A stretch of 64,000 nucleotides of DNA from IMG/VR virus record IMGVR_UViG_3300047564_003701, positions 11,687 through 75,686 of that record. One strand, 5' to 3'. The position numbers and the translations under genes were made by a program. Numbering within the stretch: the first letter of the stretch is position 1; each line of letters begins with the position of its first letter. This document shows, piece by piece, positions 1-64,000 of this stretch. This DNA is from a virus (lineage: Duplodnaviria > Heunggongvirae > Uroviricota > Caudoviricetes). The notes under the pieces were generated by a model. That model ran no database searches, had not been told where the DNA came from, and worked only from the letters and a program-made list of their open reading frames with translations.

Positions 1-239
1 TCGTTGATTATGTCTGCGTATTGTCCTCTAGGAAAAGGCCATTGTCCATATTTTTCAAGAGCAGCTTCATCTATGTTAACGATATGAACAGGAACTTCTT
101 TTTTAGGTTCGCTGACGATCAATTGATCAAAATATCTTAATCTTACACTTTCAACAAATGCAGGATCAAATAATCTTATTAATACCACTACAGTTAAAGT
201 AACTAGAGCAGTCCAGGGGTTTAAAAACAATTTCTTCAT
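1..239 (-). CDS. N-terminal fragment of a membrane-anchored CHASE2-like sensor domain protein (continues beyond the window start)
   Basis: ATG at 239..237 on the minus strand. The frame MKKLFLNPWTALVTLTVVVLIRLFDPAF...VHIVNIDEAALEKYGQWPFPRGQYADIIN stays open to position 1. It has a hydrophobic N-terminus and a 'IDE.SL...G.WP.PR' stretch typical of CHASE2. It is absent from the ORF track because it has no in-window stop. Confidence 0.4.
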   Translation of the reverse strand, partial: MKKLFLNPWTALVTLTVVVLIRLFDPAFVESVRLRYFDQLIVSEPKKEVPVHIVNIDEAALEKYGQWPFPRGQYADIIN

Positions 240-373
240 AGTAATATATTTACCGTGGAAATACTAAATAATCTTGGGGAGTAACTAGCCTGCAAAGGCT
301 CTATATGTCGTCAGCACGGTGTAAAAACCCGGTATATAGACAAAGATGTGAGACCATAACTTTAAGGTAAATT

Positions 374-1075
374 ATGGAACTCTTCACACTTCAAGCCCTA
401 TGGGCATTTCTCGCTATCGTTTTGATAGACATCGTACTAGCCGGGGATAACGCATTGGTTATCGGAATGGCTGCAAACAAACTACCGCCTGAACTACGTA
501 AGAAAGCAATCTTCTGGGGAACCTTTGGTGCTATCGCTATTCGCTTTTTATCAGTGGCAGCACTGACCTACCTACTATTAATTCCAGGACTTCGAGCCAT
601 CGGTGCTGCGGCGCTGATATGGATTGGTTGGAAACTGGCATTTAACAATGAAGAACATAACGTAGAGGCCAAAGACACCTTCTGGGGTGCGATTGGTACT
701 ATCGTAGTTGCTGATGCTGTTATGGGCATAGATAACGCACTAGGTATTGCTGCTGCGGCAAATGGCAGTTTTATTTTAGTGATTGCTGGATTACTAATCA
801 GTGTGCCAATTATCTTGTTTGGTGCAGGACTGGTTAGTAAGATACTAGAAAAATATCCTGACACAGTTTTTATAGGATCGTTTGTATTGTTTGCTGTGGC
901 AATGTTAATGCTGATGAAAGAACCTCTAATGGCAGCATGGTGGGCAGGATTGGTACCTTGGGCCGCTGCAATTGTACCTTGGGCAGTTGCGTTAGTTATT
1001 ACTGCTGTTCAATACAACAAAGCTCGATTACATCTACACAAGAAGTTCTTGTTTAAACAGGATCACCAAGCATAA
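374..1075 (+). CDS. TerC-family integral membrane protein
   Basis: Multi-pass membrane protein with duplicated GDNAL/IDNALGIA motifs characteristic of the TerC/YjbE family. Confidence 0.65.
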   Translation: MELFTLQALWAFLAIVLIDIVLAGDNALVIGMAANKLPPELRKKAIFWGTFGAIAIRFLSVAALTYLLLIPGLRAIGAAALIWIGWKLAFNNEEHNVEAKDTFWGAIGTIVVADAVMGIDNALGIAAAANGSFILVIAGLLISVPIILFGAGLVSKILEKYPDTVFIGSFVLFAVAMLMLMKEPLMAAWWAGLVPWAAAIVPWAVALVITAVQYNKARLHLHKKFLFKQDHQA

Positions 1076-1352
1076 GTGTAGACTCGTCGCCGACGCCGAT
1101 AATGCAAGCGATTTCCGAAGTCATTTGTAATAGTGTCCAGTTTTTTGTTTTAGAGTTAACAAATAGTGCGAATTTTGTATCGTCTATAGGATTCTTCGCA
1201 GCCCAAATAGGCTTTTCATTATAGTTCTCTATCAAGCTTCTGATCAGTGTCTGTACATTATCGCAGAGCACGGGTTTACGACTTTCAAACGGTTCGGCGT
1301 TGGCTACGCTGTATAAGCAGAATAGGAACGCCACGATTACTGTACGCATCAT
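1053..1352 (-). CDS. small secreted protein, last gene of the curli-like operon
   Basis: N-terminal signal peptide (MMRTVIVAFLFCLYSVANA) and same strand as the csg-like genes. No recognisable domain. Confidence 0.4.
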   Translation of the reverse strand: MMRTVIVAFLFCLYSVANAEPFESRKPVLCDNVQTLIRSLIENYNEKPIWAAKNPIDDTKFALFVNSKTKNWTLLQMTSEIACIIGVGDESTLMLGDPV

Positions 1353-1374
1353 GGCATACTCCTTAAAACAGTAT

Positions 1375-3309
1375 TTATTGCCCTTGTGTTACAGTAATGG
1401 CTGCACAACTGGCCTGAGCACAGTTATGTGTTATAGAGTAAAACTGTTGAGTGCCGCCTGTTTGCGTAGCGGTAATTGAAGTAGCCCCACCGGTCAATGT
1501 AATATTAGCCATATGACCTACAGAGCCAGTCTGTGTAATGTCAACAGTCTTGGTACCGCCGCTGAGAGAAATTTCAGAATAATGATTTCCAGTACCACTT
1601 TGATTTACGGTTAAACTATTTGATGCATTATTCACTGTAGCTAATATACCTTTAGCACCACCGGTTCCGGATTGAGTTAAATTTGTAGTATTGCCATTTC
1701 CAGAAATAGTTAATTCTATATAATTAGTAGTGGTAGCCCCGGATGAAGATTGTGTTATAGTAGTTGTATTATTTGATCCTGTAAGATCAATTTCTGCATA
1801 ATTTTTATTGCCTGTCTGTTGAACTGTGGCAACATTATAGCTTCCTATCTGTTCTACAATAACTCTATTTCCGTTTTGCTGTGACCATATATTGGCTCTA
1901 TTGGCAAATCCTGTATTGGCAGCAAACGCATCTGTAGAGCAAGTTGAACTATTAGGACACGCTGGCGCAGTTGATCCTCCTGTAGTAGGAGCACTCGATC
2001 CAGCGTTAGGTGCGATAGGTCCAAAGGTTTGTCCGTTAAGGGTAGTAGAACCTTGTAAATCGTCGACTAACAAAATAGGACTCAATGCTGTGTCTCCAAG
2101 ATTAAAACTTGAGAATCCTAATATGTAATCTCCGCTTACTGGAACAGTAATGGTCGCTAACTGCCAACCTGTTGATCCATAACTGTCTGTGGCATAGTTT
2201 CCTGTTCCGGGATTGGTAAATCCTAATAATGCATATCTCTTAGTTTCGTTGTTTAACACAGGTATTTTTGTCGGGTCACTAGAATGAATTAAAGTCATAA
2301 TACTTCCATCATTAAATGGTGTATAGTCCGTACTCATATATTGCCAAGCGATGACATATGTTTTACCTGATTCAAGTGCAACAGTTCGTTTAGCCCACGA
2401 AGCATTAGTAGGTGAGCTGTTGCCTCCTAATCCAGTAAGATAATTTCTAATGTTAGTTATTTCTGTTGTAGTTAATCCTAATGAGGTCATAGCAGGATCA
2501 AAATTAGGACTGTCACCACCGGCTTGAATGACCATCATATACGTTCCGTATGGCGTAACTGACCAAGACTTGCCGCCGCCAGGTTGATAATTTGTCATTC
2601 CTTTTGATGTATTAACACCGTCGCCGTTATCGCTCCAGCCTGAGGTTTTTTCTGTGCCTGTACCGTTACTGATAGTCCAGTTAGCAGTAGTTCCTGATTC
2701 AAAACCTAAATTAGGGTTGTTGGTGTTAGGACTTACAGGTCCGCTGGAAGATGTCGGTGTTGATGTTTGAGAACTTGGTGTAACGGTAGCAGTTTGACCT
2801 GAACTCAAAGGAACTGTAGAGTAAGTTGCATCGGCATAGGTGTTGGCCTGAGCGATTGTAGGGTTAAGGGTACCAGTCCAAGACACACCCGATGTTCCAC
2901 TCATACCACTACTACCGCTAAACAGTTGTCCTGTGTTATTGTCACTGCCTACAAAGAAAAAATAGTCAGGACCCATATTAACGATCTTACCGTTACCTAG
3001 TGTAGATTTAACATTGCCTGCGCTGTCATATTGTTTTGCTGTATAAGGATACGAACTGTTTCCACTCAATTCAAACTTTACATAGTCACCAGAAGCCCAT
3101 TGCACTTGACCTGAAGTCCAGGGTATCTTGTAGGCCGTACCTGGCTGTTTGCTATAAATTTGGCAGGTGGTAGTATTCAGACACGAGTTAACATTCCATT
3201 GACTGTCTGCAATTTGATATTGTCCAAATTTGATATCAGTTAGGTCTGCGCGAACTGTCGTAGACAAAAAAATTAAAATAAGAAATAAAAGTTTTTTTAT
3301 CTGTTCCAT
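1375..3309 (-). CDS. large secreted Ser/Thr/Asn/Gly-rich protein with C-terminal curlin-like repeats
   Basis: Signal peptide (MEQIKKLLFLILIFLSTTVRA). The C-terminal ~170 aa is tandem ~22-aa repeats of the form N.TTITQSG.GN / SLTVNQSGTGN / VDITQTGS.GH, matching the curlin repeat pattern (S-x5-Q-x-G-x-x-N). There is a central lectin-like Gly/Trp-rich region. Confidence 0.6.
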   Translation of the reverse strand: MEQIKKLLFLILIFLSTTVRADLTDIKFGQYQIADSQWNVNSCLNTTTCQIYSKQPGTAYKIPWTSGQVQWASGDYVKFELSGNSSYPYTAKQYDSAGNVKSTLGNGKIVNMGPDYFFFVGSDNNTGQLFSGSSGMSGTSGVSWTGTLNPTIAQANTYADATYSTVPLSSGQTATVTPSSQTSTPTSSSGPVSPNTNNPNLGFESGTTANWTISNGTGTEKTSGWSDNGDGVNTSKGMTNYQPGGGKSWSVTPYGTYMMVIQAGGDSPNFDPAMTSLGLTTTEITNIRNYLTGLGGNSSPTNASWAKRTVALESGKTYVIAWQYMSTDYTPFNDGSIMTLIHSSDPTKIPVLNNETKRYALLGFTNPGTGNYATDSYGSTGWQLATITVPVSGDYILGFSSFNLGDTALSPILLVDDLQGSTTLNGQTFGPIAPNAGSSAPTTGGSTAPACPNSSTCSTDAFAANTGFANRANIWSQQNGNRVIVEQIGSYNVATVQQTGNKNYAEIDLTGSNNTTTITQSSSGATTTNYIELTISGNGNTTNLTQSGTGGAKGILATVNNASNSLTVNQSGTGNHYSEISLSGGTKTVDITQTGSVGHMANITLTGGATSITATQTGGTQQFYSITHNCAQASCAAITVTQGQ

Positions 3310-4397
3310 TGTCTTACCGTCACTACGTTACCATTAGCACCGCTACCGACTTGACGTTGACTAACGTCAACATTGTTGACTGAAATGTTATAGGTAGTTG
3401 TGTCAGTAGTTTCTAATGATCTAATGTGTATCACATTACCTCTTAAAGGATCAACGTGTTCGTACCAATTATATCCTTTTTCATTTCCGCAACTGGTAAA
3501 TGGCCAACAAGGATTGCCTGCTGTCTGTTCAGTAGACCCAACCTTTGTTGTTCCTATTTCCCCAGATAGTGCTCTTTGTATATTCCTGTCCGAATTGCCT
3601 TCTCTATCTTTTCGTGCCACTTCGTCATTGTTATCTCTCGCTGCTTTTCTTTCGTCATCGTTAGCACGACTCCTATCTTTTCGTTCTTCTTTCTTTTGAT
3701 CTCTTTCGGCAACAGCTTTAACTACCTGCTCGGGTTTCTTTAATGATCCTTCACCGTAGGCATTCATCACGCTAGGATCAACTTGAACAGGGGGCAAAGG
3801 AGATTCTTGATGACTAACAGCATAGGTAGCTAAAAATGGACTATCCATACTGACTTTTCCTGCAGTAGTAGTTACATCTATAGCACCACATACACAGTTT
3901 CCTGGTAATTCCACCCGTTGTGCATCACGATCGTCTTTACAACTAGGTAATAGTACTACAGTGCTTCTACCAAGTTCGTCTACGGTCATGGCAAAGTCTG
4001 TTCCTCTCACAGCTATGGCGGCTGTTGGAGTTTTTATATTAACGTTCTGAGCAGAATTTTTAGCTATAGCACCCGAAGCCATTCGGACTGTCCCTAACGC
4101 CACTTTCATAGAACTCTTAGAAGCTCCGCCTTTAGGATCATAGACAAAGTCATCTATAATAAGTTTACTGTTTTCAGTTATTTTTGCTGTGCTGTTATCT
4201 GAAAAAGTGATCGTGAGTTTTGTATTTGATCCGACACTGACAGTGTCATTTGATTCTATCACAGAATCTTTCGATGCTTTGATAGATTTACTACCTCTTT
4301 TAATTTCAACGGCTGTGCCCTGGAGCTCAGTTATTTTGCCTATGTTGGCTTGAGCCCCAGATGCAATCAATAATAGAACCAGCCATAAATGTTTCAT
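3297..4397 (-). CDS. secreted FecR-domain protein with highly charged linker and C-terminal curlin-like repeat
   Basis: Signal peptide. 'ITFSDNSTAKITENSKLII...IAVRGTDFAMTV...VVLL' fits the FecR fold signature. KE/RD-rich segment. The C-terminus 'VDVSQRQVGSGANGNVVTVRQWN' resembles a curlin R repeat. Confidence 0.5.
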   Translation of the reverse strand: MKHLWLVLLLIASGAQANIGKITELQGTAVEIKRGSKSIKASKDSVIESNDTVSVGSNTKLTITFSDNSTAKITENSKLIIDDFVYDPKGGASKSSMKVALGTVRMASGAIAKNSAQNVNIKTPTAAIAVRGTDFAMTVDELGRSTVVLLPSCKDDRDAQRVELPGNCVCGAIDVTTTAGKVSMDSPFLATYAVSHQESPLPPVQVDPSVMNAYGEGSLKKPEQVVKAVAERDQKKEERKDRSRANDDERKAARDNNDEVARKDREGNSDRNIQRALSGEIGTTKVGSTEQTAGNPCWPFTSCGNEKGYNWYEHVDPLRGNVIHIRSLETTDTTTYNISVNNVDVSQRQVGSGANGNVVTVRQWNR

Positions 4398-5080
4398 TAG
4401 TTTCCTGTGGTTACAGTTACAGCATTGCTGTTACCAGTTGTGACTATGTTTACTGTTGTATTAACTGATCCGCTCTGTGTCACAGAATGTGTGTTAGAAG
4501 TTCCAGTTACAGCAGCCATTAATGAATGTCCTAGACCTGCACTGGCTCCTGCCATAGAGCTAGTGAATGTATTGCTGTCTCCTAGGATAGTGATACTGCT
4601 GGTAGAATTATTTGTTAATATAGACTGTGTAACAGTATTGTTATCTCCAGTAATACTCAACGTATTTGCAATGCTACTTCCTTTTATTGTGCTAGTAACA
4701 GTATTGCTGTCTCCAGCGATTGTCATAGTGCTAGTTACGTTGGTACAGGCTGTGGTACCATCGCCACAGGTAAAGGTTATTTGATTAGTATCACCTGTGA
4801 CAGTTTTTGTAATCGTATTACCATTACCTACTACAGTATAATCTATGATGTTGCCATCGCCAGTTTGACTGGCTGTTAATGTGTTTGTGCTTCCGGTTAT
4901 TTTACTTTGGTTATTAAGACCGCTGTTTCCTACTCGGTTGGTGCTGCCTACCTGAGTAATTGTTACAGTGTTAGAACTACCTGCTTGTTCTATATAAACT
5001 GTGTTGTTAGCGTATGCTCCTGAACCCCAAAACATAGCCGCCATAATGAAGGCCATTTTACCATAATTATTTTTAATCAT
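4397..5080 (-). CDS. csgA: curlin (CsgA/CsgB-like) amyloid subunit
   Basis: Signal peptide followed by at least 8 imperfect repeats (SNTVTITQVGSTN, TNTLTASQTGDGN, GNTITKTVTGDTN, SNTHSVTQSGSVN ...) with the S/N-x-T-x-T-x-Q-x-G-x-x-N curlin periodicity. Lies immediately downstream of csgG. Confidence 0.6.
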   Translation of the reverse strand: MIKNNYGKMAFIMAAMFWGSGAYANNTVYIEQAGSSNTVTITQVGSTNRVGNSGLNNQSKITGSTNTLTASQTGDGNIIDYTVVGNGNTITKTVTGDTNQITFTCGDGTTACTNVTSTMTIAGDSNTVTSTIKGSSIANTLSITGDNNTVTQSILTNNSTSSITILGDSNTFTSSMAGASAGLGHSLMAAVTGTSNTHSVTQSGSVNTTVNIVTTGNSNAVTVTTGN

Positions 5081-5154
5081 TTTTCGCTCCTTGGTACTGT
5101 TATTGTTATTATTGTACCTTATTTTTTAAAGAATCCAACCCTATTTGGTTCTTT

Positions 5155-6072
5155 TTATTTTGTTTTAACTGATTCTCCTCCAGTATTTTTTCCGTCATCG
5201 GACTTAGGTACTGGGGGTGTCGCTTCGGATTCGATTTTGGATGTGGTGTTTTTTTGAACCAACTCATCTTTTTTCTCCTCTGATTTATAAGACCAATGGC
5301 CTTTCTTTTCTCCCTCACGAATCAATTCTATCACTGCTGCATGAATCGCTAATTGAATAGCCTTATTCATTGATTCGTTCGTGGCAGATCCTGTTTCTAA
5401 TTCTAATGCTTTAGTGCCTGCTTCATAAAATCTTAAAACACCAGCCTTGTCTTGGAAACTGTAAACACTCTTAGAAATATTAACTACAGTTAGTACTTCA
5501 CCGGTAGATACTGATACTGCTCTAAGACTAATTGTAACTTCGTCTTGTCTGTATTCTGTGCTAGCCCCAATGCCTAATAATCTAGCTCCGGAACCACCAC
5601 TCATTGTGTTACTATCATAGCCTATGATACCACCTTCGAGTATCATTCCAGCGAACAACATAGGTGGTAAAGGTTGTGCTTTATCACCTTGATACAGTTC
5701 TCTCATCTGACGTATTAGTTGTCTTTCTTTGATAAGATTATCTAATCCGCCTCTTTCGAGAACTTTAAACCATTTACCGCTGCCTACTTCCTGTAGACTT
5801 TTCACAAGGTATGCATCTGCTCCTTGAGTCACAGCAGAGCTTAGACTTGCGATATTTTGACTAGCCTTACGTTGGCCAGTCATATCTCTAAAATTATAGA
5901 CTGCTACAGGTATAGATCCGCTTTGAGGTTCTTTTAGATTTGATTCAGCTTTAAGAGCTGGTTTTGTTACTTTGGGATCATCGAAGCTACGAACAGCATT
6001 ACCTACTGTTCCGCAACCTGCTAAAAATAATGCCAAAGCCAGGGGTGTTAATTTAATTAAGGTGCTAGCCAT
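5155..6072 (-). CDS. csgG: curli secretion channel lipoprotein CsgG
   Basis: Lipobox LAGCGT. Long collinear similarity to E. coli CsgG (VAVYNFRDMTGQ..., IKERQLIRQ..., MILEGGIIGYDSNTMSGGSGARLLGIGASTEYRQDEVTISLRAVSVSTGEVL). Has an extra K/E/S/P-rich C-terminal tail. Confidence 0.8.
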   Translation of the reverse strand: MASTLIKLTPLALALFLAGCGTVGNAVRSFDDPKVTKPALKAESNLKEPQSGSIPVAVYNFRDMTGQRKASQNIASLSSAVTQGADAYLVKSLQEVGSGKWFKVLERGGLDNLIKERQLIRQMRELYQGDKAQPLPPMLFAGMILEGGIIGYDSNTMSGGSGARLLGIGASTEYRQDEVTISLRAVSVSTGEVLTVVNISKSVYSFQDKAGVLRFYEAGTKALELETGSATNESMNKAIQLAIHAAVIELIREGEKKGHWSYKSEEKKDELVQKNTTSKIESEATPPVPKSDDGKNTGGESVKTK

Positions 6073-6515
6073 CCGAAATCTCCAATTGGTACTGTCATTG
6101 TTGTTACATTTCCGTTTTCATCTCTTATGGTAATCTCTATCAGACTACCTGCCTTGGTGTAGGTAATTGTACCACCGTTGAACGCAAATGTTCCGGATGC
6201 TTGGGTGCCTTGCCCCTCAAATAATTTTTCAGTGATTTGTCTTGCTAATTCGTTATAAACACGACTTTCTAAGTTTGCAACGAATTTGGCCATAGTCGTA
6301 TTTTTAGCATCTTGTTCTGCTTTTAAAGCATCTGCTTTTTTTTCTGCAGCAATAGCTAATTTACGACTGAGTTCTTGACCGTAAATGGTCAATGCATGAC
6401 TGGAATATCCTACTCCAGAAAATGATGGACTGTTGAATTGATGGACAAGTTCAGCAGACTGACTTGCCGTCGATAAGGATAAAAATATCCCTAAAGATAC
6501 TAACGTTTTCTTCAT
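6057..6515 (-). CDS. csgF: curli assembly component CsgF
   Basis: Signal peptide, then 'AELVHQFNSPSFSGVGYSS', which matches the conserved mature N-terminus of CsgF (TFQFRNPNFGG) that plugs the CsgG pore. Length of ~150 aa. Overlaps the csgG start, consistent with translational coupling. Confidence 0.65.
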   Translation of the reverse strand: MKKTLVSLGIFLSLSTASQSAELVHQFNSPSFSGVGYSSHALTIYGQELSRKLAIAAEKKADALKAEQDAKNTTMAKFVANLESRVYNELARQITEKLFEGQGTQASGTFAFNGGTITYTKAGSLIEITIRDENGNVTTMTVPIGDFGWLAP

Positions 6516-6573
6516 CGGTTCGCTCCCGGTTACTAATTATTTAGTGAACCGGCCTAGAAAATTATAGTACGAG

Positions 6574-6942
6574 TTAAACCAACAGAATATACGCAATACC
6601 TAGATAGGTAAATTGATGAGCGAATTGATCTAAACCAAATTGATTCCAGAATTGTGGTTTAGTGTTGTCTTTGCATCCGTATTTTACTTTTACAAAATCT
6701 ATTATGTAGTGTAAAATACCTTCTGAAAATGCAACAATTAAAATTGTAAAACCGGATAGAGGATGGATGAAATTAAATGCCAATAGAGCTACTAATGTAT
6801 AGGCGACATGATCACTGCTGTGACTAATTCCAACAGGATCTAACCAAACTCCTTTTTTTACGGTCTGTAAATAAGTTTGGACTTTAAAATCTGCGTACCA
6901 GTGTTTAACCTGCAGAAATAATAAAAGTAGTAGTATTTCCAT
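6574..6942 (-). CDS. hypothetical small membrane protein
   Basis: Three or four hydrophobic helices. First gene of the minus-strand block upstream of csgF. Confidence 0.4.
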   Translation of the reverse strand: MEILLLLLFLQVKHWYADFKVQTYLQTVKKGVWLDPVGISHSSDHVAYTLVALLAFNFIHPLSGFTILIVAFSEGILHYIIDFVKVKYGCKDNTKPQFWNQFGLDQFAHQFTYLGIAYILLV

Positions 6943-6967
6943 TTATGCTATTTATATAGCGTTTTTA

Positions 6968-7645
6968 CTAAATTTCAGGAAAAAGGCAGTCCTGTATGAA
7001 AATCCTTACATCTTCCTGATTTAAACCTAAACTAGCCATAACTTTAGGAGTATGTGGATTCATTTTTTGATTTTGAGCGTAATAGTTTTGCTCAAAAGTA
7101 GCATCTGCTACTTTATTATTGGTTTCTCCTACTGTTTCTACGTAATGGTTTATTAGTATATGTGCTAGACTTTCAATTTGAGATAATTCAGACTCGTCGC
7201 TGACATTTCCAGCAGCTACCATATTTGAACTAAAAATACGCTGTGCCCAATCTGGAAGATCTCGTTTTTTGATCCAATCGTATCTACTGACTTCTTCGGC
7301 GAAGTATTGATTCATAGGGTGATTACGATCTGTGGTTGGACTATAATCTATGAAACAGCCTGTGATCTTATTTTTTCCTGCGATAACATCAAAACCAAAA
7401 ATGGGCGCCGGGTTATGGATATGAGGAAATACACAACAGTGCATCATCCAGAGGCCCTTTGTGGATCGGGCATCGACTACGTCAATGTGAGCTCTACGAT
7501 AATTACCACTAGTCCATACCCTGTTTACCCAACCCGGCTGATTGAAACGTTCCATCCCTGGTTCAAATGATTCGATCCCAGATTCGTTAAATTTTTTAGT
7601 TAATAGATTCTGTATCTCTATCAGTTTCGACCATACCGCAGACAT
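6968..7645 (-). CDS. pebS: ferredoxin-dependent bilin reductase (PebS/PebA/PcyA family), phage PebS-like
   Basis: Sequence pattern of the FDBR family (WTSGNYRRAHIDVVD..., HCCVFPHIHNPAPIFGFDVIAG...). Sits one gene away from a heme oxygenase, as in cyanophage pebS-ho1 pairs. Confidence 0.65.
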   Translation of the reverse strand: MSAVWSKLIEIQNLLTKKFNESGIESFEPGMERFNQPGWVNRVWTSGNYRRAHIDVVDARSTKGLWMMHCCVFPHIHNPAPIFGFDVIAGKNKITGCFIDYSPTTDRNHPMNQYFAEEVSRYDWIKKRDLPDWAQRIFSSNMVAAGNVSDESELSQIESLAHILINHYVETVGETNNKVADATFEQNYYAQNQKMNPHTPKVMASLGLNQEDVRIFIQDCLFPEI

Positions 7646-8932
7646 TTAGTACCTATATGTTTCTAATTTATAAGGACCATCGACTTCAACATTAATGTAT
7701 GCAGCCTGATTAACAGTTAAATTGGTTAACGTGGCACCAATCTGATCTAAATGCAATCTGGCAACCTTCTCATCTAACTTTTTAGGAAGTAGATATAGTT
7801 TTCCAATTTCGTATTTGTCAGGATTATTGAATAAATCGATCTGTGCTAATGCTTGATTAGTAAAACTGTTACTCATAACATAGCTAGGGTGACCGGTGGC
7901 ACAACCTAGATTTACCAGTCTGCCTTTGGCTAGAACTATAATTCTTTTTCCGTCAGGAAAAATTACGTGATCGACCTGCGGTTTGATTTCATCCCATACG
8001 CAGTTTTTTAAACTAGCAATATCAATTTCACTGTCAAAATGTCCTATGTTGCACACAATAGAATTGTTTTTCATTCTAGACATATGATTGTAAGTTATGA
8101 CATCTATGTTTCCTGTGGCTGTGACAAAAATGTCTGCTTTGTCTGCTGCATACTCCATGGTCACTACTTTATAACCTTCCATAGCAGCCTGCAACGCACA
8201 GATAGGATCAACTTCTGTAATCCATACTTGGGCCGACAGAGCTCGGAGAGACTGTGCAGAACCTTTGCCTACATCTCCATAGCCACATACTACCGCTATC
8301 TTGCCTGCTATCATTACATCAGTGGCTCTCTTGATTGAGTCAACTAGACTTTCGCGGCAACCGTATAAGTTATCGAATTTTGATTTCGTTACACTATCGT
8401 TGACATTGATAGCTCTGAGATGCAGTGTTCCTTTAGAAATCCTCTCCAACAGTTTATGGATGCCGGTTGTGGTTTCTTCAGTTACGCCTATGATATCTTT
8501 TAATAAATCGGGATACTTGTCGTGTACAAAGGCTGTTAGATCGTGACCGTCGTCTAAAAGCATATTTGGTTTCCAGTTATTTGGTCCTGATATTGTTTGT
8601 TCTATACACCACCAATATTCTTCTTCGGTCTCGCCTTTCCAAGCGAATACTGGAATACCTTTAGAAGCCAATGCTGCCGCTGCATGATCTTGTGTTGAAA
8701 AGATATTACAACTAGACCATCTTACCTCTGCTCCTAAATCTATAAGAGTTTCTATTAGAACAGCAGTCTGCACAGTCATATGTAGACTACCTGCGATTCT
8801 TGCTCCCTTTAGAGGAAACTTATTTTTATATTCTTTTTTAATCGCCATTAATCCGGGCATTTCTGTTTCGGCGATCGCTATTTCTTTTCTTCCCCAGTCA
8901 GCTAACTGTATGTCTGCGATTTTATAATCCAT
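7646..8932 (-). CDS. ahcY: S-adenosyl-L-homocysteine hydrolase
   Basis: Full-length match to AhcY, including [30 protein letters not shown] and the NAD-binding [15 protein letters not shown]. Confidence 0.9.
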
Positions 8933-8933
8933 T

Positions 8934-9473
8934 TTATTCCTTATTCAAATCTTGCATAATTTTTATTGCCCATTCAAAGGCTACACGAGCTTCGTCACCT
9001 AAGTCATCTGTTAGCTCTGCACGTATCTGTTCCTTGAGTTTTTCTGGATCTTTAAACTTGTAAAAACGTCCTTGTCCAGGTACACGTTTGGCAATCATTT
9101 GGCCGCCATATAGATCTCCCATATGACGACAATAAAGATGTGCCTTGATAAGATGTTTTCTTTCTGGGTCATTGATCAGTTCTAACAGATAATTATGGTA
9201 TCCGATAGTAGACGGTAACCATTTAAAATCGTGATCTTTTCCAGCTAGTTCGATAAAATCTTGATAGATCGGCCAGGTCCTTTCAATGTCCGGGAGGCTG
9301 GCAAAATTACCTAGTATTTTGTTACCCATTTCGATAGGTTGATAAACCAAAACCATTTGCCATAGGTAGTTGGCGTAGTCCTCTTTAGATATAGATCCGC
9401 TTAAAAGTTTTTTAGCAAACTCTGTACGTTCTGCATCTGAATGTAAATCTTTAGTTATTTCTCGTAAGCTCAT
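8934..9473 (-). CDS. ho1: heme oxygenase
   Basis: [24 protein letters not shown]... and [22 protein letters not shown] align with the HO-1 proximal and distal helix motifs (LKEATKEVHTQAEN..., [20 protein letters not shown]). Confidence 0.75.
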
Positions 9474-9483
9474 AGTGTGTTAT

Positions 9484-9750
9484 TTACACCTTAGAAATTT
9501 TCAACATTAATAATAAGAGATCTTTTTCACTATCGAATTTAATGAAAAAGGTATTGCTATTGTTTTTTTGATACTGCCATTTGATACCTAATTTTCCAAA
9601 TGACTGTTCTATTGTTCTAATGAAATTTAATCTTCCTTGTTTTCCTAGAGTAGCTGCTGGAGTTCGATAATCTTTGATAAGTGCCCAGTGACCGAATCTT
9701 TTTGACCCTACATTCTGATAAGAAATTATTTTATAATTTTCCTGGATCAT
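9484..9750 (-). CDS. hypothetical protein
   Basis: ORF with a 4-nt ATGA overlap to the clpS start. No recognisable domain. Confidence 0.35.
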   Translation of the reverse strand: MIQENYKIISYQNVGSKRFGHWALIKDYRTPAATLGKQGRLNFIRTIEQSFGKLGIKWQYQKNNSNTFFIKFDSEKDLLLLMLKISKV

Positions 9751-10046
9751 TCTCTTTCTAAATTAATCTGTAACGGAAATCCGTTCAATCTAGAAAGTTT
9801 AGTAGATTCTACTGATTTGTGCTCAGCTATTTCGTAATTAAAAACACCTACTACAGCGGAGCCAGTGTTGTGTATTTCTAGAGTGAGATCTTTAGCAGTA
9901 TCTTCTCTATGTTTAAAAATCGAAGTTAACAACTCAATGACGAATTCCATAGGTGTTTGATCGTCATTTAAAAATACTACTTTCCATAAAGATGGAGGTT
10001 GCAGATTAACTTTAACTTTTTCTTCTGTTTTGATTTCTGTGCTCAT
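9747..10046 (-). CDS. clpS: ATP-dependent Clp protease adaptor ClpS
   Basis: PPSLWKVVFLNDDQTPMEFVIELL...HNTGSAVVGVF matches the ClpS core ([24 protein letters not shown]). Confidence 0.8.
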   Translation of the reverse strand: MSTEIKTEEKVKVNLQPPSLWKVVFLNDDQTPMEFVIELLTSIFKHREDTAKDLTLEIHNTGSAVVGVFNYEIAEHKSVESTKLSRLNGFPLQINLERE

Positions 10047-10088
10047 TAGTTGCTCCGGTAATAGTAGGGGATTTCTCCCCCACTAATA

Positions 10089-10526
10089 TTACTTAACCTC
10101 TACGATATCGATTACCTTAGGTTTGGCAGACTCTGGAATATTTCTTACCAATTTGATAGAAAGCATACCATTTTGTGTTTCTGCACCAACTACCTCAATA
10201 TATTCTGCTAAAGGAAATTCCTTAACAAAATCACGAGTAGCTAGACCTCGATGTATGTATACCATATCAGTGCTTTCATTTGATGTTTGACTTTCGCCTT
10301 TGATGATCAGCACGTTGTCTTCTACGGTTACATTGATTTCGTCTTTCTTGAAACCAGTAACAGCGATTTGAATCTCATACTGATTCTCACCAGTTTTGAG
10401 AATGTTGTGTGGGGGATAATTGTTAGAAACGCTGTTAGCGAATCGTCTTTCCATTTGGTCAAACATAGTGTCGAAACCAATAAGTGCTCTATTAATGGCG
10501 TCTAGTCTTGCTAGTTGATTGTTCAT
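10089..10526 (-). CDS. small heat-shock protein (Hsp20/alpha-crystallin family)
   Basis: IbpA/Hsp20 layout: NYPPHNI...YEIQIAVTGFKKDEINVTVEDNVLIIKGE...IHRGLATRDFVKEFPL...GMLSIKL. Confidence 0.85.
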   Translation of the reverse strand: MNNQLARLDAINRALIGFDTMFDQMERRFANSVSNNYPPHNILKTGENQYEIQIAVTGFKKDEINVTVEDNVLIIKGESQTSNESTDMVYIHRGLATRDFVKEFPLAEYIEVVGAETQNGMLSIKLVRNIPESAKPKVIDIVEVK

Positions 10527-10530
10527 AATA

Positions 10531-10569
10531 ATCTCCTTATAAAGTAAGATGAACTGGGCTCTATGCCCT
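10531..10569 (-). promoter_or_regulatory. conserved ~40-nt upstream element (copy 1, 5' of hsp20)
   Basis: 20-nt block atctccttataaagtaagat plus 14-nt block gggctctatgccct. A near-identical element lies 5' of dnaK at 12671..12710. It includes the SD AAGGAG and a GGGC..GCCC mini-hairpin. Confidence 0.45.
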
Positions 10570-10570
10570 A

Positions 10571-10762
10571 TTACTGACCCTCACCCGAGTGATCTGTAAT
10601 TCTGTTTTCTGTTTCTTGAAGAGTTTCTTCTGCTATAAGTTTAGAAACTTCTTCAATTACAGATTGTTCTTGTTTTCTAAAGACAGTATCCCAATTAGAA
10701 TCGAAAGTTTTTTTATCGACGCTATATGGACGCGGTCTACTACCTTTACCTGCCTCAGCCAT
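10571..10762 (-). CDS. hypothetical small protein
   Basis: 63-aa ORF 3 nt downstream of dnaK. It is not DnaJ or GrpE-like. Confidence 0.35.
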   Translation of the reverse strand: MAEAGKGSRPRPYSVDKKTFDSNWDTVFRKQEQSVIEEVSKLIAEETLQETENRITDHSGEGQ

Positions 10763-10764
10763 TT

Positions 10765-12666
10765 TTATTCCTTCTTTTCTGTAAACGTAGCATCTACTAC
10801 GTTATCATCGGATGGATTATTGCCGGTTGCTTCTTGAGCTGGCTGACTTTCTTTAGCCTGCTTTTTTTCTAACAGAGTTTTCATTGCCGGATAAACTTTG
10901 TTAAGTTCTTCTGTGATCTTATCTTTGTCGTCGCCCTTTGTGGCTTCTCCAACAGCATTGATAACATCCTCAAGTTGCTTAACTTCATCTTCAGTAAGTT
11001 CGCTACGATACTCTTCAAGATCTTTTTTAACTTCGTGCATCTGAGCTTCAGCTGAATTCTTAGTATCGATTAGTTCTCTAGCTTTCTTATCTGCTTCGGC
11101 ATTAATCTCAGCATCTCGAATCATTTGTTCAATTTGTTCTTTGCTTAGACCGGAATCAGACTTGATGGTGATCTTATTTTCTTTGCCTGTATTTTTATCT
11201 TTGGCAGAGATATTCATGATGCCATTGGCATCAACATCGAAAGTAACTTCGATCTGCGGAAGTCCTCTACGGGCCGGAGCAATGCCTTCTAGATTGAATT
11301 CGCCTAACAGTTTATTGTGTTGAACGAGTTCTCTTTCTCCCTGGACCACTTTGATAGTCACGGCAGGCTGATTATCTTCAGCCGTGCTGAATGTCTGACT
11401 TGCTTTGGTAGGAATCGTAGTGTTCTTTTGAACCAGTTTAGTCATTACTCCGCCTAACGTTTCGATACCTAAACTCAGAGGAGTAACGTCAAGTAACAAT
11501 ACGTCATTGCGATCGCCGCCCAACACAGCACCTTGGATAGCAGCACCAACTGCTACTGCTTCGTCTGGGTTTACATCTTTGCGTGGTGCCTTACCGAAAA
11601 GTTTCTCAACTTCTTCTTGCACTTTAGGCATACGTGTCTGACCGCCAACAAGAATAACTTCGTCAATGTCAGCAGCAGTAACACCTGCGTCTTGCATAGC
11701 GATGCGGCAAGGAGCCAGTGAACGATTAATAAGATCTTCGACCAGGCTTTCTAATTTTGCCTTTGTTAATTTTACTACTAGATGCTTAGGACCACTTGCA
11801 TCGGCTGTGATGTAAGGTAAGTTAACTTCTGTCTGTGTGCTGTTTGATAATTCAATTTTGGCTTTTTCAGCAGAGTCTTTTAAACGCTGAAGAGCTAATA
11901 CATCTTTAGTTAAATCAACGCCTTGTTCTTTCTTGAACTCCTCGACCAAGTAGTCCATAATGCGTTGATCGAAGTCTTCACCACCTAGGAATGTGTCGCC
12001 ATTCGTTGACAATACTTCAATTTGTTTGTCGCCATCTACATTCGCGATTTCAATGATCGATACATCGAAAGTACCGCCACCAAGATCGTAAACAGCAATT
12101 TTTCTGTCAGCTTTATCTTGCTTATCAACACCATAGGCCAATGCAGCCGCTGTTGGTTCGTTGATGATACGCAGAACTTCTAAACCTGCGATCTGTCCCG
12201 CATCTTTGGTTGCTTGACGTTGTTGATCGTTAAAGTAAGCAGGCACAGTGATCACTGCTTTAGTTACTTCTTGACCAAGATAATCTTCTGCGGTCTTTTT
12301 CATTTTACGAAGAACTTCTGCAGAAATCTGTGGAGGTGCCAATTCTTTGCCCTGTGCTCTAACCCATGCATCGCCGTTTTTACTTTCCATAATTTCGTAT
12401 GGCATCAGGTCGATGTCTTTTTGTACAGCCTGTTCTTTAAACTTACGTCCAATCAATCGCTTGGCTGCATAAATTGTATTTTTGGGGTTAGTGATCGACT
12501 GTCTTTTCGCCGATGCACCTACAAGGATTTCGTCGTTGGCATAGGCAACGATACTAGGTGTAGTACGAGTACCTTCTGAATTTTCAATAACTTTGGAAGT
12601 TCCATTCTCGACGATAGCCACGCAGGAATTGGTGGTGCCGAGGTCAATACCGATGATCTTAGACAT
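10765..12666 (-). CDS. dnaK: molecular chaperone DnaK (Hsp70)
   Basis: Full-length Hsp70: [23 protein letters not shown], the substrate-binding domain and a C-terminal lid. Confidence 0.95.
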
Positions 12667-12670
12667 ACAT

Positions 12671-12710
12671 ATCTCCTTATAAAGTAAGATCTATTTGGGC
12701 TCTATGCCCT
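12671..12710 (-). promoter_or_regulatory. conserved ~40-nt upstream element (copy 2, 5' of dnaK)
   Basis: Same 20-nt and 14-nt blocks as at 10531..10569, with a 6-nt instead of 5-nt spacer. Confidence 0.45.
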
Positions 12711-12744
12711 GTAAATTGCCCTATGGTACAATTTACGATTTTAT

Positions 12745-13329
12745 TTATCTCTGGTTAGCTAGCGGCATAAACAATTTACCGTTTAGCCCGGAACTAGCAG
12801 TTCTTAGAGATTTAAAAACATTCTGTACTCCTACAGCCTGATTCCACGCATCTTCTAAGGCGTGATGCTTGAGTACCGGAGGACGCTTTGGGTCTATTCC
12901 GAGATCAAATAATGTGCGGGTATCACGAACTTCCCAAAATGACCAAGGAACAGCTTTACCAATTTTACGAAATAAATTTTCGCAGATAATCACATCAAAG
13001 CCGGCACCGTGACTCCAAACACGTTTGGCGCCCCAACAGAACTTATAAAGTTGAGTCATTGCATCAACAATATCAATCCTGTTGTTAGGATCAAACGCTT
13101 CGTCTTGAGCAGCCTGACTTTGACTTGCCCACCAATCGAGTGTTGCCTGACTAACTGTACAACCTAAACGATCACAACTGTCTAGATCAACCCTAACGTA
13201 AAATTTTTCGCAGGTAGGATCTTTTAAATCATCTCCGAAAGGATCAAATTTTACTGCTCCAATAGTTAAAATAGTAGCAGTTGGGAGAACATCTAGAGTC
13301 TCCATATCAATCATTATATCTGTAAGCAT
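12745..13329 (-). CDS. DEDDh-type 3'-5' exonuclease (DnaQ/RNase T-like)
   Basis: Exo I motif MIDMETLD and a C-terminal H....D motif (WSHGAGFDV). Confidence 0.6.
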   Translation of the reverse strand: MLTDIMIDMETLDVLPTATILTIGAVKFDPFGDDLKDPTCEKFYVRVDLDSCDRLGCTVSQATLDWWASQSQAAQDEAFDPNNRIDIVDAMTQLYKFCWGAKRVWSHGAGFDVIICENLFRKIGKAVPWSFWEVRDTRTLFDLGIDPKRPPVLKHHALEDAWNQAVGVQNVFKSLRTASSGLNGKLFMPLANQR

Positions 13330-13366
13330 TATATTATTATAAATTCTTTCTATTAAGATGTCAATG

Positions 13367-14386
13367 TTATTTTACAAATATATCGTTGATCTGTCTGTTC
13401 ACACGAATAAATGTGGTACATTTGGATAATTGTTTTAGACTAGGAGCTCCGACATAGGTACAGGTACTGCGTAAACCACCTAAAAGATCTAATACAGTAT
13501 TCTGCACCGGACCTTTGTATTTTACTTCTACAGTGCGTCCTTCTGAACTACGATATTCAGCAACACCTCCACTGTGTTTATTCATAGCAGTGTCTGAACT
13601 CATTCCGTAAAATGTTACTTTGCCGTCTTTGATTTCGCCACCGCCTTCGTCGTGTCCTGACAGCATACCGCCTAGCATTACAAAGTCCGCGCCAGCGCCG
13701 AAAGCCTTAGCAACATCACCAGGGCAAACACATCCACCATCAGCAATAATATGAGCGCCAAGACCGTGAGCGGCATCGGCACACTCAATGATAGCACTAA
13801 GCTGTGGGTAGCCCACACCAGTTTGGATACGAGTAGTACAAACGCTACCAGGGCCAATGCCCACTTTAATAATATCTGCGCCACGTAAAATTAACTCCTG
13901 TGTCATATCTGCGGTAACCACATTACCGGCGATAATAGTTATGTGAGGATATGCTTGTCTAACTTTAGAAACATATTCTCCAAAATGTTCACTGTATCCG
14001 TTAGCTACATCGATACAGACGAAATGAATTTCTGGATAAGAATTTACTATCTGTCTTAGTTTAAGAAAATCTTTGTCACTGGTTCCTGTGCTGACGGCAA
14101 AATAATTTCCGCCAAACTTACCTGTTAGATCAAAAAGATCGTCTTCAGCATAGCTCTTAACCAGACAAGTAAACATCTGATGTTTATACAATTTTCGAGC
14201 CATATCTATTGTACCCACACCGTCCATATTGGAAGCCATGATAGGTACACCGGTCCATTCAAAGCCACTGTGTCTAAATTTATATGTTCTTGTAAGATCT
14301 ACTTCTTTGCGACTACTTAGAGTAGAACGCTTTGGTCTGATGAGCACATCACGGAAGTCTAGCTTGACTTCATCTTCGATACGCAT
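13367..14386 (-). CDS. guaC: GMP reductase
   Basis: N-terminus [26 protein letters not shown] is almost identical to E. coli GuaC. IMPDH/GMPR TIM-barrel motifs ([11 protein letters not shown]). Confidence 0.9.
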
Positions 14387-14398
14387 TTGATACCTTTC

Positions 14399-14626
14399 TT
14401 AGAAAAGTTTTGGAGGAAGTTGTTGCGAACGTAGTTGTTTGCGCCAACGTGCTTTCGCAGCACCTTTCTTACGCTTACGTTCTGTGGTTGGTTTTTCGTA
14501 GAATTCTTTTTTACGTAGGGTATCTAGAATTCCCGATTCTTCTACTTTTTTCTTAAAACGTCTTAGAGCCTGATTGATGTTTTCATGCTCTTTTACAAAT
14601 ACTTTTGAACCTTTGATAATATCCAT
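14399..14626 (-). CDS. rpsU: 30S ribosomal protein S21
   Basis: [35 protein letters not shown] matches bS21 (ALRRFKRSCEKAG...[13 protein letters not shown]). Confidence 0.85.
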
Positions 14627-14630
14627 ATTT

Positions 14631-15029
14631 TTATAATGTCGAATTTAAAATTTTTGTAACATCGTCTGCATTGTATATATTCCTGTTATTGATCGGCGAT
14701 AAATTTTTTAATGTTCCAAAATAATAAGAATATTTTTGTGCGGACATATAACCTATTATAATATCATTTTCACTATCTGCATTAAAAATTATTATATCAC
14801 TTTTGTGTTTTTTATCCAATAACCAATCTACAGAATCTCCTGATCTCCAAATATACGAAACAATGCTACTGAATCCATCTGACTGTGCTAAAGAATCAGA
14901 AACTATTTGATTTTGGTCTGTATTGAGATCTACTAGTAATAATCTTAGACCGTCTACTTGGATGTCATCTGGGTCTGTAACTAATATAACACTGTCTGTC
15001 ATTTTTTGCTTTCTTGTATCCGACTCCAA
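14631..15029 (-). CDS. hypothetical protein
   Basis: 132-aa ORF. Alternating acidic and hydrophobic beta-strand pattern. No confident domain. Confidence 0.4.
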
Positions 15030-16555
15030 ATGGTATTTTCATTTTGTTCGGCATTTTGTTTATATCCGCTCAGAGTTCCTTGGATTTCTTCACCTGTTGA
15101 AGGCCTTCCCTCTCCATCCAAGTCACTACCTTTTTTTTTAGAAGTTTGCTTTTCAAGTTGTTCTTTGGCCCACTTGGCTGCTTCTATGGCAGCTTCGTCT
15201 TCTGCATTAACGAAGTCTGGTTTAGCTTCAAGATATTCTTCCCAGGGTAATCTATCGATCACACCTTTTTCAAAAAGTTTTCTTTGCATTTTTAAAGAAC
15301 TTTCAGGATTTGCAGATTTCCATCTCGCCATTGCTTCTTTTTCTGAATGGGCAGCGTTCTCTAAAATTTCGTTATCTTCTATTTCTTTTTCTTCTTCGAC
15401 TGCTTTTTCAGCTTCTTCTAACATCTTGTTCCACTTGTCAAGATTGGATTCTTTCTCTTCTAGAGATTCGATTTCTTCTTCGGGTTCTGGTTTCTTATCT
15501 TCCCAGGGCTTACCTTCCGGATATACGTCGTTATCATCGGCTAGAAATTTAAAATCATCGTCTTTGGTTTCTTCTTTGATTTCTGCAACAGGAAACGGCC
15601 AGGGAGAATGTACATAACTACTTTCTTCTACTGGCTCAGACGCACTATTCAATTCGTGTATGTCGCTGGCCATTTCCTCGCCAGACAGGTCATTTAATGT
15701 TTTTTCTGAATTCTGTTCTTCTTCTTGTTTACGGAACCATTGAAAACTATATTGGCTTGCCAACAACAAAATAACTGCCAGTGGGTCGAATACCGAAACA
15801 ATAATGATGATGACCCAAGTGACAGCTTTCTCTAGGATGTTAGCATCAGGATTGTCACCGTAGATAAAATTAGCAATATATTTTATTGGTCCAACTTCGG
15901 CTTCGACTTTGCGGACTTCTGCGGCGATAGGGGCTCGTTCTTCGTTGAGTTTAGCAATAGTACTCTGTGACCTAGAAATATCGTTTTGGAGTCTAGTTCG
16001 TTCTGCTTGTTGTTGTCTGCGGATTTGAACTGCACGTTCTGCACCGCGGTCGTCGGTGCTGCGACTGAGCCTTTCATTAACTTGAGAATCCATTTGAGTA
16101 AGTGCTTTACGAGCCGCATCGATATTCTCCCGTTCAGTTTTAATCTTTTCGTCATAGACGGCGATCTTAGCCATTACATCGCCCGAAACTAAACCAGCAT
16201 CACTGTGTGCTTTGCTTAAGAATCCAAAGATACCCATACTGGTGATGAGCATCAGAATAGCAATGGCTATTAATAGATATGTTTTTAAAAACCTAGGGGC
16301 TATCGACCAATTTTGTTTTAGCCAAACTGTAGCAGATAATTTGCCTACTTCTAATACCACTCCCATAACCATAATCGGTATGGCAGCGGCAGCAAAGATG
16401 CTGACTAGGCCTGCTACAGAATAATAAATGGCCACGGCGGAAATTGATAATCCGCTGAGTAATGCCGACCAGGCTATAATTTTATCGCTAATATTGGTTT
16501 TCATTGAATTAATATTTATCGACCAACCATCTCCAATTATTATGCGCATTTTCAA
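14999..16555 (-). CDS. hypothetical membrane protein with coiled-coil and highly acidic C-terminal region
   Basis: N-terminal transmembrane helices, a central heptad-rich segment and an E/D/K-rich tail. The antisense Ser-rich ORFs inside it are probably spurious. Confidence 0.4.
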   Translation of the reverse strand: MKMRIIIGDGWSININSMKTNISDKIIAWSALLSGLSISAVAIYYSVAGLVSIFAAAAIPIMVMGVVLEVGKLSATVWLKQNWSIAPRFLKTYLLIAIAILMLITSMGIFGFLSKAHSDAGLVSGDVMAKIAVYDEKIKTERENIDAARKALTQMDSQVNERLSRSTDDRGAERAVQIRRQQQAERTRLQNDISRSQSTIAKLNEERAPIAAEVRKVEAEVGPIKYIANFIYGDNPDANILEKAVTWVIIIIVSVFDPLAVILLLASQYSFQWFRKQEEEQNSEKTLNDLSGEEMASDIHELNSASEPVEESSYVHSPWPFPVAEIKEETKDDDFKFLADDNDVYPEGKPWEDKKPEPEEEIESLEEKESNLDKWNKMLEEAEKAVEEEKEIEDNEILENAAHSEKEAMARWKSANPESSLKMQRKLFEKGVIDRLPWEEYLEAKPDFVNAEDEAAIEAAKWAKEQLEKQTSKKKGSDLDGEGRPSTGEEIQGTLSGYKQNAEQNENTIWSRIQESKK

Positions 16556-16997
16556 AACAGGCAGTCTGCGTCATAACCTTTTCTGTATCATATGCAATAA
16601 CCTGCATATGAATTCTCCTACAGTATCCAGAACCAGTAGGCCACGTCATTACAGGCACTGCTAGACCACTGGCCCTATTCTGATACCATTTAACTGTTTG
16701 TCCGTTTTCTGCAAACATCACTGCGTGTGTCACAGCTTGATTATGAGCCGCTTTTTCTTGGGGGTCTAGGGTTTTAAACCAACCAAAAGAAAAATCCATC
16801 ATATGATTTGCAAAGTCGCCGCCGCGATAGTTAAAAAATCTTGGATTATCAACATCGCTGGCAGCGGCATCTATACTACTGAACAACATGACCAATGGTA
16901 TTAACAATTTCCCAGCTACCGTCAGGTTTCTGGCAGCTGATTCCTTTGCGTTGAACATTGCGTCCTCCAATCTGCATCCAATATGAAAATTCGCCAC
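16509..16997 (-). CDS. secreted protein with 17-kDa surface-antigen-like domain (start uncertain)
   Basis: C-terminal 'QTVKWYQN...GSGYCRRIHMQVIAY...QTACFENAHNNWRW' follows the x-W-x-N...YCR...C....W pattern of the Rickettsia 17-kDa antigen C-terminal domain. The N-terminus overlaps the upstream lipoprotein gene, so the real start is probably an internal Met. Confidence 0.45.
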   Translation of the reverse strand: MANFHIGCRLEDAMFNAKESAARNLTVAGKLLIPLVMLFSSIDAAASDVDNPRFFNYRGGDFANHMMDFSFGWFKTLDPQEKAAHNQAVTHAVMFAENGQTVKWYQNRASGLAVPVMTWPTGSGYCRRIHMQVIAYDTEKVMTQTACFENAHNNWRWLVDKY

Positions 16998-17205
16998 AGT
17001 TAGGAGACATTCCTAGTCTTTTGGAAGTAAGACGTTCAATCTGATCGTCAGTACATTCTACTCGGACACGACTGTTAACCTGTTCTCTATTTTCAGTTTC
17101 AATAGTTTGATAGGTATAACAATATTGTGGCTTTTCTGCTACTACCTTAGGGGCCGAACTACAGCCTGCCGCTATTAATGAAACGGCTACGATAGCCGCT
17201 CTCAT
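16876..17205 (-). CDS. lipoprotein, 17-kDa surface-antigen-like
   Basis: Lipobox AAGCSS. 'NCGEFSYWMQIGGRNVQRKGISCQKPDGSWEIVN' matches '[34 protein letters not shown]' of the 17-kDa antigen family. Confidence 0.55.
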   Translation of the reverse strand: MRAAIVAVSLIAAGCSSAPKVVAEKPQYCYTYQTIETENREQVNSRVRVECTDDQIERLTSKRLGMSPNCGEFSYWMQIGGRNVQRKGISCQKPDGSWEIVNTIGHVVQ

Positions 17206-17687
17206 TATCGGGAAGCTTTCTGCTCTTTGGCTTCAGAGATCAACTGATCGAAAACAGACTTAGGCATCTTAAGACGAACGAATGTATAATGACGACCATT
17301 CATTGTAAAATGTCCTACTTCGCGGTTGATGTGTTCACGAATAGTAGTATCCCTTACAACATAAGAAATTTTAGTATAAGTCTTTTTCTTATCGTTGTCG
17401 AAGACGATTTCGGTGTTGCTGTTAACTTCACTATTAATGCGTTTAGCGAAGTTATTCATAGCGATTGCGTACATCTGTTCTTCAGCGGCCTGTGCATGAA
17501 TTGATTCACCGGCGCCGCAGGCGTATGCAAATTCTTTTGACCACCAGAACCATCCTTCGGTTCCTGCTTGCGCACAGTCCTGATACCAACTAGGTTGAGC
17601 ATAGGTCTTGCGTTCTTCAATGCCTTTCATTGATGAGCAGCCAGTAATAGCCGCGGCCATCAAACCAACTACTAATGCCTTTTTCAT
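17205..17687 (-). CDS. hypothetical lipoprotein
   Basis: Lipobox ITGCSS. No confident domain. Possible outer-membrane spanin-like role, by position next to the lysis genes. Confidence 0.45.
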   Translation of the reverse strand: MKKALVVGLMAAAITGCSSMKGIEERKTYAQPSWYQDCAQAGTEGWFWWSKEFAYACGAGESIHAQAAEEQMYAIAMNNFAKRINSEVNSNTEIVFDNDKKKTYTKISYVVRDTTIREHINREVGHFTMNGRHYTFVRLKMPKSVFDQLISEAKEQKASR

Positions 17688-17768
17688 ATTTGCCTTTCTG
17701 TTTGCGGATTACAACAGTAATAATTGTAACAGGACCCAGAGGTCCTGTCAACAGTTCAAATTACCAAT

Positions 17769-18074
17769 TTATTTGAAGAAGATCAATGCCATCATAATAG
17801 CTTGAATTATAAATCCAAAACCTATAGTGATAACATTCAGCATATCTTTTTGGATTGCGGCTTTGACAAACAACAGAGAAAGCCCGCCCCAAACCAAGAG
17901 AACCAAATCTACAGCAGGTAATCGATCAGTTAAACCAGCCATAACTGCTAGTAAACTAGGCATGGTGCTGGCGTGTAGTATGATCACAGCCAACCAGCCA
18001 AAAGTTTCGGCAGAAATGTGACTGATCTTGTTTTGAACGAAATCCTTAAAATCTTTTAGTTCAAAGTTTGGCAT
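17769..18074 (-). CDS. small membrane protein, holin candidate
   Basis: 101 aa with 2-3 transmembrane helices. Its start overlaps the end of the endolysin gene. Confidence 0.4.
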   Translation of the reverse strand: MPNFELKDFKDFVQNKISHISAETFGWLAVIILHASTMPSLLAVMAGLTDRLPAVDLVLLVWGGLSLLFVKAAIQKDMLNVITIGFGFIIQAIMMALIFFK

Positions 18075-18642
18075 ATTGTTCCCTTTCTTTTCCTCGATAA
18101 AAAATGTGTTGGCCGATCTTACCTATCTTTTCGAGAGGCCATCTCGGATTGACATAGGTGGCATGATAATATAAAGCATCTTTGAGAATGTCCAATCGGA
18201 AGTTCTCCAAAAGAACTTTTTTAGCAACAGCGTAACTTTCATTGTAAGCCTCCTTGTTCACTGGTCTTGTTCTGGCAGCAGAATCGCAATGCCAACTAAA
18301 TTGACAAATGACTTTTTCCATCACTACCGTTTTCTGATGCACAACTCCGCAGACATCTTTGGGGAAGGCCGGGTGAGCTACTCTGTTGAGAGTGACTTGT
18401 GCTACAGCTACTTTTCCTTCAAAAGGCTCGTAGCCAGCTTCGCGATAGATATTCATCGCTAGGCATTCTAATTGGCGTTCCCTAGTTTTGATAGAAACAA
18501 CGTCTTGAGAATACAGAGCATTGTTTTCTTTTAATTTTTCAAATTTATTTTGGGTAAGCGCACTCAAACTGTAGGCAAGAAAAAACAAGCCTATAATACA
18601 GGTTAAAAACTTAATTGACTTTTCCATAAGTCCTCCTTTCAT
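18061..18642 (-). CDS. cell-wall hydrolase, SleB-like (Hydrolase_2 family) endolysin with N-terminal signal-anchor
   Basis: AMNIYREAGYEPFEGKVAVAQVTLNRVAHPAFPKDVCGVV...QFSW matches the SleB/Hydrolase_2 core. Has an N-terminal hydrophobic segment. Confidence 0.7.
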   Translation of the reverse strand: MKGGLMEKSIKFLTCIIGLFFLAYSLSALTQNKFEKLKENNALYSQDVVSIKTRERQLECLAMNIYREAGYEPFEGKVAVAQVTLNRVAHPAFPKDVCGVVHQKTVVMEKVICQFSWHCDSAARTRPVNKEAYNESYAVAKKVLLENFRLDILKDALYYHATYVNPRWPLEKIGKIGQHIFYRGKEREQYAKL

Positions 18643-18920
18643 TTGGTGTCACGATTAACTGCGACATTACATTAAGGGAGTAAACTTCACGAGGCTCTTG
18701 AAAGAACCCTGGGTTCGTGTAGTTTGTCTCCATCGGACGCACAATCTCATAACTTGTGTGCCTTTGGAGCCTTGACCGCCCGAATCTCACGGGTTTCTCA
18801 TAGGCCAAGACTCGCGGATCCTTTTCTGCTTTTGACATACTTTGGACCTACTATCTTAGTTTCTTTGCGAAACGTATAATATATAGTTCATCTTTCATAT
18901 TATAGCACGAAAACCGGCGA

Positions 18921-19310
18921 TTATCGACGCATTTTGGCGATATCTACCGCCTGCTCGTCCGAAAAGATTGGAACTGCATTACTCTTATGCATAGTACCAA
19001 TACCTTTAATCTTATCACCGGTATAGACTTTTTGCTCTGGTTTAGTACAAGGGCCACCAGTAAATGGTAGGCTAGGGATCTTAGGTTGATCAGATCCTCT
19101 GTAAAATGGTGCGGGAGTTGACAGAGTCGGAGCAGACATAGCACGTTTCTTACGCTTTTCTTGTTGCTCGATACCCCATTTTTTCAATAAGTCGTTCCAA
19201 TTTTCTTCCAATTGTCTAGCCTTTCGTGCTTCATCTGCATTGCGAAACTTACGTTTGCCTTTTTTCTTTCCCGTAGTTGAAAGCCACGGACCTTCCAAAT
19301 GCATACTCAA
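18921..19310 (-). CDS. hypothetical basic protein
   Basis: Lys/Arg-rich 129-aa ORF. Confidence 0.4.
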   Translation of the reverse strand: MSMHLEGPWLSTTGKKKGKRKFRNADEARKARQLEENWNDLLKKWGIEQQEKRKKRAMSAPTLSTPAPFYRGSDQPKIPSLPFTGGPCTKPEQKVYTGDKIKGIGTMHKSNAVPIFSDEQAVDIAKMRR

Positions 19311-19370
19311 AATAAGCCTCCAAAACTGTTACTGATGTATTACTATAACATCTTTGCAATAGACTGTCAA

Positions 19371-19406
19371 GAAAAACCCGCCTAGGGCGGGTCTTTTGGT
19401 TTTTTG
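19371..19406. terminator. bidirectional intrinsic terminator
   Basis: Perfect hairpin CCCGCC-TAG-GGCGGG flanked by an A-run upstream and T-runs downstream (aaaaacccgcctagggcgggtcttttggtttttt). Confidence 0.55.
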
Positions 19407-19415
19407 ATCTATGTA

Positions 19416-19487
19416 TTAGCGATTAGCGATATACATAGTGATCTCAAAACCGTAACGCATTTCAGTAGCTTCTGGTTTGGTCCACAT
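19416..19487 (-). CDS. possible 23-aa micro-protein
   Basis: ATG 7 nt after a perfect AAGGAG. Frame encodes MWTKPEATEMRYGFEITMYIANR. Lies between the glycosyltransferase gene and the terminator. Confidence 0.25.
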   Translation of the reverse strand: MWTKPEATEMRYGFEITMYIANR

Positions 19488-19583
19488 AATGTTTCTCCTT
19501 TTTTACATCATTAAAAACATACTTGCATCAGTATGTATCTATATTATATGATAAAAACTACCAGAAAACCATAGTGAAATTCA

Positions 19584-20594
19584 TTAAATTATACTAATCA
19601 AATTGTTTTTGAAAATCTTCCAGCAATTTTCCCAAGTCCATTTTTCTGCAGTCTCTCTGACTCTTTCTCTATTATAATTGGCTGCTATACGAATACTAAG
19701 AGATAGATTTTCGCTCATATGTCCATTCACGCCTTGTTCCAAAATATCAATAGGACCAGGAACTGGATATGCGGCCACTGGTGTACCTAGACTAAGGCTT
19801 TCTATAATGACGATACCAAATGTATCTGTTCGGCTAGGGAAGCAAAATACATCTGCTTGTGCGTAGCAGTCTGCCAAATCGCTACCCGATTTATATCCCA
19901 GAAACTTTACTCTAGAATATTTTTTTTCTAACTCATTTCGGTAAGGGCCGTCCCCAACAATGGTTATATCAAACTCATTTTCTAAACGACACAGCTCATC
20001 TAGATTTTTTTCTTTGCTAACACGACCTACATATAGAACAGAAAGATTCAGATGAAGATACTTATGATGACTCCATTTAATGCTAGTTGATAGTGTTTCT
20101 CGATCTACTCCCCTGGTCCAAGAAACGATATCACCTTTAAATCCGTGTGATTTTAAATCGTCAACCATTGTATCAGTCGTAGTCAGTACTTTGCCGCTGT
20201 GTTTATGAAACCATCGAACATACCAATAAGTCCAACTTATGGGTATCTTGTATATTTCGTTTAAAAATTCAGGAAATTTAGTATGGTAACTAGTATTGTA
20301 ACGATAGCCGCGTTGGTCAAGATAAAGTCTAGCACACAGACCAACAGGACCCTCGGTGGCGATATGTATATAATCCGGAGATATCTCCTCAATCTTCTTG
20401 CCGATCTTCCTAGGAAGGCTAAGTTTAACTTCAGGGTAGCCTGGGCAACTAAAATGTAAGAACTCCCTGGGATCAAGGTATAAAAGGCTATACCCGTCCA
20501 AAACAGCGTGTTTCTCAATACTCTTGAAGGTCGTAACAACGCCATTGATCTGCTCCGGTAAATTATCAGTGATGACTAAGATTGTTTTATGCAT
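19584..20594 (-). CDS. glycosyltransferase, family 1 (GT4-like)
   Basis: C-terminal GT-B donor-binding motif (FCFPSRTDTFGIVIIESLSLGTPVAAY). Confidence 0.75.
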   Translation of the reverse strand: MHKTILVITDNLPEQINGVVTTFKSIEKHAVLDGYSLLYLDPREFLHFSCPGYPEVKLSLPRKIGKKIEEISPDYIHIATEGPVGLCARLYLDQRGYRYNTSYHTKFPEFLNEIYKIPISWTYWYVRWFHKHSGKVLTTTDTMVDDLKSHGFKGDIVSWTRGVDRETLSTSIKWSHHKYLHLNLSVLYVGRVSKEKNLDELCRLENEFDITIVGDGPYRNELEKKYSRVKFLGYKSGSDLADCYAQADVFCFPSRTDTFGIVIIESLSLGTPVAAYPVPGPIDILEQGVNGHMSENLSLSIRIAANYNRERVRETAEKWTWENCWKIFKNNLISII

Positions 20595-20654
20595 CTTCCC
20601 TCTACTCGAAAACTTTCAAACTTTAACCAATAGGTCATACTTTGTAACACCTGT

Positions 20655-21500
20655 TCACATTGTTGCTGTGTTTGGAACTGTAGGGTTATTCTTCCCGGTA
20701 TGTCGTTTGGGTTGTTTGTGTGAACTGCTATCAATATCATCAACCACATCATCTCGCTCCTTAGTCCACGTTACTATTTCCCAACGGCCGTCCCAATGTT
20801 CAACTAATGCTGTACAACTTTCGACCCAGTCACCGTCGTTCATATATGTGACACCGTTGATTTCTTTAATCTCTGCGTGATGTATGTGTCCGCAGATAAC
20901 GCCATCAAAGCCACGCTTCTTACAGTAGTTGGCTAAGTTCTCTTCAAATTTGAATACGAAGTCTACTGCTTTTTTAACTTTGTACTTAAGAAACTTGCTA
21001 AGGCTAAAGTACCCAAAACCCATACGGCGACGAATCCAATTAAATTTACTGTTGAGGTTAAGAACAACGTCATATGCTTTATCTCCTAAGAATGCTATCC
21101 AAGGTGCTAGGCGGGTGATGCCATCAAACAGGTCTCCGTGTACAACTAGATAGTGTTTGCCGTCTGCGCCTATATGTTCTACTTGATTATGTATTTCTAT
21201 TAGACCAAAATTGAAACCATATGGTATCATTGGTCTTAAAAATTCATCGTGATTGCCTGCTATGAATACAACTCGTGTGCCACGTTTAGCGTGTCCTAGT
21301 ACTCTGCGTACCACGTTAGTATGACTTTGTTTCCATCGCCATTTGTTTTGTTGTATCTTCCAAGCATCAATTATATCACCTACAAGATAAAGAGTGTCGC
21401 AGGTGTTGTGTTTAAGAAAGTTGTTGAGATGCTCGGCCTTACAATCTTTGGTGCCGAGATGTACGTCGGAAATAAAAATGGAACGGTAAGTTCGCTGCAT
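20655..21500 (-). CDS. calcineurin-like metallophosphoesterase, LpxH-like (UDP-2,3-diacylglucosamine hydrolase family)
   Basis: SDVHLG ... GDIIDAW ... AGNHDEF ... GH.H motifs in LpxH order. Confidence 0.6.
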   Translation of the reverse strand: MQRTYRSIFISDVHLGTKDCKAEHLNNFLKHNTCDTLYLVGDIIDAWKIQQNKWRWKQSHTNVVRRVLGHAKRGTRVVFIAGNHDEFLRPMIPYGFNFGLIEIHNQVEHIGADGKHYLVVHGDLFDGITRLAPWIAFLGDKAYDVVLNLNSKFNWIRRRMGFGYFSLSKFLKYKVKKAVDFVFKFEENLANYCKKRGFDGVICGHIHHAEIKEINGVTYMNDGDWVESCTALVEHWDGRWEIVTWTKERDDVVDDIDSSSHKQPKRHTGKNNPTVPNTATM

Positions 21501-21554
21501 AGCAGTATTTACCGTTCCTTGGTGTGTGTAATATTACAGATCAGTTACAAATAA

Positions 21555-21713
21555 TTAAATTTGAACTACGGTCCATCGGTGTGTAAAATGCTTACCTTCG
21601 GCCTTGCGTTTCAAGATTTTTTGGAACTCGTGTTTCTTAAGCTCTGCCATCTTCTTGGCGTCGTGGTCGAAGCAAGCCTTATACAGTTCCGCTATGAGCT
21701 TTTTCTGTCGCAT
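21555..21713 (-). CDS. possible small protein (52 aa)
   Basis: ATG preceded by GGAGG. Encodes [30 protein letters not shown].... Fills the gap between the LpxH-like and AhpD-like genes. Confidence 0.3.
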
Positions 21714-21741
21714 AGTCTTGCCCCTCCTTGTAATTTATTTA

Positions 21742-22251
21742 TTAACTGTTTAACACCTTAGCAACACTGTTCATTACAGCAGCGATGCGTCCAATGTCTC
21801 TCAACTGATCAACTGAATAACCTTCTGCCTTTAGTGTGTCGAAATGTGCCTTCACACAGAAATGACATTTGCCTACGATACTGGCTGCTAAACTATATGC
21901 CTCAAATCTTGCCTTTGTAGTACCGCCGTGACTGGCAATAGCATTCATACGCAGTTGTGGCGGGATGCCTTCTAGAGCACCGCCTACCATTTCAACATAT
22001 GGATACCAAACGTTGTTCTGCGCCATGATAGCCGATGCTGTCAATGCTGCGTCACGTTCTCTGAGATCTTCAATGCCACTAGATACAAATGTTACTAACT
22101 TACCGTTGCCTGTGGACATTGCGGCTGCTAAGGCACACCCTTGAGCTTCTATTGCATCTAATGTGCTACGGTTTATAACCGCGTCAAGGTTTAGTCTAGT
22201 GTCCTTAGCGTATTCCGGGAGTGCCTCTTTGATTTGTTCTACCCAACTCAT
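21742..22251 (-). CDS. AhpD-like alkylhydroperoxidase / carboxymuconolactone decarboxylase family
   Basis: AhpD-core CxxC-xxH signature (GKCHFCVKAH). Confidence 0.7.
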   Translation of the reverse strand: MSWVEQIKEALPEYAKDTRLNLDAVINRSTLDAIEAQGCALAAAMSTGNGKLVTFVSSGIEDLRERDAALTASAIMAQNNVWYPYVEMVGGALEGIPPQLRMNAIASHGGTTKARFEAYSLAASIVGKCHFCVKAHFDTLKAEGYSVDQLRDIGRIAAVMNSVAKVLNS

Positions 22252-22673
22252 TGTGTGTCTCCTTGTGTTTTCTTAGCGATCGCTTTGTATCCTTTATATG
22301 TAGGATGCACACCATCTGCACTTATTTCGTGATCCCTAGAGTCAATGACGACATCGTGATATTTCTCAGCGATTTTTTGTACGTTGGCTCTCTTGGTATC
22401 TTTGATAGCAGGAAGGATCCAATAGACCCTGTCCGCTTTTACTAAATGCCTTAAAGTGTGTAGTTCCTCATAGGTATTGATACTTTTATAGTCGTTTGAC
22501 CCTAGGCTGATAATCACAGTCTTTGCTTCTTTGTAATTAGTACCGGTGTATAGGATATGACGATTAACATAGTCATAACTATTGATACCACTCTTAGCAT
22601 AGGTCACACATTCTTTACGGATCTGTCCCACTCCAACTGCAAGGCTATCGCCTAAAATCAAACATTCTAACAT
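22248..22673 (-). CDS. SGNH/GDSL hydrolase
   Basis: Block I ILGDSLAVG, block III GSND and block V DGVHPT. Confidence 0.7.
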   Translation of the reverse strand: MLECLILGDSLAVGVGQIRKECVTYAKSGINSYDYVNRHILYTGTNYKEAKTVIISLGSNDYKSINTYEELHTLRHLVKADRVYWILPAIKDTKRANVQKIAEKYHDVVIDSRDHEISADGVHPTYKGYKAIAKKTQGDTQ

Positions 22674-22685
22674 AATATTGTTCCC

Positions 22686-23243
22686 TTAGAGAGTCTCGCC
22701 ACCAACTGTACGGTTACAAGCACATAGCTCGCCAGTTTGTAACGCATCCAATACACGAAGTGTTTCTTCTGGTGAGCGACCAACGTTCAAGTTGTTGACG
22801 GTAACGTGTTGGATAACGTTGTCTGGATCAACAATGAATGTGGCACGAAGTGCAGCACCTGCTGGAGCATAGAACACGCCGAGCTGATTAATCAGGCTTA
22901 GATCTTCCATGGTGTTGTCATTCCAACGCTGCGTATCTGCAAACTGTGTATGCGTGATCTTTTGTAGATCTGGGTGTGCCTTTTGCCAGCTGACTTTACA
23001 GAACTCGTTGTCTGTTGAACCTGTGAGCAGTACTGCATCACGGTCGGCAAAGTCGCCGGCTAGTTTGTCGTAGGCTACAATTTCTGTAGGGCAAACGAAT
23101 GTAAAGTCCTTTGGGTAGTAAACGATTACTTTCCACTTACCTTCAAAACTTTGGTCTGTAATGTCAAAGAACGCATCTTCTGGTTGACCAGGCTTGACAC
23201 CTGTTACTGCGAATTTTTCTAATTTATCACCAACTGTTTTCAT
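22686..23243 (-). CDS. peroxiredoxin (AhpC/TSA family)
   Basis: FTFVCPTEI peroxidatic Cys motif. Start placed at the internal ATG at 23243, which has an AAGGAGAAG SD. The longer ORF in the track is probably an upstream artefact. Confidence 0.8.
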   Translation of the reverse strand: MKTVGDKLEKFAVTGVKPGQPEDAFFDITDQSFEGKWKVIVYYPKDFTFVCPTEIVAYDKLAGDFADRDAVLLTGSTDNEFCKVSWQKAHPDLQKITHTQFADTQRWNDNTMEDLSLINQLGVFYAPAGAALRATFIVDPDNVIQHVTVNNLNVGRSPEETLRVLDALQTGELCACNRTVGGETL

Positions 23244-23384
23244 ATCTTCTCCTTGTGTGTGTTTGAAAACTTCAATAACTCTGTATTGTATGTGTATATT
23301 ATATATCCTATTAAAATGCAAAATCAATAGATTTTTTCTAAATATTTTTTTATGACGATCATAGGAAAAATCAATAACGAAAAG

Positions 23385-23416
23385 AAAGCGGCCCGAAGGC
23401 CGCTTTACTATTTTGG
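23385..23416. terminator. intrinsic terminator (hairpin GCGGCC-cgaa-GGCCGC with flanking T/A runs)
   Basis: On the minus strand the hairpin is followed by TTTCTTTTCGTT. Positioned at the 3' end of the tmRNA coding piece. Confidence 0.5.
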
Positions 23417-23740
23417 TTGACAAGGCATAGTTGCCCCGGAGTGGCAGTTTCTTAGGCTGCTAGAGCGAATCTACCTTCATTAGCTGCACCAACGGTGTTG
23501 CCTGTGAAGTTCAATGCGCCAAACTCAAATGTATCTGCGTTTGCATTTACGTTTTTTGCTTCTGCGACCGGGTTACTCCAATCCTACGGGTTCTGCTTTC
23601 CCGAGCTGTCCACTCTGTTACTCTTTGCCCTGTCGAAACCATGTACACCCCCAACGCAGGATACTTTTAAAATATCCTCCGGTGGAGGTGGGGAGATTCG
23701 AACTCCCGTCCAGAACACTTTTCTCTTTGCTTCATACAGC
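23405..23740 (-). ncRNA. ssrA: circularly permuted (two-piece, alphaproteobacterial-type) tmRNA, ssrA
   Basis: Minus strand, acceptor piece: T-arm GGGAG-TTCGAAT-CTCCC, then 3' acceptor strand CACCTCC, discriminator A and CC (plus 23681..23707). A short intervening hairpin follows (GGATA..TATCC). Coding piece begins GGGGGTG-TACAT-GGTTTCGACAGGG at plus 23652. Its first 7 nt pair perfectly with the 3' acceptor strand, including G3:U70. An internal frame ends GCAGCTAATGAAGGTAGATTCGCTCTAGCAGCC-TAA, i.e. AANEGRFALAA-stop (23452..23487). The terminator follows. Confidence 0.75.
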
Positions 23741-23748
23741 AATAACTT

Positions 23749-24159
23749 TTATTTAATCCAACCTATCTTTTCGCCAGCATCTTTGCGACGATCATGTTCT
23801 TCTGGAGTATTTGGATATCTCCAGGCCCAAACAGCGACCAATGCCATAAACACTGCTGTTGAAATAATACCGATAAGTTTTACCCCACCTGTCCACATTA
23901 GTATAAGGCTTAATGACATCATTGTCAACATCAAATAACGTAGTTTTTGAGGAAAAACTCTTTTTTCGCTCCAATTGGTTAAAAATGGTCCGAAAATCTT
24001 ATGATTGTAAATCCAACGATGCATACGCTCACTGCCCTTAGAAAAACAATAAGCTGAAAATACAATAAACGGGCTGTAAGGAATTCCAGGTGTGATCAAT
24101 CCGATATAGGCCAGTCCTAAACTAATAAATCCTAAAACATTCCAAAATAATTTTTTCAT
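23749..24159 (-). CDS. YbaN/DUF454-family inner membrane protein
   Basis: MKKLFWNVLGFISLGLAYIGLITPGIPYSPFIVFSAYCFSKGSERMHRW parallels E. coli YbaN. Start taken at the internal ATG at 24159. Confidence 0.6.
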   Translation of the reverse strand: MKKLFWNVLGFISLGLAYIGLITPGIPYSPFIVFSAYCFSKGSERMHRWIYNHKIFGPFLTNWSEKRVFPQKLRYLMLTMMSLSLILMWTGGVKLIGIISTAVFMALVAVWAWRYPNTPEEHDRRKDAGEKIGWIK

Positions 24160-24161
24160 TT

Positions 24162-24425
24162 TTATCCCGCAAATACATCTGATGAACCTGTCGCAGCGTG
24201 TCCGCAACTGGCTGTGTCTCCTGCTCGGCATACCGGTATATTATGAGCGAAAACAGTTCCGCTAGCACCTACCATAACAGGGCCGCTGTGAGGTGATCTT
24301 CCGTGACCAGATATGGCCGCTCCCTTAACTACTATAGGTGCATTATTGACAAAGACCGTAGGTGCAAGATTACCGACTATGGTACCTCCTGCTTGATCTA
24401 CCCCTACTCTTGAGATTCCTGGCAT
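24162..24425 (-). CDS. PAAR-repeat protein (spike-tip, T4 gp5.4-like)
   Basis: ~87 aa Gly/Val-rich with repeated 'G.AA.SGHG / VMVGASG / CRAGDTASCGH' PAAR-type beta-turn motifs. Confidence 0.65.
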   Translation of the reverse strand: MPGISRVGVDQAGGTIVGNLAPTVFVNNAPIVVKGAAISGHGRSPHSGPVMVGASGTVFAHNIPVCRAGDTASCGHAATGSSDVFAG

Positions 24426-24426
24426 A

Positions 24427-24882
24427 TTAAAAAACCGTTGGTAAAGAACTAACTTTATCTTTGTATTGATTAAATTTGGCCAATGCTTCTGCTACTTTTT
24501 CAGCCGATATATTGTTTGTCTCTTCCAGTATTTTACCTTCTTCGATGAAGAGTTTATACAATGATAAAAGTCCTACCCATTCCCAAGGTCCTACAAAATG
24601 TACTCCTGTACCTTCAGCAAGTTCTTTAACTTTTTTCTGATAAGTTTCAATAGCTGTTAGTTTTGTGGCTATAGTTGTTTGTTGGGTAGCTATAGTTGTT
24701 TGTTGGGTAGCCATGCTTTCTACAGCAGTTTTTATAGCAGTAGAATTCGTTGCTAGGGTTTCTAAAGCTGTAGCTATTCTATCATAATACAAAGTGTAAT
24801 CTATGGCTACCGCTACGCCTTCGCTGACACTTTCTCCAGTTACTACTGGTCTACTGTTTGGGTTGACTAATGTAATTGCCAT
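24427..24882 (-). CDS. hypothetical protein with internal tandem repeat
   Basis: Contains a perfect 21-nt x2 tandem repeat encoding ATQQTTI-ATQQTTI. Confidence 0.4.
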   Translation of the reverse strand: MAITLVNPNSRPVVTGESVSEGVAVAIDYTLYYDRIATALETLATNSTAIKTAVESMATQQTTIATQQTTIATKLTAIETYQKKVKELAEGTGVHFVGPWEWVGLLSLYKLFIEEGKILEETNNISAEKVAEALAKFNQYKDKVSSLPTVF

Positions 24883-24886
24883 TTAA

Positions 24887-25177
24887 TTACCTCATCGCTA
24901 TACCAGTTGTCCCTGATAGATATTGATCTGAGAATTCTTTGTCAGATGCTTCTATAACGACCACAGTTGATTTATTCATTTTAATTTCTTTATCGGGGCT
25001 AACAGTAAAAAGATAAGGCACCATCCCTATGCCCTTAGGACTCATGCTGAGAACTAACGGCTTAGATAGCTTATAATGCATCGGACCGTCTTCTACTAAC
25101 TTTGCTACTAATTCTTCTCCGCTGGTGAGTTTTAGAGTGACCACTTCACCTATTGCCACGCCTTTGTCAATTAACAT
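24887..25177 (-). CDS. hypothetical protein
   Basis: 96-aa ORF with no recognisable domain. Confidence 0.4.
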   Translation of the reverse strand: MLIDKGVAIGEVVTLKLTSGEELVAKLVEDGPMHYKLSKPLVLSMSPKGIGMVPYLFTVSPDKEIKMNKSTVVVIEASDKEFSDQYLSGTTGIAMR

Positions 25178-25191
25178 TCTATTTTCCTATT

Positions 25192-25440
25192 TTAATACCC
25201 GGTACCGTTAAATCCGGTTTCGTCGATATATTTTCTTAATTCTGTGAATCCGCCAATTACATTGCCATTGATGATAATTTGCGGTACTGTTCGAGCTGTA
25301 GGCACTTCTTCGAGCAATTCTTCTTTGGTGTATCCGTCGCCAATTTTCTTTTCTACAAATCGTATGTTACGTTGTCCCAATAATGCTTTGGCTTGATCAC
25401 AGTGGGTACAGTTATATTTGCTCCAAACTACTACTTCCAT
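25192..25440 (-). CDS. glutaredoxin-like protein (NrdC/NrdH-like)
   Basis: 82 aa with a CTHC active site near the N-terminus and the thioredoxin-fold TVPQIIINGNVIGG motif. Adjacent to the RNR genes. Confidence 0.75.
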   Translation of the reverse strand: MEVVVWSKYNCTHCDQAKALLGQRNIRFVEKKIGDGYTKEELLEEVPTARTVPQIIINGNVIGGFTELRKYIDETGFNGTGY

Positions 25441-25446
25441 TTTTAT

Positions 25447-25620
25447 TTCCTTTCAACTTGAGTAAATCACGGAACCCTTGTTATCAGTCACTCTGACTAA
25501 CAAGGCTCCCATATTCTTTCTATTTAATGCCGCCTGTATAGCAGCAGCTTCATTTCCATAAGAACCAATAGTAGTCCAAGACTCATAAGGACTTTTATTT
25601 TTAAACTGTGCTTTGTACAT
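25447..25620 (-). CDS. possible small protein (57 aa)
   Basis: Fills the 180-nt gap between grx and nrdB. Its ATG lies just downstream of the nrdB stop on the minus strand. Encodes MYKAQFKNKSPYESWTTIGSYGNEAAAIQAALNRKNMGALLVRVTDNKGSVIYSS. Confidence 0.3.
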
Positions 25621-25622
25621 AA

Positions 25623-26723
25623 TTATAGTTCCGGCAAAGACTCGTAGTCTATAGCATCTCCCATAACACCTATAATGTAATTAGTCGATTCGTTCTCTTG
25701 TAACGCAGTTTGTTTCTTTGAAGTATCGCTGTGTTTATTGAACCAAGGAATTGGATTGGTTTTAGGTGCAGGGTAAGAATATTTTATACCAATTTCTTTC
25801 AGTGCATTGGCCGCAGTAAAATCTACGAAATCTTTCAAAATGTTTGCATTCAAGCCAATGACAGGGCCTTTCTTGAATAGATAATCAGCCCATTCTTTTT
25901 CTTCTCGAATCACACCTAAATACATCTGATAAACTTCTTGTTCGCATTCTTGTTTGGCTTTGACAAATCTAGGATCTTCTTTAACTACTTGATTAATCAA
26001 GTAGGCTGTCCATCCTTTGTGTAGTAATTCATCTTGTAGGATCAAGCTGATGATGTTGCCGTTGCCGATAAAGATCTTATTCTCTACCATTGCTAACGAT
26101 GTAGCGAATGATACCATAAAGCGGAATGCCTCTAAAGCGTAACTGGCATTCAGTGCTAGCCAGATTGCTTTGATGTGTTCGAATTCATCAAATTTTTCTC
26201 CTAGCTCTTTACGACAGTTGATCATATGCAATCGATCATAGTAATAGCCTACACTACTTGCCATCTCAACGATTTCTTTAGTGTCGTGGATTGTGTTGAA
26301 CACTTCCTTAGGCACGTTATAGATGTTACGGATGATGTGACTGTAACTGCGACTGTGAATGTTGGTTTCGAAGAATGTCCAATTGTAGACTAATGCTTCT
26401 AATTCTGGCAGGCCCACGACTGGTGTAAAGATCTGACTTGGTCCACGCCCTTGCAGACTGTCAAGAGCAGTTTGACGTAGTAGGTTACTGGTGAAGATAT
26501 GTTTAACTGCATCTGATGCATCCTTAAAGTCTTGTGAATCTTTAGTTAGACTAATCTCTTCAGGCACCCAAAAGAATCCCCTAGCAGTCTTTTCAAAATC
26601 TACAATTTTGTTATATTTTACTTCTTCAAATCGTTGAATGGTAACTGGACCTGCAGGGTCTAGAAACATCTTACGATTTGAGTAATCGGTTTTGGTTGAT
26701 AGGTTATATTGTTGTTTGCTCAT
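25623..26723 (-). CDS. nrdB: ribonucleotide reductase class Ia, beta subunit
   Basis: Ferritin-like di-iron protein. Conserved Glu/His ligand helices and the C-terminal tail. Confidence 0.85.
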   Translation of the reverse strand: MSKQQYNLSTKTDYSNRKMFLDPAGPVTIQRFEEVKYNKIVDFEKTARGFFWVPEEISLTKDSQDFKDASDAVKHIFTSNLLRQTALDSLQGRGPSQIFTPVVGLPELEALVYNWTFFETNIHSRSYSHIIRNIYNVPKEVFNTIHDTKEIVEMASSVGYYYDRLHMINCRKELGEKFDEFEHIKAIWLALNASYALEAFRFMVSFATSLAMVENKIFIGNGNIISLILQDELLHKGWTAYLINQVVKEDPRFVKAKQECEQEVYQMYLGVIREEKEWADYLFKKGPVIGLNANILKDFVDFTAANALKEIGIKYSYPAPKTNPIPWFNKHSDTSKKQTALQENESTNYIIGVMGDAIDYESLPEL

Positions 26724-26725
26724 AA

Positions 26726-29053
26726 TTATAATTTACACGCTTCGCAATCTTCTATTTCTTCTTCTGGGTGAAATCCGTTCATTTGAATTAATTCTTCGGC
26801 GGGTTCATTAGATGTTTTGCTTCCTGCCTTGTTGATCAAACTATAGTAAAAAGTTTTGATACCCCACTTATGTGCCTGCATAAGATTTTTAACAATTAAT
26901 GTAGTAGAAACCTTACGATCTGGAAAATGTGCAGGGTTGTAGAAAGTGTTTGTTGAAATACTTTGATCAACATATGCAGCTAAGACAGCAGCAGTCTTTA
27001 AATATCCTGCACAGTCAGTTTGTTCCCACATAAGTTGATATTTGTTTTTTAATCGATTATATTCTGGAACTACCTGTGTAAAACTTCCGGCCTTGCTTTC
27101 TTTAGTTGATATAAGACTCATAGGCATTTCAATGCCATTTGTAGAATTAATAACAACACTACTAGACTCAACTGGAGCGATAGCCATAAGAGTAGCATTT
27201 CGTACACCATATTGCTTCATCTCCTCACGTAAATGTTCCCAATCGAGTTCAGGAGTAAAGTCAGCAAGTTCATTAACACCGTTGGCTCGAAGTTCCCAAG
27301 GAAAGATTCCCTGTCCGTAACGAGTTTTGGCACTGTCTACGCAAGCCCCTCGTTCTTTTGCCAGCTCTACTGTGGCTTCGGTTAGATAAAATGCCTGGTG
27401 TTCCATCCAAGATTTTACTTCGGCTAGAGCATCAGCTTCTCCATATTTCAGACCACGTTTGGCGTGCCAGTAGGCTAGATTGGTCACTCCTATGCCCAGT
27501 GGCTGTATCTCATCGTTACTGAGTTTGCTCTGTATCGATAAGAAGTCTTGATAATCAAGGATGTTACACAAGCTACGCTGTAGAATCCTTGCGGCCCTAC
27601 GCATATCTTCTGGGTTCCGGAACGCACCCCAGTTGAGAGATCCCAGTGTACATAACGCTATGCGACCATCAGCATCGTCAAGTCTTTTAAAGGGACGTGT
27701 GGGTAATAGAATCTCACAGCACAAGTTACTCTGATATATCGCGTGATATTCAGGATTAAAAGGTCCTTGATCGATAACATTATCGATAAAGACCAAATAG
27801 ATACGACCAGTGTCTGTGCGCTCCTTCAGTATACCACCCTTGAAAACTTCTTCGGCTGAGATAGATTTTTTTCTCAGTCCTGATTGTTTCTCATATTTTA
27901 CATACAGTTCTTCGAATAGTTTAGTGTCTTTGTAAAATGCTTCGTAAAGATCAGGCACTTCGTTAGGATCAAAGAAAGTAATATTTTCTTTGTTTTTAAA
28001 CCTACGCCAAAAGAAAGCTGATAAGACCACTCCGTAGTCCATGTGTCTAACACGAGTTTCTTCAGTTCCTTGATTGTTCTTAAGAACAATAAGGTCGTCA
28101 AACTGATGATGCCAAATAGGATAAAACACTGTAGCACTAGCATTTCTAATGCCGCCTTGTGAGCAAGAACGTAAGTCACCAAACCACTTCTTTAAAAAAG
28201 GAATCATACCAGTGTGCATGATTTCACCACCACGTATAGGACTGCCCAATGGACGTAAGCGTCCAATTTCTAAACCAATGCCTGCACGTTTGCTGGCATA
28301 CTTGGCCATCATCTCCCCACTAGCAAATATGCTATCCAAATCGTCGTCACTGCGGATAAGAACACAACTAGAAAACTGTTTAGTAGGAGTCCCAAGCCCA
28401 GCCAACACAGGAGTAGCAAGAGTAAACAAACCATCTGAAGCACAGTTGTAGTACTCTTTGATGTAACGCATACGGGCTGCATTAGGTTCTTCTTTATGGA
28501 ACACAGTCGCGGCAGCAACCATATAACGAACTTGTGGTGTCTCATAAATTTCCTTTGTCGCACGGTTGCGTACCAAATATTTTTCAATCAACTGCTCAAT
28601 GCTGGCATAACCATATTCTTCATCTTTAGAATGATCCAACATATCATCCATCTTATTCCAATCGTCTTCTGAATACCATTCAAGAAGTTCCGGAGTATAA
28701 AGACCAACTTCAACATTCTTCTTTACGATGTCGTAGAGGCGAGGAACTTCGTAACTACCATATACATCTTTGCGTAACATCGAAAGACGTTGCTTGCCTG
28801 CGACATATTGATAATTTGTATGTCCTACATCGGGATTGTTTTCAACATCAATAAGATCTACAATAGCTCTAAGAGTTATGCCATCGATTTCTCTCGTGGT
28901 GATGCCGTCATAAAAATGTGGTTGTGCTTTTATTTCAATCATTGACTGGCTGACGTCTGCTATTCCGCTACAAACTTTCGCTACCTGCGCCTGCCATTTT
29001 TCAATTGTTAAAGATTCTTTCTTTCCATCTCTTTTAATTACTGTAATCGACAT
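26726..29053 (-). CDS. nrdA: ribonucleotide reductase class Ia, alpha subunit
   Basis: N-terminal ATP-cone (VIKRDGKKESL), catalytic barrel with active-site Cys/Asn/Glu motifs, and a C-terminal CEAC-like tail (CEACKL). Confidence 0.9.
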   Translation of the reverse strand: MSITVIKRDGKKESLTIEKWQAQVAKVCSGIADVSQSMIEIKAQPHFYDGITTREIDGITLRAIVDLIDVENNPDVGHTNYQYVAGKQRLSMLRKDVYGSYEVPRLYDIVKKNVEVGLYTPELLEWYSEDDWNKMDDMLDHSKDEEYGYASIEQLIEKYLVRNRATKEIYETPQVRYMVAAATVFHKEEPNAARMRYIKEYYNCASDGLFTLATPVLAGLGTPTKQFSSCVLIRSDDDLDSIFASGEMMAKYASKRAGIGLEIGRLRPLGSPIRGGEIMHTGMIPFLKKWFGDLRSCSQGGIRNASATVFYPIWHHQFDDLIVLKNNQGTEETRVRHMDYGVVLSAFFWRRFKNKENITFFDPNEVPDLYEAFYKDTKLFEELYVKYEKQSGLRKKSISAEEVFKGGILKERTDTGRIYLVFIDNVIDQGPFNPEYHAIYQSNLCCEILLPTRPFKRLDDADGRIALCTLGSLNWGAFRNPEDMRRAARILQRSLCNILDYQDFLSIQSKLSNDEIQPLGIGVTNLAYWHAKRGLKYGEADALAEVKSWMEHQAFYLTEATVELAKERGACVDSAKTRYGQGIFPWELRANGVNELADFTPELDWEHLREEMKQYGVRNATLMAIAPVESSSVVINSTNGIEMPMSLISTKESKAGSFTQVVPEYNRLKNKYQLMWEQTDCAGYLKTAAVLAAYVDQSISTNTFYNPAHFPDRKVSTTLIVKNLMQAHKWGIKTFYYSLINKAGSKTSNEPAEELIQMNGFHPEEEIEDCEACKL

Positions 29054-29074
29054 TTATTATTTCCTGTTTGCTAT

Positions 29075-29497
29075 TTATGGTAGGGTTTTGACTGACAGCA
29101 ATATGCTGGTTTTGATTTCGGAAAGACAGTCTGCACTTAGGATCTCTCCGTATTCATAATTTAAGACTTTGTCGTCTATAACTAGAAAGTATCTGTGTTC
29201 GCTGTCTTTCGATAACATAGACATATGTATCTCGCAAACCGAATCCATAAACCGCTGTGTTAACTTCAAAGTATACAGCATTCCAAGACAGATAGCAAGA
29301 TTATCTAGTTTTTCATCAAGAACTAGATGCCAAGGATCGGGCCAAGATTTTGGAGTTTGGGGATTCAGATACGGACTAACAAAGGGAGCTTTATTCCAAA
29401 AGTCTACCACGGCCTGTAAAGGATCGTCTAAGACTTCTAGCGTATTTCTAAACTCTTTCCATTTTGTTAATCTGTCTATGCCGTGTGCATCAAACAC
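29075..29497 (-). CDS. hypothetical protein
   Basis: 140-aa ORF. Confidence 0.4.
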   Translation of the reverse strand: MFDAHGIDRLTKWKEFRNTLEVLDDPLQAVVDFWNKAPFVSPYLNPQTPKSWPDPWHLVLDEKLDNLAICLGMLYTLKLTQRFMDSVCEIHMSMLSKDSEHRYFLVIDDKVLNYEYGEILSADCLSEIKTSILLSVKTLP

Positions 29498-31070
29498 CGT
29501 AATTCACAAACAAAGTGATGTTGCCATCAGCACCAGTGGCGATTGGATTCTTATAAGTTAAAATAATAGTCTCTTTCGCGCTGTCGCCTCTATTAGTTTT
29601 GAGTTCAGCTCCGAATTCAAAATTTGTCATCATGGCACCTCCCGGGTCTGTGATTAAAGATGAAGAATATTGATAACTGTCCGTGATAGCCACAGCATCC
29701 TGTGATTCATCTACGGTCAAATATAATGTTCCGTGTCTGTTGTATTGTTCGTTAAGTGTAACTGTGTAATCGATCACGTGATATCGATTTAGGGCAGATA
29801 GAGCCAATAAAGGTCTAAATGTGTCGCTTCTATAAACGATAGAAGCTATAGAATTAGAAAATTTAACTAGATTAGCGTTTTGAACTTCACCATATGCTGC
29901 TCTCGTATCTAGTGCTGTTAGATTGTATTGCTGAAGTCTGTCTGTTCTGCAGTCGATTACGATATTGTCAGCACTTTGTCCAAATATAATAAATGAATCA
30001 GTTGGGGTAGCATCATTACCTATCCCGTTACCGCAGTCAACAAAATGACAATTTCTAATTACTGTACCGGTTCCGTGAGCGATATATAGGGCTTGATTAG
30101 CAACTTCTTGAAATTTAGAATTTTTTACAGTCCAACTATTTTTTTGATTTTCTACACCAGTTAACAATATCGAAGTTGCATTTTCTAAAAACGAACATCC
30201 GTCTAGGGTTATCGAAGTTTCAAAAATATCTTCTTGACGGCATCGTATAGCGACTTTAGTTGATTCAAATTTGCAATTGTTGAATGCGATATTATCAACT
30301 TTAGTTCCGGCTAGATCGTTTTCCCAATAAACGCTGGCATTAGAATTTTCTAATTCTGAATTTGTAAATGTAGCAGCAGTAAGTTCAAAGTCTGATAAAA
30401 ATTTAACGCTGTCAAAGGTGCTGTCTTTTAAACCTGTGATAACGAGTTGACCTGAATCGTGTCTGATTGTTAAATTTGATATTTCTATATTCAGTGGTCT
30501 GTCAGTGTCTTGAAACTGTGCTACTTCTGTGCCGTCTTCGGAAATTAATAGTATATTGAAATCGCCTATATTCAACGATACTCCTTCTATACTTTCGCCT
30601 TTGATTCTGGCATTTGAAGGAATCCTAAGATTGTCACTGAACAGATAACTGCCGTTAGGTATGAAAAGAGTTTTTTTAAATTTAGGATCTGCGTTTCTAA
30701 ACAGTTGATTAAATGCATTTTCAAAAAACGTTGTAGAATCTGTAGATCCATCAGGAACCGCACCAAAGTCAAAAATACTGACATATTCGTCTAATTTATT
30801 CTGAAGGCCTCTAGGGACGCTTAGACTGATCGAGGGGTCATTGAATGCGAACCTATAGCTATTAGCTAGCTCTAATATATTATCGTGTTCGGTAAGTATC
30901 TTGGTGTTACCTACGTAAGGTGCACCGTCGGCTACTGATCCGTTACCGATATAAAGTTCTTGTGTATCTATGGCCCACGCTATTTCTGCTGCACTTAGCT
31001 GTGGAATGCCTGCGTTATTATTTTTTAATCCGCGGCGATGTTGTATTTTTGATATCTGAATGACGGCCAT
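29490..31070 (-). CDS. right-handed beta-helix (pectate-lyase fold) protein, tailspike/fibre-like
   Basis: FDFGAVPDGSTDSTTFFENAF start typical of pectin-lyase-fold proteins. Repetitive beta-helix coils with Asn ladders. Confidence 0.55.
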   Translation of the reverse strand: MAVIQISKIQHRRGLKNNNAGIPQLSAAEIAWAIDTQELYIGNGSVADGAPYVGNTKILTEHDNILELANSYRFAFNDPSISLSVPRGLQNKLDEYVSIFDFGAVPDGSTDSTTFFENAFNQLFRNADPKFKKTLFIPNGSYLFSDNLRIPSNARIKGESIEGVSLNIGDFNILLISEDGTEVAQFQDTDRPLNIEISNLTIRHDSGQLVITGLKDSTFDSVKFLSDFELTAATFTNSELENSNASVYWENDLAGTKVDNIAFNNCKFESTKVAIRCRQEDIFETSITLDGCSFLENATSILLTGVENQKNSWTVKNSKFQEVANQALYIAHGTGTVIRNCHFVDCGNGIGNDATPTDSFIIFGQSADNIVIDCRTDRLQQYNLTALDTRAAYGEVQNANLVKFSNSIASIVYRSDTFRPLLALSALNRYHVIDYTVTLNEQYNRHGTLYLTVDESQDAVAITDSYQYSSSLITDPGGAMMTNFEFGAELKTNRGDSAKETIILTYKNPIATGADGNITLFVNYGV

Positions 31071-31094
31071 TTGAATATACCCTTGTTAGGGTAT

Positions 31095-31796
31095 TTATCT
31101 GCCTAAGGCGTAATACTCTTCCACCTTCGCTAGCCAAAGATCTTCGTACTTGCTGTAATCGCTGGGCTGTAGATCAAACTGCTGATATTCACAATTTCTA
31201 GAACACATAAAAACAATGCCTCTACGTATGTCCGTTCCGTAGACTTCGTTGTGAGCCATAATGTAAGCAGTTAATTGAATTTTATAATCTTCAACCCATT
31301 CTTCTTTTTTAGGCTTGTTGGTCTGTTTGTAATCCATCACTGCCGGTTCGCCGTTGTAGACACCTACCAAGTCAGTTGTACCTGAGAATAGCCCTGGAAA
31401 GTATAAACTCTGTTCCATCGCCCAAACTTCATTTACCTTGCTGAGTCCTTGTTCTATGATAACGTCGGCCATTTTATTAGCCTGTACGTGTACAGGATTG
31501 TTACCAGGTTGTCTTTGCAGTCCTGCTATAAATCTTTCAAGATTACTATGCATAGCAGTGCCTACACCTGCAGCTTCTGTTGTTATCTGTTTTGCTTTTT
31601 CTTCCCCTACTCGTTTCTTCCATTCGTTCAATGCTGTCATATCTTTAGTAGCACTGAGTATGGTAGTCACCGAAGGAAGACTTTCTCCGTCTGGAGTAAG
31701 GTAAACACGCTTACGAGTAACAGGGTCATTGACCTGTGTACAGTTTTTGTATTCAAATTTTTGAATAAATGGTGGAGGGGTATATTGATTGATCAT
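31095..31796 (-). CDS. PD-(D/E)XK family nuclease (Cas4/RecB-like exonuclease)
   Basis: D...VMDYKQTNK D/ExK motif and flanking Cys residues. Confidence 0.5.
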   Translation of the reverse strand: MINQYTPPPFIQKFEYKNCTQVNDPVTRKRVYLTPDGESLPSVTTILSATKDMTALNEWKKRVGEEKAKQITTEAAGVGTAMHSNLERFIAGLQRQPGNNPVHVQANKMADVIIEQGLSKVNEVWAMEQSLYFPGLFSGTTDLVGVYNGEPAVMDYKQTNKPKKEEWVEDYKIQLTAYIMAHNEVYGTDIRRGIVFMCSRNCEYQQFDLQPSDYSKYEDLWLAKVEEYYALGR

Positions 31797-31828
31797 TCTG
31801 TATATATTACAGAATTTTTTTTAGATTG

Positions 31829-32224
31829 TCAAGCCTGGATGCCAGCTTGACTTTGAGCTAGTTGTTGTGGGGCTGCAGAAGCTGCTATTTTGGCCACTGC
31901 CTGTTCGCTGTCTTGACCTGTGCCCTGTGTAGGTTCTTTTTCTGCGTTCGAATCCGGAGCTCCGGGGACATTGAGCTCAATACCATCTGCATTGAAATTC
32001 TTAACCATATTCTGTATCGCTGGACTGGAATCATACATAGATTTGAAAGTTTCATAATCTGCGGTCAATTCAAAACCATTGGTCTGAAGAACTTTATTTA
32101 ATCCGGCCCAATTTAATTTGGCAGGTGCTTTCTTACTGGCGGCTCTGCCGATGTAGTTACGAAGCACGATCATGAATCTGTCTTGATCGTTAGCTTCGCT
32201 GCCGGAAAATTCAAAAAATCTCAT
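31829..32224 (-). CDS. hypothetical protein (MRFFEF N-terminus)
   Basis: ORF. Shares its N-terminal MRFFE motif with 35188..36291 and 53952..55400. Confidence 0.4.
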   Translation of the reverse strand: MRFFEFSGSEANDQDRFMIVLRNYIGRAASKKAPAKLNWAGLNKVLQTNGFELTADYETFKSMYDSSPAIQNMVKNFNADGIELNVPGAPDSNAEKEPTQGTGQDSEQAVAKIAASAAPQQLAQSQAGIQA

Positions 32225-32505
32225 CCTAGTGATACCAGCTGTTTTTGCAGATCAGATAACTCTTGTTGTTTTGCTTTGATAGCATCTTGAACTTGCTTTT
32301 TCTGATCTTGTCGTTCTTTAGCCGCTGCTGCTGCTTGTGCAGGGTTTATCTGTTGTAAAGTTGCCATATCGTCAGGTGTTGCACCTAGCTTACTGGCAAC
32401 AGTTTGTCCTACTTTAGTTCCTGCTATTTTTTGAGCAGCTGAAATAGCTAGAGCAGGGATCTCATCCAGCTGCCGGTCATTTTCTTTAAGATCAGTAAGT
32501 CTCAT
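32221..32505 (-). CDS. hypothetical coiled-coil protein
   Basis: 94-aa ORF, Ala/Gln/Lys-rich. Confidence 0.4.
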   Translation of the reverse strand: MRLTDLKENDRQLDEIPALAISAAQKIAGTKVGQTVASKLGATPDDMATLQQINPAQAAAAAKERQDQKKQVQDAIKAKQQELSDLQKQLVSLG

Positions 32506-33299
32506 TATCCTGCTAATACTTTTAACAAACGGCTCTGATAGTTGATGCTTTCTCTTTGTTCTCTACCGGCTTCTTCAGCACCGCCTGCAGCAGGTTCAGC
32601 TGCTGCAAAGGCATCTTCTTCTCCGCCGGTGTTCATCATATCTGGTTCAGCTGCTGGGAACGCATCTTCTTCGCCTCCCATTTCAGCGCCTGGCTCACCG
32701 CCTAGCATTTCTGCACCTTGCTCTTCACCGGTCAGTGTGCGAACACCGGTTGCTAATGTTTCACGTGTGGTCTTTAGATTTTCTAAAGCCTGTTGAATAG
32801 CTGGTGCGACTGCTGAGATAAAGTTCTTTGCCTGCTCCGAACCCATCTCGTCACGTATCTGATCACCTAGCTGGAGGAGTGTATCATTCTCCATACCAGA
32901 AAGTTCTTCAATCCAGCGGCCCACTCTGTCAACCATTGTCTTTGCGGTTACGATCGACTGGGCTTGTTGGATCTCACCTTCTGTTACTTTTGTCATTTCT
33001 TCTCCTTGGGATTCTGTAGTATTTTCTGATTCTAAAGTCATTTCGTCGCGGCTAGCGATTTCACTGTTAATGGCATCTAGAATCCATTGAGCCTGATGGA
33101 AAGCATCATTCTCTAGATTTTCGTTAAATCCGGACTCGGATCTAATTTGGCTGAGCTGTGTCCTTAGCTTGTTTCTTGCATCTTCTAATTTAATTAGATC
33201 GAAGTCAGAAAAATTAATTTTCCTACCGAAAGTTTTTTCGATAGATTCGTTGATCCTTGCTGACGATCTGTTAAATTTAAATAAATCAGTAGTTTTCAT
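32505..33299 (-). CDS. acidic repeat protein (scaffold-like)
   Basis: Strongly acidic and helical, with internal GGE.GAEMGGEEDAF.AAEP repeats. Confidence 0.4.
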   Translation of the reverse strand: MKTTDLFKFNRSSARINESIEKTFGRKINFSDFDLIKLEDARNKLRTQLSQIRSESGFNENLENDAFHQAQWILDAINSEIASRDEMTLESENTTESQGEEMTKVTEGEIQQAQSIVTAKTMVDRVGRWIEELSGMENDTLLQLGDQIRDEMGSEQAKNFISAVAPAIQQALENLKTTRETLATGVRTLTGEEQGAEMLGGEPGAEMGGEEDAFPAAEPDMMNTGGEEDAFAAAEPAAGGAEEAGREQRESINYQSRLLKVLAG

Positions 33300-33326
33300 A
33301 ATGATGAGTCCAGATTAATGTTGTAT

Positions 33327-33752
33327 TTATTCAGATATTACACAAAGGGCTTCTGCTCTTTTCTTGGCTGCTAGCATTTTATCTCTGCTCTCACAGTACC
33401 TAGCCCATAAGACATCTGCTTTGTCGTAATTCTTGTTTTTCATAGATTTTTCGTATTGATTTCTTAGCAATTGGCTTTCGGTGAACCACTTGCCGTATTC
33501 TTGATCAGCTCTGTATATGGTCTCAGTTTTGATAGTAGATTGTTGTTTAGCTAATAAATTGGCTATCCTAACAGTGGTAATATTTAAGTGAAGATTTTTG
33601 TAGAGTAATTTTCCTTTATGATAAAGACTTTTACTGAATCCTTGACTTACAATCAATATTGTTCCTACCAGGATGCCCTCTTCTGTTTTAACAGGAAGTA
33701 TATCTCTATTGTTTTTAATCAGGGATTCTAGCTTGTTGCTAAGTCTAGTCAT
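33327..33752 (-). CDS. hypothetical protein
   Basis: ORF. Confidence 0.4.
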   Translation of the reverse strand: MTRLSNKLESLIKNNRDILPVKTEEGILVGTILIVSQGFSKSLYHKGKLLYKNLHLNITTVRIANLLAKQQSTIKTETIYRADQEYGKWFTESQLLRNQYEKSMKNKNYDKADVLWARYCESRDKMLAAKKRAEALCVISE

Positions 33753-33794
33753 AAAAAAAGGACCTATGGTCCTTTATTTAACTGCCTGTTCTTA

Positions 33795-34112
33795 TCAGGC
33801 AAATATTTTAATAATAGTTTCCAAATGTCCGGATACGAATCCTAATACAGCTAACCCTCCTAGTATCAGATACATCCATTTTTGTTTAAACTGCTGTAGT
33901 TCTGTAATTTTAGCATCTAACTCTGAGTGTGTGTTTTTTATCGATGATGCTAATTCGGCATGTTGTGTGCATGATGCATCATACATCTGATCAAGACGCT
34001 TATGTATACCGGTGCCTAAATGGTTGACTTCTACTTTTATTTCGTCAATCTTTTCGTCTAGATTAGTTACCTGTACTTCGACTACACTTACTCTTTCAGC
34101 CATTGATGGCAT
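33795..34112 (-). CDS. hypothetical coiled-coil protein with C-terminal transmembrane helix
   Basis: ORF with heptad repeats, then a hydrophobic C-terminus. Confidence 0.4.
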   Translation of the reverse strand: MPSMAERVSVVEVQVTNLDEKIDEIKVEVNHLGTGIHKRLDQMYDASCTQHAELASSIKNTHSELDAKITELQQFKQKWMYLILGGLAVLGFVSGHLETIIKIFA

Positions 34113-34199
34113 ATTCTGATCTCCTGAATTAAGTCAAGTTCCTGGAAGGATATGTGCCTAATTTTGCCTATTGAATATGCCTGTATTCTTTATTTATTC

Positions 34200-34592
34200 T
34201 CAGATCAGATAAATCCAGGTGTTGATTTTATTGCTTTTAGTAGAAAATATTGGAGGATCTAAGTCCACAGAATTATCTAAGTTTGGTATGATAGGAACAC
34301 CGTTTAAATCGTCTACGAGCAAGCCGACTGGGTCGTCCCCTTTGAGAAAAACATCTTCTCTTTCAACTTCTATATTCCATACCCAATGAGTGGCTTTGCC
34401 TTCTAAGTTGTTAGGTAATCTTCCGGATAGCATCTCCGGGTCTCGGTCCCATTCTATATTTGATCTAATACCTATGGCCTGCACCAGACTATTAAAATTA
34501 GACTGCTGCCCAATTTTTTTAGATTCTTTGCAGGTCCTGTCCGGATCAGAACGTGTGATATCTACTAGAGTAATGATTTTATATCTGGCCAT
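34200..34592 (-). CDS. hypothetical protein
   Basis: ORF. Confidence 0.4.
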   Translation of the reverse strand: MARYKIITLVDITRSDPDRTCKESKKIGQQSNFNSLVQAIGIRSNIEWDRDPEMLSGRLPNNLEGKATHWVWNIEVEREDVFLKGDDPVGLLVDDLNGVPIIPNLDNSVDLDPPIFSTKSNKINTWIYLI

Positions 34593-34611
34593 AATATGCT
34601 ACTATTTATGG

Positions 34612-34641
34612 CCAATAAAAAAGGGCGGAAAAAATCCGCCC
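34612..34641 (-). terminator. strong intrinsic terminator downstream of structural gene
   Basis: Minus strand: GGGCGGA-TTTTT-TCCGCCC hairpin followed by TTTTTTATT. Confidence 0.6.
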
Positions 34642-34665
34642 TCGCTTCCCATCCCAAAAGGAAGA

Positions 34666-35103
34666 TTAGCTGAAGCTTAGACCAGTGTGGCTAGCTGTTG
34701 CTACTGTTGCAGTTGCTCCAGAGATAGCAGCGTCGATAGCTGTTTCTAGTTTGCCGAAACCTGCTGTAGTATTGTCGCTGTTATAACGGTTCAAGCTATG
34801 TCCGGTCATTAACATAACGCCAACTGAAGGGTCTGCGTTAGTGAAAGCACCAACATAATAGATTTCGCCGCCTGTTGCCTGTACAACAGAAATTAACTGC
34901 TGTAGGTTAGAACCAGCTGCTGTTGGTGTTGTGCTCATATTAACACCAGCGATGCTGAATTGAACTGGCTGTAGTACTGGTGTACCTAAGTCTGTTAACG
35001 GAGCTGCTGCTGCGAAAGCTGACTTGTCACTTGATACTTGTAGTTTACGGGCATTTGCACCAAGTGTAGTGCTGCCAACGGTTGTTGCGTATAAATTTGC
35101 CAT
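34666..35103 (-). CDS. probable abundant virion structural protein
   Basis: Ala/Thr/Gly-rich 145-aa protein with strong SD (AAGAGGAGAAAACATC-ATG). Preceded by a hairpin and followed by a strong terminator. Confidence 0.45.
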   Translation of the reverse strand: MANLYATTVGSTTLGANARKLQVSSDKSAFAAAAPLTDLGTPVLQPVQFSIAGVNMSTTPTAAGSNLQQLISVVQATGGEIYYVGAFTNADPSVGVMLMTGHSLNRYNSDNTTAGFGKLETAIDAAISGATATVATASHTGLSFS

Positions 35104-35187
35104 GATGTTTTCTCCTCTTAATCATAGTCTCGCTCAGAGACTGGCATAGTATTTATTAAGTTTGGAAAAAAATATGGTTTTAGACTG

Positions 35188-36291
35188 TTAATCTGCTCGA
35201 AATGGTGTCCAGCGATCTCTTGGTACTAGTTTTACTGAATCATCTCCACTGACATAACCCTCGCCTCCCGGTTTTCCATCTGTGGTAGCTGTGATATCGC
35301 CCTCAGCAGCATCTAACTCTCTGATCACTTCGTTTTTTGCTGCCATGATCTCTCTGACTAAGTCGAACAGGGTGTCTAGTACTCCGGGATTCGCATCGCT
35401 GTGTGTTTTTATCTTTACAGCTTTAGCTGGTGTTTTTTGCAAAAAGTTAAAAAATGATTCTGAATTGATATTTTCTAATTGCTTTGCTTTGCTCTGTGCA
35501 TTTACAAAACTATAAATTTCATTTTGTAAATAACCCATTCCTGCAACCGGAGTTAGGAATTTGTTTATGATGTTTTGATTTTTAGCCAGAGCTTCGATCT
35601 TGCCTAAATTGTCTGCACTGACCTCTGGTCTGTAACTTACATATGTTTGACCAAAGACTACTAATTCTGGGTTGGTGGAAAAAGCTTCTGGATTTTCAAA
35701 AGGCTCTCCACTCTTATCACCGAAGTATCCGTATTGCTGATGTGCTGCTACAGCGATCTTAGCTTTGACCAGCTTTCTTCCTACTTCGCTAGTTCCTTTT
35801 ACAGCATAGGTTGTTTGATTCGGAGTAAAGCTGATACGACCGTCGGCACCTTGATAAGGTTTGCCTGGATGAAACAAGATATCTCCGTAGACATATCCCC
35901 TGAAGTCGTTTGGTGTGGCTGCTTCGAACACTGACCACATAGCAGCCATATCGCCTGCAAATTTGGCTCGCCATTCTTCGCCCTTACCACGACTCATGAT
36001 AAACTGTTTGAGTTCTTCTGGGCTAGAGCTTTTACCTTCTTCACGTCCCCAGTTGTTTTTGCCAACCATACGGAAGGCACCGTCTTCTTCACGTCCCCAG
36101 TAGACTGTAGGGTTGCCGTCCCACTTGATAGCGATTTTTTTAGATGGATTGGCTAGATCCTTAAGGACTTTGATCGCACGTTGAGCACCGTTGGTTTCTG
36201 TGAATACTAGATCTTCTAGGTGGTTAAACTCTCTGCCTACTTTTTTAGGAGCAGGGGCGTCAGCTTCGGTTAAAAATTCAAATGCTCTCAT
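35188..36291 (-). CDS. hypothetical protein (MRAFEF N-terminus)
   Basis: 367-aa ORF. Confidence 0.4.
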   Translation of the reverse strand: MRAFEFLTEADAPAPKKVGREFNHLEDLVFTETNGAQRAIKVLKDLANPSKKIAIKWDGNPTVYWGREEDGAFRMVGKNNWGREEGKSSSPEELKQFIMSRGKGEEWRAKFAGDMAAMWSVFEAATPNDFRGYVYGDILFHPGKPYQGADGRISFTPNQTTYAVKGTSEVGRKLVKAKIAVAAHQQYGYFGDKSGEPFENPEAFSTNPELVVFGQTYVSYRPEVSADNLGKIEALAKNQNIINKFLTPVAGMGYLQNEIYSFVNAQSKAKQLENINSESFFNFLQKTPAKAVKIKTHSDANPGVLDTLFDLVREIMAAKNEVIRELDAAEGDITATTDGKPGGEGYVSGDDSVKLVPRDRWTPFRAD

Positions 36292-37073
36292 TTACAGATT
36301 TCTATTAATTTACGCATCCAGCCTATTGTGCCAGGTTGATAACTTTCTACGGCTTCGTTTTTAGGAAGTTCTATTCCGGAACGCCCCAGTGTTTCTCTGG
36401 CTGCGGAAATAAGTTCTTCGTAATTTGGCAGCTTTCTAATATAGGCGATGATATTTTCTACACTGCGAATATCTTTAGACGTAGCAGTCTGTCCTAGCAG
36501 TTGTTTAGCGATAGTGTTCCAGTCATCTCCGCCAGGAACAGTTTCATCTGTTTCAGCATTCATAAGACCAAACTTAGGTGAATACTTCATTCCTCTGGCG
36601 CGAGCAATTGAACTTAGTAATATATGACGATGTTCACCACGGAATGGGCTGTCTGGCCCGCTACCTAACATACTGCCCTGCTGAAATTTAGGATTAGCTG
36701 AAAACATAAAATCTGTCTGTGCAAATCCGTTGGCAGGGTCTCCATTGATTGGGGTTTTTAGGTGTACATTATCGCCGCTTAATTTTACAGAATCTTTGCC
36801 AAAAATAGACCTAAGTTTTTCTGCGAATTCTGTTTTATTGATTTCGTTAGCATCAACTGAGAGATCAAGATCTCCGCTGTCTGCTTTACGTCCAGTAGTA
36901 CCTAACCATTTGATAGGCACCCCTTCTTCATCTTTGTCTGTGCTGAAATCTACACTAGTCTCTTTTTCTAAAAAAGCGATGGTCGTAGGTATTTCTGATC
37001 TGGTAATCCTACGAGTTAAAGGCTGTTTATCCGGGCCTTTGAATACGTTTCCACCCTCAAATAATTCAGTCAT
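36288..37073 (-). CDS. hypothetical protein
   Basis: 261-aa ORF coupled (ATGA) to the downstream gene. Confidence 0.4.
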   Translation of the reverse strand: MTELFEGGNVFKGPDKQPLTRRITRSEIPTTIAFLEKETSVDFSTDKDEEGVPIKWLGTTGRKADSGDLDLSVDANEINKTEFAEKLRSIFGKDSVKLSGDNVHLKTPINGDPANGFAQTDFMFSANPKFQQGSMLGSGPDSPFRGEHRHILLSSIARARGMKYSPKFGLMNAETDETVPGGDDWNTIAKQLLGQTATSKDIRSVENIIAYIRKLPNYEELISAARETLGRSGIELPKNEAVESYQPGTIGWMRKLIEICK

Positions 37074-37347
37074 TGCTCTCTTCCAATTTTTTCTGATTTT
37101 TTCTGGACTCTGCTATTCTTCGTATACCTCTTACAAATTTAGCCGGGTCTTGTCCTTTTATAGCATTGATCAATCTGCGCTCTAACTCGTCAGCTGCATC
37201 TTCGCTATAATTTTTTTGGATCGATTCTAACAGATTAATAGCTGAATTGATGACATTGATCGCTCTACTTTCGATAAGAGCGTCTTTGTTTCGAACTTCT
37301 GCTATAGAATTAAGTTCTTGTAAAATTGATCTGGTTCGTAACTTCAT
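37066..37347 (-). CDS. hypothetical protein
   Basis: 93-aa ORF, first gene of a minus-strand block. Confidence 0.4.
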   Translation of the reverse strand: MKLRTRSILQELNSIAEVRNKDALIESRAINVINSAINLLESIQKNYSEDAADELERRLINAIKGQDPAKFVRGIRRIAESRKNQKKLEESND

Positions 37348-37388
37348 CTTTAATCCGATTGATAGTATATTTAACTCAAATTTAATTT

Positions 37389-37418
37389 ATATTAAAGTAA
37401 AATAGCAGGGCTGTCAAA
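37389..37418 (-). promoter_or_regulatory. sigma70-type promoter for the minus-strand block
   Basis: Minus strand reads TTGACA-N17/18-TAATAT. Confidence 0.5.
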
Positions 37419-37425
37419 TGAAATA

Positions 37426-37441
37426 ATGTGCGACCGCACAT
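37426..37441. promoter_or_regulatory. palindromic operator-like site in divergent promoter region
   Basis: ATGTGCG-AC-CGCACAT, a 7-2-7 inverted repeat. Overlaps the -35 region of a plus-strand TATAAAT promoter and sits 8 nt upstream of the minus-strand -35. Confidence 0.45.
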
Positions 37442-37500
37442 TGTTTGATATAAATACTCAGTAGAAACACTGATTCTACACACACTTACAGAGGATAAAA

Positions 37501-37683
37501 ATGAAATATCTATCAGAACAGATGTTTAGGATGTTGGAGCGATTAGCCGAAATGTTTCCTAAACAGCATTATCAAAGCGAGCTAGACCGCTACATCACCA
37601 GCAGGTACCCACAGAACGCCTCAGATGTAGAACATTTTACCAAAGAGTTCGAATACAGAACACAACAGGGGAAATTTTTATGA
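37501..37683 (+). CDS. hypothetical small protein
   Basis: 60-aa ORF with a CA-rich leader and GAGGATAAAA SD. Confidence 0.4.
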   Translation: MKYLSEQMFRMLERLAEMFPKQHYQSELDRYITSRYPQNASDVEHFTKEFEYRTQQGKFL

Positions 37684-37812
37684 AATCATTCATCAACTAC
37701 ATCTGGTCCGTGATGGACTCGTTTGGCAGGGCTAGAGCTGCCACTTACTTTGCTCGTTTGGGCGATTACGAAGCTGCAAAACGTGTAATGGCGGAATGAT
37801 CCGTGTTTACTC

Positions 37813-37841
37813 TTGACTTTTTCCCATTAGGGATATATAAT
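37813..37841 (+). promoter_or_regulatory. consensus sigma70 promoter
   Basis: TTGACT-N17-TATAAT (TTGACTTTTT...TATATAAT). Confidence 0.6.
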
Positions 37842-37871
37842 AACACATACACAAACACACAAGGAGGAGTT

Positions 37872-38093
37872 ATGTTTTCACCAGTTTTTTACATTGAATC
37901 ATTTCAAAACACAAAAAAGATCGTTACCGATCAGATTTATAAAGATCCTGCCCTAAATAAAGCGGCACACGCATATATCGATGCACAAACACAATTTGCC
38001 AAGATGGCTGTGAATAACACCATCGAAATGGCTAAGTATTCTGTGGAATCCATTAGCAAGCATTGGTTTCCAAAGAAGGAAGGTACCGCCTAA
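37872..38093 (+). CDS. hypothetical small protein
   Basis: Start at the ATG after AAGGAGGAG and an ACACAC-rich leader. The upstream in-frame extension in the ORF track is unlikely. Confidence 0.45.
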   Translation: MFSPVFYIESFQNTKKIVTDQIYKDPALNKAAHAYIDAQTQFAKMAVNNTIEMAKYSVESISKHWFPKKEGTA

Positions 38094-38127
38094 GGTACAG
38101 GACATACACACATACAAAGGAGAATAA

Positions 38128-38395
38128 TATGTCAGACTTTACACCAAAACTACCGGAAGTTAAATTTAACAAGAACGGCTACGAAATCCGTACAGACATT
38201 CTTGATATGGCTAAAGGCATGTTAAGCGACGAGTTCCACTCAAAGTTCCAAGGATGGGAAATGACTGCCAAGCGCGATGAGAAGACTGGGCAGATCGTTA
38301 CTACAGTTGATATGCCAGAGTTTCCAGGTTTAGATAAAGTATTAGAGACCGCCGAAAAAATGTACGCATTTGTTAACAACGGCGTGAAGAAATAA
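38128..38395 (+). CDS. hypothetical small protein
   Basis: Start at the ATG after AAAGGAGAA with a CA-rich leader. Confidence 0.45.
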
Positions 38396-38455
38396 TATAG
38401 GCTCGTAGAGCAATATATAGCGGTAAAAGAAAAGCACCCTTAGGGTGCTTTTTCT

Positions 38456-39157
38456 TTATCTAACTGTAGCTAACTTAAAGAACCGCAAGATACAGATATA
38501 CATCCAACCTAGATCAAATTCATACCATTTCTGGCTGAACTTGGCATTGGCTCCATCACTGTGGTGATTGTTATGCAGTTCTTCGCCGCCAATCCACACC
38601 GCCCACGGAATGATGTTACGGCTGGTGTCTTTGGTATCGGTGTTGCGGTATCCCCACCAATGACTAACGCCGTTGATAACACCTGCGGCCCAAAACGGGA
38701 TCCATAACATTTGTATACCCCACACAAAAAATCCCACAGGGCCAAAAAGAACAAGATCTATGATCAACATTAAAAGAATCCCTAGGCGACTATGCGGGGT
38801 ATACAAATTCTCTTCTATCCAATCGTTAGGTGTGCTGTGACCTAATTCTTGTATTAATAGTTTATTTTTTGCAGCTTTGGCATACAGTAATGCGCCTCCA
38901 AATAATACACGCCATATTCCGTATACCTGCGGGCTGTGTGGATCTTTTTCTGTATCGCTGGCCTGATGATGTTTACGATGTATGGCTACCCACTCTCTAG
39001 TGACCATTCCGGTAGTCAACCATAACCAGAATCGCATAAAGTGTGCTACTACCGGATGAAACTGTACTGCTCTGTGTGCCTGACTACGGTGTAGATAAAG
39101 CGTGACACAGGCTATAGTGATTTGTACCATCACTAAGGTATATAAAAGTTCTATCAT
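38456..39157 (-). CDS. fatty-acid desaturase (membrane di-iron, histidine-box)
   Basis: His boxes HRKHH and HNNHH plus transmembrane helices. Start taken at the ATG that overlaps the upstream stop (TAATG). Confidence 0.7.
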   Translation of the reverse strand: MIELLYTLVMVQITIACVTLYLHRSQAHRAVQFHPVVAHFMRFWLWLTTGMVTREWVAIHRKHHQASDTEKDPHSPQVYGIWRVLFGGALLYAKAAKNKLLIQELGHSTPNDWIEENLYTPHSRLGILLMLIIDLVLFGPVGFFVWGIQMLWIPFWAAGVINGVSHWWGYRNTDTKDTSRNIIPWAVWIGGEELHNNHHSDGANAKFSQKWYEFDLGWMYICILRFFKLATVR

Positions 39158-39777
39158 TAATAATTCCCGGAGGCCAGAACAATTTTGCAAATGTGCTCTA
39201 GTCGCTCTATGTGTTCAAAAGACCGCCATGGAGTTGAATCTATAGCCACGACCCCGTGTCCTTTGATACCTACTATGTCGTACTTAATCTCACCTGTAGA
39301 TTCATTTAAACCCAACTTTTTATGACATTGATCTCCCAGTTCTTGACTTATAGGCGGAACGTCTCCTACGTTTGGTGCTACACGAGTATAACGGCCTAAT
39401 TCTGGAAAATGTTTAACTAATTCTGATAATTCAATTCCGGCGTGCATAGCCGCCACACAATATGTAGGATGGATGTGGGTTACTACACGAACTTCGTCTG
39501 TATGTATCTTGTGCTGGAGACCGAAATGCAATGGCATTTCACCTGTAGGTTGCAGTCCAGATGAAATTTCGGAATAAATCATTTCTTCCCAATAACGATC
39601 AGATAGGATCTTTATTTTCTTGAACTGATCCGGTTGCATCGTTTGTTTACGAACTCCGCTAGGAGTGACGTAAAAATGATCACGATCGTGATGGCGAATC
39701 GAAATATTGCCATCTCTACTTGTGATCCAATTGCGTTTATACGATTCTACTAATATGTCGCAGATGGTTTCTAACAT
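39157..39777 (-). CDS. class II aldolase/adducin-family protein
   Basis: NWITSRDGNISIR...FYVTPSGV...E...H.H.TH.HP metal-binding pattern of the class II aldolase fold. Confidence 0.6.
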   Translation of the reverse strand: MLETICDILVESYKRNWITSRDGNISIRHHDRDHFYVTPSGVRKQTMQPDQFKKIKILSDRYWEEMIYSEISSGLQPTGEMPLHFGLQHKIHTDEVRVVTHIHPTYCVAAMHAGIELSELVKHFPELGRYTRVAPNVGDVPPISQELGDQCHKKLGLNESTGEIKYDIVGIKGHGVVAIDSTPWRSFEHIERLEHICKIVLASGNY

Positions 39778-39829
39778 TATTAAAACTGCTCCTTGTATGT
39801 TGCCAGTATTTATGGTACAGCGATAGCGG

Positions 39830-39858
39830 TTGACTTTTTAATTAACCGGGTATATAAT
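39830..39858 (+). promoter_or_regulatory. consensus sigma70 promoter, apparently leaderless transcript
   Basis: TTGACT-N17-TATAAT, with the ATG 7 nt downstream of the -10. Confidence 0.55.
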
Positions 39859-39864
39859 ACAAGT

Positions 39865-40056
39865 ATGGAAATCAATTCTGCATCATTAAAATACTACGAA
39901 GAACATCACTTATATCTCCAAAAAATGCGAGATAAAACTCTCTATGAAAATAGAGTAGAGCAGGAACAACATCTGCAAAAACTTAGAGTAGATAATACTC
40001 AAAGAGCTAGAGAATTGGATAGAAACCTAGGACAAAACATAGACGTTACAGTATGA
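39865..40056 (+). CDS. hypothetical small protein
   Basis: ORF starting at the ATG right after the promoter. Confidence 0.4.
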   Translation: MEINSASLKYYEEHHLYLQKMRDKTLYENRVEQEQHLQKLRVDNTQRARELDRNLGQNIDVTV

Positions 40057-40631
40057 AAAAAATCATTTTAACAGACGCAGACGGAGTTCTACTAGATTGG
40101 GAATGGGCATTCTCAGTTTGGATGCAAGAACGCGGTTACACACTTACAGCAGATAACAAGAAAAGCTATTATCTGCATCACCACTATAATGAGCTAGAAG
40201 AAAAGGATGCCAAAAAGGTTGTTAAGACTTTTAACGAATCTGCAGCAATTGGATTCTTACCTGCACTTCGTGATAGTGCTTATTATGTTAAAAGACTGCA
40301 CGAAGAACACGGCTATGAATTCCGTGTAATCACAAGTCTAAGTCTAGATAAGAATGCACAGAAACTGCGTGAAATGAATCTGCGTAAGTTGTTTGGCAAT
40401 GCTATCGAATCAGTTATTTGTTTAGACACAGGCGCTGACAAGGATGAAGCTCTTGAACCGTATCGTGATAGTGGCCTATGGTGGCTTGAGGACAAGCCAG
40501 CTAACGCAGATGTTGGACACAAATTAGGACTTAAATCAATTCTAATTGAACACGGGCATAATATGCATCACAAATGTTCTTATCCTGTAGTTAAAAACTG
40601 GAAAGAAATTTACGAGAGAGTTCTGTCATAA
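40053..40631 (+). CDS. 5'(3')-deoxyribonucleotidase-like HAD phosphatase (NT5C family)
   Basis: MKKIILTDADGVLLDW DxDGV motif and HAD architecture, as in phage NT5C-type nucleotidases. Confidence 0.6.
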   Translation: MKKIILTDADGVLLDWEWAFSVWMQERGYTLTADNKKSYYLHHHYNELEEKDAKKVVKTFNESAAIGFLPALRDSAYYVKRLHEEHGYEFRVITSLSLDKNAQKLREMNLRKLFGNAIESVICLDTGADKDEALEPYRDSGLWWLEDKPANADVGHKLGLKSILIEHGHNMHHKCSYPVVKNWKEIYERVLS

Positions 40632-40692
40632 TAAATATCCCTGCGTGTGAGGCGATCTGAGCTAGGCCTAAATCAACCTTAAGGAGATTTAG

Positions 40693-41556
40693 ATGGCCAG
40701 AACAAAGAAAGAACAGGCAGCAGCCCCTGAGACCCGTTCCGAAATGGAAATGATCAAAGAGCTGCAAGATGAATTACGTTATCTTAGAGAACAGCGCAGT
40801 GCTAAAAGTGCTGATCCCGAACAGGTAGCGAAACAGCAGGAATTAGTTGCTAAAAATACAAGACGAGCCTGGGATTCAGAAGCCCTGGTTCAGTTCAACG
40901 TGGCTCAGGTACAGGTGGCTCGTTCAATCGTCGAAGAAAATGTAACTGATGCTATGCAAAGTTATACTATTAATGCGGGCGGTAATCGCGAACTGATTAT
41001 GCGTACCACAGACGATGTATATCGTAATCGTATGATGATGCTTACACAGTTGCAGCCTGCAACACCTATGCAGGCCTTGTTCCAAGATTCGATGATAACA
41101 AAGACCAAACTAGATTATCTGCACCATCGCAATCAGGTTAATCAAGAAATGGTAACTATCATTCAAGAAATGGCTGATGCTATTCGTAAGATTGGTGATG
41201 TCAGCGAACGTTTCTATGTGCTCAACGAAATGATGGTTGAACACTGTGATGAAGTGTCAGACGAGAACGCACTGTGGTTTGACGGAGAGTTGACAGCTAT
41301 GATGCAGGCTGCTACCCAAGATGATAACAGTCAACGAGTTGAATTAGCTGAAACTGAGACCGATATCATTCTCAAGTCAGCTGAACTTAATCGATTAGAA
41401 ATTCGTGCTCTAGCAGGATTAGCCGATAGTCTAGGAGATCATCTTCAAGAATGTCAAGACCACGGCAACGAACTCAGAGACGATGTTATCAATCTCAGGG
41501 AAAAAGTCGACGGCACACAGAAGCGAATCGCTGATCGCATTGCACCAAAAAGATGA
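40693..41556 (+). CDS. hypothetical coiled-coil protein
   Basis: 287-aa ORF, helical and acidic. Confidence 0.4.
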   Translation: MARTKKEQAAAPETRSEMEMIKELQDELRYLREQRSAKSADPEQVAKQQELVAKNTRRAWDSEALVQFNVAQVQVARSIVEENVTDAMQSYTINAGGNRELIMRTTDDVYRNRMMMLTQLQPATPMQALFQDSMITKTKLDYLHHRNQVNQEMVTIIQEMADAIRKIGDVSERFYVLNEMMVEHCDEVSDENALWFDGELTAMMQAATQDDNSQRVELAETETDIILKSAELNRLEIRALAGLADSLGDHLQECQDHGNELRDDVINLREKVDGTQKRIADRIAPKR

Positions 41557-41756
41557 TATTTCCGGATAAACCTAGGCCGCCTTGGCAATATGCGAAACCG
41601 AAGATCCAAAACACAAGGATCCAAAGTCGACCTGAAGAGGTCGACGAACCTCTCAAGGTACCTAAGCCCGCAGGTTATTATCGAGAAAGAGTTGAGTTTG
41701 GATTGATAATAATCGGTATGTATTTTTGGATTCAATATTGGATGCAGTTCGCATAA
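41553..41756 (+). CDS. hypothetical small protein
   Basis: ATGA-coupled ORF. Confidence 0.3.
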   Translation: MIFPDKPRPPWQYAKPKIQNTRIQSRPEEVDEPLKVPKPAGYYRERVEFGLIIIGMYFWIQYWMQFA

Positions 41757-41983
41757 TATTCGATGATCTAAGTATAGATCTCGTGCTAGCTCATCGACGA
41801 TGGAGTAGGATTCGTCGAATAAGAAATGCACTGAGATCTATACGACGACAATATCCTCAGATCAAATTTACACACAATAGACAAGATCAGATCGTTACAG
41901 TGGAATTTTATTCGGATATTGATCTTTTTCAGTTTGTTCTTGTATGGCCTACTAATCTACCCAAATGGCGCAGACTTAGTTAG
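41726..41983 (+). CDS. hypothetical small protein
   Basis: ORF. Confidence 0.3.
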   Translation: MDSILDAVRIIFDDLSIDLVLAHRRWSRIRRIRNALRSIRRQYPQIKFTHNRQDQIVTVEFYSDIDLFQFVLVWPTNLPKWRRLS

Positions 41984-42118
41984 ATTTAATGTCTTGCTTA
42001 GACTCTTGTTTTAATTCCACTTTTGTTTCGTGTTTTGGAAAGTAAGGATCTATTAGATAATAGTTTGCACCCCACCAACCTACTGCGCTGAAAAAACCCC
42101 AGGTTATAATTTCTAAGA

Positions 42119-42841
42119 TCATACATTCTCCATTAAACGATTAACAAAGTCTAGTAATAATTTATTATGCCGGCCATTGTGCCAATGCCTAGGCATCCAG
42201 GTATAATAATCGTACCAATCTTTCTGACTTTCGGGGTGGCAACCTATTAGTCCAACTTGCTCTTGTATAATAGCCATAGGATCCCTATTGCTATAGCTAG
42301 CCACGACATCCATATTACCGCCAGTAATAGCACAACCGTCATAGAAATACATCCTTTCTAATTGCCCTTGCCAGCTGACCAACTGTCCTTTGGCATGGGG
42401 GCGTCTAGTATCTGCGTTGGGGCGTCTGATGTATTGTTCGACTCGGGTGCCAGTATTGAGAATATCGAAGTAATGTTGATCAGCCCAATAAGCACCAAGG
42501 CAAATACCCAAATACTTCCCGCCCTTTTTGACATAATCACGTATGGTGCTAACATGCCTATCAAGAATAACATCAAATCTGTCTGAATCACCTAAGCCTC
42601 CTGGAAAACAAACACAGTCTACATCGTCGAAGTATGTATCTTCTATGTCGTGCTTAGTGAATATTTTAAACTTGTAGTGCGGAGATAATGAATGGATTAT
42701 TCCGTTTACCGACTGAACGGAGCACAAAGGGTGATGCAGAAATATAGCTATGGTGCGCATACAACCAAAAAGATAATGCTCACTTAGAACGCCATTCCGG
42801 GGCACGACTCCCATAACGCTCTGCCCAGCAGCCGGGCACAC
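42119..42841 (-). CDS. class I glutamine amidotransferase-like (gamma-glutamyl hydrolase/GATase1 fold) protein
   Basis: GICLGAY nucleophile elbow (G-x-C-x-G) and a downstream His. Start codon ambiguous (GTG at 42841, or ATG at 42760). Confidence 0.45.
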   Translation of the reverse strand: MCPAAGQSVMGVVPRNGVLSEHYLFGCMRTIAIFLHHPLCSVQSVNGIIHSLSPHYKFKIFTKHDIEDTYFDDVDCVCFPGGLGDSDRFDVILDRHVSTIRDYVKKGGKYLGICLGAYWADQHYFDILNTGTRVEQYIRRPNADTRRPHAKGQLVSWQGQLERMYFYDGCAITGGNMDVVASYSNRDPMAIIQEQVGLIGCHPESQKDWYDYYTWMPRHWHNGRHNKLLLDFVNRLMENV

Positions 42842-42872
42842 CTAAAGTAACGATAACGTCCTAAGGTAGGTG

Positions 42873-43982
42873 TTAGTTTTGCTTCTCGATAGTATAGTCT
42901 GCTTCAGTACTATCTGGATAGCGTGTGGTTAATTTGTCAATGATATCTGCTCGACTTTCGCCTTCAATCCGTGCTTGCTTGCCTGATGCATTTTGGGTTA
43001 CTAAGTAAGTTCCAGGGCCATCGTTGGCATCCTGCTCAGGTTCATCCTTCTTTTCCTCGCCCGATGCAAAAGATAACGGAAACTTTTGTTTAAGGTCTGA
43101 TATAGCACTATCGATATCATAACCGCCACGAGCAATATCTTTGCTGGCATCTTTGATTTCGGCCGATTTAGATTTCATTCCTGCTATGATCTTTTTCAAC
43201 AGTCCTGGAAACAGCTCAGAGAACACACTGTCCTTACGCACAGTCTGATTACCGTTATTGATCTGATCTGTAGGTGCGTGTATTTGCCACTTGCCGTTGA
43301 CATCGTCAACATTGTCTTTGTCTATGACGCTGATGATAGGACCGTCCGGTGCGTACCTTTCAAACCAACGAGCTCCAGAACTAGAACCTGTACAGAACGA
43401 TGCTTGAAATCCTGCTGAGTTATTAAATGTATAGCAGCTACCGTAGTTAAAAGGAACTACGACTAAGAAACGCTCATCATCAACGATAGTGATCTCTTTC
43501 TTTTCTCGTTTATGTTTTTCGATGACTTCAGCATCTTTGATACGCTGTAGTTCATCTCGGTATTCTCTGCTCTGTACAATGCTCTGTATCTGACGCAGAT
43601 TTTTAAATTTATTAAAATCTTGATGTGGCTCTTTGAGCTTACCTCTGATGCTTAGTGCTTTCCAAGCTCCTAATGCATCGCCGCCTTCTCCGTTGACATC
43701 TTCATAGTCAACCACACCGTTGACATACAATCTAGTCAGCCAGTCATCAAATTTGCCATCGGCAGAAAGATCACCGTAGCTAGTTGAACGCAAACTGTCG
43801 TCTAACATTTCACTCCACAGCTTTAGAATTTCTTCATCCGAAGGCTTAGTGCCTAGACGGGCTACTTTGTCTTTAGGTAGAGTTTGATCGTGACGCATCG
43901 CGATGCCTAGCATCTTGATCATCTTAGGATCTTTGAGTTTGGCTGCTATATTAGCTTCTAGAACGATTTGATTGAGTTTCAT
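42873..43982 (-). CDS. hypothetical protein
   Basis: 369-aa ORF. Confidence 0.4.
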   Translation of the reverse strand: MKLNQIVLEANIAAKLKDPKMIKMLGIAMRHDQTLPKDKVARLGTKPSDEEILKLWSEMLDDSLRSTSYGDLSADGKFDDWLTRLYVNGVVDYEDVNGEGGDALGAWKALSIRGKLKEPHQDFNKFKNLRQIQSIVQSREYRDELQRIKDAEVIEKHKREKKEITIVDDERFLVVVPFNYGSCYTFNNSAGFQASFCTGSSSGARWFERYAPDGPIISVIDKDNVDDVNGKWQIHAPTDQINNGNQTVRKDSVFSELFPGLLKKIIAGMKSKSAEIKDASKDIARGGYDIDSAISDLKQKFPLSFASGEEKKDEPEQDANDGPGTYLVTQNASGKQARIEGESRADIIDKLTTRYPDSTEADYTIEKQN

Positions 43983-44890
43983 CCTGTTATCAATGCCCTT
44001 TTAAAGAATCCTAAGACCGTACCTAGTTTTTTCTGATCTCCGTTGGCAATGTCTTTCAATAATTGTTGAGGTCCTTCGCTACGCTGTGCTGAATAGCTAT
44101 TTGAATAACCTTTAGTAATAGAGCCTGTCTGTTCTGGGTAATGATGACTAGCAGCCATTAGCACTGCAATGTTGATAGCACTTTTTACTGATCCGGGTGT
44201 GTCTGCACTGGTACCTGCTTCTAGACCTTCTAGTGCGTTCTGCAAACTTTCAACCTGTGACAGTTTGCGTTTAGCTTTTTCAAATGCATCATTCTTAATC
44301 ATATTGGCCACGTGACCTTTGATGTCTGCCACAGCTGATTGTATGGCTTTGGCCCATAGAGGTTTGAACTTCTTCATCAGCATTTCTTGATCAACGGTTC
44401 TCTCTAGACCTTTCTTAGCGTCAGCTCGTTTTTGTTGTTTATCATCGACGGCTGATGTGTTACGACCAACATAAAACTTTTGTAATTTGCCGATGTTTGT
44501 CTTGAGAAAATCTAAAATATTTCCGCCGCGCCCATCTGAAGTAGTATCAACTGGGCCGCCTGCACTGGAAACAGCATCATAGGTATCTCTGCGTGATCTA
44601 ATAGCACCTGTGCCTTTTGATCCTACGACAATGACCCATGATCCTCTGTAAGGCTCTTTAAGATCACTCCAACTGATCTTTTCTACCTGTCGATAGTCTT
44701 GATCGTGGGCTAATTTCATATCTTTATGAAGATATGTAACCACTTCTTTGCCACCAGAATTTCCAGAAATAAGACTCAGAGAAGTACTGGCTTCGTCGAT
44801 GTGACTTTCTAACAGATCAGCGAAAACTTTGTAGCCATTGACGTTCATATTAATTACACCAGCTTTGTTTTGCCTCGCCGTAGTACTCAC
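43979..44890 (-). CDS. hypothetical protein
   Basis: 303-aa ORF. Confidence 0.4.
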   Translation of the reverse strand: MSTTARQNKAGVINMNVNGYKVFADLLESHIDEASTSLSLISGNSGGKEVVTYLHKDMKLAHDQDYRQVEKISWSDLKEPYRGSWVIVVGSKGTGAIRSRRDTYDAVSSAGGPVDTTSDGRGGNILDFLKTNIGKLQKFYVGRNTSAVDDKQQKRADAKKGLERTVDQEMLMKKFKPLWAKAIQSAVADIKGHVANMIKNDAFEKAKRKLSQVESLQNALEGLEAGTSADTPGSVKSAINIAVLMAASHHYPEQTGSITKGYSNSYSAQRSEGPQQLLKDIANGDQKKLGTVLGFFKRALITG

Positions 44891-45323
44891 GAGCGAAACC
44901 GTTTGCTATGAGAGCAGCACGGAGACTTTGTCCGTTGACTAAAATGTCACCAAGTACACGACCTCCAAACTTGTCCCACCCGTAGAGCGTAGCTTGAAAC
45001 TTGCCTCCACTGGCTGCTGCGGTTGCGATAGCATTCTTAGTGAATGCTGAGGCTGCTTCTCCTCGCTGTGCTTCTGAAGGGCATTGAGCACGATGTCCTT
45101 TTTCTGGTGTATCAACACCGTAGACTCTAACTGCCAATTCTGGCTTAAGGGGTGCTGGTAGAAAGGGGGCTGCGATCACCACCGTATCGCCATCACTCAC
45201 TCTTAGGATTTGTGCATCGTATGTAACACCCTTAGGTGCTTTTTGTGCGAATGCTGCTTTTGTTAATGGAAAAAACAGCAGGAATCCTATCATTAATAGG
45301 ATGGCTTTTTCTTTAGAAAACAT
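44850..45323 (-). CDS. secreted staphylococcal-nuclease-like thermonuclease (SNase)
   Basis: Signal peptide followed by RVSDGDTVVI...RVYGVDTPEKG SNase motifs. Start at the internal ATG with a GAGG SD. Confidence 0.65.
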   Translation of the reverse strand: MFSKEKAILLMIGFLLFFPLTKAAFAQKAPKGVTYDAQILRVSDGDTVVIAAPFLPAPLKPELAVRVYGVDTPEKGHRAQCPSEAQRGEAASAFTKNAIATAAASGGKFQATLYGWDKFGGRVLGDILVNGQSLRAALIANGFAREYYGEAKQSWCN

Positions 45324-45349
45324 AGAAACCTCACGAATAATAGCTGTAT

Positions 45350-45973
45350 TTATATACTTTTCTCTGTATACTCGGCTTTTGTCCAACCAATAAGAAAATT
45401 GGATTTCCAATGGTTCTGTTCAAACCCCTGTAGAGATTCCCACTGCTTCCGATGTTGCCAAACACTGTGGGCAGCATCTGTCCAATCTGTATGACGTACA
45501 GTCCATTCAAAATTAATCATTCGATTTTTAAAGAAATCATAATCGCAATGATCGTATTCTACGTGCAGAACTTCAAACACGGATCCGTCTTCTGAGACAG
45601 CATCTAGGGCGAAATCAAACCCCCATTTCTGTTTTGTTCTTAATAACATATCAGCCTGCGGGACAGCTGTCTTGAGTTCTCGTAATTGCTGCTCTGCCTC
45701 TCCAATATACCTACATCTGCACAAGAACATACTGTGATCTAATATTAGGTCGGAAGTTTTGTTTTCTAATTCAAACCAAGGTTCTTGCCAACAATGATGG
45801 TTTAAGATTTCGTGATCGATCGGATATTTCATAGCGGCATAGAATTTCTGCTCTGCTAGATTAAGTTCAAATCCGTCCTTGTCATAATATCTAAAATCAC
45901 TTACATCAAGGTCTTCAATCCTTTTCGTACAAGAAGGATCTGACATTAGCGTAATTTGATGTCTGCGGAACAT
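45350..45973 (-). CDS. hypothetical Cys/His-rich protein
   Basis: Start at the ATG overlapping the tail-fibre stop (TAATG). Confidence 0.4.
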   Translation of the reverse strand: MFRRHQITLMSDPSCTKRIEDLDVSDFRYYDKDGFELNLAEQKFYAAMKYPIDHEILNHHCWQEPWFELENKTSDLILDHSMFLCRCRYIGEAEQQLRELKTAVPQADMLLRTKQKWGFDFALDAVSEDGSVFEVLHVEYDHCDYDFFKNRMINFEWTVRHTDWTDAAHSVWQHRKQWESLQGFEQNHWKSNFLIGWTKAEYTEKSI

Positions 45974-47568
45974 TATGTCATCTCTAAAATAGCGGTATAA
46001 ACCTGATCCATCGTGATACCTCCGATTTCTATCCAGGATGTCCCTGTGTAGATCGTGAGATAAGGCTGATTCAATCCTTTGGCCAAAGGATCCCAACTGT
46101 TACCATCGGCTAATGCTATCTGTCCTGCTGCTTTACCTGCCGGTTCTGAAGACAGAGGAGGCATTGATAATGTGCCATTGGCATTCAGTGCTGTGCTGGT
46201 GGGTTTGTCGGAGAGATCATTATAGCTGCCGCTGAAGCCATCGATGGTAATGTTTCCATCTGTATCACTGCTGGTGGTTATTCCTGTGCCGCCTACAAAC
46301 TTAATTAGATTATCGCTGTTAACTTGTCGTTGTGTTGAATCGTCTGCGGCTATTGACCAAGAATATGTTCCAGCTAGGTTAGGTTTGTCTGTAAGCTGAT
46401 TCCAACTGACCGTGGTTAGATATCCCCTTGTGGTCACATAACTTTCTGTAGCGTACCCTGTTAATGCTGAACTAGTGATAAATCCTGCAGAGTTCACTAG
46501 CTGATTAGTGTCTGTTGGTATAGTTGGTTTGTTAGATAGATCGTTATAACTACCGCTGAATAAACTAGGGGTGTTTGTTATAATTGAATAGTCGACTGTG
46601 GTTAGATACCCTCTTGTGGTTACATATGTTTCAGTGGCTAGACCTGTTAACGCAGAACTAGTGATATAACCCTGTGTGGTTACGTAACTTTGTGTAGCAT
46701 AAGAACTAAGGTCGGGACCAGTAATGGTTATTTTACCTTCAGTATCCGAAGTAATTGTTATTCCTGTAGCACCTTGGAATTTCAAAGTTTCTCCGTTTGA
46801 AATTTCTCTAAGTGTGCTGTCGTCACCGGCTACGCTAAAGGTATAAGGATTTTCTACATTGTTAGTTATATAGGTGGTACCACCCCCACCTTGTCCTAAC
46901 AGTCCCGACGCATCAGTCAGTTGATTGATGTCTGTGGGTATTGTGGGTTTATTAGTTAAATCTGTATAGCTACCTGAAAATAAAGTAGGTTTATTTGTTA
47001 AGTCATTGTAACTACCGCTGAACAGTATAGGCTTATTGGTTAAATCTGTGTAACTGCCACTGGTAGCTACTGTAGCAAATGTAGGTTTACTGGTTACGTC
47101 GTTCCAACTTACTGTTGTCAGGTACCCTCTAGTGGTCACATAACTTTCCGTAGCATACCCAGTTAATGCCGAACTTGTTATGTACCCAGCGCCATTAGTT
47201 AGCTGGTTAGTATTAGTGGGTATTGTTGGGGTGCCTGTGAGCTTTGAATAAGCTAGGCTAGTTATCCAACTAGGGTTTGCATAACTTTGATCGCTGAATA
47301 CTCCGTTAGCAACGCTGATAATTTGATTGGCGATGGTTATAGTTGTGCCGTCGACTTTTACTCCACCCTTTACTGTAGTAGAAGCTGTAGGTAATGTATA
47401 ATCGCCTCCTCCTCCGCCTGACGAGATGAGCACACCACCCGGAGTTACACCATCTCCAATGCGAAGGTCGCCTAATTCTTCACTGTAAAATAAGGTTCCT
47501 AGATCGCCTACAAAATCGTCTGCTATCGCTCCTGGAACCCTACCTGCTTTGATTTTATGAATGGTCAT
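45973..47568 (-). CDS. tail fibre protein with internal sequence repeats
   Basis: Repeated SSALTGYATESYVTTRGYLTTV / YNDLTNKPT(I/L)F SGSY modules. Gly/Thr/Ser-rich with a globular C-terminus. Confidence 0.65.
   Translation of the reverse strand: MTIHKIKAGRVPGAIADDFVGDLGTLFYSEELGDLRIGDGVTPGGVLISSGGGGGDYTLPTASTTVKGGVKVDGTTITIANQIISVANGVFSDQSYANPSWITSLAYSKLTGTPTIPTNTNQLTNGAGYITSSALTGYATESYVTTRGYLTTVSWNDVTSKPTFATVATSGSYTDLTNKPILFSGSYNDLTNKPTLFSGSYTDLTNKPTIPTDINQLTDASGLLGQGGGGTTYITNNVENPYTFSVAGDDSTLREISNGETLKFQGATGITITSDTEGKITITGPDLSSYATQSYVTTQGYITSSALTGLATETYVTTRGYLTTVDYSIITNTPSLFSGSYNDLSNKPTIPTDTNQLVNSAGFITSSALTGYATESYVTTRGYLTTVSWNQLTDKPNLAGTYSWSIAADDSTQRQVNSDNLIKFVGGTGITTSSDTDGNITIDGFSGSYNDLSDKPTSTALNANGTLSMPPLSSEPAGKAAGQIALADGNSWDPLAKGLNQPYLTIYTGTSWIEIGGITMDQVYTAILEMT
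46390..47190 (-). repeat. intragenic coding repeats in tail-fibre gene
   Basis: ~70-nt blocks (e.g. gtggttagata(c/t)cc..ttgtggt(c/t)acata...gttaa(t/c)gc) occur at least three times. Confidence 0.5.
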
Positions 47569-47611
47569 ACCAATATTTATCGGAAGACCTATTTTGGAAT
47601 TATGTTAGTGT

Positions 47612-47854
47612 TTATCTACGAAAGATCGGATTGTGAGGATTGTGCTCAGTTTCGTCTCTGGTAAGTTTGTTGATGATCGGAGACTCTTTGCCAGCTTCTG
47701 CTTTTTTCAGTTCAATCTCTTGCTGTAAAGGGCTGACCATTACTGGATTAGGGTCTTTTTCTTCTGGATTTTTAGCGACAGAATCGTTCGACTGGTCGCT
47801 GTCTAGTTTTTCAATAATGTCGGCCAATGCCCGCATGAATTCAGCTGCTCTCAT
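47612..47854 (-). CDS. hypothetical protein
   Basis: 80-aa ORF. Confidence 0.4.
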   Translation of the reverse strand: MRAAEFMRALADIIEKLDSDQSNDSVAKNPEEKDPNPVMVSPLQQEIELKKAEAGKESPIINKLTRDETEHNPHNPIFRR

Positions 47855-47863
47855 AGTATATAT

Positions 47864-48016
47864 TTAGTTGTGAGTTAAATCCTGTTCGTTTTCTGCTTGA
47901 CAATAATTGCAGGCACATTCCGAGCAGTGATCGCAGCTTTCGTCTAAACAACTTTGTCCACAGTGTGCTGTATGTTTACAATGATTACAAATCATTTCAT
48001 TCTGTTCTGTTGTCAT
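47864..48016 (-). CDS. Cys-rich small protein (50 aa)
   Basis: Perfect SD TAAGGAG, then MTTEQNEMICNHCKHTAHCGQSCLDESCDHCSECACNYCQAENEQDLTHN. Multiple CxxC pairs; metal-binding candidate. Confidence 0.45.
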   Translation of the reverse strand: MTTEQNEMICNHCKHTAHCGQSCLDESCDHCSECACNYCQAENEQDLTHN

Positions 48017-48029
48017 TTGTCACTCCTTA

Positions 48030-48518
48030 TTATTTCTTTCGTCCTTGGCAATGTGCTTTTTGGCTGAAACCTTTGGGATTATTGCAATTTATACTTTTTT
48101 TGTATTTCTTGCTCCAAGATTCTTTGTGCATACCAAAGTTACCTTGCATACGCACCTGCTCTATTTCATTCTTTTCAGTATACCTATCTACATAGAGAGC
48201 CAATTTAAAATCTAATATAGTCAGTCCTTTGACATCGAACGTAGATGTCTTTACAGTGACTTCTGCGACATCCTGTGTGACTTCTGCGAAGTGGTCCATC
48301 TTTTCTGATAAGCGATTTATAAACTCGACAAATTCTAGAGCATGACGATGATCTTTGGCCACATACTTGGCCTGTAGAGTCCTGTGATCCAACATTTCCC
48401 AGTCAGGTAGAAACTGTGATTTGATATCGTCTAGATCGCTGTCGTTAGGCACAAAATCTTCTATGTCTTTGGATCTAAATTTGCCTTCTGCGATGTCGAT
48501 AAGTTCTCTCATGTTCAT
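48030..48518 (-). CDS. pterin-4a-carbinolamine dehydratase (PCD/DCoH)-like protein with basic C-terminal tail
   Basis: PCD-like core topology (…FVEFINRL…VKTSTFDVKGLTILDFKLALYVD), but the canonical HHP motif is replaced. Confidence 0.35.
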   Translation of the reverse strand: MNMRELIDIAEGKFRSKDIEDFVPNDSDLDDIKSQFLPDWEMLDHRTLQAKYVAKDHRHALEFVEFINRLSEKMDHFAEVTQDVAEVTVKTSTFDVKGLTILDFKLALYVDRYTEKNEIEQVRMQGNFGMHKESWSKKYKKSINCNNPKGFSQKAHCQGRKK

Positions 48519-48940
48519 TCTGTTCGATCCTTGTCATCTATGGCGCCACCTGTGACCCACGCTGTACAACTACGGTCGCCAGCGCATTTAAAATGTAAGA
48601 AGTTGCAGTAACCTAAGTCTGCCTTGTGTATTGTAGCCATAGCATCTGCATCCTTTTCATCGCCCTTGATACCCGATTCTATACAAGCCCACATCTTGTC
48701 TGAAACATCAAAGGCTGCACAATTACCACACAGCATAGTCTTAGCAGTCTTTTCTGTAATGTTCCAACGCTTGGCAGCATCCTTCCAGTACGACTCTGGC
48801 TCATCTGGATTAGCAGGACCGTAGTGATATTCATCTATAGCCTTCTGACGATTCTTTAGATTAACATCTATGTCGTAGGTAGCAATAGGACAGCCTTTGT
48901 TGGCTGCTTCTACTATGTTGATATATTTTCTGTAGATCAT
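48515..48940 (-). CDS. hypothetical Cys-containing protein
   Basis: 141-aa ORF. Confidence 0.4.
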   Translation of the reverse strand: MIYRKYINIVEAANKGCPIATYDIDVNLKNRQKAIDEYHYGPANPDEPESYWKDAAKRWNITEKTAKTMLCGNCAAFDVSDKMWACIESGIKGDEKDADAMATIHKADLGYCNFLHFKCAGDRSCTAWVTGGAIDDKDRTE

Positions 48941-50316
48941 CTCTGTTCAATCCAAGTCATTGTAGCCACAGCATTTTTGTTAGCGTTTCTAGCCGCAATG
49001 GCTAGAGTTAGTGTGTCGCTGACTGTGCCCAAACTGCTGCGTCCAATCTGATAGACTGTGTCAGTGTCTATCCTAATAGGGCCGCCACCACTGTTGGCAG
49101 TGATCATACCACTGTCTAATGAAGAGCCATCTGTGATAGCACCTGTGCTGGTATAGTTGTATTGCGTGAACGCATTAGTGTCGGGATGATCTGTCCAAGT
49201 TCCGTTGACTGTGGCATTACGTATAAGTTTATAGTAGATGTCAGTGTTGTCCAATGTGCTGGCTTGGAAGTATGTGGGAATCACAATGCCTGTCAGTGCT
49301 GTGCTTTTCATTCTAATGCTGAGCACAGGGTAAAATGTGTTAGCGGAAGGTAGGTTAATACCAGTTAGTGGTGTTAGTATGTTTTCAGCAATACCTAGTT
49401 TTTCCACACTACCTTCTACTAATAGACTATTTGATCCTTGCCACATATAGTGTGTGCCGGCAGCACCGCCAAAGTTTTCAATCTCTAGTCTAATGGGTAA
49501 GAAAGGTGTTTTACTCCACGGACTCTTAAGTCTGTTGCCGTTGTTGACTACGTGTATTACACGGGGGAATCCGTTGATCACCCAGCTGAATACAATCTGT
49601 CCAGCACCATACCACTCATATTCAACACTAATAACTTGTTGTGCGTCAGGTACTGCGGTGATGCCGCTTGGACCAGTGCCATCTAACTTATCGCCATTCC
49701 AATCTTTGCGATAGATTCTCTCTACAGTAGGAGTAGCACCATCGCTGTTGATTACCACTACAGCATATTGTGGCTCGCCTGTGTCTGGATCCACTGTGCC
49801 ACAATCTTCAAAATAAAATCCATCACTGCCGTCATACATTCCTAGTCTGCGTCTAACTCCAGTTACGGGCATTTCAAATCTAACAGCAAAAGAAATGTTC
49901 TGTGCTCTACCTGGAGTATAGCGTTGTACGTTGCGAGTCTGTCGTATAACTTTAGATCCTACAGTGCTAGAGACGCTCATAGCAATTTGGCTTAGGGTAG
50001 CGTCAAATACTGCTGAGCCACCTGATGTAGTACTTTCATCCCAGACATCTGTTTCTTTACCGTATTGGAATGTGTTAAAGAATATAGTTTCCTGTGTCTG
50101 GACTTTGAGACGACCTTTGCTATCAACCGTAGATATGACTCCATTGCCGGGTCCAGATCCTGTTAAGTCTGCCTGTACTCTTATTATTGGCTCGCCGACA
50201 CCATTGTAGTCCATTGCACGATGCAATTCTTGTAGATTAGGATCGCTAGCGTGTGTGTAGTTGGTGGTGTCCCAAGGTTGTTCGCTGGGGTTTAATCGTT
50301 GTCCGTTAAATGCCAT
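48937..50316 (-). CDS. probable virion structural protein (capsid/baseplate candidate)
   Basis: 459 aa, beta-rich, in a block with other structural-looking genes. No specific motif. Confidence 0.4.
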   Translation of the reverse strand: MAFNGQRLNPSEQPWDTTNYTHASDPNLQELHRAMDYNGVGEPIIRVQADLTGSGPGNGVISTVDSKGRLKVQTQETIFFNTFQYGKETDVWDESTTSGGSAVFDATLSQIAMSVSSTVGSKVIRQTRNVQRYTPGRAQNISFAVRFEMPVTGVRRRLGMYDGSDGFYFEDCGTVDPDTGEPQYAVVVINSDGATPTVERIYRKDWNGDKLDGTGPSGITAVPDAQQVISVEYEWYGAGQIVFSWVINGFPRVIHVVNNGNRLKSPWSKTPFLPIRLEIENFGGAAGTHYMWQGSNSLLVEGSVEKLGIAENILTPLTGINLPSANTFYPVLSIRMKSTALTGIVIPTYFQASTLDNTDIYYKLIRNATVNGTWTDHPDTNAFTQYNYTSTGAITDGSSLDSGMITANSGGGPIRIDTDTVYQIGRSSLGTVSDTLTLAIAARNANKNAVATMTWIEQR

Positions 50317-50319
50317 TGA

Positions 50320-50739
50320 TTAACTCCAAGGACGTCCGTCAACAAGTCCGCCTACGTTAGGATTATCTACTACTGTATTTCCTACATATTTTGTAGGTAG
50401 ATCATCTCTATTATACACATCGGGTCTACCAGTTCTTGCTCTGTTTACTTTGGCTATCTCTAGTTTTTGTATCTGTCGATCTTCTTTAGTACCCACTTGA
50501 TTCGGAGTACACAGTATAGTGTCTCCATCTACTATGCCCATAGCAGTTAGTGTAGTCGAACTATCACCATAAACTACGTCATTGATCGCAGGATTGTTTA
50601 ATAAACTAATCTTATAGTAATCCGTTGGCAATCCTTCGTCAGAAGCGATAGCAGAGATCAGTTGATCGATAGTAACAGTTAATGCCACTGTCACTGAATC
50701 TTTGACGCTACTTAAGCCCCAATAATTAATTGTTGCCAT
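50320..50739 (-). CDS. hypothetical protein
   Basis: ORF. Confidence 0.4.
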   Translation of the reverse strand: MATINYWGLSSVKDSVTVALTVTIDQLISAIASDEGLPTDYYKISLLNNPAINDVVYGDSSTTLTAMGIVDGDTILCTPNQVGTKEDRQIQKLEIAKVNRARTGRPDVYNRDDLPTKYVGNTVVDNPNVGGLVDGRPWS

Positions 50740-51140
50740 TAGTTGTCTCCGTAAATTCTAAAGCTGTCGCCACGGATGTCTTTTGTGTGTTTTGGGGCAT
50801 TCATACCGCCGCCTGCTGCTGCGGTTACTGCATCCATAGCAGCATATTCTTCTTTAGGAGTATTTGAATATTCAGTTGGTTCGCCTTGATCAGCTAGGTC
50901 CACGATTTGACGGAATCTGCGGATATCGTCCGGAGCGAACTCTTCTTCTGCTGGGTCACCTTGCTTGTTCATAAATCCTACAATCTTGTCGTAGTCTGCC
51001 ATAGTCACAGGACCGTTGGCGCTCATAGCTATCACTGCCTGAGCAACATCGTGTATGTCCGCGTCTTGCTTTATATCTTCTCTACTTAGTTCCAGTAGTC
51101 TTATGAATAGGGGTACATCTAGTTGTACGATATCTGCCAT
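50739..51140 (-). CDS. hypothetical acidic protein
   Basis: ORF. Confidence 0.4.
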   Translation of the reverse strand: MADIVQLDVPLFIRLLELSREDIKQDADIHDVAQAVIAMSANGPVTMADYDKIVGFMNKQGDPAEEEFAPDDIRRFRQIVDLADQGEPTEYSNTPKEEYAAMDAVTAAAGGGMNAPKHTKDIRGDSFRIYGDN

Positions 51141-51184
51141 AGTTCAATCCTCGATCACATATTTAGCGGTTAAATACTGTTACG

Positions 51185-52390
51185 ATGATTAACAAAGAAC
51201 CCTTTAAAAAACTCATATTAGACCTTAAAGAATCTGGGAAATATCGTGTTTTCAACGATATTATCCGCGAGCGAGGTGACTTTCCCAAAGCTATCTGGTA
51301 CGGTCCCTACAATATTAAAACCATAGTAAACTGGTGCTCAAATGACTATTTGGGTATGGGCCAACACAAAGTGGTCTTAGACGCTATGCACACAGCCTTA
51401 GATCAAACAGGATCTGGATCTGGAGGCACTCGCAACATTGGTGGAACCAGCCACTATCACGTGGCCTTAGAACATGAGCTAGCAATGTTACATAACAAGA
51501 GCAGAGCCTTGCTGTTTAGTTCAGCTTATGTGGCCAACGAGTGGACTATCATAGCCTTGAGCAAGATCATTCCTAACATACAGTTTATTTCTGACAGCAA
51601 CAATCATAACAGCCTTATTGTTGGCATACAACATTCTCGGGCTCCTAAACAAGTTTTCAAGCATAACGATCTACAAGACCTGGAAGATAAGTTAGTACAC
51701 AGCAAACTGGCTGGGCACACTCCTTGTATCGTTTTTGAATCAGTCTACAGTATGGATGGCGATGTAAGTCCTATTAAACAAATCTGCGATCTAGCAGACA
51801 AGTATCAGGCTATAACTTACATAGACGAAGTACACGCGGTAGGACTCTATGGAACCCACGGTGGTGGGAAGGTTGAAGAGCTTGGGCTAGAATCCCGTAT
51901 TGACATAGTCAATGGTACATTAGGGAAAGCCTATGGAGTCCAAGGTGGCTATATTGCTGCCGATGCTGATGTCGTTGATGCCATCCGTTCTGTAGCTGCT
52001 GGATTTATCTTTACTACGTCAATGAGTCCTGTGGCCTGTGCCGGTGCATTGGCTGCGGTCAAGTGGTTAAAGGATCATAACGAGATTCGTGAGAAACATC
52101 AAGAACGTGCTAACAAGTTAAAGAAATTACTGAAAGAGAACGAACTGCCTGTGATGGGATGTTCTACTACACATATCGTTCCGTTACTGGTAGGAGAGGC
52201 TAAAAGGTGTAAAGCCATGAGCGATCTTTTACTCAATGAGTTCAACATCTATGTACAGGCGATTAACTATCCAACGGTAGATGTAGGTACAGAAAGATTA
52301 CGATTTGCACCTACACCATACCACGATGATTCTATGATGAGTGATTTGATTGTTGCTCTAAAGTCTGCGTATCACCAGGTGCAAGTCTAA
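51185..52390 (+). CDS. hemA: 5-aminolevulinate synthase
   Basis: Near-collinear match to alphaproteobacterial/mitochondrial ALAS: [24 protein letters not shown]-lysine region ([11 protein letters not shown]... TLGKA) and C-terminal RLRF. Confidence 0.9.
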
Positions 52391-52727
52391 AACGATCCTC
52401 AACATAATCCGCAGTCCCGACTTCTAAGATCACTGAATTAGGATGCAGAGCTTCGATCTGATGCGGGCTGAGCTCTGCGAAATCTGCGGTCTTACCTTCT
52501 TCTAGAATAGCTTCTTTGATTTGACCAGTGGCCACATCTATGTAAGTTACCTTGAATCTCCCGGCATTGACAAACCAGCTCTTTCTTTTTTCTTTATGGA
52601 ATACCATACTGGTTTTGGCACCTACCTTGGTAAACACCAGTAGTTTGCCGCAGTAACTTTCATTGTTACTCCATATGATTTCAAATCCCCAGCCCTTGTC
52701 TATTTTTCCTGCTTTCTGTAGGTTCAT
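52332..52727 (-). CDS. cupin-domain protein
   Basis: Small beta-barrel pattern (GWGFEIIW...GKLLVF). Its 3' end overlaps the hemA 3' end convergently by 59 nt. Confidence 0.45.
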
Positions 52728-53314
52728 GGTCTTTTCTCTATGATTTTATCTACGAGCCCGTAGTCTAATGCTTCTTGTGCTGACATAAACTTATCTCTTT
52801 CCATATCCGCAGAAAACATTGCAAATGTTTTATCTTTGCTGTTATGCTTGACATAGATCTCAGTGAGATTCTTTTTCATTTTTAAAATTTCTTCAGCCTG
52901 TATCTGAATGTCTGTGGCCTGCCCACGAGCTCCTCCGCTGGGCTGATGAATCATATGACGAGCGTTAGGCAGCATATGTCTTTTACCTGCTGCACCTGCC
53001 TGGGCTAGCAATGATCCCATAGAACAGGCCTGCCCCATTACATAGGTGGCGACATCTGGTTTGATAAACTGCATCGTATCATAGATGCTCATACCTGCTG
53101 TGACTACGCCACCTGGACTGTTTATGAACAGACTAATGTCCTTGTCTGGATTTTCACTTTCTAAAAATAACAGTTGGGCTACGACCAAATTCGCCATATA
53201 ATCTTCTATAGGGCCGTTCAACATAATTATTCTTTCTTTGAGCAGTCTACTGTAGATATCAAAAGCACGCTCGCCTTTTGATGTAGACTCAATAACCATT
53301 GGTACCAATGCCAT
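52724..53314 (-). CDS. clpP: ATP-dependent Clp protease proteolytic subunit ClpP
   Basis: Catalytic Ser (GQACSMGS), His (HQP) and Asp. Full ClpP length. Confidence 0.9.
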
Positions 53315-53358
53315 AATATTCCTTTAAGTAAAGTGTATATATTACTATAATATTTTGA

Positions 53359-53387
53359 TTGACGCTAGATTGATTTTGCCATATACT
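53359..53387 (+). promoter_or_regulatory. sigma70 promoter
   Basis: TTGACG-N17-TATACT upstream of the HNH gene. Confidence 0.45.
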
Positions 53388-53425
53388 TGTAGGATTAAAT
53401 ACAGTAGCAACAAGAAAGTTACGAA

Positions 53426-53941
53426 ATGAGCAATACTCTACTACTAAACGCAGATATGCAACCTGTTAGCCTATTGCCACTATCAACAGTAGATTGGCAA
53501 GAAGCTATTCGATATATGGTTTTGGATAAAATTGAAGTTTTAGCCTGGCACGACGATTGGGTCGTTAGATCCGCACGTTGGGAAACTCGTGTGCCTGCTG
53601 TAATTATGCTTAAAGAATACCAAAGACCAAAACACACTATGCGTCTCAGCAAACGCAATATATTTCTTCGCGACGAATATGTCTGCCAATATTGCGGTAC
53701 AGAGGTTCAAGAGTCCAATGCTACTTTGGATCACGTCCATCCTGTGAGTCTAGGAGGCAAAACAACCTGGGAAAATTCTGCTACTGCCTGCAAGCCCTGT
53801 AACTATAAAAAGGCTGCTCACGTAGGCAAAATGAAACCCAAAAAGCTGCCTTATAAGCCTCATTTTTGGGATCTAGTTGAAAAACGCAAACGCAGAGGTT
53901 ACCACATAGCTCATCCTAGTTGGCAAGACTTTTTGGGCTAA
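53426..53941 (+). CDS. HNH endonuclease
   Basis: CQYCG...LDHVHPVSLGG...N...C..CN HNH zinc-finger motif. Confidence 0.8.
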   Translation: MSNTLLLNADMQPVSLLPLSTVDWQEAIRYMVLDKIEVLAWHDDWVVRSARWETRVPAVIMLKEYQRPKHTMRLSKRNIFLRDEYVCQYCGTEVQESNATLDHVHPVSLGGKTTWENSATACKPCNYKKAAHVGKMKPKKLPYKPHFWDLVEKRKRRGYHIAHPSWQDFLG

Positions 53942-53951
53942 ATATTAATCT

Positions 53952-55400
53952 ATGCGATTTTTTGAAATTCAAGATACTCCAACCCAAGGTGCTGATGCAA
54001 CATCGTCAGCACCTGTTCCTACGAAAGATACAAGTATGCAGTTTGCATCAAAACATGAATTAAATCAATTGGCATCTCAGCTCAAAACATCTATTCCAAA
54101 TGGACGATTTGAGCCTACCGGCAAAGGTAAGAGTAAGCCTGTGGAACATATTCGAGTGTTCAGTGTTAGTAGATCAGAATTGATAAACTCGCTTACTTCG
54201 ATGGGGTATGCGCAGGCAGATCTAAAACCGGAACAAACTTATTTGAGCACAAAATATGCTGCAAATATTTTTAGTTTTACCAAAGACAACAAAATTTTTA
54301 GTTTTGTGATATCTAGCAAAGGCACTGAAGAAACTGCTGTAGGTGTCGGTATTAAAGAATACAGTCCTACTAATCTTGGCCTAGCAGGTAAAGTTTTATC
54401 CAGAAATGAACTGATCCAAAGTGCTAAAGATGCTGTAGCCAAAAAGGCCAAAGATGACAATTTAAAAAATGCATTGTTATCGTTGATAGACATCGCTGCT
54501 AGTAGAGGACAGGGCCAACTTACTCCTGAACTTAATCAAGCTATAGCCACTGACAGAAATCAACTCAGTGTAGATTTTGGAGAAGTTTTGGCTCCTATTG
54601 CTATTATGGATGATAATGATAATGCTGAATTCCCTGTTGGCAACAGTCCGTTGATCGATGTTAAGGTAGGATCTCAGAATATTTCAGTAAAAAGTCTCAG
54701 CGGCAGCGGAACAAGTTTTCGCTCAATTGCAGATTTAATGGACAAATATGAGCAGGCCATAACAGCCGATGATCCTAACAAACAAAAATTTGAAATGTTG
54801 AAAAAGTTTCATCCCAAAGCTGGAGGAAACAACAAAGATAAAATCATTTCAGCGGCATCGCAGTCTGGAATAGCCGAGCATAAAGAAATGATGAAAATTT
54901 TGGGTGTTCCGAAAATTGAAAACTTTTCTCAATTGTCATCCGCACTAAAGGCTAAAAAGATCACAGATTATGGAACGTTTCTAAAAACTTTTTATCCGGC
55001 GATGACTTCAGGTGGGTGGGGCAAGCCTGTAGGACTGCCTGCAGATGGAGCCTATTATATGGGCAGTAAGAAGGAAGCGCCGAAAGTTGAAAAGGCCGCA
55101 GGCAAAAGAAGCTTTGATAGAGATCCAGTAGATTCGGGCGCAGACATTTTAACCTATGTGTTAGGAGTAGGACTTCTTAACTTTGTCACAAGAGGCGGCG
55201 ACGCTGACGGTTACTCAAAAATAATGACTGACATCGTAAACAAGGCTGATGCTGTTTTAGGTAAGATTGATATTACTGTCAATGGCGGAATTAAAATTAC
55301 CACAAGGCCATTTACCGAACTTAAATTTGCTTTCCAATATCACGCACCTAGCCATATTCCGGGCAACAACCTACCCGGATTCATTGCTATTCTAGATTAA
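53952..55400 (+). CDS. hypothetical protein (MRFFEI N-terminus)
   Basis: 482-aa ORF. Confidence 0.4.
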   Translation: MRFFEIQDTPTQGADATSSAPVPTKDTSMQFASKHELNQLASQLKTSIPNGRFEPTGKGKSKPVEHIRVFSVSRSELINSLTSMGYAQADLKPEQTYLSTKYAANIFSFTKDNKIFSFVISSKGTEETAVGVGIKEYSPTNLGLAGKVLSRNELIQSAKDAVAKKAKDDNLKNALLSLIDIAASRGQGQLTPELNQAIATDRNQLSVDFGEVLAPIAIMDDNDNAEFPVGNSPLIDVKVGSQNISVKSLSGSGTSFRSIADLMDKYEQAITADDPNKQKFEMLKKFHPKAGGNNKDKIISAASQSGIAEHKEMMKILGVPKIENFSQLSSALKAKKITDYGTFLKTFYPAMTSGGWGKPVGLPADGAYYMGSKKEAPKVEKAAGKRSFDRDPVDSGADILTYVLGVGLLNFVTRGGDADGYSKIMTDIVNKADAVLGKIDITVNGGIKITTRPFTELKFAFQYHAPSHIPGNNLPGFIAILD

Positions 55401-55418
55401 TTCCTGTATAATTACTGT

Positions 55419-56360
55419 ATGACTACACTTATTCAAGGTGACTGCCTAGAAGTCGCCGACCAAATCGCCGACGGATCTATAGACTTTGTTCTCACCGATC
55501 CTCCCTATAACATCAGCAATGATGGTGCGAAGCCTGTTTGGATTGATCCGGAAACAGGCGAAAACAAAAATACCATCCATAGCCAAAAGTTCAGCGAAAA
55601 CTTTGAACAGGATTGGGATGCCGTTACACACGATCAGTTTCTGTTACAGTTAGAGCAATGGAGTAAGCTGTGGCATAGTAAACTGCGCAAAGGCGGTAGT
55701 TTTGCCGTATTCATCTCCGATCAGTACATCAGCTATCTTTGGAAGACAATGGCGGACGTCGGCCTTGAACCCAAGCGTGTCTGGACTTGGAAGAAGCCTG
55801 CGGCTGTGCCTTTCAATCGAGGAGTTAATCCTGTTAGTGGTTGTGAATACATCTTATGGGGTATCAAACCTGGCGGTAAGAGAACATTCAATTCTGACAC
55901 AGACCTTAATTCGATCGTAGACAGATATGCTGTGGCTGATAAGGTGTCTAGTATTATGTACAGGGAAGTCAAAGACGGACTAGGCAGTCGCAGCCTAGAC
56001 AGCATCTTTGCTGCTGCTCAAAAAGAAGCAGAAGCAATGATAAAGAGTAGAAAACAGTCTGGCAGCAAGGTACAGGCTATTGTACCAAATACTATTACCT
56101 ACAGTGGAGGGTTAGGCGGCAAGATACACCCGACCCAAAAACCTACAGAGATTTTAGAATACTTTATCGAGCTGTGTTCCAATCCAGGCGACATAATTTT
56201 GGACACATTCGCAGGCAGTGGAAGTACAGGAATCGCTGCCAAGAACACGGGAAGAAACTGCATTTTGGTTGAACGAGATCCAAAAATGTTTGCCAAAATG
56301 AGCGAACGCTTTGATACAACATCCGGCCTCAACACCAATCTTTTCATCGAATCTGATTGA
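55419..56360 (+). CDS. DNA methyltransferase (N6-adenine/N4-cytosine, beta-class)
   Basis: DPPY catalytic motif near the N-terminus and AdoMet motif I (FAGSGSTG) near the C-terminus. Confidence 0.85.
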   Translation: MTTLIQGDCLEVADQIADGSIDFVLTDPPYNISNDGAKPVWIDPETGENKNTIHSQKFSENFEQDWDAVTHDQFLLQLEQWSKLWHSKLRKGGSFAVFISDQYISYLWKTMADVGLEPKRVWTWKKPAAVPFNRGVNPVSGCEYILWGIKPGGKRTFNSDTDLNSIVDRYAVADKVSSIMYREVKDGLGSRSLDSIFAAAQKEAEAMIKSRKQSGSKVQAIVPNTITYSGGLGGKIHPTQKPTEILEYFIELCSNPGDIILDTFAGSGSTGIAAKNTGRNCILVERDPKMFAKMSERFDTTSGLNTNLFIESD

Positions 56361-56415
56361 CACAAAGTTCTCCTTGTGCTACAATTTAAACATTGTAGAA
56401 ACCTAGGAGCAGACA

Positions 56416-56766
56416 GTGCGATATTACATTGTCAGTTGGGACAATTTAGGTGTAGAGTTCTTTGAAGAAATCACAGAACATCATCCAGAGAATTGGGCCA
56501 AAGATCATTTATTTGACAGTATAAAACAAAATAAGCGAGTAAAAAAGCCTATGAAGTTTAATCTTCAGGCCCTAATACTTCGAGCACAGTTTAACACGCA
56601 TCGCCATTATGAGATCTATGTATTCACCTCAGAGGATGATGTTGGACCCCAAGATATTCAGCATTGGTTTACTGTAACCCCGCAAGATTTTGCAGAGTGG
56701 GTTCGTGAAAACAATTCTTACAAAATTTATAGCAATCGTAAAACCACAAAGGATCTAATTGTATGA
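56416..56766 (+). CDS. hypothetical protein
   Basis: GTG-start ORF after AGGAG. An extended -10 (TGCTACAAT) lies upstream. Confidence 0.4.
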   Translation: MRYYIVSWDNLGVEFFEEITEHHPENWAKDHLFDSIKQNKRVKKPMKFNLQALILRAQFNTHRHYEIYVFTSEDDVGPQDIQHWFTVTPQDFAEWVRENNSYKIYSNRKTTKDLIV

Positions 56767-58079
56767 GAACACAACCACAGATTATTATTCAACGCCTTGA
56801 AGCAGATAACAGTCGTCTTGCCAAAGAAGCTGTTTTGGTCGATGCGATGGGCGAAGGATTAGATGAGTTCTTTGAAGGCGTCCGTATGTGTTTGGACAAT
56901 CTTTATACCTTTGGTGTCAAGCAGGTCCCTGTCAGTGATAAAGATGGTCAGGGTCTCAGCTGGGACAACTTCAAGCAGTTGGCGGAATCTCTTTACAAGC
57001 GAGAACTTACTGGACACGCAGCTAGAGATGCTATCCAATTAGCCATGGATGTGGCTACCAAAGAACAATGGAACGACTTTTATCGTCGTATTCTAATCAA
57101 AGACCTACGCTGTGGTGTTTCAGAAAAGACTGTGAACACTGTGGCTAAAAAACAAAAGAAGACGCAGTATGCAGTTCCTGTATTCGAGTGTCAGCTCAGC
57201 CACGACTCTGCTAATCACGAAACCAAACTCGCTGGGAAAAAGATCGTTGAGCGTAAACTAGACGGCGTTCGTTGTTTAACTGTGATCGATCACGAGCAGA
57301 GAACTGTCACTCAATATACACGTAACGGCAAAGTATTGGAAAATTTCAAACACGTTACTGAGTACCTAGAAAAGTTTATCGACGAGTTCGGTAGAAGCTA
57401 TGTGCTTGATGGCGAGATCATGAGTTCTAGCTTTCAAGATCTTATGAAGCAAGTACATCGTAAGGACAATGTCAATGCCGCTGATGCTGTACTAAATCTG
57501 TTTGACATCATACCTTTGGTAGAATTCAAACAAGGCAAATCCGTAATGGGGCAACGTCGACGAAGCCAGTTCTTAAAGAACTTTGAAAACATCTTTAACG
57601 ATTCAGGATTTATCACTATCGTTCCGCAACGTGAGTTTGATCTTGATGTGTTTACTGATGAAATTGAATTCCGCGACTACATGAAGGAAATGGTAGCGGC
57701 TGGCTACGAAGGCATTATGATCAAAGATCCTGATGCCAAATATGAGTGTAAGAGAACCACAAACTGGTTGAAGATGAAACCTTTTATTGAGGTTAGTTTA
57801 ACCATCACAGAAGTAGAAGAAGGGACGGGTAGGAACAATGGACGTCTTGGCGCAGTTGTTTGCAGGGGCATTGATGACGGTAAGGAGATATTGGTCAATG
57901 TTGGCAGCGGTTTTACTGATTCTGATCGTACTGATTATTGGATCGCACGTGATACGCTACCAGGTCAAATTGTGGAAGTGCGAGCAGATGCTGTCACGCA
58001 AAATCAAGATGGATCGTACAGTCTGCGGTTTCCCAGGTTCATTAGATTTAGAGGATTCAAGGTCGGGGAAAAAATCTAA
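56763..58079 (+). CDS. ATP-dependent DNA ligase
   Basis: Motif I KLDGVR and downstream nucleotidyltransferase and OB-fold motifs. Confidence 0.85.
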   Translation: MRTQPQIIIQRLEADNSRLAKEAVLVDAMGEGLDEFFEGVRMCLDNLYTFGVKQVPVSDKDGQGLSWDNFKQLAESLYKRELTGHAARDAIQLAMDVATKEQWNDFYRRILIKDLRCGVSEKTVNTVAKKQKKTQYAVPVFECQLSHDSANHETKLAGKKIVERKLDGVRCLTVIDHEQRTVTQYTRNGKVLENFKHVTEYLEKFIDEFGRSYVLDGEIMSSSFQDLMKQVHRKDNVNAADAVLNLFDIIPLVEFKQGKSVMGQRRRSQFLKNFENIFNDSGFITIVPQREFDLDVFTDEIEFRDYMKEMVAAGYEGIMIKDPDAKYECKRTTNWLKMKPFIEVSLTITEVEEGTGRNNGRLGAVVCRGIDDGKEILVNVGSGFTDSDRTDYWIARDTLPGQIVEVRADAVTQNQDGSYSLRFPRFIRFRGFKVGEKI

Positions 58080-58094
58080 AACAGAATGGGATGA

Positions 58095-58361
58095 ATGATG
58101 AAAGAGATTGTTGGGTTCCTAAAATGGCAATGGAATAAGTTTGAATTTTGGCAAAAATGTTTTGTTGTTAGTAGTTCCTTTATCGGAGCATCCATAGTAG
58201 CCCCTGAGCCTGTGGATCGTTGGTTATTTGCTGTTCCGATGATAGTGGTATTTGGATTTACGACCAAATGGTTTGTATGGGATGGTGTGAAGGCAAGCTG
58301 GCAAAAGTACAAAGAAGATCGGAACAGCCTGTTGACTACTATTAAAGAATCAGATAAATGA
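58095..58361 (+). CDS. small membrane protein
   Basis: Two transmembrane helices. Confidence 0.4.
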   Translation: MMKEIVGFLKWQWNKFEFWQKCFVVSSSFIGASIVAPEPVDRWLFAVPMIVVFGFTTKWFVWDGVKASWQKYKEDRNSLLTTIKESDK

Positions 58362-58825
58362 AAAAGTTATTCTATATCAAAGAGGGCCGTAAGTATGTGC
58401 CCGTGGCAGAATATGATAACGAACTTTTGGATAGCTTTCCCAAAGGAGACCATCTTGTGTCTGTGTACCCAGGAGGTTCTAGTCGTCGCTTTAAGATTGA
58501 TCCGGCCTATGCTCCGATGATCGCTGCCGCTCGTGTTGCTGAGGACGAGATCTGTCGAGCTATCTCTAAAGCCGCTGAACTACGTCCTCCACGTACTCCA
58601 ATTACTCCTAAGCAGAAAAAAGCCTGGGAAGCATTGGCTGCGGCATTCGGTGACGAGCTTTGTACCTTACAGGGATTGAGCATCCGCGATTGTGCCGAAG
58701 CAGGTGTTAAAGCTATGCAAGAAGAAGCAGAAAAATTACTAAAACACCAAAGTGTTCGTAAGGCATACGAGCACTTCCAACTAATGTGCGAATTGGTAAA
58801 AGAAAATGAATGTCACAAATCATAA
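58358..58825 (+). CDS. hypothetical protein
   Basis: ATGA-coupled ORF. Confidence 0.4.
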   Translation: MKKLFYIKEGRKYVPVAEYDNELLDSFPKGDHLVSVYPGGSSRRFKIDPAYAPMIAAARVAEDEICRAISKAAELRPPRTPITPKQKKAWEALAAAFGDELCTLQGLSIRDCAEAGVKAMQEEAEKLLKHQSVRKAYEHFQLMCELVKENECHKS

Positions 58826-59501
58826 AGGTCCTGTCCTTAGTGTTTTACAGGAAATTTTTGGTAGAGGGGACGACAGCCCTCCCCATCCTAATTTTCATCA
58901 GGCCGTAAAGGTCATAGAATTTCCCACCGTACATAAAAAAGATAATGAACCGGTAAATTTAATTTGGCCTGATATTCAACGCGGTCCGTGGATTGCCGGC
59001 GGTGCTGCTCTGCGATGGTACCAGAATCAACCCGTAGGAGACAGCGATATCGATGTGTTCTGCGCCAATGCTCGACAGGCCGCTGATGTCATAAGTCGAA
59101 TCAAGAGCTATGGTCGACACTCTGTCAAGTTTGAAAGTGAAAATGCACTGACATTGGATTATTGGTCTAAGGAAAATTACAGCGATCGATGGACTATTCA
59201 AATTATCACCCGACGATATTTCAACAGTCTAGAAGAAGTGATCAATAATTTTGATATCACTGTCTGCGAAGTCGGGACAGCAGGCAATGAATGGTTGTTA
59301 GGTCCATTCACTGCTCGCGATATTCGAGAGCGCAATTTGAATTTTAAATTGCCTTTACAACCAGATGCTATGAAAAGATTAGTCAAATATTGGGCCTACG
59401 GGTATCGGCCGGTTGAAGGTACCATAGAGGCTATTCAAAATAACCCGATCGCTAAATGGCAGTTTAGTGCTGAAACCGAGGACTATCAAAATGCGTTCTG
59501 A
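58806..59501 (+). CDS. putative nucleotidyltransferase (Pol-beta superfamily)
   Basis: GGAALRWYQNQPVGDSDIDVF fits the GG/GS...D.D NTase signature. Confidence 0.4.
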   Translation: MNVTNHKGPVLSVLQEIFGRGDDSPPHPNFHQAVKVIEFPTVHKKDNEPVNLIWPDIQRGPWIAGGAALRWYQNQPVGDSDIDVFCANARQAADVISRIKSYGRHSVKFESENALTLDYWSKENYSDRWTIQIITRRYFNSLEEVINNFDITVCEVGTAGNEWLLGPFTARDIRERNLNFKLPLQPDAMKRLVKYWAYGYRPVEGTIEAIQNNPIAKWQFSAETEDYQNAF

Positions 59502-59868
59502 ACATACTTGGAGTTTGCTAGATCCTAGGCCAGTGCTGTTGTATCTAGACAAGTCTGATGAATACATTGTTTATTGGAACGGTGTAGTTATGCCGCATAC
59601 CATGGCACTTTCTATGGCTATGGAGAACTACGGTGTCTGGGCTACTCCGGAGATGAAAACTGCTATGGAGAAAGATTACGAGCGTATTTACTATGCCAAC
59701 GGATTTAATACCAGGGCTTGGGACAGTAAAGTCTCATCTTCTCCGGTTTACCCTTACTTGAAGCGCATCATGGCCGATCATTTAAAGACGGTGCTAGAAG
59801 GCAAGGAAGCCCGAGATGTACTAGGTTGGTTTGATTATTCACGAGCAAGAAAGGAATCAAATGTATAA
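59467..59868 (+). CDS. hypothetical protein
   Basis: ORF. Confidence 0.4.
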   Translation: MLKPRTIKMRSEHTWSLLDPRPVLLYLDKSDEYIVYWNGVVMPHTMALSMAMENYGVWATPEMKTAMEKDYERIYYANGFNTRAWDSKVSSSPVYPYLKRIMADHLKTVLEGKEARDVLGWFDYSRARKESNV

Positions 59869-60085
59869 GACAATTTACACAGAGGTTGAAGTTGATGTTG
59901 ACCTGTCAGAGTTTGACACAGAGGATCTCGTCGAGGAACTGGAAAGCCGAGGTGCGGGGGTTGAACCCGAGTTCGGTGATGGCAAGGAACTCTTGATGTC
60001 TATCTATGAAAAGCGTAGATTGGGCAAGGACTATCAAACAGAACTTGAACAATTAATTTGGCGAGGATTGGGTAAAGTATTATGA
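59831..60085 (+). CDS. hypothetical protein
   Basis: ORF. Confidence 0.35.
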   Translation: MIIHEQERNQMYKTIYTEVEVDVDLSEFDTEDLVEELESRGAGVEPEFGDGKELLMSIYEKRRLGKDYQTELEQLIWRGLGKVL

Positions 60086-60285
60086 ACGAACGAATTCGAG
60101 AAGTTTGGATCAAAGCGGCCAGCGAAGATTCTGACCCAGATAATTGGGATACACAAGAACAGTTTATTGAACGGTTCGCCGAGTTGATTGTGCGGGAATG
60201 TGCTGAGCAAGTTGATTGGATACTTGCCGAAGGTGGTAAGACACAGGGTGATTTGATTAAACAACATTTCGGAGTTAAAGAATGA
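60082..60285 (+). CDS. hypothetical protein
   Basis: ORF. Confidence 0.35.
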   Translation: MNERIREVWIKAASEDSDPDNWDTQEQFIERFAELIVRECAEQVDWILAEGGKTQGDLIKQHFGVKE

Positions 60286-60404
60286 AACCTAAATTATTGT
60301 ATTATTTGAATGGTGGTAAAAGATTTCCTAGCGGCAAGCGTTTTGGAATGTATAAACTTACTGACGCCAAATGGCGTATCATGTATGACCTACCTCAGAG
60401 TTGA
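60282..60404 (+). CDS. possible 40-aa protein
   Basis: ATGA-coupled. Encodes MKPKLLYYLNGGKRFPSGKRFGMYKLTDAKWRIMYDLPQS. Confidence 0.3.
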   Translation: MKPKLLYYLNGGKRFPSGKRFGMYKLTDAKWRIMYDLPQS

Positions 60405-60407
60405 AGA

Positions 60408-60515
60408 ATGAGCAAGCATCCATCATATTGTTGCCAGCGATGCGGAGAACTAATTGGTTGGCTAGGTCGAGTTATGCCCTTTCATAAATGTAAAAGTATC
60501 GGAGTTGAAGAATGA
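60408..60515 (+). CDS. possible 35-aa zinc-ribbon-like protein
   Basis: MSKHPSYCCQRCGELIGWLGRVMPFHKCKSIGVEE. Confidence 0.3.
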   Translation: MSKHPSYCCQRCGELIGWLGRVMPFHKCKSIGVEE

Positions 60516-60688
60516 TTAGATTTATATTTGTATTTGCCATTTTGGCAGCGTTGATTCATTTTGGTATTATGGCTTGGCAAAAGATGTCAGGATCTGAACG
60601 TTGGACCTTGACAAAAAGCCTAACCTATAGTATAATTGTTGCACTGCTAGCGATAGTAGCAATGATGTTCTTGGTAGTTTTGTTTTAA
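60512..60688 (+). CDS. possible 58-aa membrane protein
   Basis: ATGA-coupled, with two hydrophobic helices. Confidence 0.35.
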   Translation: MIRFIFVFAILAALIHFGIMAWQKMSGSERWTLTKSLTYSIIVALLAIVAMMFLVVLF

Positions 60689-60784
60689 AGGACTAATATG
60701 ATCAACGATCGTTGGTTGCGCCCATTGTATTTTGCTCTGGGCTTCGCAGCGTGTTTCTTTCTTTTTTCCACTGGAGTTATCTAA

Positions 60785-61579
60785 ATGAAGCGTTTTTTCA
60801 CTCTGTCTATTTTGGCTGCTGCCGTTCTAGCAACAGGTTGTACTCGTATTGAAACCGGCGAAGTCGGTGTGCGAGTTGGTTTTGACAAACAGGTACAGCC
60901 CGGTGAACTGTTACCTGGCTCGTTCAATCAGGTATTGATTGGTGATGTACTTACGTTCCCTATCAAGGACGTTAATGTGACATTGGAGAATATGACTCCG
61001 GTAGCCAAAGACAATAGCACAATGAAAGACTTCGATGCAGTGGTTGTTTATAACATCAATCCACAACAAGTGTCAGAACTGTATGCCACTAAGAACCGGG
61101 CTTTCCACGCAGAGTTTAAAGGCGATACTTATGTAATGTATAACTACATCGTACAAAATGCCCGTAACTCTATCTACAAGGCAGCACGTAAGTACGAAGC
61201 ACTGGATATGGCGGATAATCGCAGTGATATGGAGAATTTCATCAAAGAAGAAATCGTTCGCAATCTCGCTGAAGAAAAGCTAGACGGTAGTATCACTATC
61301 AGCCAAGTGCTAATCCGTAATGTTGTACCCGCTGACTCGGTAGTTGAATCAGCCAACGCTCTTGTTCGTGCTAAGAACGAACTCAAGCAGAAAGAAGTCG
61401 AAGTTAAGACTGCCGAAGCTGAAGCACGTCGAATGGCAGCATTGGCCAATAACAGTTCTAGCTCGATAGCATTTATGCAAGCGCAGGCTATGCTTAACAT
61501 TTCTGAAGGTATCAAAACTGGCAAGGTTCAAACTATTGTTGTTCCTAGCAATTTCAATGCCTTGATGATGAACAAATAA
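60785..61579 (+). CDS. SPFH/band-7 domain lipoprotein
   Basis: Lipobox LATGCT, then GEVGVRVGF... of the SPFH fold, and a C-terminal coiled coil. Confidence 0.55.
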   Translation: MKRFFTLSILAAAVLATGCTRIETGEVGVRVGFDKQVQPGELLPGSFNQVLIGDVLTFPIKDVNVTLENMTPVAKDNSTMKDFDAVVVYNINPQQVSELYATKNRAFHAEFKGDTYVMYNYIVQNARNSIYKAARKYEALDMADNRSDMENFIKEEIVRNLAEEKLDGSITISQVLIRNVVPADSVVESANALVRAKNELKQKEVEVKTAEAEARRMAALANNSSSSIAFMQAQAMLNISEGIKTGKVQTIVVPSNFNALMMNK

Positions 61580-61594
61580 TAAGGTCGAATCAAA

Positions 61595-62188
61595 ATGATC
61601 ACTCTAAAAGAATGGATGGAAATCGTTGACTACCGTATCACTGAAGGCAGTGGCTATCAGTGGCAGTGCTACGGTCCCAATGCTTACTGTCTAGACTCTT
61701 GGAATGGTGAACAAGATGGTCATAGTCTTTCAATCATCTTTGATACTAAAACCCAAGAAGTCTACGAAGTTCAAGCCCACGACTATCAGCGAAATCGTGC
61801 CTATCGTTTGACTAATCCCGACTATCTATCGGATCGAGATGATGAAGCTCGAGATCGTGGTGTTAACAAACAAGAAGCCTGGGATGATCTCGAATACGTA
61901 GATCTTGATGTAGATGATGACTTTATCCAAAAAGCACTGTCTATTGTTGCAGATGAAGATTACGATACCCGTGTGCAGGTTCCTGTGGATTTTTCAGACG
62001 AAGAATTACTGGAATATATGAAGCTGGCACACCAACGAGATATCACATTCAATCAACTGGTCGAGGAAGCTCTAAGAGCAGCTATTGAAGACCGCAAGCT
62101 CGATAACAGTCCTATGCACTACACCAACACGGATAATCCTATTGATTTTCCTGTGCCGAAGACAAAAAAGAAAAAGTCTAAGAAGTGA
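61595..62188 (+). CDS. hypothetical acidic protein
   Basis: ORF with a K-rich C-terminus. Confidence 0.4.
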   Translation: MITLKEWMEIVDYRITEGSGYQWQCYGPNAYCLDSWNGEQDGHSLSIIFDTKTQEVYEVQAHDYQRNRAYRLTNPDYLSDRDDEARDRGVNKQEAWDDLEYVDLDVDDDFIQKALSIVADEDYDTRVQVPVDFSDEELLEYMKLAHQRDITFNQLVEEALRAAIEDRKLDNSPMHYTNTDNPIDFPVPKTKKKKSKK

Positions 62189-63082
62189 TCAACTGACTCG
62201 TTTAGTAGCGCAAATATCAAATCCGTTGGCACATTGATCCTTTTGACAGAGAATAGGATCTTTAGGCCAACGTATATTTTCTCCTAGTTTTCCCAAAGGA
62301 CCTCCCTGTCTACAGTGTCCTCTGTATATCACACCTTCGGCTGTGACTATGATCTGTTCTAGTCCGATATCGCACTGATGATCAACGAAACGATTTTGAT
62401 CGTCTAAGACTAATCGCATATACGATGTTTCTATTTTTTCGGATTCGGAATCTAAGATCAATCCTTTCTGTGTTCTGAATATTTCTAGTTGTTCTTTAGT
62501 GTAATCAACTACGAATCTGTTCCTGATAGGATCTTTAAACAGCATCTTTTTCCAAATCAACATCTTAGGCCATTTGCTTTTTAATCGATCTACGAACTCA
62601 TCTAATTCTTGCCATCTATCGGGTAACATATTCACTGTCACAGAAACTTTACAGGCAGTGTTGGCCAAAGTCCAATTGATCAGCAGCATCAGATGACTGA
62701 GTTGGCTGTGTTCTATATGTACGTTGACTTTGGCTTCGGCAAGGTAGGGAACGATGTCCTGCCAGGTTTCTAAATCTACGTTGAGATTAGTGCCGATTTT
62801 GTTGATCACTGACCTAGAATGTGTGTAGCTCAACAGATCAGGTAGATTATACCATTCTGTGACTTCACCACCTGTGTAAAATATCTCTAATTTTTTACCC
62901 AGACTTTGACTCTGTGCCAGGGCTTGATCTACGAAGTTTTCACAGTTTCGGATGTCGGGCAAAGGAAAGCTGCCATTTCGAATCACTGTGTGACAATAAC
63001 TGCAGGCCCAGGAGCAGTGGTTCATCAACCACCAGTCAATATAGAATTTACTGTGATCTCGCTGTGCGACTAGATTGGGCAT
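62189..63082 (-). CDS. radical SAM protein with C-terminal Cys-rich (SPASM/twitch-like) region
   Basis: CSWACSYC CxxxCxxC cluster near the N-terminus. C-terminal C..QGG...CQKDQCANGFDIC. Confidence 0.6.
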   Translation of the reverse strand: MPNLVAQRDHSKFYIDWWLMNHCSWACSYCHTVIRNGSFPLPDIRNCENFVDQALAQSQSLGKKLEIFYTGGEVTEWYNLPDLLSYTHSRSVINKIGTNLNVDLETWQDIVPYLAEAKVNVHIEHSQLSHLMLLINWTLANTACKVSVTVNMLPDRWQELDEFVDRLKSKWPKMLIWKKMLFKDPIRNRFVVDYTKEQLEIFRTQKGLILDSESEKIETSYMRLVLDDQNRFVDHQCDIGLEQIIVTAEGVIYRGHCRQGGPLGKLGENIRWPKDPILCQKDQCANGFDICATKRVS

Positions 63083-63085
63083 AGC

Positions 63086-63655
63086 TCATAGCCAATGCTC
63101 TACGGCCTGTGTGCCACACTGTTGCATGGCCTGTGCCCACATATCTTCTGGGTCTACGCTGACTAACCAATCAGGATCGGGATTGTTTAATATCAACCAA
63201 CTGTGGCTATGGGTCCAAGGGTGACGTCCTGTGAGTTCAGCTAGTAGTTGACCCGGGCTCCAGCTGGCAAACCCAAAACTGATTCTCTGTCTGCTGGGTA
63301 GGTCTCCGGCCTTGAGCTGTTCAAACATACTGACGTGGCTAGTGATAGCCCAATGCTGGTTGACTGGTATGGTATGTTGATTGCGCCAGCCCGTGTCGTG
63401 CAGCATCCACACAGTCTGAGGGTTCACTGGCCCACCCCAGAACAGTTCTTGATCCCAATCCAATGAAATATCTATAGGGTCCAGTATCTGGCTCAAAGGA
63501 TGATCAGTGGGCCTGTTTAGGCACAGGGCAAAGGTACCCCCATTGTGATCGTGTGTGACCATCAGTACTGATCTACGGAATCTAGGGTCTGCGATCTGCG
63601 GAGGTGCTATGATTAGATCGCCACCGGTTAGTTCATAGTTTCCGGTCTTGATCAT
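63086..63655 (-). CDS. YqgE/AlgH-family (UPF0301) protein
   Basis: LIIAPPQIADPRFRRSVLMVTHDHNGGTFALCLNRP parallels E. coli YqgE [35 protein letters not shown]. Confidence 0.75.
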   Translation of the reverse strand: MIKTGNYELTGGDLIIAPPQIADPRFRRSVLMVTHDHNGGTFALCLNRPTDHPLSQILDPIDISLDWDQELFWGGPVNPQTVWMLHDTGWRNQHTIPVNQHWAITSHVSMFEQLKAGDLPSRQRISFGFASWSPGQLLAELTGRHPWTHSHSWLILNNPDPDWLVSVDPEDMWAQAMQQCGTQAVEHWL

Positions 63656-63658
63656 AGC

Positions 63659-63937
63659 TTAACTCCAATCAGGCAAAGGGCCCCCATACTTTTTGCCCTT
63701 GATCTTCTTGCCGCGAACTTTGACACGCTCTGCGCCTACCTTGTGGCTCTTGCCCCCGTCACGGCTGCGATAGCCCTGCGATTTGCAGCTGGCCAGTTGA
63801 CTAGCCCCTAACGCTGAATCGGGCTTGCCCGACTGACAGAGATCGCGTGAAGCAGGCTCTTCATCAAGATCCTGATCATCGGAGTTGGCCGAGCCCCCAA
63901 ACATTATGTCATCGTTGATGGGAAAGTCTAGATCCAC
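63659..63937 (-). CDS. hypothetical protein
   Basis: 92-aa ORF in the GC-richer terminal block. Confidence 0.35.
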   Translation of the reverse strand: MDLDFPINDDIMFGGSANSDDQDLDEEPASRDLCQSGKPDSALGASQLASCKSQGYRSRDGGKSHKVGAERVKVRGKKIKGKKYGGPLPDWS

Positions 63938-64000
63938 GAACTCTTCGGGCAGTTCGCCGGTGTCTATGATCCAATCCAGTTGTTCTCTAGTAGGATGTAC

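Follow-up and report, generated by a model that had tools for sequence, protein, structure and literature searches.

Curli modules carried by phages have been described several times in marine systems. A curli cluster was reported to be widespread in pelagimyophages, in connection with "sibling capture" (PMC7029224, 2020), and phage curli were treated in a study of a T4-like virus of marine Bacteroidetes (PMC7198788, 2020). In the Methylophilales phage Melnitz, the CsgGF pore was proposed to act as a lysis regulator (PMC9004378, 2022). The full module, CsgF-CsgG-CsgA/B-FecR-second CsgA/B-cyclase, was found at 65 of 65 ocean virome stations, and its transcripts were detected (PMC9599517, 2022). 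Wittmers et al. (2022, PMC9599517) described CsgF, CsgG, CsgA/B, FecR, a frequent second CsgA/B and an adenylate cyclase, without CsgE, in HTVC023P-type podoviruses and pelagimyophages; lectin, PA14 or carbohydrate-binding heads and freshwater lineages are not mentioned in that paper.

The 64,000-nucleotide stretch of viral DNA analysed here (the window) carries a module of this kind. The initial annotation had taken it to be a system not described before, a claim that does not stand: the annotations of Pelagibacter phage HTVC008M (gp014-gp019, NC_020484) and of Melnitz (gp99-gp104, MZ577097) contain the same syntenic module, and it has been published. Its descriptions in marine phages date from 2013-2022, and the window is a further example, in a separate lineage of large phages. 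The functional ideas attached to it in that annotation, namely aggregation, superinfection exclusion and export through the pore, are likewise those already in print.

HTVC008M, a T4-like marine myophage, has the same order of CsgF, CsgG, curlin, FecR, second curlin and CHASE2-cyclase, with identities to the window proteins of 48% for CsgG, 42% for CsgF, 47% for the FecR domain and 38% for the cyclase; unlike in the window, neither the small protein p99 nor TerC separates its second curlin from the cyclase. That second curlin likewise bears a lectin-type head, which is PA14 in HTVC008M but an N-domain plus a CBM-like sandwich in the 644-aa window protein, and the two can be aligned over the curlin tail only. 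Melnitz, which is marine and infects OM43, shares the syntenic module including the CHASE2-cyclase, a tmRNA, Hsp20 and a weak p99 homologue; its module proteins are, however, 30-46% identical, and its p99 homologue lies some 5 kb away from the module. The window CsgG is 45-48% identical to the CsgG proteins of Melnitz and HTVC008M. When all window ORFs were compared with the whole Melnitz genome by tblastn, the matches beyond the curli module, cyclase and p99 were Hsp20, a cell-wall hydrolase, ribonucleotide-reductase genes and a PDDEXK nuclease, and no T4-type core replication or structural genes shared with Melnitz were found within the 64-kb window. What is new in this instance, judged from these 64 kb, is a phage lineage without T4-type core genes in common with Melnitz. 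The podovirus module (PMC9599517) differs in being preceded by a histidine kinase; none lies directly upstream of the module in the window, and the upstream genes in the window encode DUF3307, bilin reductase and SAH hydrolase. With bacterial curli (E. coli csgBAC/csgDEFG; alphaproteobacterial csg loci) the module shares CsgG, CsgF and curlin-repeat subunits with Sec signals, whereas CsgE, CsgC and CsgD are missing and the constriction residues of CsgG differ from those of E. coli. The closest bacterial CsgG proteins are 40-52% identical and mostly alphaproteobacterial, in agreement with PMC7029224.

A virus-encoded type VIII secretion (curli) module had been annotated in six minus-strand ORFs between 1053 and 6515. 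All six were present exactly at these positions, co-oriented and tightly packed or partly overlapping; N-terminal signal-peptide-like sequences were seen on every product, and Pfam returned matches for all three curli families (CsgG, CsgF and Curlin_rpt). The annotated extent held for the six genes but was incomplete at its boundary, where a CHASE2-cyclase gene, cut by the window edge, starts at 239 on the minus strand. The order CsgF-CsgG-CsgA/B-FecR-second CsgA/B-cyclase matches the published phage module, with p99 and an opposite-strand TerC gene intervening before the cyclase. The module is intact, and its synteny recurs with the same order and flanks in 14 related IMG/VR contigs of up to 358 kb, in which it reads DnaK-Hsp20-heme oxygenase-bilin reductase-CsgF-CsgG-curlin-FecR-curlin2-(p99)-(TerC)-cyclase; contigs that carry related modules measure 138-393 kb. 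Six independent assemblies, nearly identical and derived from different samples, show 97.6-98.5% identity across both flanks. The surroundings, as had been noted, are viral, and the window encodes phage structural and replication functions, among them a virion structural protein, a head protease and a tail spike with Mtd_N. A DNA-level search of GenBank phages with window positions 1-25000 gave no match and therefore no close cultured relative. At the GC-rich right end (about 63-64 kb) the same neighbours were seen in another assembly, and for the AlgH-like gene there no named close relative was found.

Each module gene has a dN/dS of 0-0.18, and the module genes are under purifying selection. 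A promoter scan of positions 1-7200 found promoter-like sites to be no commoner than in shuffled sequence, and a terminator scan of the same region found 10 terminator-like sites where shuffled sequence gave a mean of 4.8 (sd 2.3); 9 of the 10 were on the plus strand, and the sole minus-strand site (2169-2152) lay inside the gene for the 644-aa protein. These scans therefore provide no usable operon signal in 1-7200.

The first gene (6057-6515, minus strand) encodes a 152-aa CsgF homologue, which matches PF10614 at full length (E 2.1e-17, covering 8-143). After a Sec signal peptide, the mature N-terminus reads ELVHQFNSPSFSG and contains the plug motif F-x-x-P-x-F-x-G, in which F27, P30, F32 and G34 of FNSPSFSG are invariant in the phage homologues and in E. 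coli K-12 CsgF. The Pfam match and these invariant residues agree with the annotation of a CsgF with a conserved pore-plugging N-terminus. CsgF is 100% identical in the six independent assemblies, and no direct sequence match to a PDB CsgF chain was found. Its gene overlaps csgG by 16 nt.

The csgG homologue (5155-6072, minus strand; 305 aa) matches PF03783 (E 5.4e-52) and aligns with solved E. coli CsgG (PDB 6lqh/3x2r) at an E-value of about 1e-46 over residues 12-273. It carries the lipobox LAGC at residues 17-20 (Cys20), as the lipoprotein annotation had it, and ends in a 45-aa low-complexity tail; from these features its product is predicted to be an outer-membrane lipoprotein channel. The constriction of E. 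coli CsgG is formed by Y51, N55 and F56 in the numbering of the 2014 CsgG structures, and the aligned residues of the window protein are S, S and L, so that the constriction residues are replaced. Such a constriction is a feature of the E. coli protein and not necessarily of the whole family. Leu77 is invariant across the set of phage homologues. No other genes of the module are as conserved as CsgF and CsgG, whose nucleotide sequences diverge by 0-0.4% between strains and whose proteins are identical. Among the nine products scanned, Pfam gave no match to the CsgE adaptor or gate.

The next gene (4397-5080, minus strand) encodes a curlin-repeat subunit of 227 aa, with a signal peptide followed by a T/S/N/G-rich repeat region. 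Curlin_rpt matches it at 25.1 bits (cut-off 20.7; E 1.8e-5), and the family profile matches solved Pontibacter CsgA (8c50; E 3e-5); against E. coli CsgA, the hhalign comparison of the family was not significant. Counted by eye, residues 25-227 hold 14 segments led by G-x-x-N, about 17 strand-length units, which makes the annotated "at least 8 repeats" plausible, but Pfam scores a single curlin repeat, the canonical match lying only at the N-terminus. Orthologues are HTVC008M gp016 and Melnitz gp101. The protein is probably the major fibre subunit, of CsgA/B type.

The second curlin-repeat protein (1375-3309, minus strand; 644 aa) had been annotated as a lectin-like domain fused to C-terminal curlin repeats. 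This is borne out by a Curlin_rpt match of 36.5 bits at the C-terminus and by a structural model with a CBM-like sandwich and a solenoid. The predicted layout comprises a signal peptide, an N-domain (22-158), an S/T/P linker, a CBM-like beta-sandwich (200-440), a second linker and a solenoid (480-644); residues 480-644 are modelled as a 14-strand, 7-rung curlin beta-solenoid whose fold matches solved CsgA structures. The Sec-exported curlin-repeat subunit with a beta-solenoid fold that marks a type VIII secretion system (T8SS) is present. Among relatives the curlin tail is kept and the head differs, being a CBM-like jelly roll in the window and F5/8 type C, PA14 or PA14+GLEYA elsewhere, and variability and recombination are highest in the head domain. 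These heads are predicted to be interchangeable and glycan-binding, and a second curlin protein with such putative exchangeable heads is new in this instance. More than 2,280 homologues of the 644-aa protein were found in public metagenomes.

Between the two curlin genes lies the gene for a secreted FecR-domain protein (3297-4397, minus strand; 366 aa; PF04773, E 4.4e-12). The start of this gene and the stop of the 227-aa curlin gene have 1 nt in common, and its other end overlaps the next gene by 13 nt. The protein consists of a signal peptide, the FecR domain (about 20-210), a K/E/R/D-rich linker (215-290) and a conserved, Cys-containing C-terminal region. That it ends in a curlin-like repeat, as annotated, is less certain than its FecR domain: Pfam did not detect a curlin repeat at the C-terminus, and an N-anchored motif matrix derived from the operon's own repeats gave P of about 0.02 against shuffles, with the two best motif matches (341-348 and 357-364) falling in a curlin-like strand-turn-strand at 341-364. 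The C-terminus is conserved in alignment as far as the pelagiphage homologues; an AF2 model of the protein (pLDDT 47) was too poor to use. Its role in the module is read from the gene neighbourhood. Homologues number more than 5,600 in public metagenomes, and the identical protein was found in 66 blocks of the contig collection, on at least 32 contigs among the matches listed.

The last gene encodes a membrane sensor of 683 aa with CHASE2 and adenylate/guanylate cyclase domains, of which the first 79 codons (1-239, minus strand) lie in the window and the rest beyond its edge. The partial translation agrees residue for residue with the N-terminus encoded by the complete gene on a related contig, L017, which is 98.3% identical to window positions 1-14397. 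Pfam identifies CHASE2 (4e-35) and Guanylate_cyc (3e-20), the same architecture as in HTVC008M and Melnitz; the CHASE2 domain is found in the cyclases of the window lineage, HTVC008M, Melnitz and a further contig, L045. The CHASE2-cyclase, as the conserved final member of the phage module, comes after the other genes in every related locus with enough sequence, and in all such loci it co-occurs with the secreted FecR protein. A bacterial origin of this association was considered and rejected: both genes were present at 1 of 30 csgG genome loci, that of L045, which appears to be a contig of phage origin that was placed in a MAG by binning. In a biofilm-regulating operon of Burkholderia, the gene for a FecR-domain protein, secreted or periplasmic, adjoins that for a CHASE2 membrane sensor (PMC5192318). 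The phage pair resembles it in the adjacency of a FecR-domain protein and an extracytoplasmic-CHASE2 protein, which is constant across the phage lineages. In Burkholderia, however, the partner is a histidine kinase and the FecR protein has a LysM domain, whereas the phage output is a nucleotide cyclase and the phage FecR protein ends in the curlin-like motif. By analogy, the FecR and CHASE2 proteins match a known bacterial periplasmic sensor pairing, which is also new in this instance.

Two further genes separate the second curlin gene from the cyclase. The annotated small secreted protein, p99 (1053-1352, minus strand), is present; it has 99 aa, two conserved cysteines, no Pfam family and no similarity to any PDB chain. 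As roughly half of the related loci have p99 behind the second curlin gene and others lack it, its membership of the module is uncertain. It was tried as an analogue of CsgE or CsgC and rejected, with hhalign probabilities of 0.1% against E. coli CsgE and 0.2% against CsgC. The TerC-family membrane protein (374-1075, plus strand; PF03741, E 8e-41) lies between module and cyclase only in the close relatives of the window and in two other loci (L008 and L014), and is absent from the corresponding position in HTVC008M and Melnitz. TerC is a neighbour and not a conserved part of the module.

Taken as a whole, we consider it fairly probable that the locus is an intact phage T8SS module that would build a surface fibre with a glycan-binding head and would include a FecR/CHASE2 sensor pair. 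The module proteins would be exported by the host Sec system during infection, with CsgG serving as an outer-membrane channel capped on the outside by CsgF. The 227-aa curlin would be secreted unfolded and polymerise into a beta-solenoid fibre on the cell surface, which the 644-aa protein would join or nucleate through its curlin tail, displaying its head. The infected cell could thereby become sticky for particular polysaccharides and would then aggregate or attach, or be screened from other phages by a mesh. The secreted FecR protein and the CHASE2-cyclase would most likely form a periplasmic sensor pair that converts envelope events into cyclic-nucleotide signalling. A complete fibre system is preferred to a bare pore because there are two secreted curlin proteins, the second with differing glycan-binding heads; such heads make sense only outside the cell. 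A more specific version can be offered as speculation, in which the 644-aa protein may be a modular adhesin docked in the fibre, its swappable head setting the target, and the FecR protein may report fibre or secretion status to the CHASE2-cyclase, which would set host cyclic nucleotides. Neither the adhesin reading nor the FecR-to-cyclase reading was found in the three papers on phage curli that were compared.

Several observations count against a fibre. No fibres from any phage module have been shown by experiment, the 227-aa family has no significant match to E. coli CsgA, and about 440 residues of lectin-type domains would have to pass a channel of roughly 1 nm. No clumping of Melnitz-infected cells was seen by Buchholz et al. 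(PMC9004378); this, the missing CsgE-like adaptor or gate, the replaced constriction residues and the high conservation of CsgF and CsgG also favour an alternative in which the CsgG/CsgF channel would be the functional core, an outer-membrane pore repurposed for lysis timing, through depolarisation or permeabilisation of the envelope, or for solute passage in either direction, and the curlins accessory plugs or regulators. This idea corresponds to the published Melnitz and pelagimyophage hypotheses (PMC9004378; as an import pore, PMC7029224 and PMC9599517). We regard it as unlikely, as it leaves unexplained why purifying selection maintains two secreted curlin proteins in every lineage, why the second carries exchangeable glycan-binding domains, and why CsgF keeps the motif that couples the pore to fibre assembly.

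Alternatively, fibres or lectin-curlin proteins might mainly be a shield that masks receptors or forms a mesh against superinfection, rather than a means of aggregation or attachment, as was proposed in PMC9599517. Surface glycans of the host itself could be ligands of the lectin heads, and the variability of these heads is what would be expected if they tracked variable surface polysaccharides, but adhesion to other cells or particles would account for these features just as well, and a mainly protective role seems improbable to us. That the curli genes are bacterial DNA mis-assembled onto a phage, or that the whole window is bacterial, is extremely improbable, for although the window is rich in host-like genes (DnaK, an IMPDH-family enzyme, SAH hydrolase, TerC and an aminotransferase) and L045 was binned in a "Bacteroidetes" MAG, GC is even at 1 kb and 6.9 kb, both junctions recur in the 14 IMG/VR contigs and the six near-identical assemblies (20 syntenic contigs), the same module occurs in cultured phages, and the genuine bacterial csgG loci retrieved reach at most 52% identity and have neither FecR nor CHASE2-cyclase within 10 kb, which excludes the chimera that the initial annotation had raised.

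As a discovery, the module in the window repeats published work. Phage curli modules are abundant in aquatic viromes, and the window places the module in a separate and widespread lineage of large phages. At least three types of phage have retained the same six-part architecture, an argument that the module as a whole has a selected function. The exchangeable lectin heads would offer a testable handle, through glycan binding, on the stickiness of infected planktonic cells. Should infected planktonic cells be made sticky, there would be consequences for aggregation, for attachment to particles and for carbon export.

The virus-encoded type VIII secretion (curli) system read earlier from the sequence alone is borne out, with six minus-strand ORFs lying within 1053-6515 and Pfam families agreeing with the proposed csgF-csgG-curlin-FecR operon. 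CsgF (152 aa, 6057-6515) matches PF10614 over its full length with an E-value of 2.1e-17, and CsgG (305 aa, 5155-6072) matches PF03783 (E 5.4e-52) and the solved E. coli CsgG (E ~1e-46). They are followed by a curlin-repeat protein (227 aa, 4397-5080), a FecR-domain protein (366 aa, 3297-4397; PF04773, E 4.4e-12), a second curlin-repeat protein (644 aa, 1375-3309) and p99, a small secreted protein (99 aa, 1053-1352) without a Pfam family. The Curlin_rpt scores, 25.1 bits for the 227-aa protein and 36.5 bits for the C-terminal part of the 644-aa protein, exceed the cut-off of 20.7 bits. The csgF and csgG genes overlap by 16 nt, a single base belongs to both the stop of the 227-aa gene and the start of the FecR gene, and the FecR and 644-aa genes overlap by 13 nt, a tight packing that reads as an arrangement for co-expression.

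By inspection, all six products begin with a basic-hydrophobic, signal-peptide-like segment, and CsgG has the annotated lipobox, LAGC. The E. coli CsgG constriction residues Y51, N55 and F56, in the numbering of the published structures, align with Ser, Ser and Leu in window CsgG. Its C-terminal tail consists of 45 low-complexity residues. In four related metagenome loci, L009 (10001-11212), L012 (9970-11208), L003 and L011, CsgG is about 100 residues longer, and the C-terminal extension resembles a bacterial SH3-type domain. The plug motif of CsgF, FNSPSFSG, is conserved as claimed, with F27, P30, F32 and G34 invariant in phage homologues and in E. coli K-12 CsgF (NC_000913). CsgE is absent from the module, and p99 has no similarity to CsgE or CsgC.

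In the 227-aa protein, a signal peptide precedes 14 G-x-x-N-led segments with ~17 strand-length units (23% Thr, 13% Ser, 13% Asn, 11% Gly), which would give about 8-9 strand-turn-strand rungs. Its family profile matches the solved Pontibacter korlensis curli subunit 8c50 (E 3e-5); the comparison with E. coli CsgA was not significant. Modeling of the 644-aa protein with 35 homologues (pLDDT 66.5) predicts a beta-rich N-domain (22-158), a Ser/Thr/Pro linker, a beta-sandwich (200-440), a second linker and a 14-strand solenoid (480-644). The model matches UniProt/BFVD entries from uncultured Caudovirales that are named "Curlin associated" and "PA14 domain-containing", the best with 54% identity (E 2e-33). 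The cysteines of the 644-aa protein form short local pairs (CX5C, CX6C, CX4C), so that an unfolded chain might still be exported.

Relatives of the 644-aa protein keep the curlin tail but differ in the head, which is F5/8 type C in loci L006, L008, L009, L010 and L013, PA14 in gp018 of Pelagibacter phage HTVC008M, and PA14+GLEYA in database locus P0065. The head is exchangeable. Compared with the near-identical strains L017-L022, the 644-aa gene shows 4.3-4.6% nucleotide differences, mostly synonymous, and a 2-codon length difference, against ~1% differences in its neighbors. Its dS of 0.16 is 3-10x that of the neighbors (0.015-0.05), with a dN/dS of 0.055; raised dS with low dN/dS suggests recombinational allele replacement under purifying selection.

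The module extends beyond 1053-6515, a boundary that holds for the six genes but missed a conserved cyclase. In L017, a contig near-identical to the left part of the window, the gene past TerC encodes a 683-aa CHASE2 plus adenylate/guanylate cyclase, whose first 79 codons match window 239-1 (minus strand). Every related locus that extends far enough has a cyclase homologue after the module, and the cyclase architecture is identical in HTVC008M, Methylophilales phage Melnitz and database locus L045. In the window p99 and TerC (374-1075, plus strand) are interposed; p99 is not constant across related loci. Among 30 bacterial csgG loci, the closest of which show 40-52% identity and are mostly alphaproteobacterial, neither FecR nor cyclase was found within 10 kb, except in L045 (RGCF01000015.1, "Bacteroidetes bacterium" MAG). 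This 46.6-kb contig holds a complete phage-type module at 9503-16032, with FecR, lectin-curlin protein and CHASE2-cyclase. Most probably phage DNA was binned with a bacterium here, or the contig is possibly a host clue. Bacteria are known to pair a secreted FecR-domain protein with a neighboring CHASE2 sensor (PMC5192318). For FecR and the CHASE2-cyclase of the module, the simplest reading is a pair that senses the envelope. The FecR C-terminus, annotated as a curlin-like repeat, is conserved (NPCWPF..CGNEKG.NWY...RGN.I.IR...TTYNIS.N..D...VG.G.N.VTVRQWNR); the likeness of its last strands to a curlin rung is statistically weak.

Directly upstream, on the minus strand, lie a ferredoxin-dependent bilin reductase (6968-7645), an S-adenosylhomocysteine hydrolase (7646-8932) and a heme oxygenase (8934-9473). 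In almost every related locus, bilin reductase and heme oxygenase adjoin the module, and the hydrolase is inserted between them only in the window's near-identical strains. At 9747-12666 the minus strand encodes a cluster of chaperones, DnaK (633 aa), Hsp20 (145 aa) and ClpS (99 aa), and most of the 14 IMG/VR relatives keep it in synteny with the module (DnaK 10/14, Hsp20 12/14). E. coli DnaK can keep CsgA unfolded, so it is conceivable that these chaperones are linked to how curlin subunits are handled before export.

Viral origin is supported by an IMG/VR scan with CsgG, which returned these 14 loci at 62-86% identity, on contigs as long as 138 and 358 kb, with the order DnaK-Hsp20-heme oxygenase-bilin reductase-(DUF3307)-CsgF-CsgG-curlin-FecR-second curlin-(p99)-(TerC) by tblastn. 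An identical FecR protein sequence occurs in 66 index blocks, and the contigs that hold relatives measure 138-393 kb. Sample names and IMG identifiers suggest that the source may be lake metagenomes. A chimeric join at ~1 kb or ~6.9 kb is ruled out, since gene order recurs, GC is even (0.36-0.42 throughout the module region) and window 1-14397, both flanks included, is 97.6-98.5% identical to six contigs drawn from separate ENA and JGI samples. The module genes are intact and under purifying selection (dN/dS 0-0.18). Phage-type genes in the window encode a virion structural protein (phrog_1645), head-maturation protease, tail-spike-like protein, DNA ligase, ribonucleotide reductase and DNA methylase; many ORFs have no family, and GenBank phages gave no DNA-level match.

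Several other features were observed. A tail-spike-like protein (29490-31070, minus strand; PHROG tail spike) joins an Mtd_N (major tropism determinant) domain at its N-terminus to a pectate-lyase-type beta-helix. A permuted, two-piece tmRNA gene lies at 23383-23790 (minus strand; Rfam beta_tmRNA 104.5 bits, tmRNA_permuted 105.5 bits), and its tag, as predicted by ARAGORN, is unusually long and ends in ALAA. Melnitz has a tmRNA as well, and the gene may hint at a betaproteobacterial-type host. Host-like accessory genes are numerous, including, besides TerC, IMPDH/GMP-reductase (13367-14386, minus), peroxiredoxin (22686-23423, minus), class I/II aminotransferase (51185-52390, plus) and SPFH/Band 7 (60785-61579, plus) family members. 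GC rises from ~0.41 to 0.50-0.55 across 63000-64000, where an AlgH-like (DUF179) gene lies (63086-63655); the same gene with the same neighbors (radical SAM, DNA ligase, methylase) on other metagenome contigs rules out an assembly join there.

The initial view that such a module had not been described does not hold. A CsgG tblastn against GenBank phages found HTVC008M, plus four isolates of Melnitz, at 45-48% identity, and their annotated neighborhoods share the window's order of CsgF, CsgG, curlin, FecR-domain, curlin and cyclase. The histidine kinase that precedes the podovirus form of the module is missing upstream in the window. Against the whole Melnitz genome, window ORFs match only the curli module, cyclase, p99, Hsp20, cell-wall hydrolase, ribonucleotide-reductase genes and PDDEXK nuclease, with no match to T4-type core genes, which points to a different lineage. 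Many pelagimyophages carry the cluster, for which "sibling capture" or a pore for solutes has been suggested (Zaragoza-Solas et al., 2020, PMC7029224), and a T4-like virus whose assigned hosts are marine Bacteroidetes was also noted to have curli genes (Tominaga et al., 2020, PMC7198788). Buchholz et al. proposed a gated pore timing lysis and saw no clumping in Melnitz cultures (Buchholz et al., 2022, PMC9004378). Wittmers et al. explicitly identified CsgA/B, FecR and cyclase, found the module at 65/65 ocean virome stations, with transcripts, and proposed superinfection exclusion, aggregation or import (Wittmers et al., 2022, PMC9599517); their text uses none of the terms PA14, lectin, carbohydrate or adhesin.

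A role as a pore only is disfavored by the exchangeable binding heads of the second curlin protein, which argue for extracellular binding. After Sec export of the products, CsgG and CsgF would assemble the channel, the 227-aa subunit would pass through it and polymerize, and the lectin-headed 644-aa protein would be incorporated, or nucleate, via its curlin tail. Against such fibers stand the missing CsgE, the replaced constriction residues, the unproven passage of ~440 head-domain residues through CsgG and the unclumped Melnitz cultures; fibers have so far been demonstrated for no phage module. With this mechanism, the infected cell would display glycan-binding fibers. Two features are worth carrying forward, namely the exchangeable heads of lectin type and the pairing of FecR with CHASE2.

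Follow-up and report, generated by a model that had tools for sequence, protein, structure and literature searches.

A Leader Shared by Phage dnaK and hsp20 as a Candidate Bulged-A Variant of ROSE-Class RNA Thermometers

Introduction

In ROSE-like elements, an anti-Shine-Dalgarno (anti-SD) motif of the form U(U/C)GCU pairs imperfectly with the SD sequence, leaving a bulged G flanked by a U.G and a C-G pair (PMC3669281, PMC11342760). The two-hairpin type of Pseudomonas ibpA additionally carries a stable hairpin I, for which Krajewski et al. (2013) suggested a stabilising role (PMC3669281). Bacterial ROSE elements function without protein (PMC3669281, PMC11342760). A 2024 paper put the number of RNA thermometers in phage genomes at only three, and none belongs to the ROSE type: the alternative structures of lambda cIII, and the fourU elements of SPbeta blyA and of a sigma-70 gene in gut Caudoviricetes (PMC11182007).

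Here we describe a leader that precedes both dnaK and hsp20 in a phage genome, and we judge it rather probable that this leader is a derived ROSE-class RNA thermometer variant, with a bulged A, that controls translation of the two genes. It resembles the known phage thermometers in being a viral leader in which mRNA structure at the ribosome-binding site (RBS) region is proposed as the temperature sensor, but it differs from them in structural class and gene function, since none of the three controls a virus-encoded chaperone (PMC11182007).

Results and Discussion

Two copies of a repeated block upstream of chaperone genes

The window is the whole stretch of viral DNA that was analysed, 64,000 nucleotides long (positions 11,687 to 75,686 of IMG/VR record IMGVR_UViG_3300047564_003701). 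The phage is related to Kyanoviridae, judging from one structural protein. The genes relevant here are the following.

10765..12666, minus strand: dnaK, 633 aa (Pfam HSP70, E=2.7e-254)
10571..10762, minus strand: ORF of 63 aa between dnaK and hsp20, with a conserved reading frame
10089..10526, minus strand: hsp20, 145 aa (Pfam HSP20, E=6e-18; PHROG 432 Hsp20)
9747..10046, minus strand: clpS (Pfam ClpS)
52724..53314: clpP (Pfam ClpP)

Gene order and the Pfam matches to ClpS and HSP20 agree with the first-pass annotation that ClpS directly follows hsp20. DnaJ and GrpE, which it stated to be lacking, were undetected by tblastn within these 64 kb using E. coli queries, as was GroES. The 63-aa ORF gave no match in Pfam and PHROG searches. 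Its frame and the motif GKGSRPRPFSVDQKTFDxNWDxIF are kept in 15 related loci, and its last 9 codons and stop codon fall within hairpin I of the hsp20 leader (see below).

On the minus (coding) strand, both dnaK and hsp20 are preceded by AGGGCATAGAGCCC-N5/6-ATCTTACTTTATAAGGAGAT-N4-ATG, an arrangement with no third site in the window. Both copies of the 20-nt and 14-nt blocks, reported in the first-pass annotation to lie 5-6 nt apart 5' of the two genes, could be located. They are 2.1 kb apart in direct orientation.

10531..10569, minus strand: hsp20 copy, in mRNA sense AGGGCATAGAGCCC (10556..10569), AGTTC, ATCTTACTTTATAAGGAGAT (10531..10550), TATT, ATG
12671..12710, minus strand: dnaK copy, in mRNA sense AGGGCATAGAGCCC (12697..12710), AAATAG, ATCTTACTTTATAAGGAGAT (12671..12690), ATGT, ATG

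With up to 3 mismatches tolerated, the window still contains just two occurrences of the 20-mer (expected 0.02), a number reached in 0 of 100 shuffles, and the only exact copies of the 14-mer are those at the two leader sites. A whole-leader covariance model, run over the window with filters off, finds the same two sites only, at 88.9 bits (E=5e-23) and 59.2 bits (E=1.5e-14). Searching for further copies, as had been proposed, therefore yielded none with the 20-mer, the 14-mer or the covariance model. The block includes the SD, and 4 nt separate it from the ATG of each gene; strong SD sequences are scarce among the other genes of the window, and the perfect AAGGAGAU is present at dnaK and hsp20.

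The idea of a chaperone and Clp regulon proved too broad. The leader lies before dnaK and hsp20 (and before groES in relatives), but the covariance scan places it before neither clpS nor clpP. The supposed weaker cousin upstream of clpP (53315..53340) is noise, scoring 8.5 bits (E=4.8) among 15 other noise matches of the model; it also has no hairpin I upstream and was rejected as a copy of the leader.

The block is the conserved core of a three-hairpin leader

The repeated block of about 40 nt makes up the 3' two-thirds of a 5' leader with three hairpins and forms its conserved core. Folding with RNAfold and RNAalifold, a check that had been suggested for the block, places the SD in the last of these hairpins.

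12711..12736, minus strand: dnaK hairpin I, GUAAAUUGU-A-CC AUA GG-GCAAUUUAC (RNAfold)
12697..12709, minus strand: dnaK small hairpin (hairpin II), GGGC-AUAGA-GCCC, within the 14-nt block at 12697..12710
12671..12690, minus strand: dnaK SD hairpin, equal to the 20-nt box, RNAalifold consensus (((((.(((...))))))))
12655..12661, minus strand: dnaK codons 2-4 (U AAG AUC), complementary to GAUCUUA at 12685..12691 (minimum-energy fold with coding region)
10570..10600, minus strand: hsp20 hairpin I, AUUAC-A-GAUC-A-CUC GGGU GAG-GGUC-A-GUAAU (RNAfold; aligned to hairpin I of the model)
10556..10568, minus strand: hsp20 small hairpin, GGGC-AUAGA-GCCC, same sequence as the dnaK copy
10531..10550, minus strand: hsp20 SD hairpin, equal to the 20-nt box, with anti-SD at 10544..10548, bulged A10545 and SD GGAG at 10533..10536
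10521..10554, minus strand: lower stem of the hsp20 SD hairpin, GUUCAU (10549..10554) with AUGAAC (10521..10526) (minimum-energy fold)

Hairpin I of dnaK has A12727 bulged between U12728.G12719 and C12726-G12720 in the RNAfold structure, and hairpin I of hsp20 has A10590 bulged between C10591-G10579 and C10589-G10580. In the SD hairpin of dnaK, the anti-SD C12688 U U A(12685, bulged) C12684 U U pairs with the SD AAGGAG (GGAG at 12673..12676). This CUU-A-CUU strand yields the series C-G, U-A, U.G, bulged A, C-G, U-A, U-A. The geometry opposite the SD, U12686.G12675 / A12685 / C12684-G12676, is identical in the hsp20 copy and agrees with that described for ROSE elements (PMC11342760). Folded in isolation at 20 C, the dnaK segment takes the SD hairpin as its minimum-energy structure, and the pairing register of this hairpin equals that of the Rfam ROSE_3 consensus. 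RNAalifold independently predicts all three hairpins, including the bulged SD hairpin, and recovers 6 of the 11 pairs of hairpin I, the apical C-G pairs among them. Compared with shuffles, the sense leaders form the better folds (z = -3.69 and -2.66), and they also outdo the antisense strand.

Compensatory changes in hairpins I and II were surveyed over about 50 related phage contigs. Changes on both sides are found in 10 of 11 pairs of hairpin I (53 leaders) and in 4 of 5 pairs of the small hairpin, whose second pair alternates between G-C in 25 sequences and A-U in 27. The hsp20 hairpin I of relatives shows compensatory variants such as GGUC/GAUC and AUUGAGGAU/AUCCUCAAU. The covariation score of 0.230 compares with 0.128 for shuffles, none of which (0 of 500) reaches the observed value, and with at most 0.10 for slid controls. 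G.U pairs in the stems assign the structure to the sense RNA strand. The pairs of the SD hairpin are invariant among the leaders, and covariation therefore speaks neither for nor against this hairpin. A closing pair A1-U20 of the 20-mer was considered and dropped, as ATCTT..GAGAT, TTCTT..GAGAC, TTCTT..GAGAA and ATCTT..GAGAA all occur, with no consistent covariation.

The leader also co-varies with the coding region. Complementarity between hsp20 leader and coding sequence is -4.19 kcal/mol for cognate and -2.82 kcal/mol for permuted combinations (0 of 5000 permutations), and the corresponding values for dnaK are -3.90 kcal/mol for cognate and -2.79 kcal/mol for re-paired combinations (0 of 5000). 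The leader segment concerned comprises the nucleotides just 5' of the anti-SD, which pair with the start codon or first codons. Over the relatives, six distinct complementary haplotype pairs co-vary at hsp20, including ATTGTTC/GAACAAT, TTGATTC/GAATCAA, CATTC/GAATG, GTCATAA/TTATGAC and AGTCA/TGACT. In the window, the lower stem of the hsp20 SD hairpin is predicted to sequester the start codon, with an AUG unpaired probability of 0.01-0.07 at 5-37 C. In the dnaK leader, pairing of anti-SD with SD is predicted to compete with pairing of the leader with codons 2-4.

Relationship to ROSE elements

The leader shares its architecture with ROSE_3 (RF02523) and Pseudomonas ibpA: a location in the 5' UTR of an sHsp gene, a stable 5' hairpin I with a bulged purine (U-R-CC..GG-G; in the ROSE_3 consensus the equivalent hairpin has a bulged G, GAU-G-CC..GG-GUC), a single-stranded linker, and then a weak 3'-proximal hairpin. 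In the latter, a CU(U/C)-R-CU anti-SD pairs with AGGAG as C-G, U-A, Y.G, bulge, C-G, U-A. As expected of ROSE elements, the window leaders lie directly upstream of heat-shock genes, hsp20 and dnaK. In contrast to ROSE_3, however, both window copies have A in both bulges, that of hairpin I included, and UUACU in place of U(U/C)GCU. They carry an additional small hairpin between hairpin I and the SD hairpin, and the latter is AU-rich, lacks the flanking G-C clamps, and is predicted to be far less stable than the ROSE_3 consensus. The AUG is predicted to be occluded in the hsp20 leader of the window, whereas it is unpaired in the Pseudomonas elements (PMC3669281). Finally, the leader is viral, also stands before dnaK (and groES in relatives), and is associated with a T4-type late promoter rather than sigma-32. 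The window leaders gave no match to Rfam ROSE families at E<=10, even in 101-nt searches, and none to fourU and the other curated Rfam thermometers.

G-type relatives carry the same leader with G for A, giving the ROSE signature UUGCU or UCGCU. Rfam ROSE_3 matches leaders of related phages over its full length, with matches that run up to the start codons of hsp20, groES and dnaK (33.6, 30.5, 26.0, 24.1 and 21.6 bits). It also matches those of Melnitz (34.1 bits), C48C1 (26.8), S-SKS1 (27.9), P-RSM1 (21.8), S-RIM44 (21.6), syn9 (17.6), S-RIM2 (17.0) and S-SSM4 (16.9), all of these relatives' scores (16.9-34.1 bits) being under the gathering threshold of 43 bits. Conversely, the window-type model R1 matches G-type leaders at up to 50.9 bits (E=1e-11), its best matches in cyanophage loci fall on hsp20 leaders, and one leader (L224:4891-4951) is matched by both R1 and ROSE_3. 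A second covariance model, built from G-type and cyanophage leaders, was dropped because MAFFT split the SDs of leaders with different loop lengths into different columns. The earlier suggestion of an RNA thermometer-like 5' UTR that includes the SD is supported by the covariation of the structure and by ROSE_3-like homologous leaders in related phages.

In Kyanoviridae (T4-like cyanophages, Melnitz and C48C1), the hsp20 leaders have the same layout as the window's leader, with an NTAAATA box, about 5 nt, and a hairpin I of the form U-G(bulge)-CC-UUCG-GG-G, and they continue with a linker, ACU(C/U)GCUU-loop-AAGGAG and the hsp20 ATG. They differ in having the bulged G, the canonical ROSE motif, two hairpins instead of three, and a single occurrence per genome, before hsp20. 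By comparison, the lineage of the window switched to A and added copies before dnaK (and groES). Hundreds of T4-like phages have related leaders before hsp20, of which we found no published account; the literature searched contained no account of an hsp20 thermometer in cyanophages or other phages or of a ROSE element before dnaK, and the Melnitz paper makes no mention of an hsp20 thermometer.

Distribution and the identity of the bulged base

About 150 distinct instances of the leader were collected, and in these it is found only before chaperone genes (DnaK, Hsp20, Cpn10). The DnaK of the freshwater lineage is carried by more than 590 IMG/VR contigs. A Megablast search of known phages with this region gave no match. 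When 185,579 bacterial and archaeal genomes were scanned for the A-type box, 29 scattered matches came up, none before a chaperone gene or with the leader architecture, and no bacterial donor or host emerged.

Since the two copies are so close to one another, in direct orientation and apparently evolving in concert, they might represent a functionless duplication or a gene-conversion tract between two nearby intergenic regions. This we regard as scarcely credible, because the exact 20-mer recurs in 57 IMG/VR stretches despite diverged flanks and stems, and the hairpins are maintained by compensatory changes. The DnaK identity of 76-92% among related contigs excludes an origin of the conservation in near-identical strains. 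Moreover, the leader family reaches marine cyanophages, where the Syn19 leader is conserved in 321 phage records.

The bulged base matches between hairpin I and the SD hairpin, with A/A in 96 leaders, G/G in 59 and discordance in 3, two of which (L224 and L250) look like parse errors. The A or G state is common to all leader-bearing genes within one genome. On the DnaK tree, the A state marks the main A clade and L236 and, in part, L248, the last of these being nested among G-type phages. At the bulge, A and G do not differ in nearest-neighbour energies, so that simple thermodynamics offers no reason for the coupling.

These observations could mean that the leader is an operator through which a trans-acting RNA-binding protein or small RNA controls translation, with the two bulged-purine hairpins (hairpin I and the SD hairpin) as a bipartite site whose occupation would repress or activate the chaperone genes in a feedback loop, a reading that we consider quite unlikely. 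It is similarly doubtful that a phage or host RNA-binding protein occupies such a bipartite site, which would make the leader a feedback operator of dnaK, groES and hsp20 and not only a passive thermometer. The concerted G-to-A switch at 2-3 genes per genome, in more than one lineage, would then reflect co-evolution with the trans factor, and we rate this as equally improbable. No candidate factor was identified, and bacterial ROSE elements do their work without protein (PMC3669281, PMC11342760). Common ancestry could also underlie the coupling, as could the transfer of entire leaders from one gene to another: the small loop is AUAGA in both window copies and AUAGG in both copies of the closest relative. 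L248, furthermore, shows that both positions can uncouple.

Predicted temperature behaviour

For the favoured ROSE-type thermometer, we infer in vivo formation of the SD hairpin and temperature as the signal. Placed in the ROSE register, the 20-mer has predicted dG values of -6.4, -4.7, -3.1 and -1.2 kcal/mol at 5, 15, 25 and 37 C, and deletion of the bulged A in silico locks the SD, with an unpaired probability of 0.00 up to 40 C. Predicted SD accessibility in relatives climbs with temperature, for example from 0.20 to 0.61 between 15 and 45 C in hsp20 leaders with one hairpin. The predicted melting is gradual, with a midpoint far above lake temperatures, and the isolated SD hairpins are not more stable than shuffles (z = -1.27 and +0.45). 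When dnaK is folded with its coding region, pairing of the anti-SD with codons 2-4 is preferred and the SD stays about 0.7 unpaired whatever the temperature. A-type leaders also allow a second register, CUUU:GGAG.

In the mechanism that we propose, SD and AUG would be occluded at low temperature, and warming would melt the weak SD hairpin so that 30S subunits could bind. The leader would thereby probably limit translation of dnaK and hsp20 to warmer conditions.

A weak SD hairpin, with the SD mostly unpaired in the predicted dnaK context, would also be compatible with a constitutive high-expression leader that senses nothing. Its 5' hairpins would block 5'-end-dependent decay, and the pyrimidine-rich CUUACUUUA with the perfect AAGGAGAU would act as a strong RBS and enhancer in the manner of T7 gene 10. 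The T7 gene 10 leader comprises a 5' stem-loop, the epsilon enhancer UUAACUUUA and AAGGAG. We take CUUACUUUAUAAGGAGAUAU to resemble UUAACUUUAAGAAGGAGAUAU of that leader, a likeness that presumably extends to the 5'-terminal hairpin, to the pyrimidine-rich ACUUUA tract just 5' of AAGGAGAUAU, and to the position before a late phage gene. The T7 gene 10 leader is not known to be a regulatory switch or to have had an anti-SD pairing proposed for it. Also in keeping with a constitutive leader are the start of hairpin I at the predicted +1 of the late transcript, the hairpins that open other late-promoter-proximal regions of the window, and the stabilising role already suggested for hairpin I of ROSE elements (PMC3669281). 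This explanation leaves unaccounted for the retention of anti-SD complementarity, of the bulge geometry and of a ROSE_3-like architecture, the co-variation of the first codons that occludes the AUG, and the restriction to chaperone genes as opposed to, for example, the structural genes of the window. We regard it as unlikely, although not negligibly so.

If the ROSE-type reading is correct, such a sensor is standard on hsp20 of T4-like cyanophages, pelagiphage-like phages and methylophages, a large freshwater lineage has copied it onto virus-encoded dnaK and groES, and lytic phages meter their own chaperones by temperature. The window variant would then be a natural A-for-G replacement of a supposedly essential bulged G, made in both hairpins together, and hence a ready-made test of the role of the bulged base in ROSE elements. 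The AU-rich SD hairpin would suggest a set-point fitting cold water. Several carriers in culture (syn9, S-RIM2, S-PM2-like phages and Melnitz) make the thermometer idea directly testable.

Transcription context

In T4 late promoters, the octamer TATAAATA lies at -13..-6 and is used with gp55, gp33 and the sliding clamp (PMC2988020). The following elements were found upstream of dnaK.

12742..12749, minus strand: T4-type late-promoter box GATAAATA, found 5' of the dnaK copy alone
13336..13364, minus strand: perfect sigma-70 consensus promoter, TTGACA-17-TATAAT (12/12 match), before the exonuclease gene

The late box agrees with the T4 octamer at 7 of 8 positions, overlaps the stop codon of the exonuclease gene (12745..12747), and, when placed at -13..-6, predicts a transcript start at G12736. 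It sits 5 nt upstream of hairpin I of dnaK, and ATAAATA in the window lies just 5' of gene starts in the sense orientation: all 16 occurrences have an ATG-ORF on the same strand within 90 nt downstream, compared with 38% for 7-mers of the same composition. The late box sits outside the repeated block and is missing from the hsp20 copy. Among relatives, NTAAATA stands 5' of 76 of 77 distinct dnaK leaders versus 8 of 62 hsp20 leaders.

An identical block before two co-functional genes might have a role at the DNA level, as a heat-shock sigma or phage middle/late promoter or as an operator for a DNA-binding regulator. We consider such a role very improbable. As the block includes the SD and is separated from the ATG by 4 nt, a transcript started from it could not include the RBS, and a start further downstream would fall in the coding region. 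Both the length and the sequence of the spacer that leads to the ATG are variable, and there is no conserved -10. No sigma-70-like site was found on the minus strand at either copy. The comparison with the sigma-32 (RpoH) consensus that had been proposed gave no CTTGAA-N-CCCCAT match in the window, nor was there a match to the CIRCE sequence TTAGCACTC-N9-GAGTGCTAA. The stems keep pairing through G.U, which corresponds to C.A mismatches on the other strand. Together with the separate late box, present at dnaK only, these findings leave the earlier notion of a dedicated promoter unsupported. We take CTTGCTTA of relatives to resemble the T4 MotA box TGCTTtA; a MotA-box middle promoter (TGCTTtA against CTTGCTTA or CTTACTTTA) was rejected, since it has no conserved -10 and its start would be inside the coding region.

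On the thermometer reading, the dnaK copy would be transcribed from its own T4-type late promoter, so that hairpin I would stand at the very 5' end (+1) of the dnaK mRNA, which it probably also stabilises. The hsp20 copy, with no promoter of its own, would be internal to a dnaK-orf63-hsp20 transcript. The sigma-70 promoter could produce early read-through transcripts with both leaders; no terminator-like site was found on the minus strand in 9400..13500. A small upstream ORF, AUGUAUGUCUAA, overlaps the dnaK start, and was set aside as incidental because it is seen only where the spacer is ATGT. Elsewhere in the window, other late-promoter-proximal regions likewise start with hairpins.

A shared leader precedes dnaK and hsp20

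All genes surrounding the repeat lie on the minus strand. The relevant features of the window are as follows.

13336..13364, minus strand: perfect sigma-70 promoter (TTGACA-17-TATAAT), ending 6 nt 5' of the exonuclease ATG
12745..13329, minus strand: Rv2179c-like exonuclease gene
12742..12749, minus strand: T4-type late box before the dnaK copy
12711..12736, minus strand: hairpin I of the dnaK leader
10765..12666, minus strand: dnaK
10571..10762, minus strand: 63-aa ORF between dnaK and hsp20
10570..10600, minus strand: hairpin I of the hsp20 leader, overlapping the last codons and stop of the 63-aa ORF
10089..10526, minus strand: hsp20
9747..10046, minus strand: clpS; genes for heme oxygenase and AdoHcy hydrolase come next
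52724..53314: clpP, distant from the chaperone cluster

Both copies of the repeat read, in mRNA sense, AGGGCATAGAGCCC, 5 or 6 nt, ATCTTACTTTATAAGGAGAT, 4 nt, ATG. Even when three mismatches are tolerated, the 20-mer occurs at exactly two window sites (0.02 expected), and exact matches to the 14-mer are confined to the same two places. Thus, the identical element that the first-pass annotation placed before hsp20 and dnaK is correct and does not reflect chance. A search for further copies in the window with R1, a covariance model of the window's type of leader, detects these two and no others. The weaker cousin proposed before clpP is no better than noise (8.5 bits, E=4.8).

Alignment of stretches bearing the 20-mer reveals a longer leader, of which the repeated block is a part. 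Leaders of dnaK begin with (G/T)ATAAATA and, after ∼5 nt, continue with a long hairpin I, a small hairpin (GGGCAUAGAGCCC or GAGCAUAGUGCUC), a short linker, the 20-mer and ATG. The stem of hairpin I varies in sequence among phages while its pairing, G.U pairs included, is kept. The conserved apex of this hairpin reads Y-R-CC / loop / GG-G, with a purine bulged between a Y.G or C-G pair and two C-G pairs.

Exact copies of the 20-mer occur in 57 IMG/VR stretches, nearly always immediately 5' of dnaK or hsp20. Relaxing the box to CTT[AG]CTY-N-ARGGAG yields ∼150 distinct leaders, each before a DnaK, Hsp20 or Cpn10/GroES gene. The repeat is very unlikely to be functionless. In some relatives a Cpn10/GroES gene with the same leader lies beside dnaK (L004:3124, L014, L041, L056, L216:976), between dnaK and hsp20 in L004, L014 and L056 and upstream of dnaK in L216. 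No GroES was detected in the 64 kb of the window by tblastn with E. coli queries. A weaker leader-model match (20.5 bits) occurs at L240:1120..1191 in a relative with the G-type leader described below, before a 75-aa ORF (MGRYITISQEVD...) 1.8 kb upstream of dnaK.

Predicted fold and covariation of the leader

The sense strands of both leaders fold better than the antisense strands, with z = −3.69 (hsp20) and −2.66 (dnaK) relative to dinucleotide shuffles. The first-pass annotation had proposed either a promoter or a thermometer-like 5' UTR. The folded leader is upheld, with a ROSE-type thermometer as the best-supported reading, and an element acting at the DNA level is retained only as a highly improbable rival.

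We distinguish A-type leaders, such as those of the window, from G-type leaders of relatives by the base bulged from hairpin I and the purine of the anti-Shine-Dalgarno (anti-SD) sequence. From 53 aligned A-type leaders, RNAalifold predicts three hairpins unaided, the last being (((((.(((...)))))))) with the A of CUUACUU as the bulge. Changes on both sides of the pair are found for 10 of 11 pairs in hairpin I and 4 of 5 in the small hairpin, one of which is A-U in 27 cases and G-C in 25. The covariation score is 0.230, compared with 0.128 for shuffles (0/500 reach 0.230) and ≤0.10 for slid controls. Pairs of the SD hairpin are invariant, and covariation is therefore uninformative there.

The start region is complementary to the 12 nt ending in the anti-SD CUU, and the two co-vary as the lower stem of the SD hairpin. 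Leader/start haplotypes of hsp20 include ATTGTTC/GAACAAT, TTGATTC/GAATCAA, CATTC/GAATG, GTCATAA/TTATGAC and AGTCA/TGACT; in the window, GUUCAU (10549..10554) pairs with AUGAAC (10521..10526). Cognate combinations reach −4.19 kcal/mol versus −2.82 for re-paired ones (hsp20) and −3.90 versus −2.79 (dnaK), with 0/5000 permutations as low in each case, figures that are inflated by shared descent. Six distinct complementary haplotypes are difficult to account for other than by real pairing. When the dnaK leader is folded with its coding region, GAUCUUA (12685..12691) prefers UAAGAUC (12655..12661), leaving the SD in a loop. An alternative register, CUUU:GGAG, is possible in A-type leaders.

Probable kinship to ROSE thermometers

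ROSE-like elements are defined by a U(U/C)GCU anti-SD, imperfect SD pairing and a G bulged between U.G and C-G, and the Pseudomonas ibpA type has no hairpins beyond a stable hairpin I and a thermolabile one that holds the SD (PMC3669281, PMC11342760). Many relatives' leaders carry G for the window A, creating CUUGCUU, which contains UUGCU. The Rfam model of the short ibpA type, ROSE_3 (RF02523), yields full-length sense matches up to the start codon for G-type hsp20, groES and dnaK leaders (33.6, 30.5, 26.0, 24.1 and 21.6 bits). Among cultured phages it also matches the hsp20 leaders of Melnitz (34.1 bits), C48C1 (26.8), S-SKS1 (27.9), P-RSM1 (21.8), S-RIM44 (21.6), syn9 (17.6), S-RIM2 (17.0) and S-SSM4 (16.9), all phage-leader matches falling below the gathering score of 43 bits. 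ROSE_3 is the dominant family among the few Rfam matches, each ROSE_3 match is at the predicted position, and its consensus shares the hairpin I apex GAU-G-CC..GG-GUC and the SD register with the phage leaders.

The window leaders do not match the ROSE models, 101-nt searches included. R1, built from A-type leaders only, finds G-type leaders with up to 50.9 bits (E=1e-11), one of which, L224:4891-4951, is matched by ROSE_3 as well. In cultured-phage loci, the top R1 matches coincide with hsp20 leaders, as in S-RIM14 (20.7 bits, E=4e-4), S-SZBM1, Melnitz and S-SKS1. By sequence models, then, the connection of the window to ROSE is indirect but consistent.

The cultured phages comprised syn9, S-RIM2, S-RIM14, S-SSM4, S-RIM44, S-SKS1, S-CAM1, P-RSM1, S-SZBM1, Syn19, Melnitz-3 and C48C1 (L284-L291, L251-L254). 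A two-hairpin, ROSE_3-like hsp20 leader is conserved in T4-like cyanophages, Melnitz and C48C1. Ten T4-like cyanophage leaders share one layout by eye (NTAAATA, hairpin I U-G-CC-UUCG-GG-G, linker, ACUCGCUU-loop-AAGGAG), with compensatory changes at three pairs of hairpin I, and 321 phage records share the Syn19 leader (81 nt) at 80-90% identity. Cultured-phage hsp20 leaders mostly lie behind NTAAATA; S-SZBM1 has TATATAAT instead, and no late-type box is visible before the leader in S-CAM1 or C48C1.

With few exceptions, the base bulged from hairpin I matches the anti-SD purine: both are A in 96 leaders and both G in 59, and of the 3 discordant leaders two (L224 and L250) resemble parse errors. 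Within one genome, all genes have the same state. In the DnaK tree, the A state marks the window clade and recurs in the outlying L236; L248, nested among G-type phages, has A in three of four positions. This agreement could reflect shared descent together with copying of leaders between genes, and the small loop is AUAGA in both window copies and AUAGG in both copies of the closest relative. A shared functional constraint could also produce it.

A putative translational thermometer

A ROSE-type translational thermometer is the best-supported explanation for the leader and a reasonably probable one. In the cold, the anti-SD CUU-A-CUU would pair with AAGGAG, and the AUG (hsp20) or the first codons would be masked by the lower stem. 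This weak SD structure would open on warming. Hairpin I would remain folded and aid folding of the labile hairpin. In the late dnaK transcript, where it is 5'-terminal, hairpin I would probably also protect the mRNA.

For the 20-mer in the ROSE register, computed energies are −6.4, −4.7, −3.1 and −1.2 kcal/mol at 5, 15, 25 and 37 °C, and without the bulged A the SD is predicted to stay locked. The predicted stability of the SD hairpin lies far below that of the ROSE_3 consensus, a weakness that would suit a lower set-point. For relatives' leaders, predicted SD accessibility increases with temperature. Predicted melting of the SD hairpin is gradual. Two rival readings are a leader that constitutively stabilizes or enhances expression, a minor possibility, and a protein-bound operator, which is slightly less likely still.

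The mechanism class is already known. The literature searched describes no ROSE-like leader from a phage, none 5' of dnaK or groES, and none 5' of hsp20 in cyanophages. The phage thermometers counted in a 2024 paper number three and include no ROSE-like element (PMC11182007); the Melnitz paper lists hsp20 and mentions no such leader. We therefore rate as new the viral setting, the presence before dnaK and groES as well, the bulged-A form and the late-promoter coupling. Across 185,579 bacterial and archaeal genomes, no chaperone gene is preceded by an A-type box, and thus the variant appears phage-specific. The sole bacterial match at a gene start (L255, a Pseudobdellovibrionaceae MAG, 6317-6336, minus strand) lies 3' of a GC-rich hairpin, before a protein starting MPKMKTKSGAKKRFK that we take from its start to be ribosomal protein L35-like, and is probably coincidence.

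Promoters and transcription

Given that T4 late promoters carry their box at −13..−6 (PMC2988020), the late box before dnaK predicts a start at G12736, the first base of hairpin I. No late box is present at the hsp20 copy in the window. In relatives, NTAAATA precedes 76/77 distinct dnaK leaders, 8/62 hsp20 leaders and 1/5 groES leaders; its rarity before hsp20 suggests that this gene is mostly co-transcribed with dnaK. The T4-family core ATAAATA is not over-represented in the window (16 copies versus 20.7 expected), and all 16 have a same-strand ATG-ORF within the next 90 nt, compared with 38% for same-composition 7-mers. Hairpins begin several late-box-proximal regions, for example after 31099, 35157 and 37449.

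The placement of the sigma-70 promoter suggests an early exonuclease transcript that is leaderless or nearly so. No terminator-like site occurs downstream of this promoter, and early read-through transcripts could arise from it.

Gene neighborhood and type of phage

The 63-aa ORF, kept in 15 related loci, has an N-terminal motif (GKGSRPRPFSVDQKTFDxNWDxIF) and an acidic tail (ITDHSGEGQ), and has no match in Pfam or PHROG. Because its stop codon lies within hairpin I of the hsp20 leader, a ribosome terminating there would unfold that hairpin. The gap between the hsp20 stop and the clpS start (∼10050..10085, minus strand) holds a GC-rich hairpin that lacks a U-tract (UAGUGGGGG-AGAAAU-CCCCUACUA) and may be a processing or stability element. 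Few window genes have a recognizable SD in the gene-start table; dnaK and hsp20 have a perfect AAGGAGAU. An out-of-frame mini-ORF, AUG UAU GUC UAA, spans the dnaK start codon (12664..12675, minus strand); it occurs only where the leader spacer is ATGT or ATGC and is probably incidental. Auxiliary metabolic genes flank the cluster (7646..9473 and 13367..14386, both minus strand), encoding S-adenosylhomocysteine hydrolase, heme oxygenase and a GMP reductase/IMPDH-family protein.

Comparison with 50,697 phage records yields no close match to the region. One virion protein shares 53% identity with its T4-like cyanomyovirus counterparts, and the nearest Hsp20 proteins are those of Kyanoviridae, Methylophilales phage Melnitz included. 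DnaK is encoded by >590 IMG/VR contigs of up to 353 kb, the best 80 of which are 76-92% identical to the window protein. The window also carries a permuted (two-piece) tmRNA gene (23361..23790, minus strand; Rfam tmRNA_permuted 105.5 bits, beta_tmRNA 104.5 bits), called as permuted by ARAGORN with tag peptide ANADTFEFGALNFTGNTVGAANEGRFALAA. Two-piece tmRNAs are known from Melnitz-like phages (PMC9004378), and the betaproteobacterial type of the window tmRNA may hint at the host.

Follow-up and report, generated by a model that had tools for sequence, protein, structure and literature searches.

An intact circularly permuted tmRNA gene with a long predicted tag in an uncultured T4-like phage

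The stretch of DNA analysed here (the window, 64 kb) is part of a T4-like phage genome with genes for a virion protein, nrdAB, curli csgGF, DnaK, ClpS and ClpP. At 23745..23383, on the minus strand, it carries an intact phage-encoded ssrA gene that is circularly permuted and specifies a two-piece tmRNA. ARAGORN calls a permuted tmRNA at 23361..23772 (minus strand), and two Rfam covariance models match above their gathering scores: tmRNA_permuted (RF04321; 105.5 bits against a gathering score of 47, E=1.6e-19, model positions 1-213 of 213) and beta_tmRNA (RF01850; 104.5 bits against 84, E=1e-30, model positions 1-331 of 331). The full-length RF01850 match takes in the pseudoknot after the tag and the terminator. 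This match of sequence elements and detectors is far beyond chance. A sequence-only reading of the same DNA had proposed a permuted two-piece tmRNA in a viral genome from a T-arm, acceptor strands, a spacer, a 7-bp pairing with G3.U70, an ALAA-stop and a terminator, and we find all of these on the minus strand. The PAAR and YbaN/DUF454 genes that it named as neighbours are there, and the ORFs called over the tmRNA gene are, as it held, artefacts. Its coordinates (23405-23740) locate the gene, but the left end at 23405 cuts the terminator; the gene runs from a conserved 5' end at ~23745 to a 3' end at ~23383. Its attribution to a permuted architecture also stands, but the subtype that best fits the sequence is the betaproteobacterial two-piece form (RF01850), which was absent from the lineages it listed.

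All features described below lie on the minus strand. The acceptor piece (23681..23745) contains the 5' strands of P2, the T-arm, the 3' acceptor strand, the discriminator and CC. The T-arm (23707..23691) pairs GGGAG (23707..23703) with CUCCC (23695..23691) around a tRNA-like T-loop, UUCGAAU. The 3' acceptor strand CACCUCC (23690..23684) is followed by the discriminator A at 23683 and by CC at 23682..23681. It lies upstream of its partner, the 5' acceptor strand GGGGGUG (23652..23646), which starts the coding piece and is followed by TACAT and GGTTTCGACAGGG. A 7-bp stem that includes G3.U70 joins the two strands. In an alignment of 40 sequences, 95.8% of the cells belong to a pair, compared with ~50% once the partners are shifted against each other, and double changes occur in 10 pairs; the T-arm is 100% paired with covariation at four of its five pairs, and the acceptor stem is 100% paired with covariation at three of seven and an invariant G.U (40/40). 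Acceptor stem (7/7), T-arm (5/5) and discriminator A are retained in all 208 parsed relatives, and the window gene itself forms the acceptor stem with G3.U70, the T-arm and proximal P2 in full.

The acceptor end reads A-C-C-G in the gene. The terminal A of CCA is thus not encoded and must be added post-transcriptionally, a correction to the sequence-only reading, which had rightly seen CC after the discriminator. CCA is fully encoded in 121 of 138 viral relatives and not in the other 17, and it is incompletely encoded in 68 of 70 bacterial genes (55 CCC, 12 CCT, 1 CCG). Between the two pieces lies a 28-nt spacer with a hairpin (GGAGGAUAUUUUAAAAGUAUCCUGCGUU; 23653..23680). Relatives have a hypervariable segment here, of which the window's spacer is the minimal form. 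In them the segment frequently contains a small ORF provided with a ribosome-binding site; its median length is 74 nt in viral genes versus 27.5 nt in bacterial ones.

The coding piece (23383..23652) contains the 5' acceptor strand, GGUUUCGAC, the P2 3' strands, two hairpins, the tag frame, a pseudoknot and the terminator. P2 joins it to the acceptor piece through a proximal helix, UGUUCUG/CAGGGCA (23717..23711 with 23632..23626), and a distal helix, GCUGU/ACAGC (23740..23736 with 23609..23605). The proximal helix is recovered by cofolding and is 98.6% paired with two covarying pairs in the 40 sequences; the distal helix forms, with little variation among members of the phage family. Neither the covariance model nor the cofolding gives convincing pairs for the middle of P2. 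Between P2 and the resume codon are the hairpins CGGG/CCCG (23603..23600 with 23590..23587) and GAUUGG/CCGGUC (23583..23578 with 23571..23566). Together (23566..23603) they are the 63-nt form of the pseudoknot-1 region, found in the same form in ~30 family members, and compensatory changes are seen in both (CGGU/ACCG, CGGC/GCCG and GGGC/GCCC; GGUUGG/CCGGCC). An H-type pseudoknot lies downstream of the tag (23407..23437), with stem 1 GGGGCA/UGCCUU (23437..23432 with 23427..23422) and stem 2 ACUAU/AUAGU (23431..23427 with 23411..23407). Its compensatory variants include GGGGUA/UACCUU, GGUAU/AUACC and GUUAU/AUAAC, and 92% of sequences form stem 2 with all 5 bp intact, versus 58% with mismatched partners. 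P2 and the downstream pseudoknot thus form and covary, as expected of a two-piece tmRNA. The gene ends in an intrinsic terminator, AAAGCGGCC-UUCG-GGCCGCUUU followed by a U-tract (23385..23406). A candidate sigma-70-type promoter, TTGACA-17-TATACT (23900..23928; 11 of 12 consensus matches), is predicted ~150 nt before the tmRNA, within the DUF454 gene's 3' half. The hexamer next to the tmRNA gene on its 5' side, TTAAAT (~23756..23751), makes a poor -10 box; relatives have TATAAT or TATACT in this position.

The tag frame (23452..23544) resumes at an alanine codon, GCA 23544..23542, without a start codon, and continues for 30 codons (ANADTFEFGALNFTGNTVGAANEGRFALAA) to the stop UAA at 23454..23452, ending ...FALAA-TAA, a hydrophobic degron of the A-L-A-A type. 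The sequence-only reading had given the tag as ...AANEGRFALAA; these C-terminal 11 residues are correct, but the frame starts earlier and has 30 codons rather than 11. Codons 21-30 (23484..23455) encode the canonical ANEGRFALAA, which has 8 of its 10 residues in common with the Rhodocyclales tag ANDERFALAA, and codons 1-20 (23544..23485) form a lineage-specific extension. The resume context GUAAAU-GCA-AAC-G (GUAAAY across relatives) is common to the window and its relatives; its conserved core UAAAU-GCA-AAC-G lies at 23549..23538, 60 nt upstream of the canonical decapeptide. No 10-residue tag of the ANDE(R/Q)FA(L/I/V)AA type directly follows this context; 20 in-frame codons intervene. Of the 30 codons, the beta_tmRNA model fits just the last 10 to its tag consensus, the others being handled as an insertion. 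In other phage tmRNAs, we observed that ARAGORN's resume calls are inconsistent, with ADAELVAA in one case and a 23-aa tag in another for near-identical genes.

The frame is kept in 11 alleles, in which the sole indel is an in-frame 6 nt, and the tag peptide is identical in 13 strain-level contigs. For an 18-codon extension in 10 alleles, pN/pS is 0.40 in the tag frame, with no stops, and 1.66 and 1.01 in the other frames, with 8 and 22 stops. The first half of the extension is variable, and in the most divergent alleles pN is about equal to pS. The selection so indicated is moderate, and we propose that the extension itself is selected at the peptide level. RNA structure was considered as the cause of its conservation and rejected: the RNAalifold fold is weak, and its covariation term, -0.24, is negligible. 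The first and last 10 tag codons have 13-17 of 30 nt in common (p ~0.0002-0.02), and the extension resembles a tandem duplicate of the tag that has diverged, with a linker added.

The source is an uncultured T4-like phage that appears to come from lakes and is probably freshwater rather than marine; its exact glutaredoxin is present in 132 blocks of the metagenome collection. The tmRNA gene family comprises at least 119 IMG/VR contigs. Against 50,697 phage records, neither megablast of 20000..27000 nor blastn of the tmRNA found a match among isolate phages; an isolate-phage search with the 526-aa tail-spike-like protein returned no match, and an exact-protein lookup had no record of the exact DUF454 protein. 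Within the collections searched, then, the family is large and confined to uncultured phages. The locus is colinear with IMG/VR phage contigs (L003, L006, L014, L023 and L039) whose tmRNAs match the alpha model and occupy the corresponding place after nrdA-nrdB-glutaredoxin. Over the tRNA-like domain and P2, the window gene is ~73% identical to Rhodocyclales genes, 72-75% to alpha-type phage tmRNAs and 89% to its own phage family. A specific permuted-T-arm pattern had no match in 185,579 species-representative bacterial genomes, and a broader pattern matched only GC-rich Rhodocyclales; these cellular scans are pattern-limited, and other beta lineages (Methylophilaceae, Polynucleobacter) lie outside the sample. 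We name no host from the tmRNA, because its Rhodocyclales counterparts match the window no better than alpha-type phage tmRNAs do. Recent capture, or replacement in situ of an alpha allele with one of host beta type, is attractive from the synteny, but the identities lend it no support.

Genomes that are 95-98% identical share the same mRNA-like domain and carry different cassettes of T-arm, acceptor strands and spacer, all fully compensated. On either side of the cassette stand 36-38 nt sequences that many co-occurring phages have in common. The window combines a T-arm and acceptor stem of one type (L001) and a unique 28-nt spacer with a background 98% identical to contigs L242 and L239. All 13 strain-level relatives carry cassettes other than the window's. 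Among near-identical contigs, the L239 cassette type is found in eight assemblies and the L240 type in three, alongside that of L242. Neither the window's exact cassette (~75 nt) nor its exact spacer has a match in IMG/VR or the JGI metagenome contigs.

Established tmRNA biology, including work in Caulobacter (Keiler et al. 2000; reviewed in PMC3985003), suggests how the gene would act; from it we infer the processing, charging, SmpB dependence and proteolytic fate described here. One precursor RNA would be transcribed, ending at the terminator. Host tRNA-end enzymes would process it, with RNase P cutting 5' of G23652 and a 3' processing enzyme cutting after A-C-C, and the CCA-adding enzyme would supply the missing terminal A. 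The 28-nt spacer would be discarded, leaving an acceptor piece of ~65 nt, ending ...CACCUCCACCA, and a coding piece of ~270 nt, held together by the 7-bp acceptor stem and the P2 helices. Host AlaRS would charge the RNA with alanine through G3.U70 and, with host SmpB and EF-Tu, it would enter ribosomes stalled on broken mRNAs. Translation would resume at GCA 23544, add the 30-residue tag ANADTFEFGALNFTGNTVGA-ANEGRFALAA, and terminate. The hydrophobic ALAA end would then mark the chain for Clp-type proteolysis, where the phage may add its own ClpP, and the net effect could be recycling of ribosomes and amino acids during infection. ClpP (52724..53314) and ClpS (9747..10046) are both encoded, as the sequence-only reading stated. 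Its further claim that ClpS degrades ssrA-tagged proteins does not stand: ClpS is reportedly (Dougan et al. 2002) the N-degron adaptor of ClpAP and inhibits ClpAP action on ssrA substrates. A scan of ~60 ORFs in the 64-kb window with Pfam or PHROGs revealed no SmpB, ClpX or ClpA, and tblastn with an E. coli SmpB query found no SmpB. This model depends on the host because neither SmpB nor a Clp unfoldase is encoded in the window.

Taken as a whole, we hold it highly probable that the locus is an intact permuted ssrA gene of an uncultured-phage family, that it works in trans-translation with host factors, and that its 30-residue tag is under selection. Four other explanations bear on this reading. 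The gene could be real and the window's particular cassette a metagenome-assembly chimera, joined through the conserved 36-38 nt flanks. The commonness of those flanks among co-occurring phages, the lack of the exact cassette and spacer in IMG/VR and JGI contigs, and the different cassettes of all 13 strain-level relatives are what such a chimera would leave. We nevertheless think it unlikely, in that the cassette is internally consistent, with both stems compensated, and cassette polymorphism is seen independently in other near-identical contigs, which makes real recombination at this site plausible. It is also conceivable that the tmRNA works with a shorter tag, (A)ANEGRFALAA of 10-11 residues, resuming at GCA 23487 or GCU 23484, the upstream 57-60 nt being untranslated structural RNA such as an enlarged pseudoknot-1 region. 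The last 10 residues alone make a complete canonical tag, the beta_tmRNA model places only these codons on its tag consensus, and the inconsistency of ARAGORN's resume calls in other phage tmRNAs leaves room for a different start. Yet the conserved resume context stands at 23549..23538 and not before 23487, the substitutions are frame-specific, with no tag-frame stops and an indel of 6 nt only, and the weak fold of the segment is not that expected of structural RNA. Resumption at the later codons is thus decidedly unlikely.

The RNA might instead serve chiefly to hinder host trans-translation, as a decoy or inhibitor that ties up SmpB or competes with the host's tmRNA, rather than as a tagging system. 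The window encodes no SmpB, and inhibition of tmRNA by a phage RNA consisting only of a tRNA-like domain (TLD) is documented (PMC4131195, PMC11915505). A pure decoy would have no need of a peptide under purifying selection, though, and here nothing is missing from the tag frame, resume context, stop or pseudoknot, each of which is conserved; we give this explanation little credence. Hardly credible, finally, is a decaying, non-functional passenger from a host chromosome, left perhaps when a prophage excised imprecisely from its attachment site in ssrA. Prophages do frequently integrate at ssrA, and fragments of it occur in phages (PMC9004378), but this gene is full-length with every helix compensated, it belongs to a family of at least 119 viral contigs with a conserved slot in colinear phage genomes, its T-arm in permuted arrangement occurs in none of the 185,579 bacterial genomes, and its tRNA-like domain is only ~73% identical to that of Rhodocyclales.

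An intact, probably functional tmRNA gene remains our reading. The novelty implied by the sequence-only reading was overestimated, because 53 two-piece tmRNAs had already been described in isolate phage genomes (PMC9004378). A two-piece tmRNA in a phage is of a known kind; what distinguishes this one is an unusually long, apparently duplicated 30-residue tag together with cassette swapping. An abundant family of phage tmRNAs exists that has gone undetected in isolate phage collections, and its permuted layout permits modular exchange of the tRNA-like domain between strains. In relatives, the excised spacer may carry protein-coding cargo. The portions of the tmRNA literature cited here describe neither such an abundant family nor cassette exchange or spacer cargo, and the role of phage-encoded tmRNAs has so far been answered only by speculation (PMC9004378). 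The tag is three times the usual length, and its extension is absent from the cellular tags sampled. Phage-tagged and host-tagged proteins could therefore be distinguishable by mass spectrometry, where the diagnostic tryptic peptide would be ANADTFEFGALNFTGNTVGAANEGR. A bolder reading, possible but more doubtful than not by some way, is that a widespread freshwater T4-like lineage has re-engineered trans-translation, combining a tag-duplicated composite degron of 28-30 residues with the exchange of cassettes that hold a spacer cargo gene. If so, the conserved SFTGNTV-containing extension could give phage-tagged proteins another fate than host-tagged ones, possibly through recognition by a phage-specific adaptor or a protease containing phage ClpP, and the whole aminoacylation minihelix and a small-protein cargo gene could be exchanged as one recombination cassette, since both acceptor strands, the T-arm and the spacer adjoin one another in the permuted gene.

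Among cellular systems, the closest in form is the beta-lineage two-piece tmRNA (Sharkady and Williams 2004, as cited in PMC3985003). Like the Rhodocyclales genes (RF01850), the window gene has the permuted order, a full-length match to the model, GGUUUCGACAGGG, a post-tag pseudoknot with a CCUUGU...AA loop, a terminator, a tag end (ANEGRFALAA) similar to ANDERFALAA, and an incompletely encoded CCA. Unlike them, it is carried by a phage at 40% GC (54-65% GC in the cellular genes), has a distinct P2 sequence, two hairpins upstream of the resume codon and a 30-codon rather than 10-codon tag, and in its tRNA-like domain and P2 is no closer to them than to alpha-type phage tmRNAs. The 53 isolate phage genomes with two-piece tmRNAs include those of OM43 phage Melnitz and the pelagimyophages (Buchholz et al. 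2022, PMC9004378). These are likewise permuted, phage-borne genes of T4-like myophages with curli csgGF and nrdAB (for Melnitz, by its description), and the contigs colinear with the window hold a tmRNA at the same site. The 2025 tmRNA database paper gives no breakdown by phage in its supplements. Long tags of ~23 aa also occur in marine T4-like phages. The Melnitz and pelagimyophage tmRNAs are alpha-type, whereas the window gene matches the beta model, and their phages are marine, whereas the window probably comes from freshwater. The Melnitz tmRNA has a glutamine riboswitch at its 3' end (PMC9004378); in the window, neither this nor any other Rfam riboswitch family reaches its gathering score. 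Other phage-borne ssrA genes, in mycobacteriophages of the Bxz1 group and Bacillus phage G, are standard, unpermuted and one-piece (PMC4131195), and mycobacteriophage DS6A has a TLD-only RNA without a tag frame, for which a decoy or inhibitor role has been proposed (PMC4131195, PMC11915505). The experimental precedent is the cellular, alpha-type tmRNA of Caulobacter crescentus, with its 14-aa tag: as summarised in PMC3985003, Keiler, Shapiro and Williams (2000) showed that cleavage of a permuted precursor yields an acceptor piece and a coding piece, and that these work in trans-translation, and the window gene, known from its sequence, has the same permuted plan.

The minus-strand gene at about 23745..23383 is a circularly permuted, two-piece tmRNA gene, as the sequence-only reading had proposed, and the signal far exceeds chance. 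Read on the minus strand, every proposed element is present: a T-arm GGGAG-UUCGAAU-CUCCC (23707..23691), the 3' acceptor strand CACCUCC (23690..23684) followed by discriminator A and CC, a 28-nt spacer (23680..23653) between the acceptor strands, and the 5' acceptor strand GGGGGUG (23652..23646), which leads into UACAU-GGUUUCGACAGGG. The acceptor strands pair over 7 bp, including G3.U70. ARAGORN places a permuted tmRNA with a 30-residue tag at 23361..23772, and two Rfam models match over their full length above curated gathering scores: tmRNA_permuted (RF04321; 105.5 bits versus 47, E=1.6e-19) and beta_tmRNA (RF01850; 104.5 bits versus 84, E=1e-30). No other Rfam family reaches its gathering score anywhere in the 64-kb window. 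The left coordinate first proposed truncates the intrinsic terminator (23406..23385, minus). A scan also flagged as terminator-like a possible hairpin, CCUCC-ACC-GGAGG with a U-rich stretch (23676..23688, minus), formed by the 3' acceptor strand and the spacer start; in the precursor it would be a rival of the acceptor stem.

When the two pieces are cofolded, the T-arm and acceptor stem form, as does the proximal part (UGUUCUG/CAGGGCA) of P2, the helix that joins them. Aligning 40 distinct constructs gives 95.8% paired cells, versus 47-52% with slid partners, and none of 500 shuffles reached the observed covariation score. The T-arm and acceptor stem are paired in 100% of cells, with 4 of 5 and 3 of 7 pairs changed on both sides, and proximal P2 in 98.6%, with 2 of 7; the unpaired cells of distal P2 trace mainly to eight rows placed one column out of register by MAFFT. 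G3.U70 is invariant across this alignment, and all 208 parsed relatives (208/208) retain discriminator A, with 7/7 pairs in the acceptor stem and 5/5 in the T-arm. An H-type pseudoknot 3' of the tag (GGGGCA/UGCCUU and ACUAU/AUAGU) is backed by compensatory variants, and the second of its stems pairs perfectly in 92% of sequences versus 58% with mismatched partners. The stretch separating P2 from the resume codon takes a 63-nt form in the window, with two hairpins and compensatory changes in each. The sequence-only reading had staked its call on covariance-model matches and on the capacity of P2 and the pseudoknots to form; the matches exist, and the cofolding, covariation, pseudoknot and hairpin results thus bear the call out.

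The start of the tag is disputed: the beta model aligns the last ten codons only, while the permuted model and ARAGORN begin at GCA 23544. Comparative data favor the long, 30-codon frame. The resume context GUAAAY-GCA-AAC-G is common to short-tag and long-tag relatives. Homologous long tags occur in 20 viral loci as 11 distinct alleles (e.g. ANADTFDFTALNFTGNTV-ANDSRFALAA), among which the sole indel is 6 nt and keeps the frame. The identical 30-aa peptide is present in four further IMG/VR and nine metagenome contigs, with one contig counted in both sets; the strain-level relatives L240 and L241 encode it despite one synonymous change. Over the 18-codon extension, 10 of the 11 alleles give a pN/pS of 0.40 and 0 stops in the tag frame, versus 1.66 and 1.01, with 8 and 22 stops, in the two other frames. 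RNAalifold finds only a weak fold in the extension (covariation term -0.24).

The first and last ten tag codons are alike at 13-17 of 30 nt (shuffle p ~0.0002-0.02), and alleles such as ANDDAFDFRA-LSFTGNTV-ANDSRFALAA have a tag-linker-tag appearance. We therefore read the extension as a possible diverged tandem duplicate of the tag, a reading that is no more than suggestive, since any tmRNA has constraints on its first two codons. Our working guess is that the extension may be an added recognition element, or a spacer, that alters adaptor or protease choice for phage-tagged chains. Other long tags in the family are independent (contigs L167, L159/L227, L041 and L128/L174/L213/L228), including a 32-aa ANTKTGTVKVTMSKAAFLGRVA-ANDSAVLLAA, a 13-aa ANA-ANDEVYALAA and 28-29-aa tags in L159, L227 and L041 that end in AVLA, AVMA or SFAV; tag lengthening is thus recurrent. 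Automated tag calling on phage permuted tmRNAs is unreliable. On near-identical genes, ARAGORN reports ADAELVAA for some contigs and a 23-aa ANAFKPEVTVPMSVFADQELVAA for others (L003, L006, L008, L011 and others versus L004, L007, L013), and an upstream reading gives a tag of ~23 aa in all of them. Syntenic alpha-type genes likewise have tags of ~23 aa once ARAGORN resume calls are corrected.

Over several kilobases, strain-level relatives L239-L242 share 95-98% identity with the window, and they have a near-identical mRNA-like domain. One contiguous cassette (window 23707..23646), made up of the T-arm, the spacer and both acceptor strands, is replaced among them, and every version is fully compensated. 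Across the window, L239-L242 and L261-L269, at least four cassette types accompany one common mRNA-like domain: eight assemblies carry GCGGG/CCCGC and GGGCCGG/CCGGUCC with an encoded CCA and a 122-nt spacer, three carry a longer form and L242 a third form. The window has the stems of another contig, L001, and its exact spacer had no match elsewhere in the collections searched, where its cassette type is unique. This leaves two readings of the window cassette: a rare recombinant, or an assembly chimera joined via the conserved flanks. Under the recombinant and the chimera readings alike, cassette polymorphism in the phage population is real.

The spacer itself varies in content. In at least 22 distinct relatives (including L159, L151, L235, L163, L175, L138/L130/L191, L239/L243 and L208/L225), it opens right after ACCA with a Shine-Dalgarno sequence (UAAGGAAGU or UAAGGAGAU) and continues with the coding sequence of a small protein (24-83 aa), which stops just short of the 5' acceptor strand. 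Several of the encoded peptides are hydrophobic and some are conserved between contigs (e.g. MNDDLT..GVVVVLVVFALVLL), but they are unrelated across groups, and the spacer thus acts as a cargo site. The window spacer (23653..23680) is a 28-nt remnant beginning with an SD-like GGAGGA.

A P2-region pattern, GGTTTCGACAGGGCAANNAGTAACAGAGTGGACAGC, matched at least 119 IMG/VR contigs, and a tmRNA was called in 106 of 118 newly fetched loci, permuted in nearly all. Megablast and blastn found no similar sequence among 50,697 isolate-phage records. A pattern scan of bacterial genomes returned 78 loci, nearly all in Rhodocyclales (Thauera, Azonexus, Accumulibacter); their GC content is 54-65%, and their tags, for example ANDERFALAA, are 10 aa long. 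Over the tRNA-like domain and P2, the average identity of the window is 89% to its phage family, ~73% to the Rhodocyclales genes and 72-75% to alpha-type tmRNAs of other phage contigs; 'beta-type' is therefore only a model-based subtype and gives no evidence of recent capture. Colinearity extends over ~15 kb (31796..16876) with IMG/VR contigs L003, L006, L014, L023 and L039; in these, the slot after nrdA-nrdB-glutaredoxin likewise holds a tmRNA, of alpha type.

On the tmRNA strand, the window reads nrdA, nrdB, glutaredoxin, PAAR protein, DUF454/YbaN protein, tmRNA and AhpC, then GDSL hydrolase, AhpD-like protein, LpxH-like phosphoesterase and glycosyltransferase. A peroxide-defense module (AhpC, GDSL hydrolase, AhpD-like CMD protein; 21742..23243, minus) lies directly downstream of the tmRNA, and a tmRNA directly followed by AhpC is seen again in the alpha-type phage contigs L016, L030, L033 and L038. 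The listed 245-aa TTG ORF (22686..23423) runs past the tmRNA terminator; AhpC itself probably starts at ATG 23243. In most strain-level relatives, a 252-aa gene without a Pfam match lies between DUF454 and the tmRNA (L239 6765..7523; L261 6977..7735). It is absent from the window and L242, with its insertion point at window 23749 to 23745, and DUF454 is called at 136 aa in relatives bearing the insert versus a 160-aa ORF in the window. The exact glutaredoxin protein is present in 132 metagenome-collection blocks, including JGI 3300002835 and ENA 'GROS21' samples, which we take from their names to be lake samples.

The window is viral: it encodes a virion structural protein (phrog_1645, E=2e-127; 53-62% identity to cyanomyophage proteins), a tail-spike-like protein, DNA ligase, curli csgG/csgF, DnaK, HSP20, ClpS and ClpP. 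The curli-like module (1375..6515, minus) comprises csgG (5155..6072), csgF (6057..6515), two curlin-repeat proteins (1375..3309 and 4397..5080) and a FecR-domain protein (3297..4397), all on the minus strand. Pelagimyophages likewise have csgG/csgF, and the csgGF pair reported from Melnitz is less complete than the window module. A proteostasis and pigment cluster (6968..13329, minus) holds bilin reductase, SAH hydrolase, heme oxygenase, ClpS (9747..10046, minus), HSP20, DnaK and an Rv2179c-like 3'-5' exoribonuclease; ClpP (52724..53314, minus) lies 40 kb away. Both Clp genes are thus encoded as first noted, but the role then given to ClpS, degrading ssrA-tagged proteins, does not hold: ClpS, an N-degron adaptor, does not degrade ssrA substrates and inhibits the action of ClpAP on them. 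SmpB, ClpX and ClpA were not found in the window.

The anatomy of the gene and its evolutionary conservation are observed directly; established tmRNA biology suggests how such an RNA would act. RNase P and a 3' processing enzyme would cleave the precursor, a CCA-adding enzyme would supply the terminal A absent from the gene, and the acceptor stem and P2 would hold the two pieces together. Charged with alanine by host AlaRS, the RNA would enter stalled ribosomes with host SmpB and EF-Tu. Translation would resume at GCA 23544, adding 30 residues before termination, and the ALAA end may hand the product to Clp proteases, phage ClpP possibly among them.

Phage ssrA genes have been catalogued since 2014 (PMC4131195). 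Buchholz et al. (2022) reported 53 two-piece tmRNAs in 18,146 phage genomes, nearly all marine or aquatic, including one in Melnitz, a T4-like OM43 phage, and the functions they proposed are speculative only (PMC9004378). The 2025 tmRNA database holds 79 phage sequences, its commonest tag length is 10 aa, and the only content it reports for intervening sequences is a tRNA gene and a repetitive element, without protein-coding cargo (PMC11915505). Given these reports, the permuted phage tmRNA is of a kind already known: the window gene is real and was rightly interpreted, and its type is not new. It stands out as a variant by its extended tag, which is under selection, by the way the tRNA-like cassette is exchanged as a module, and by how large this family of uncultured-phage tmRNAs is.
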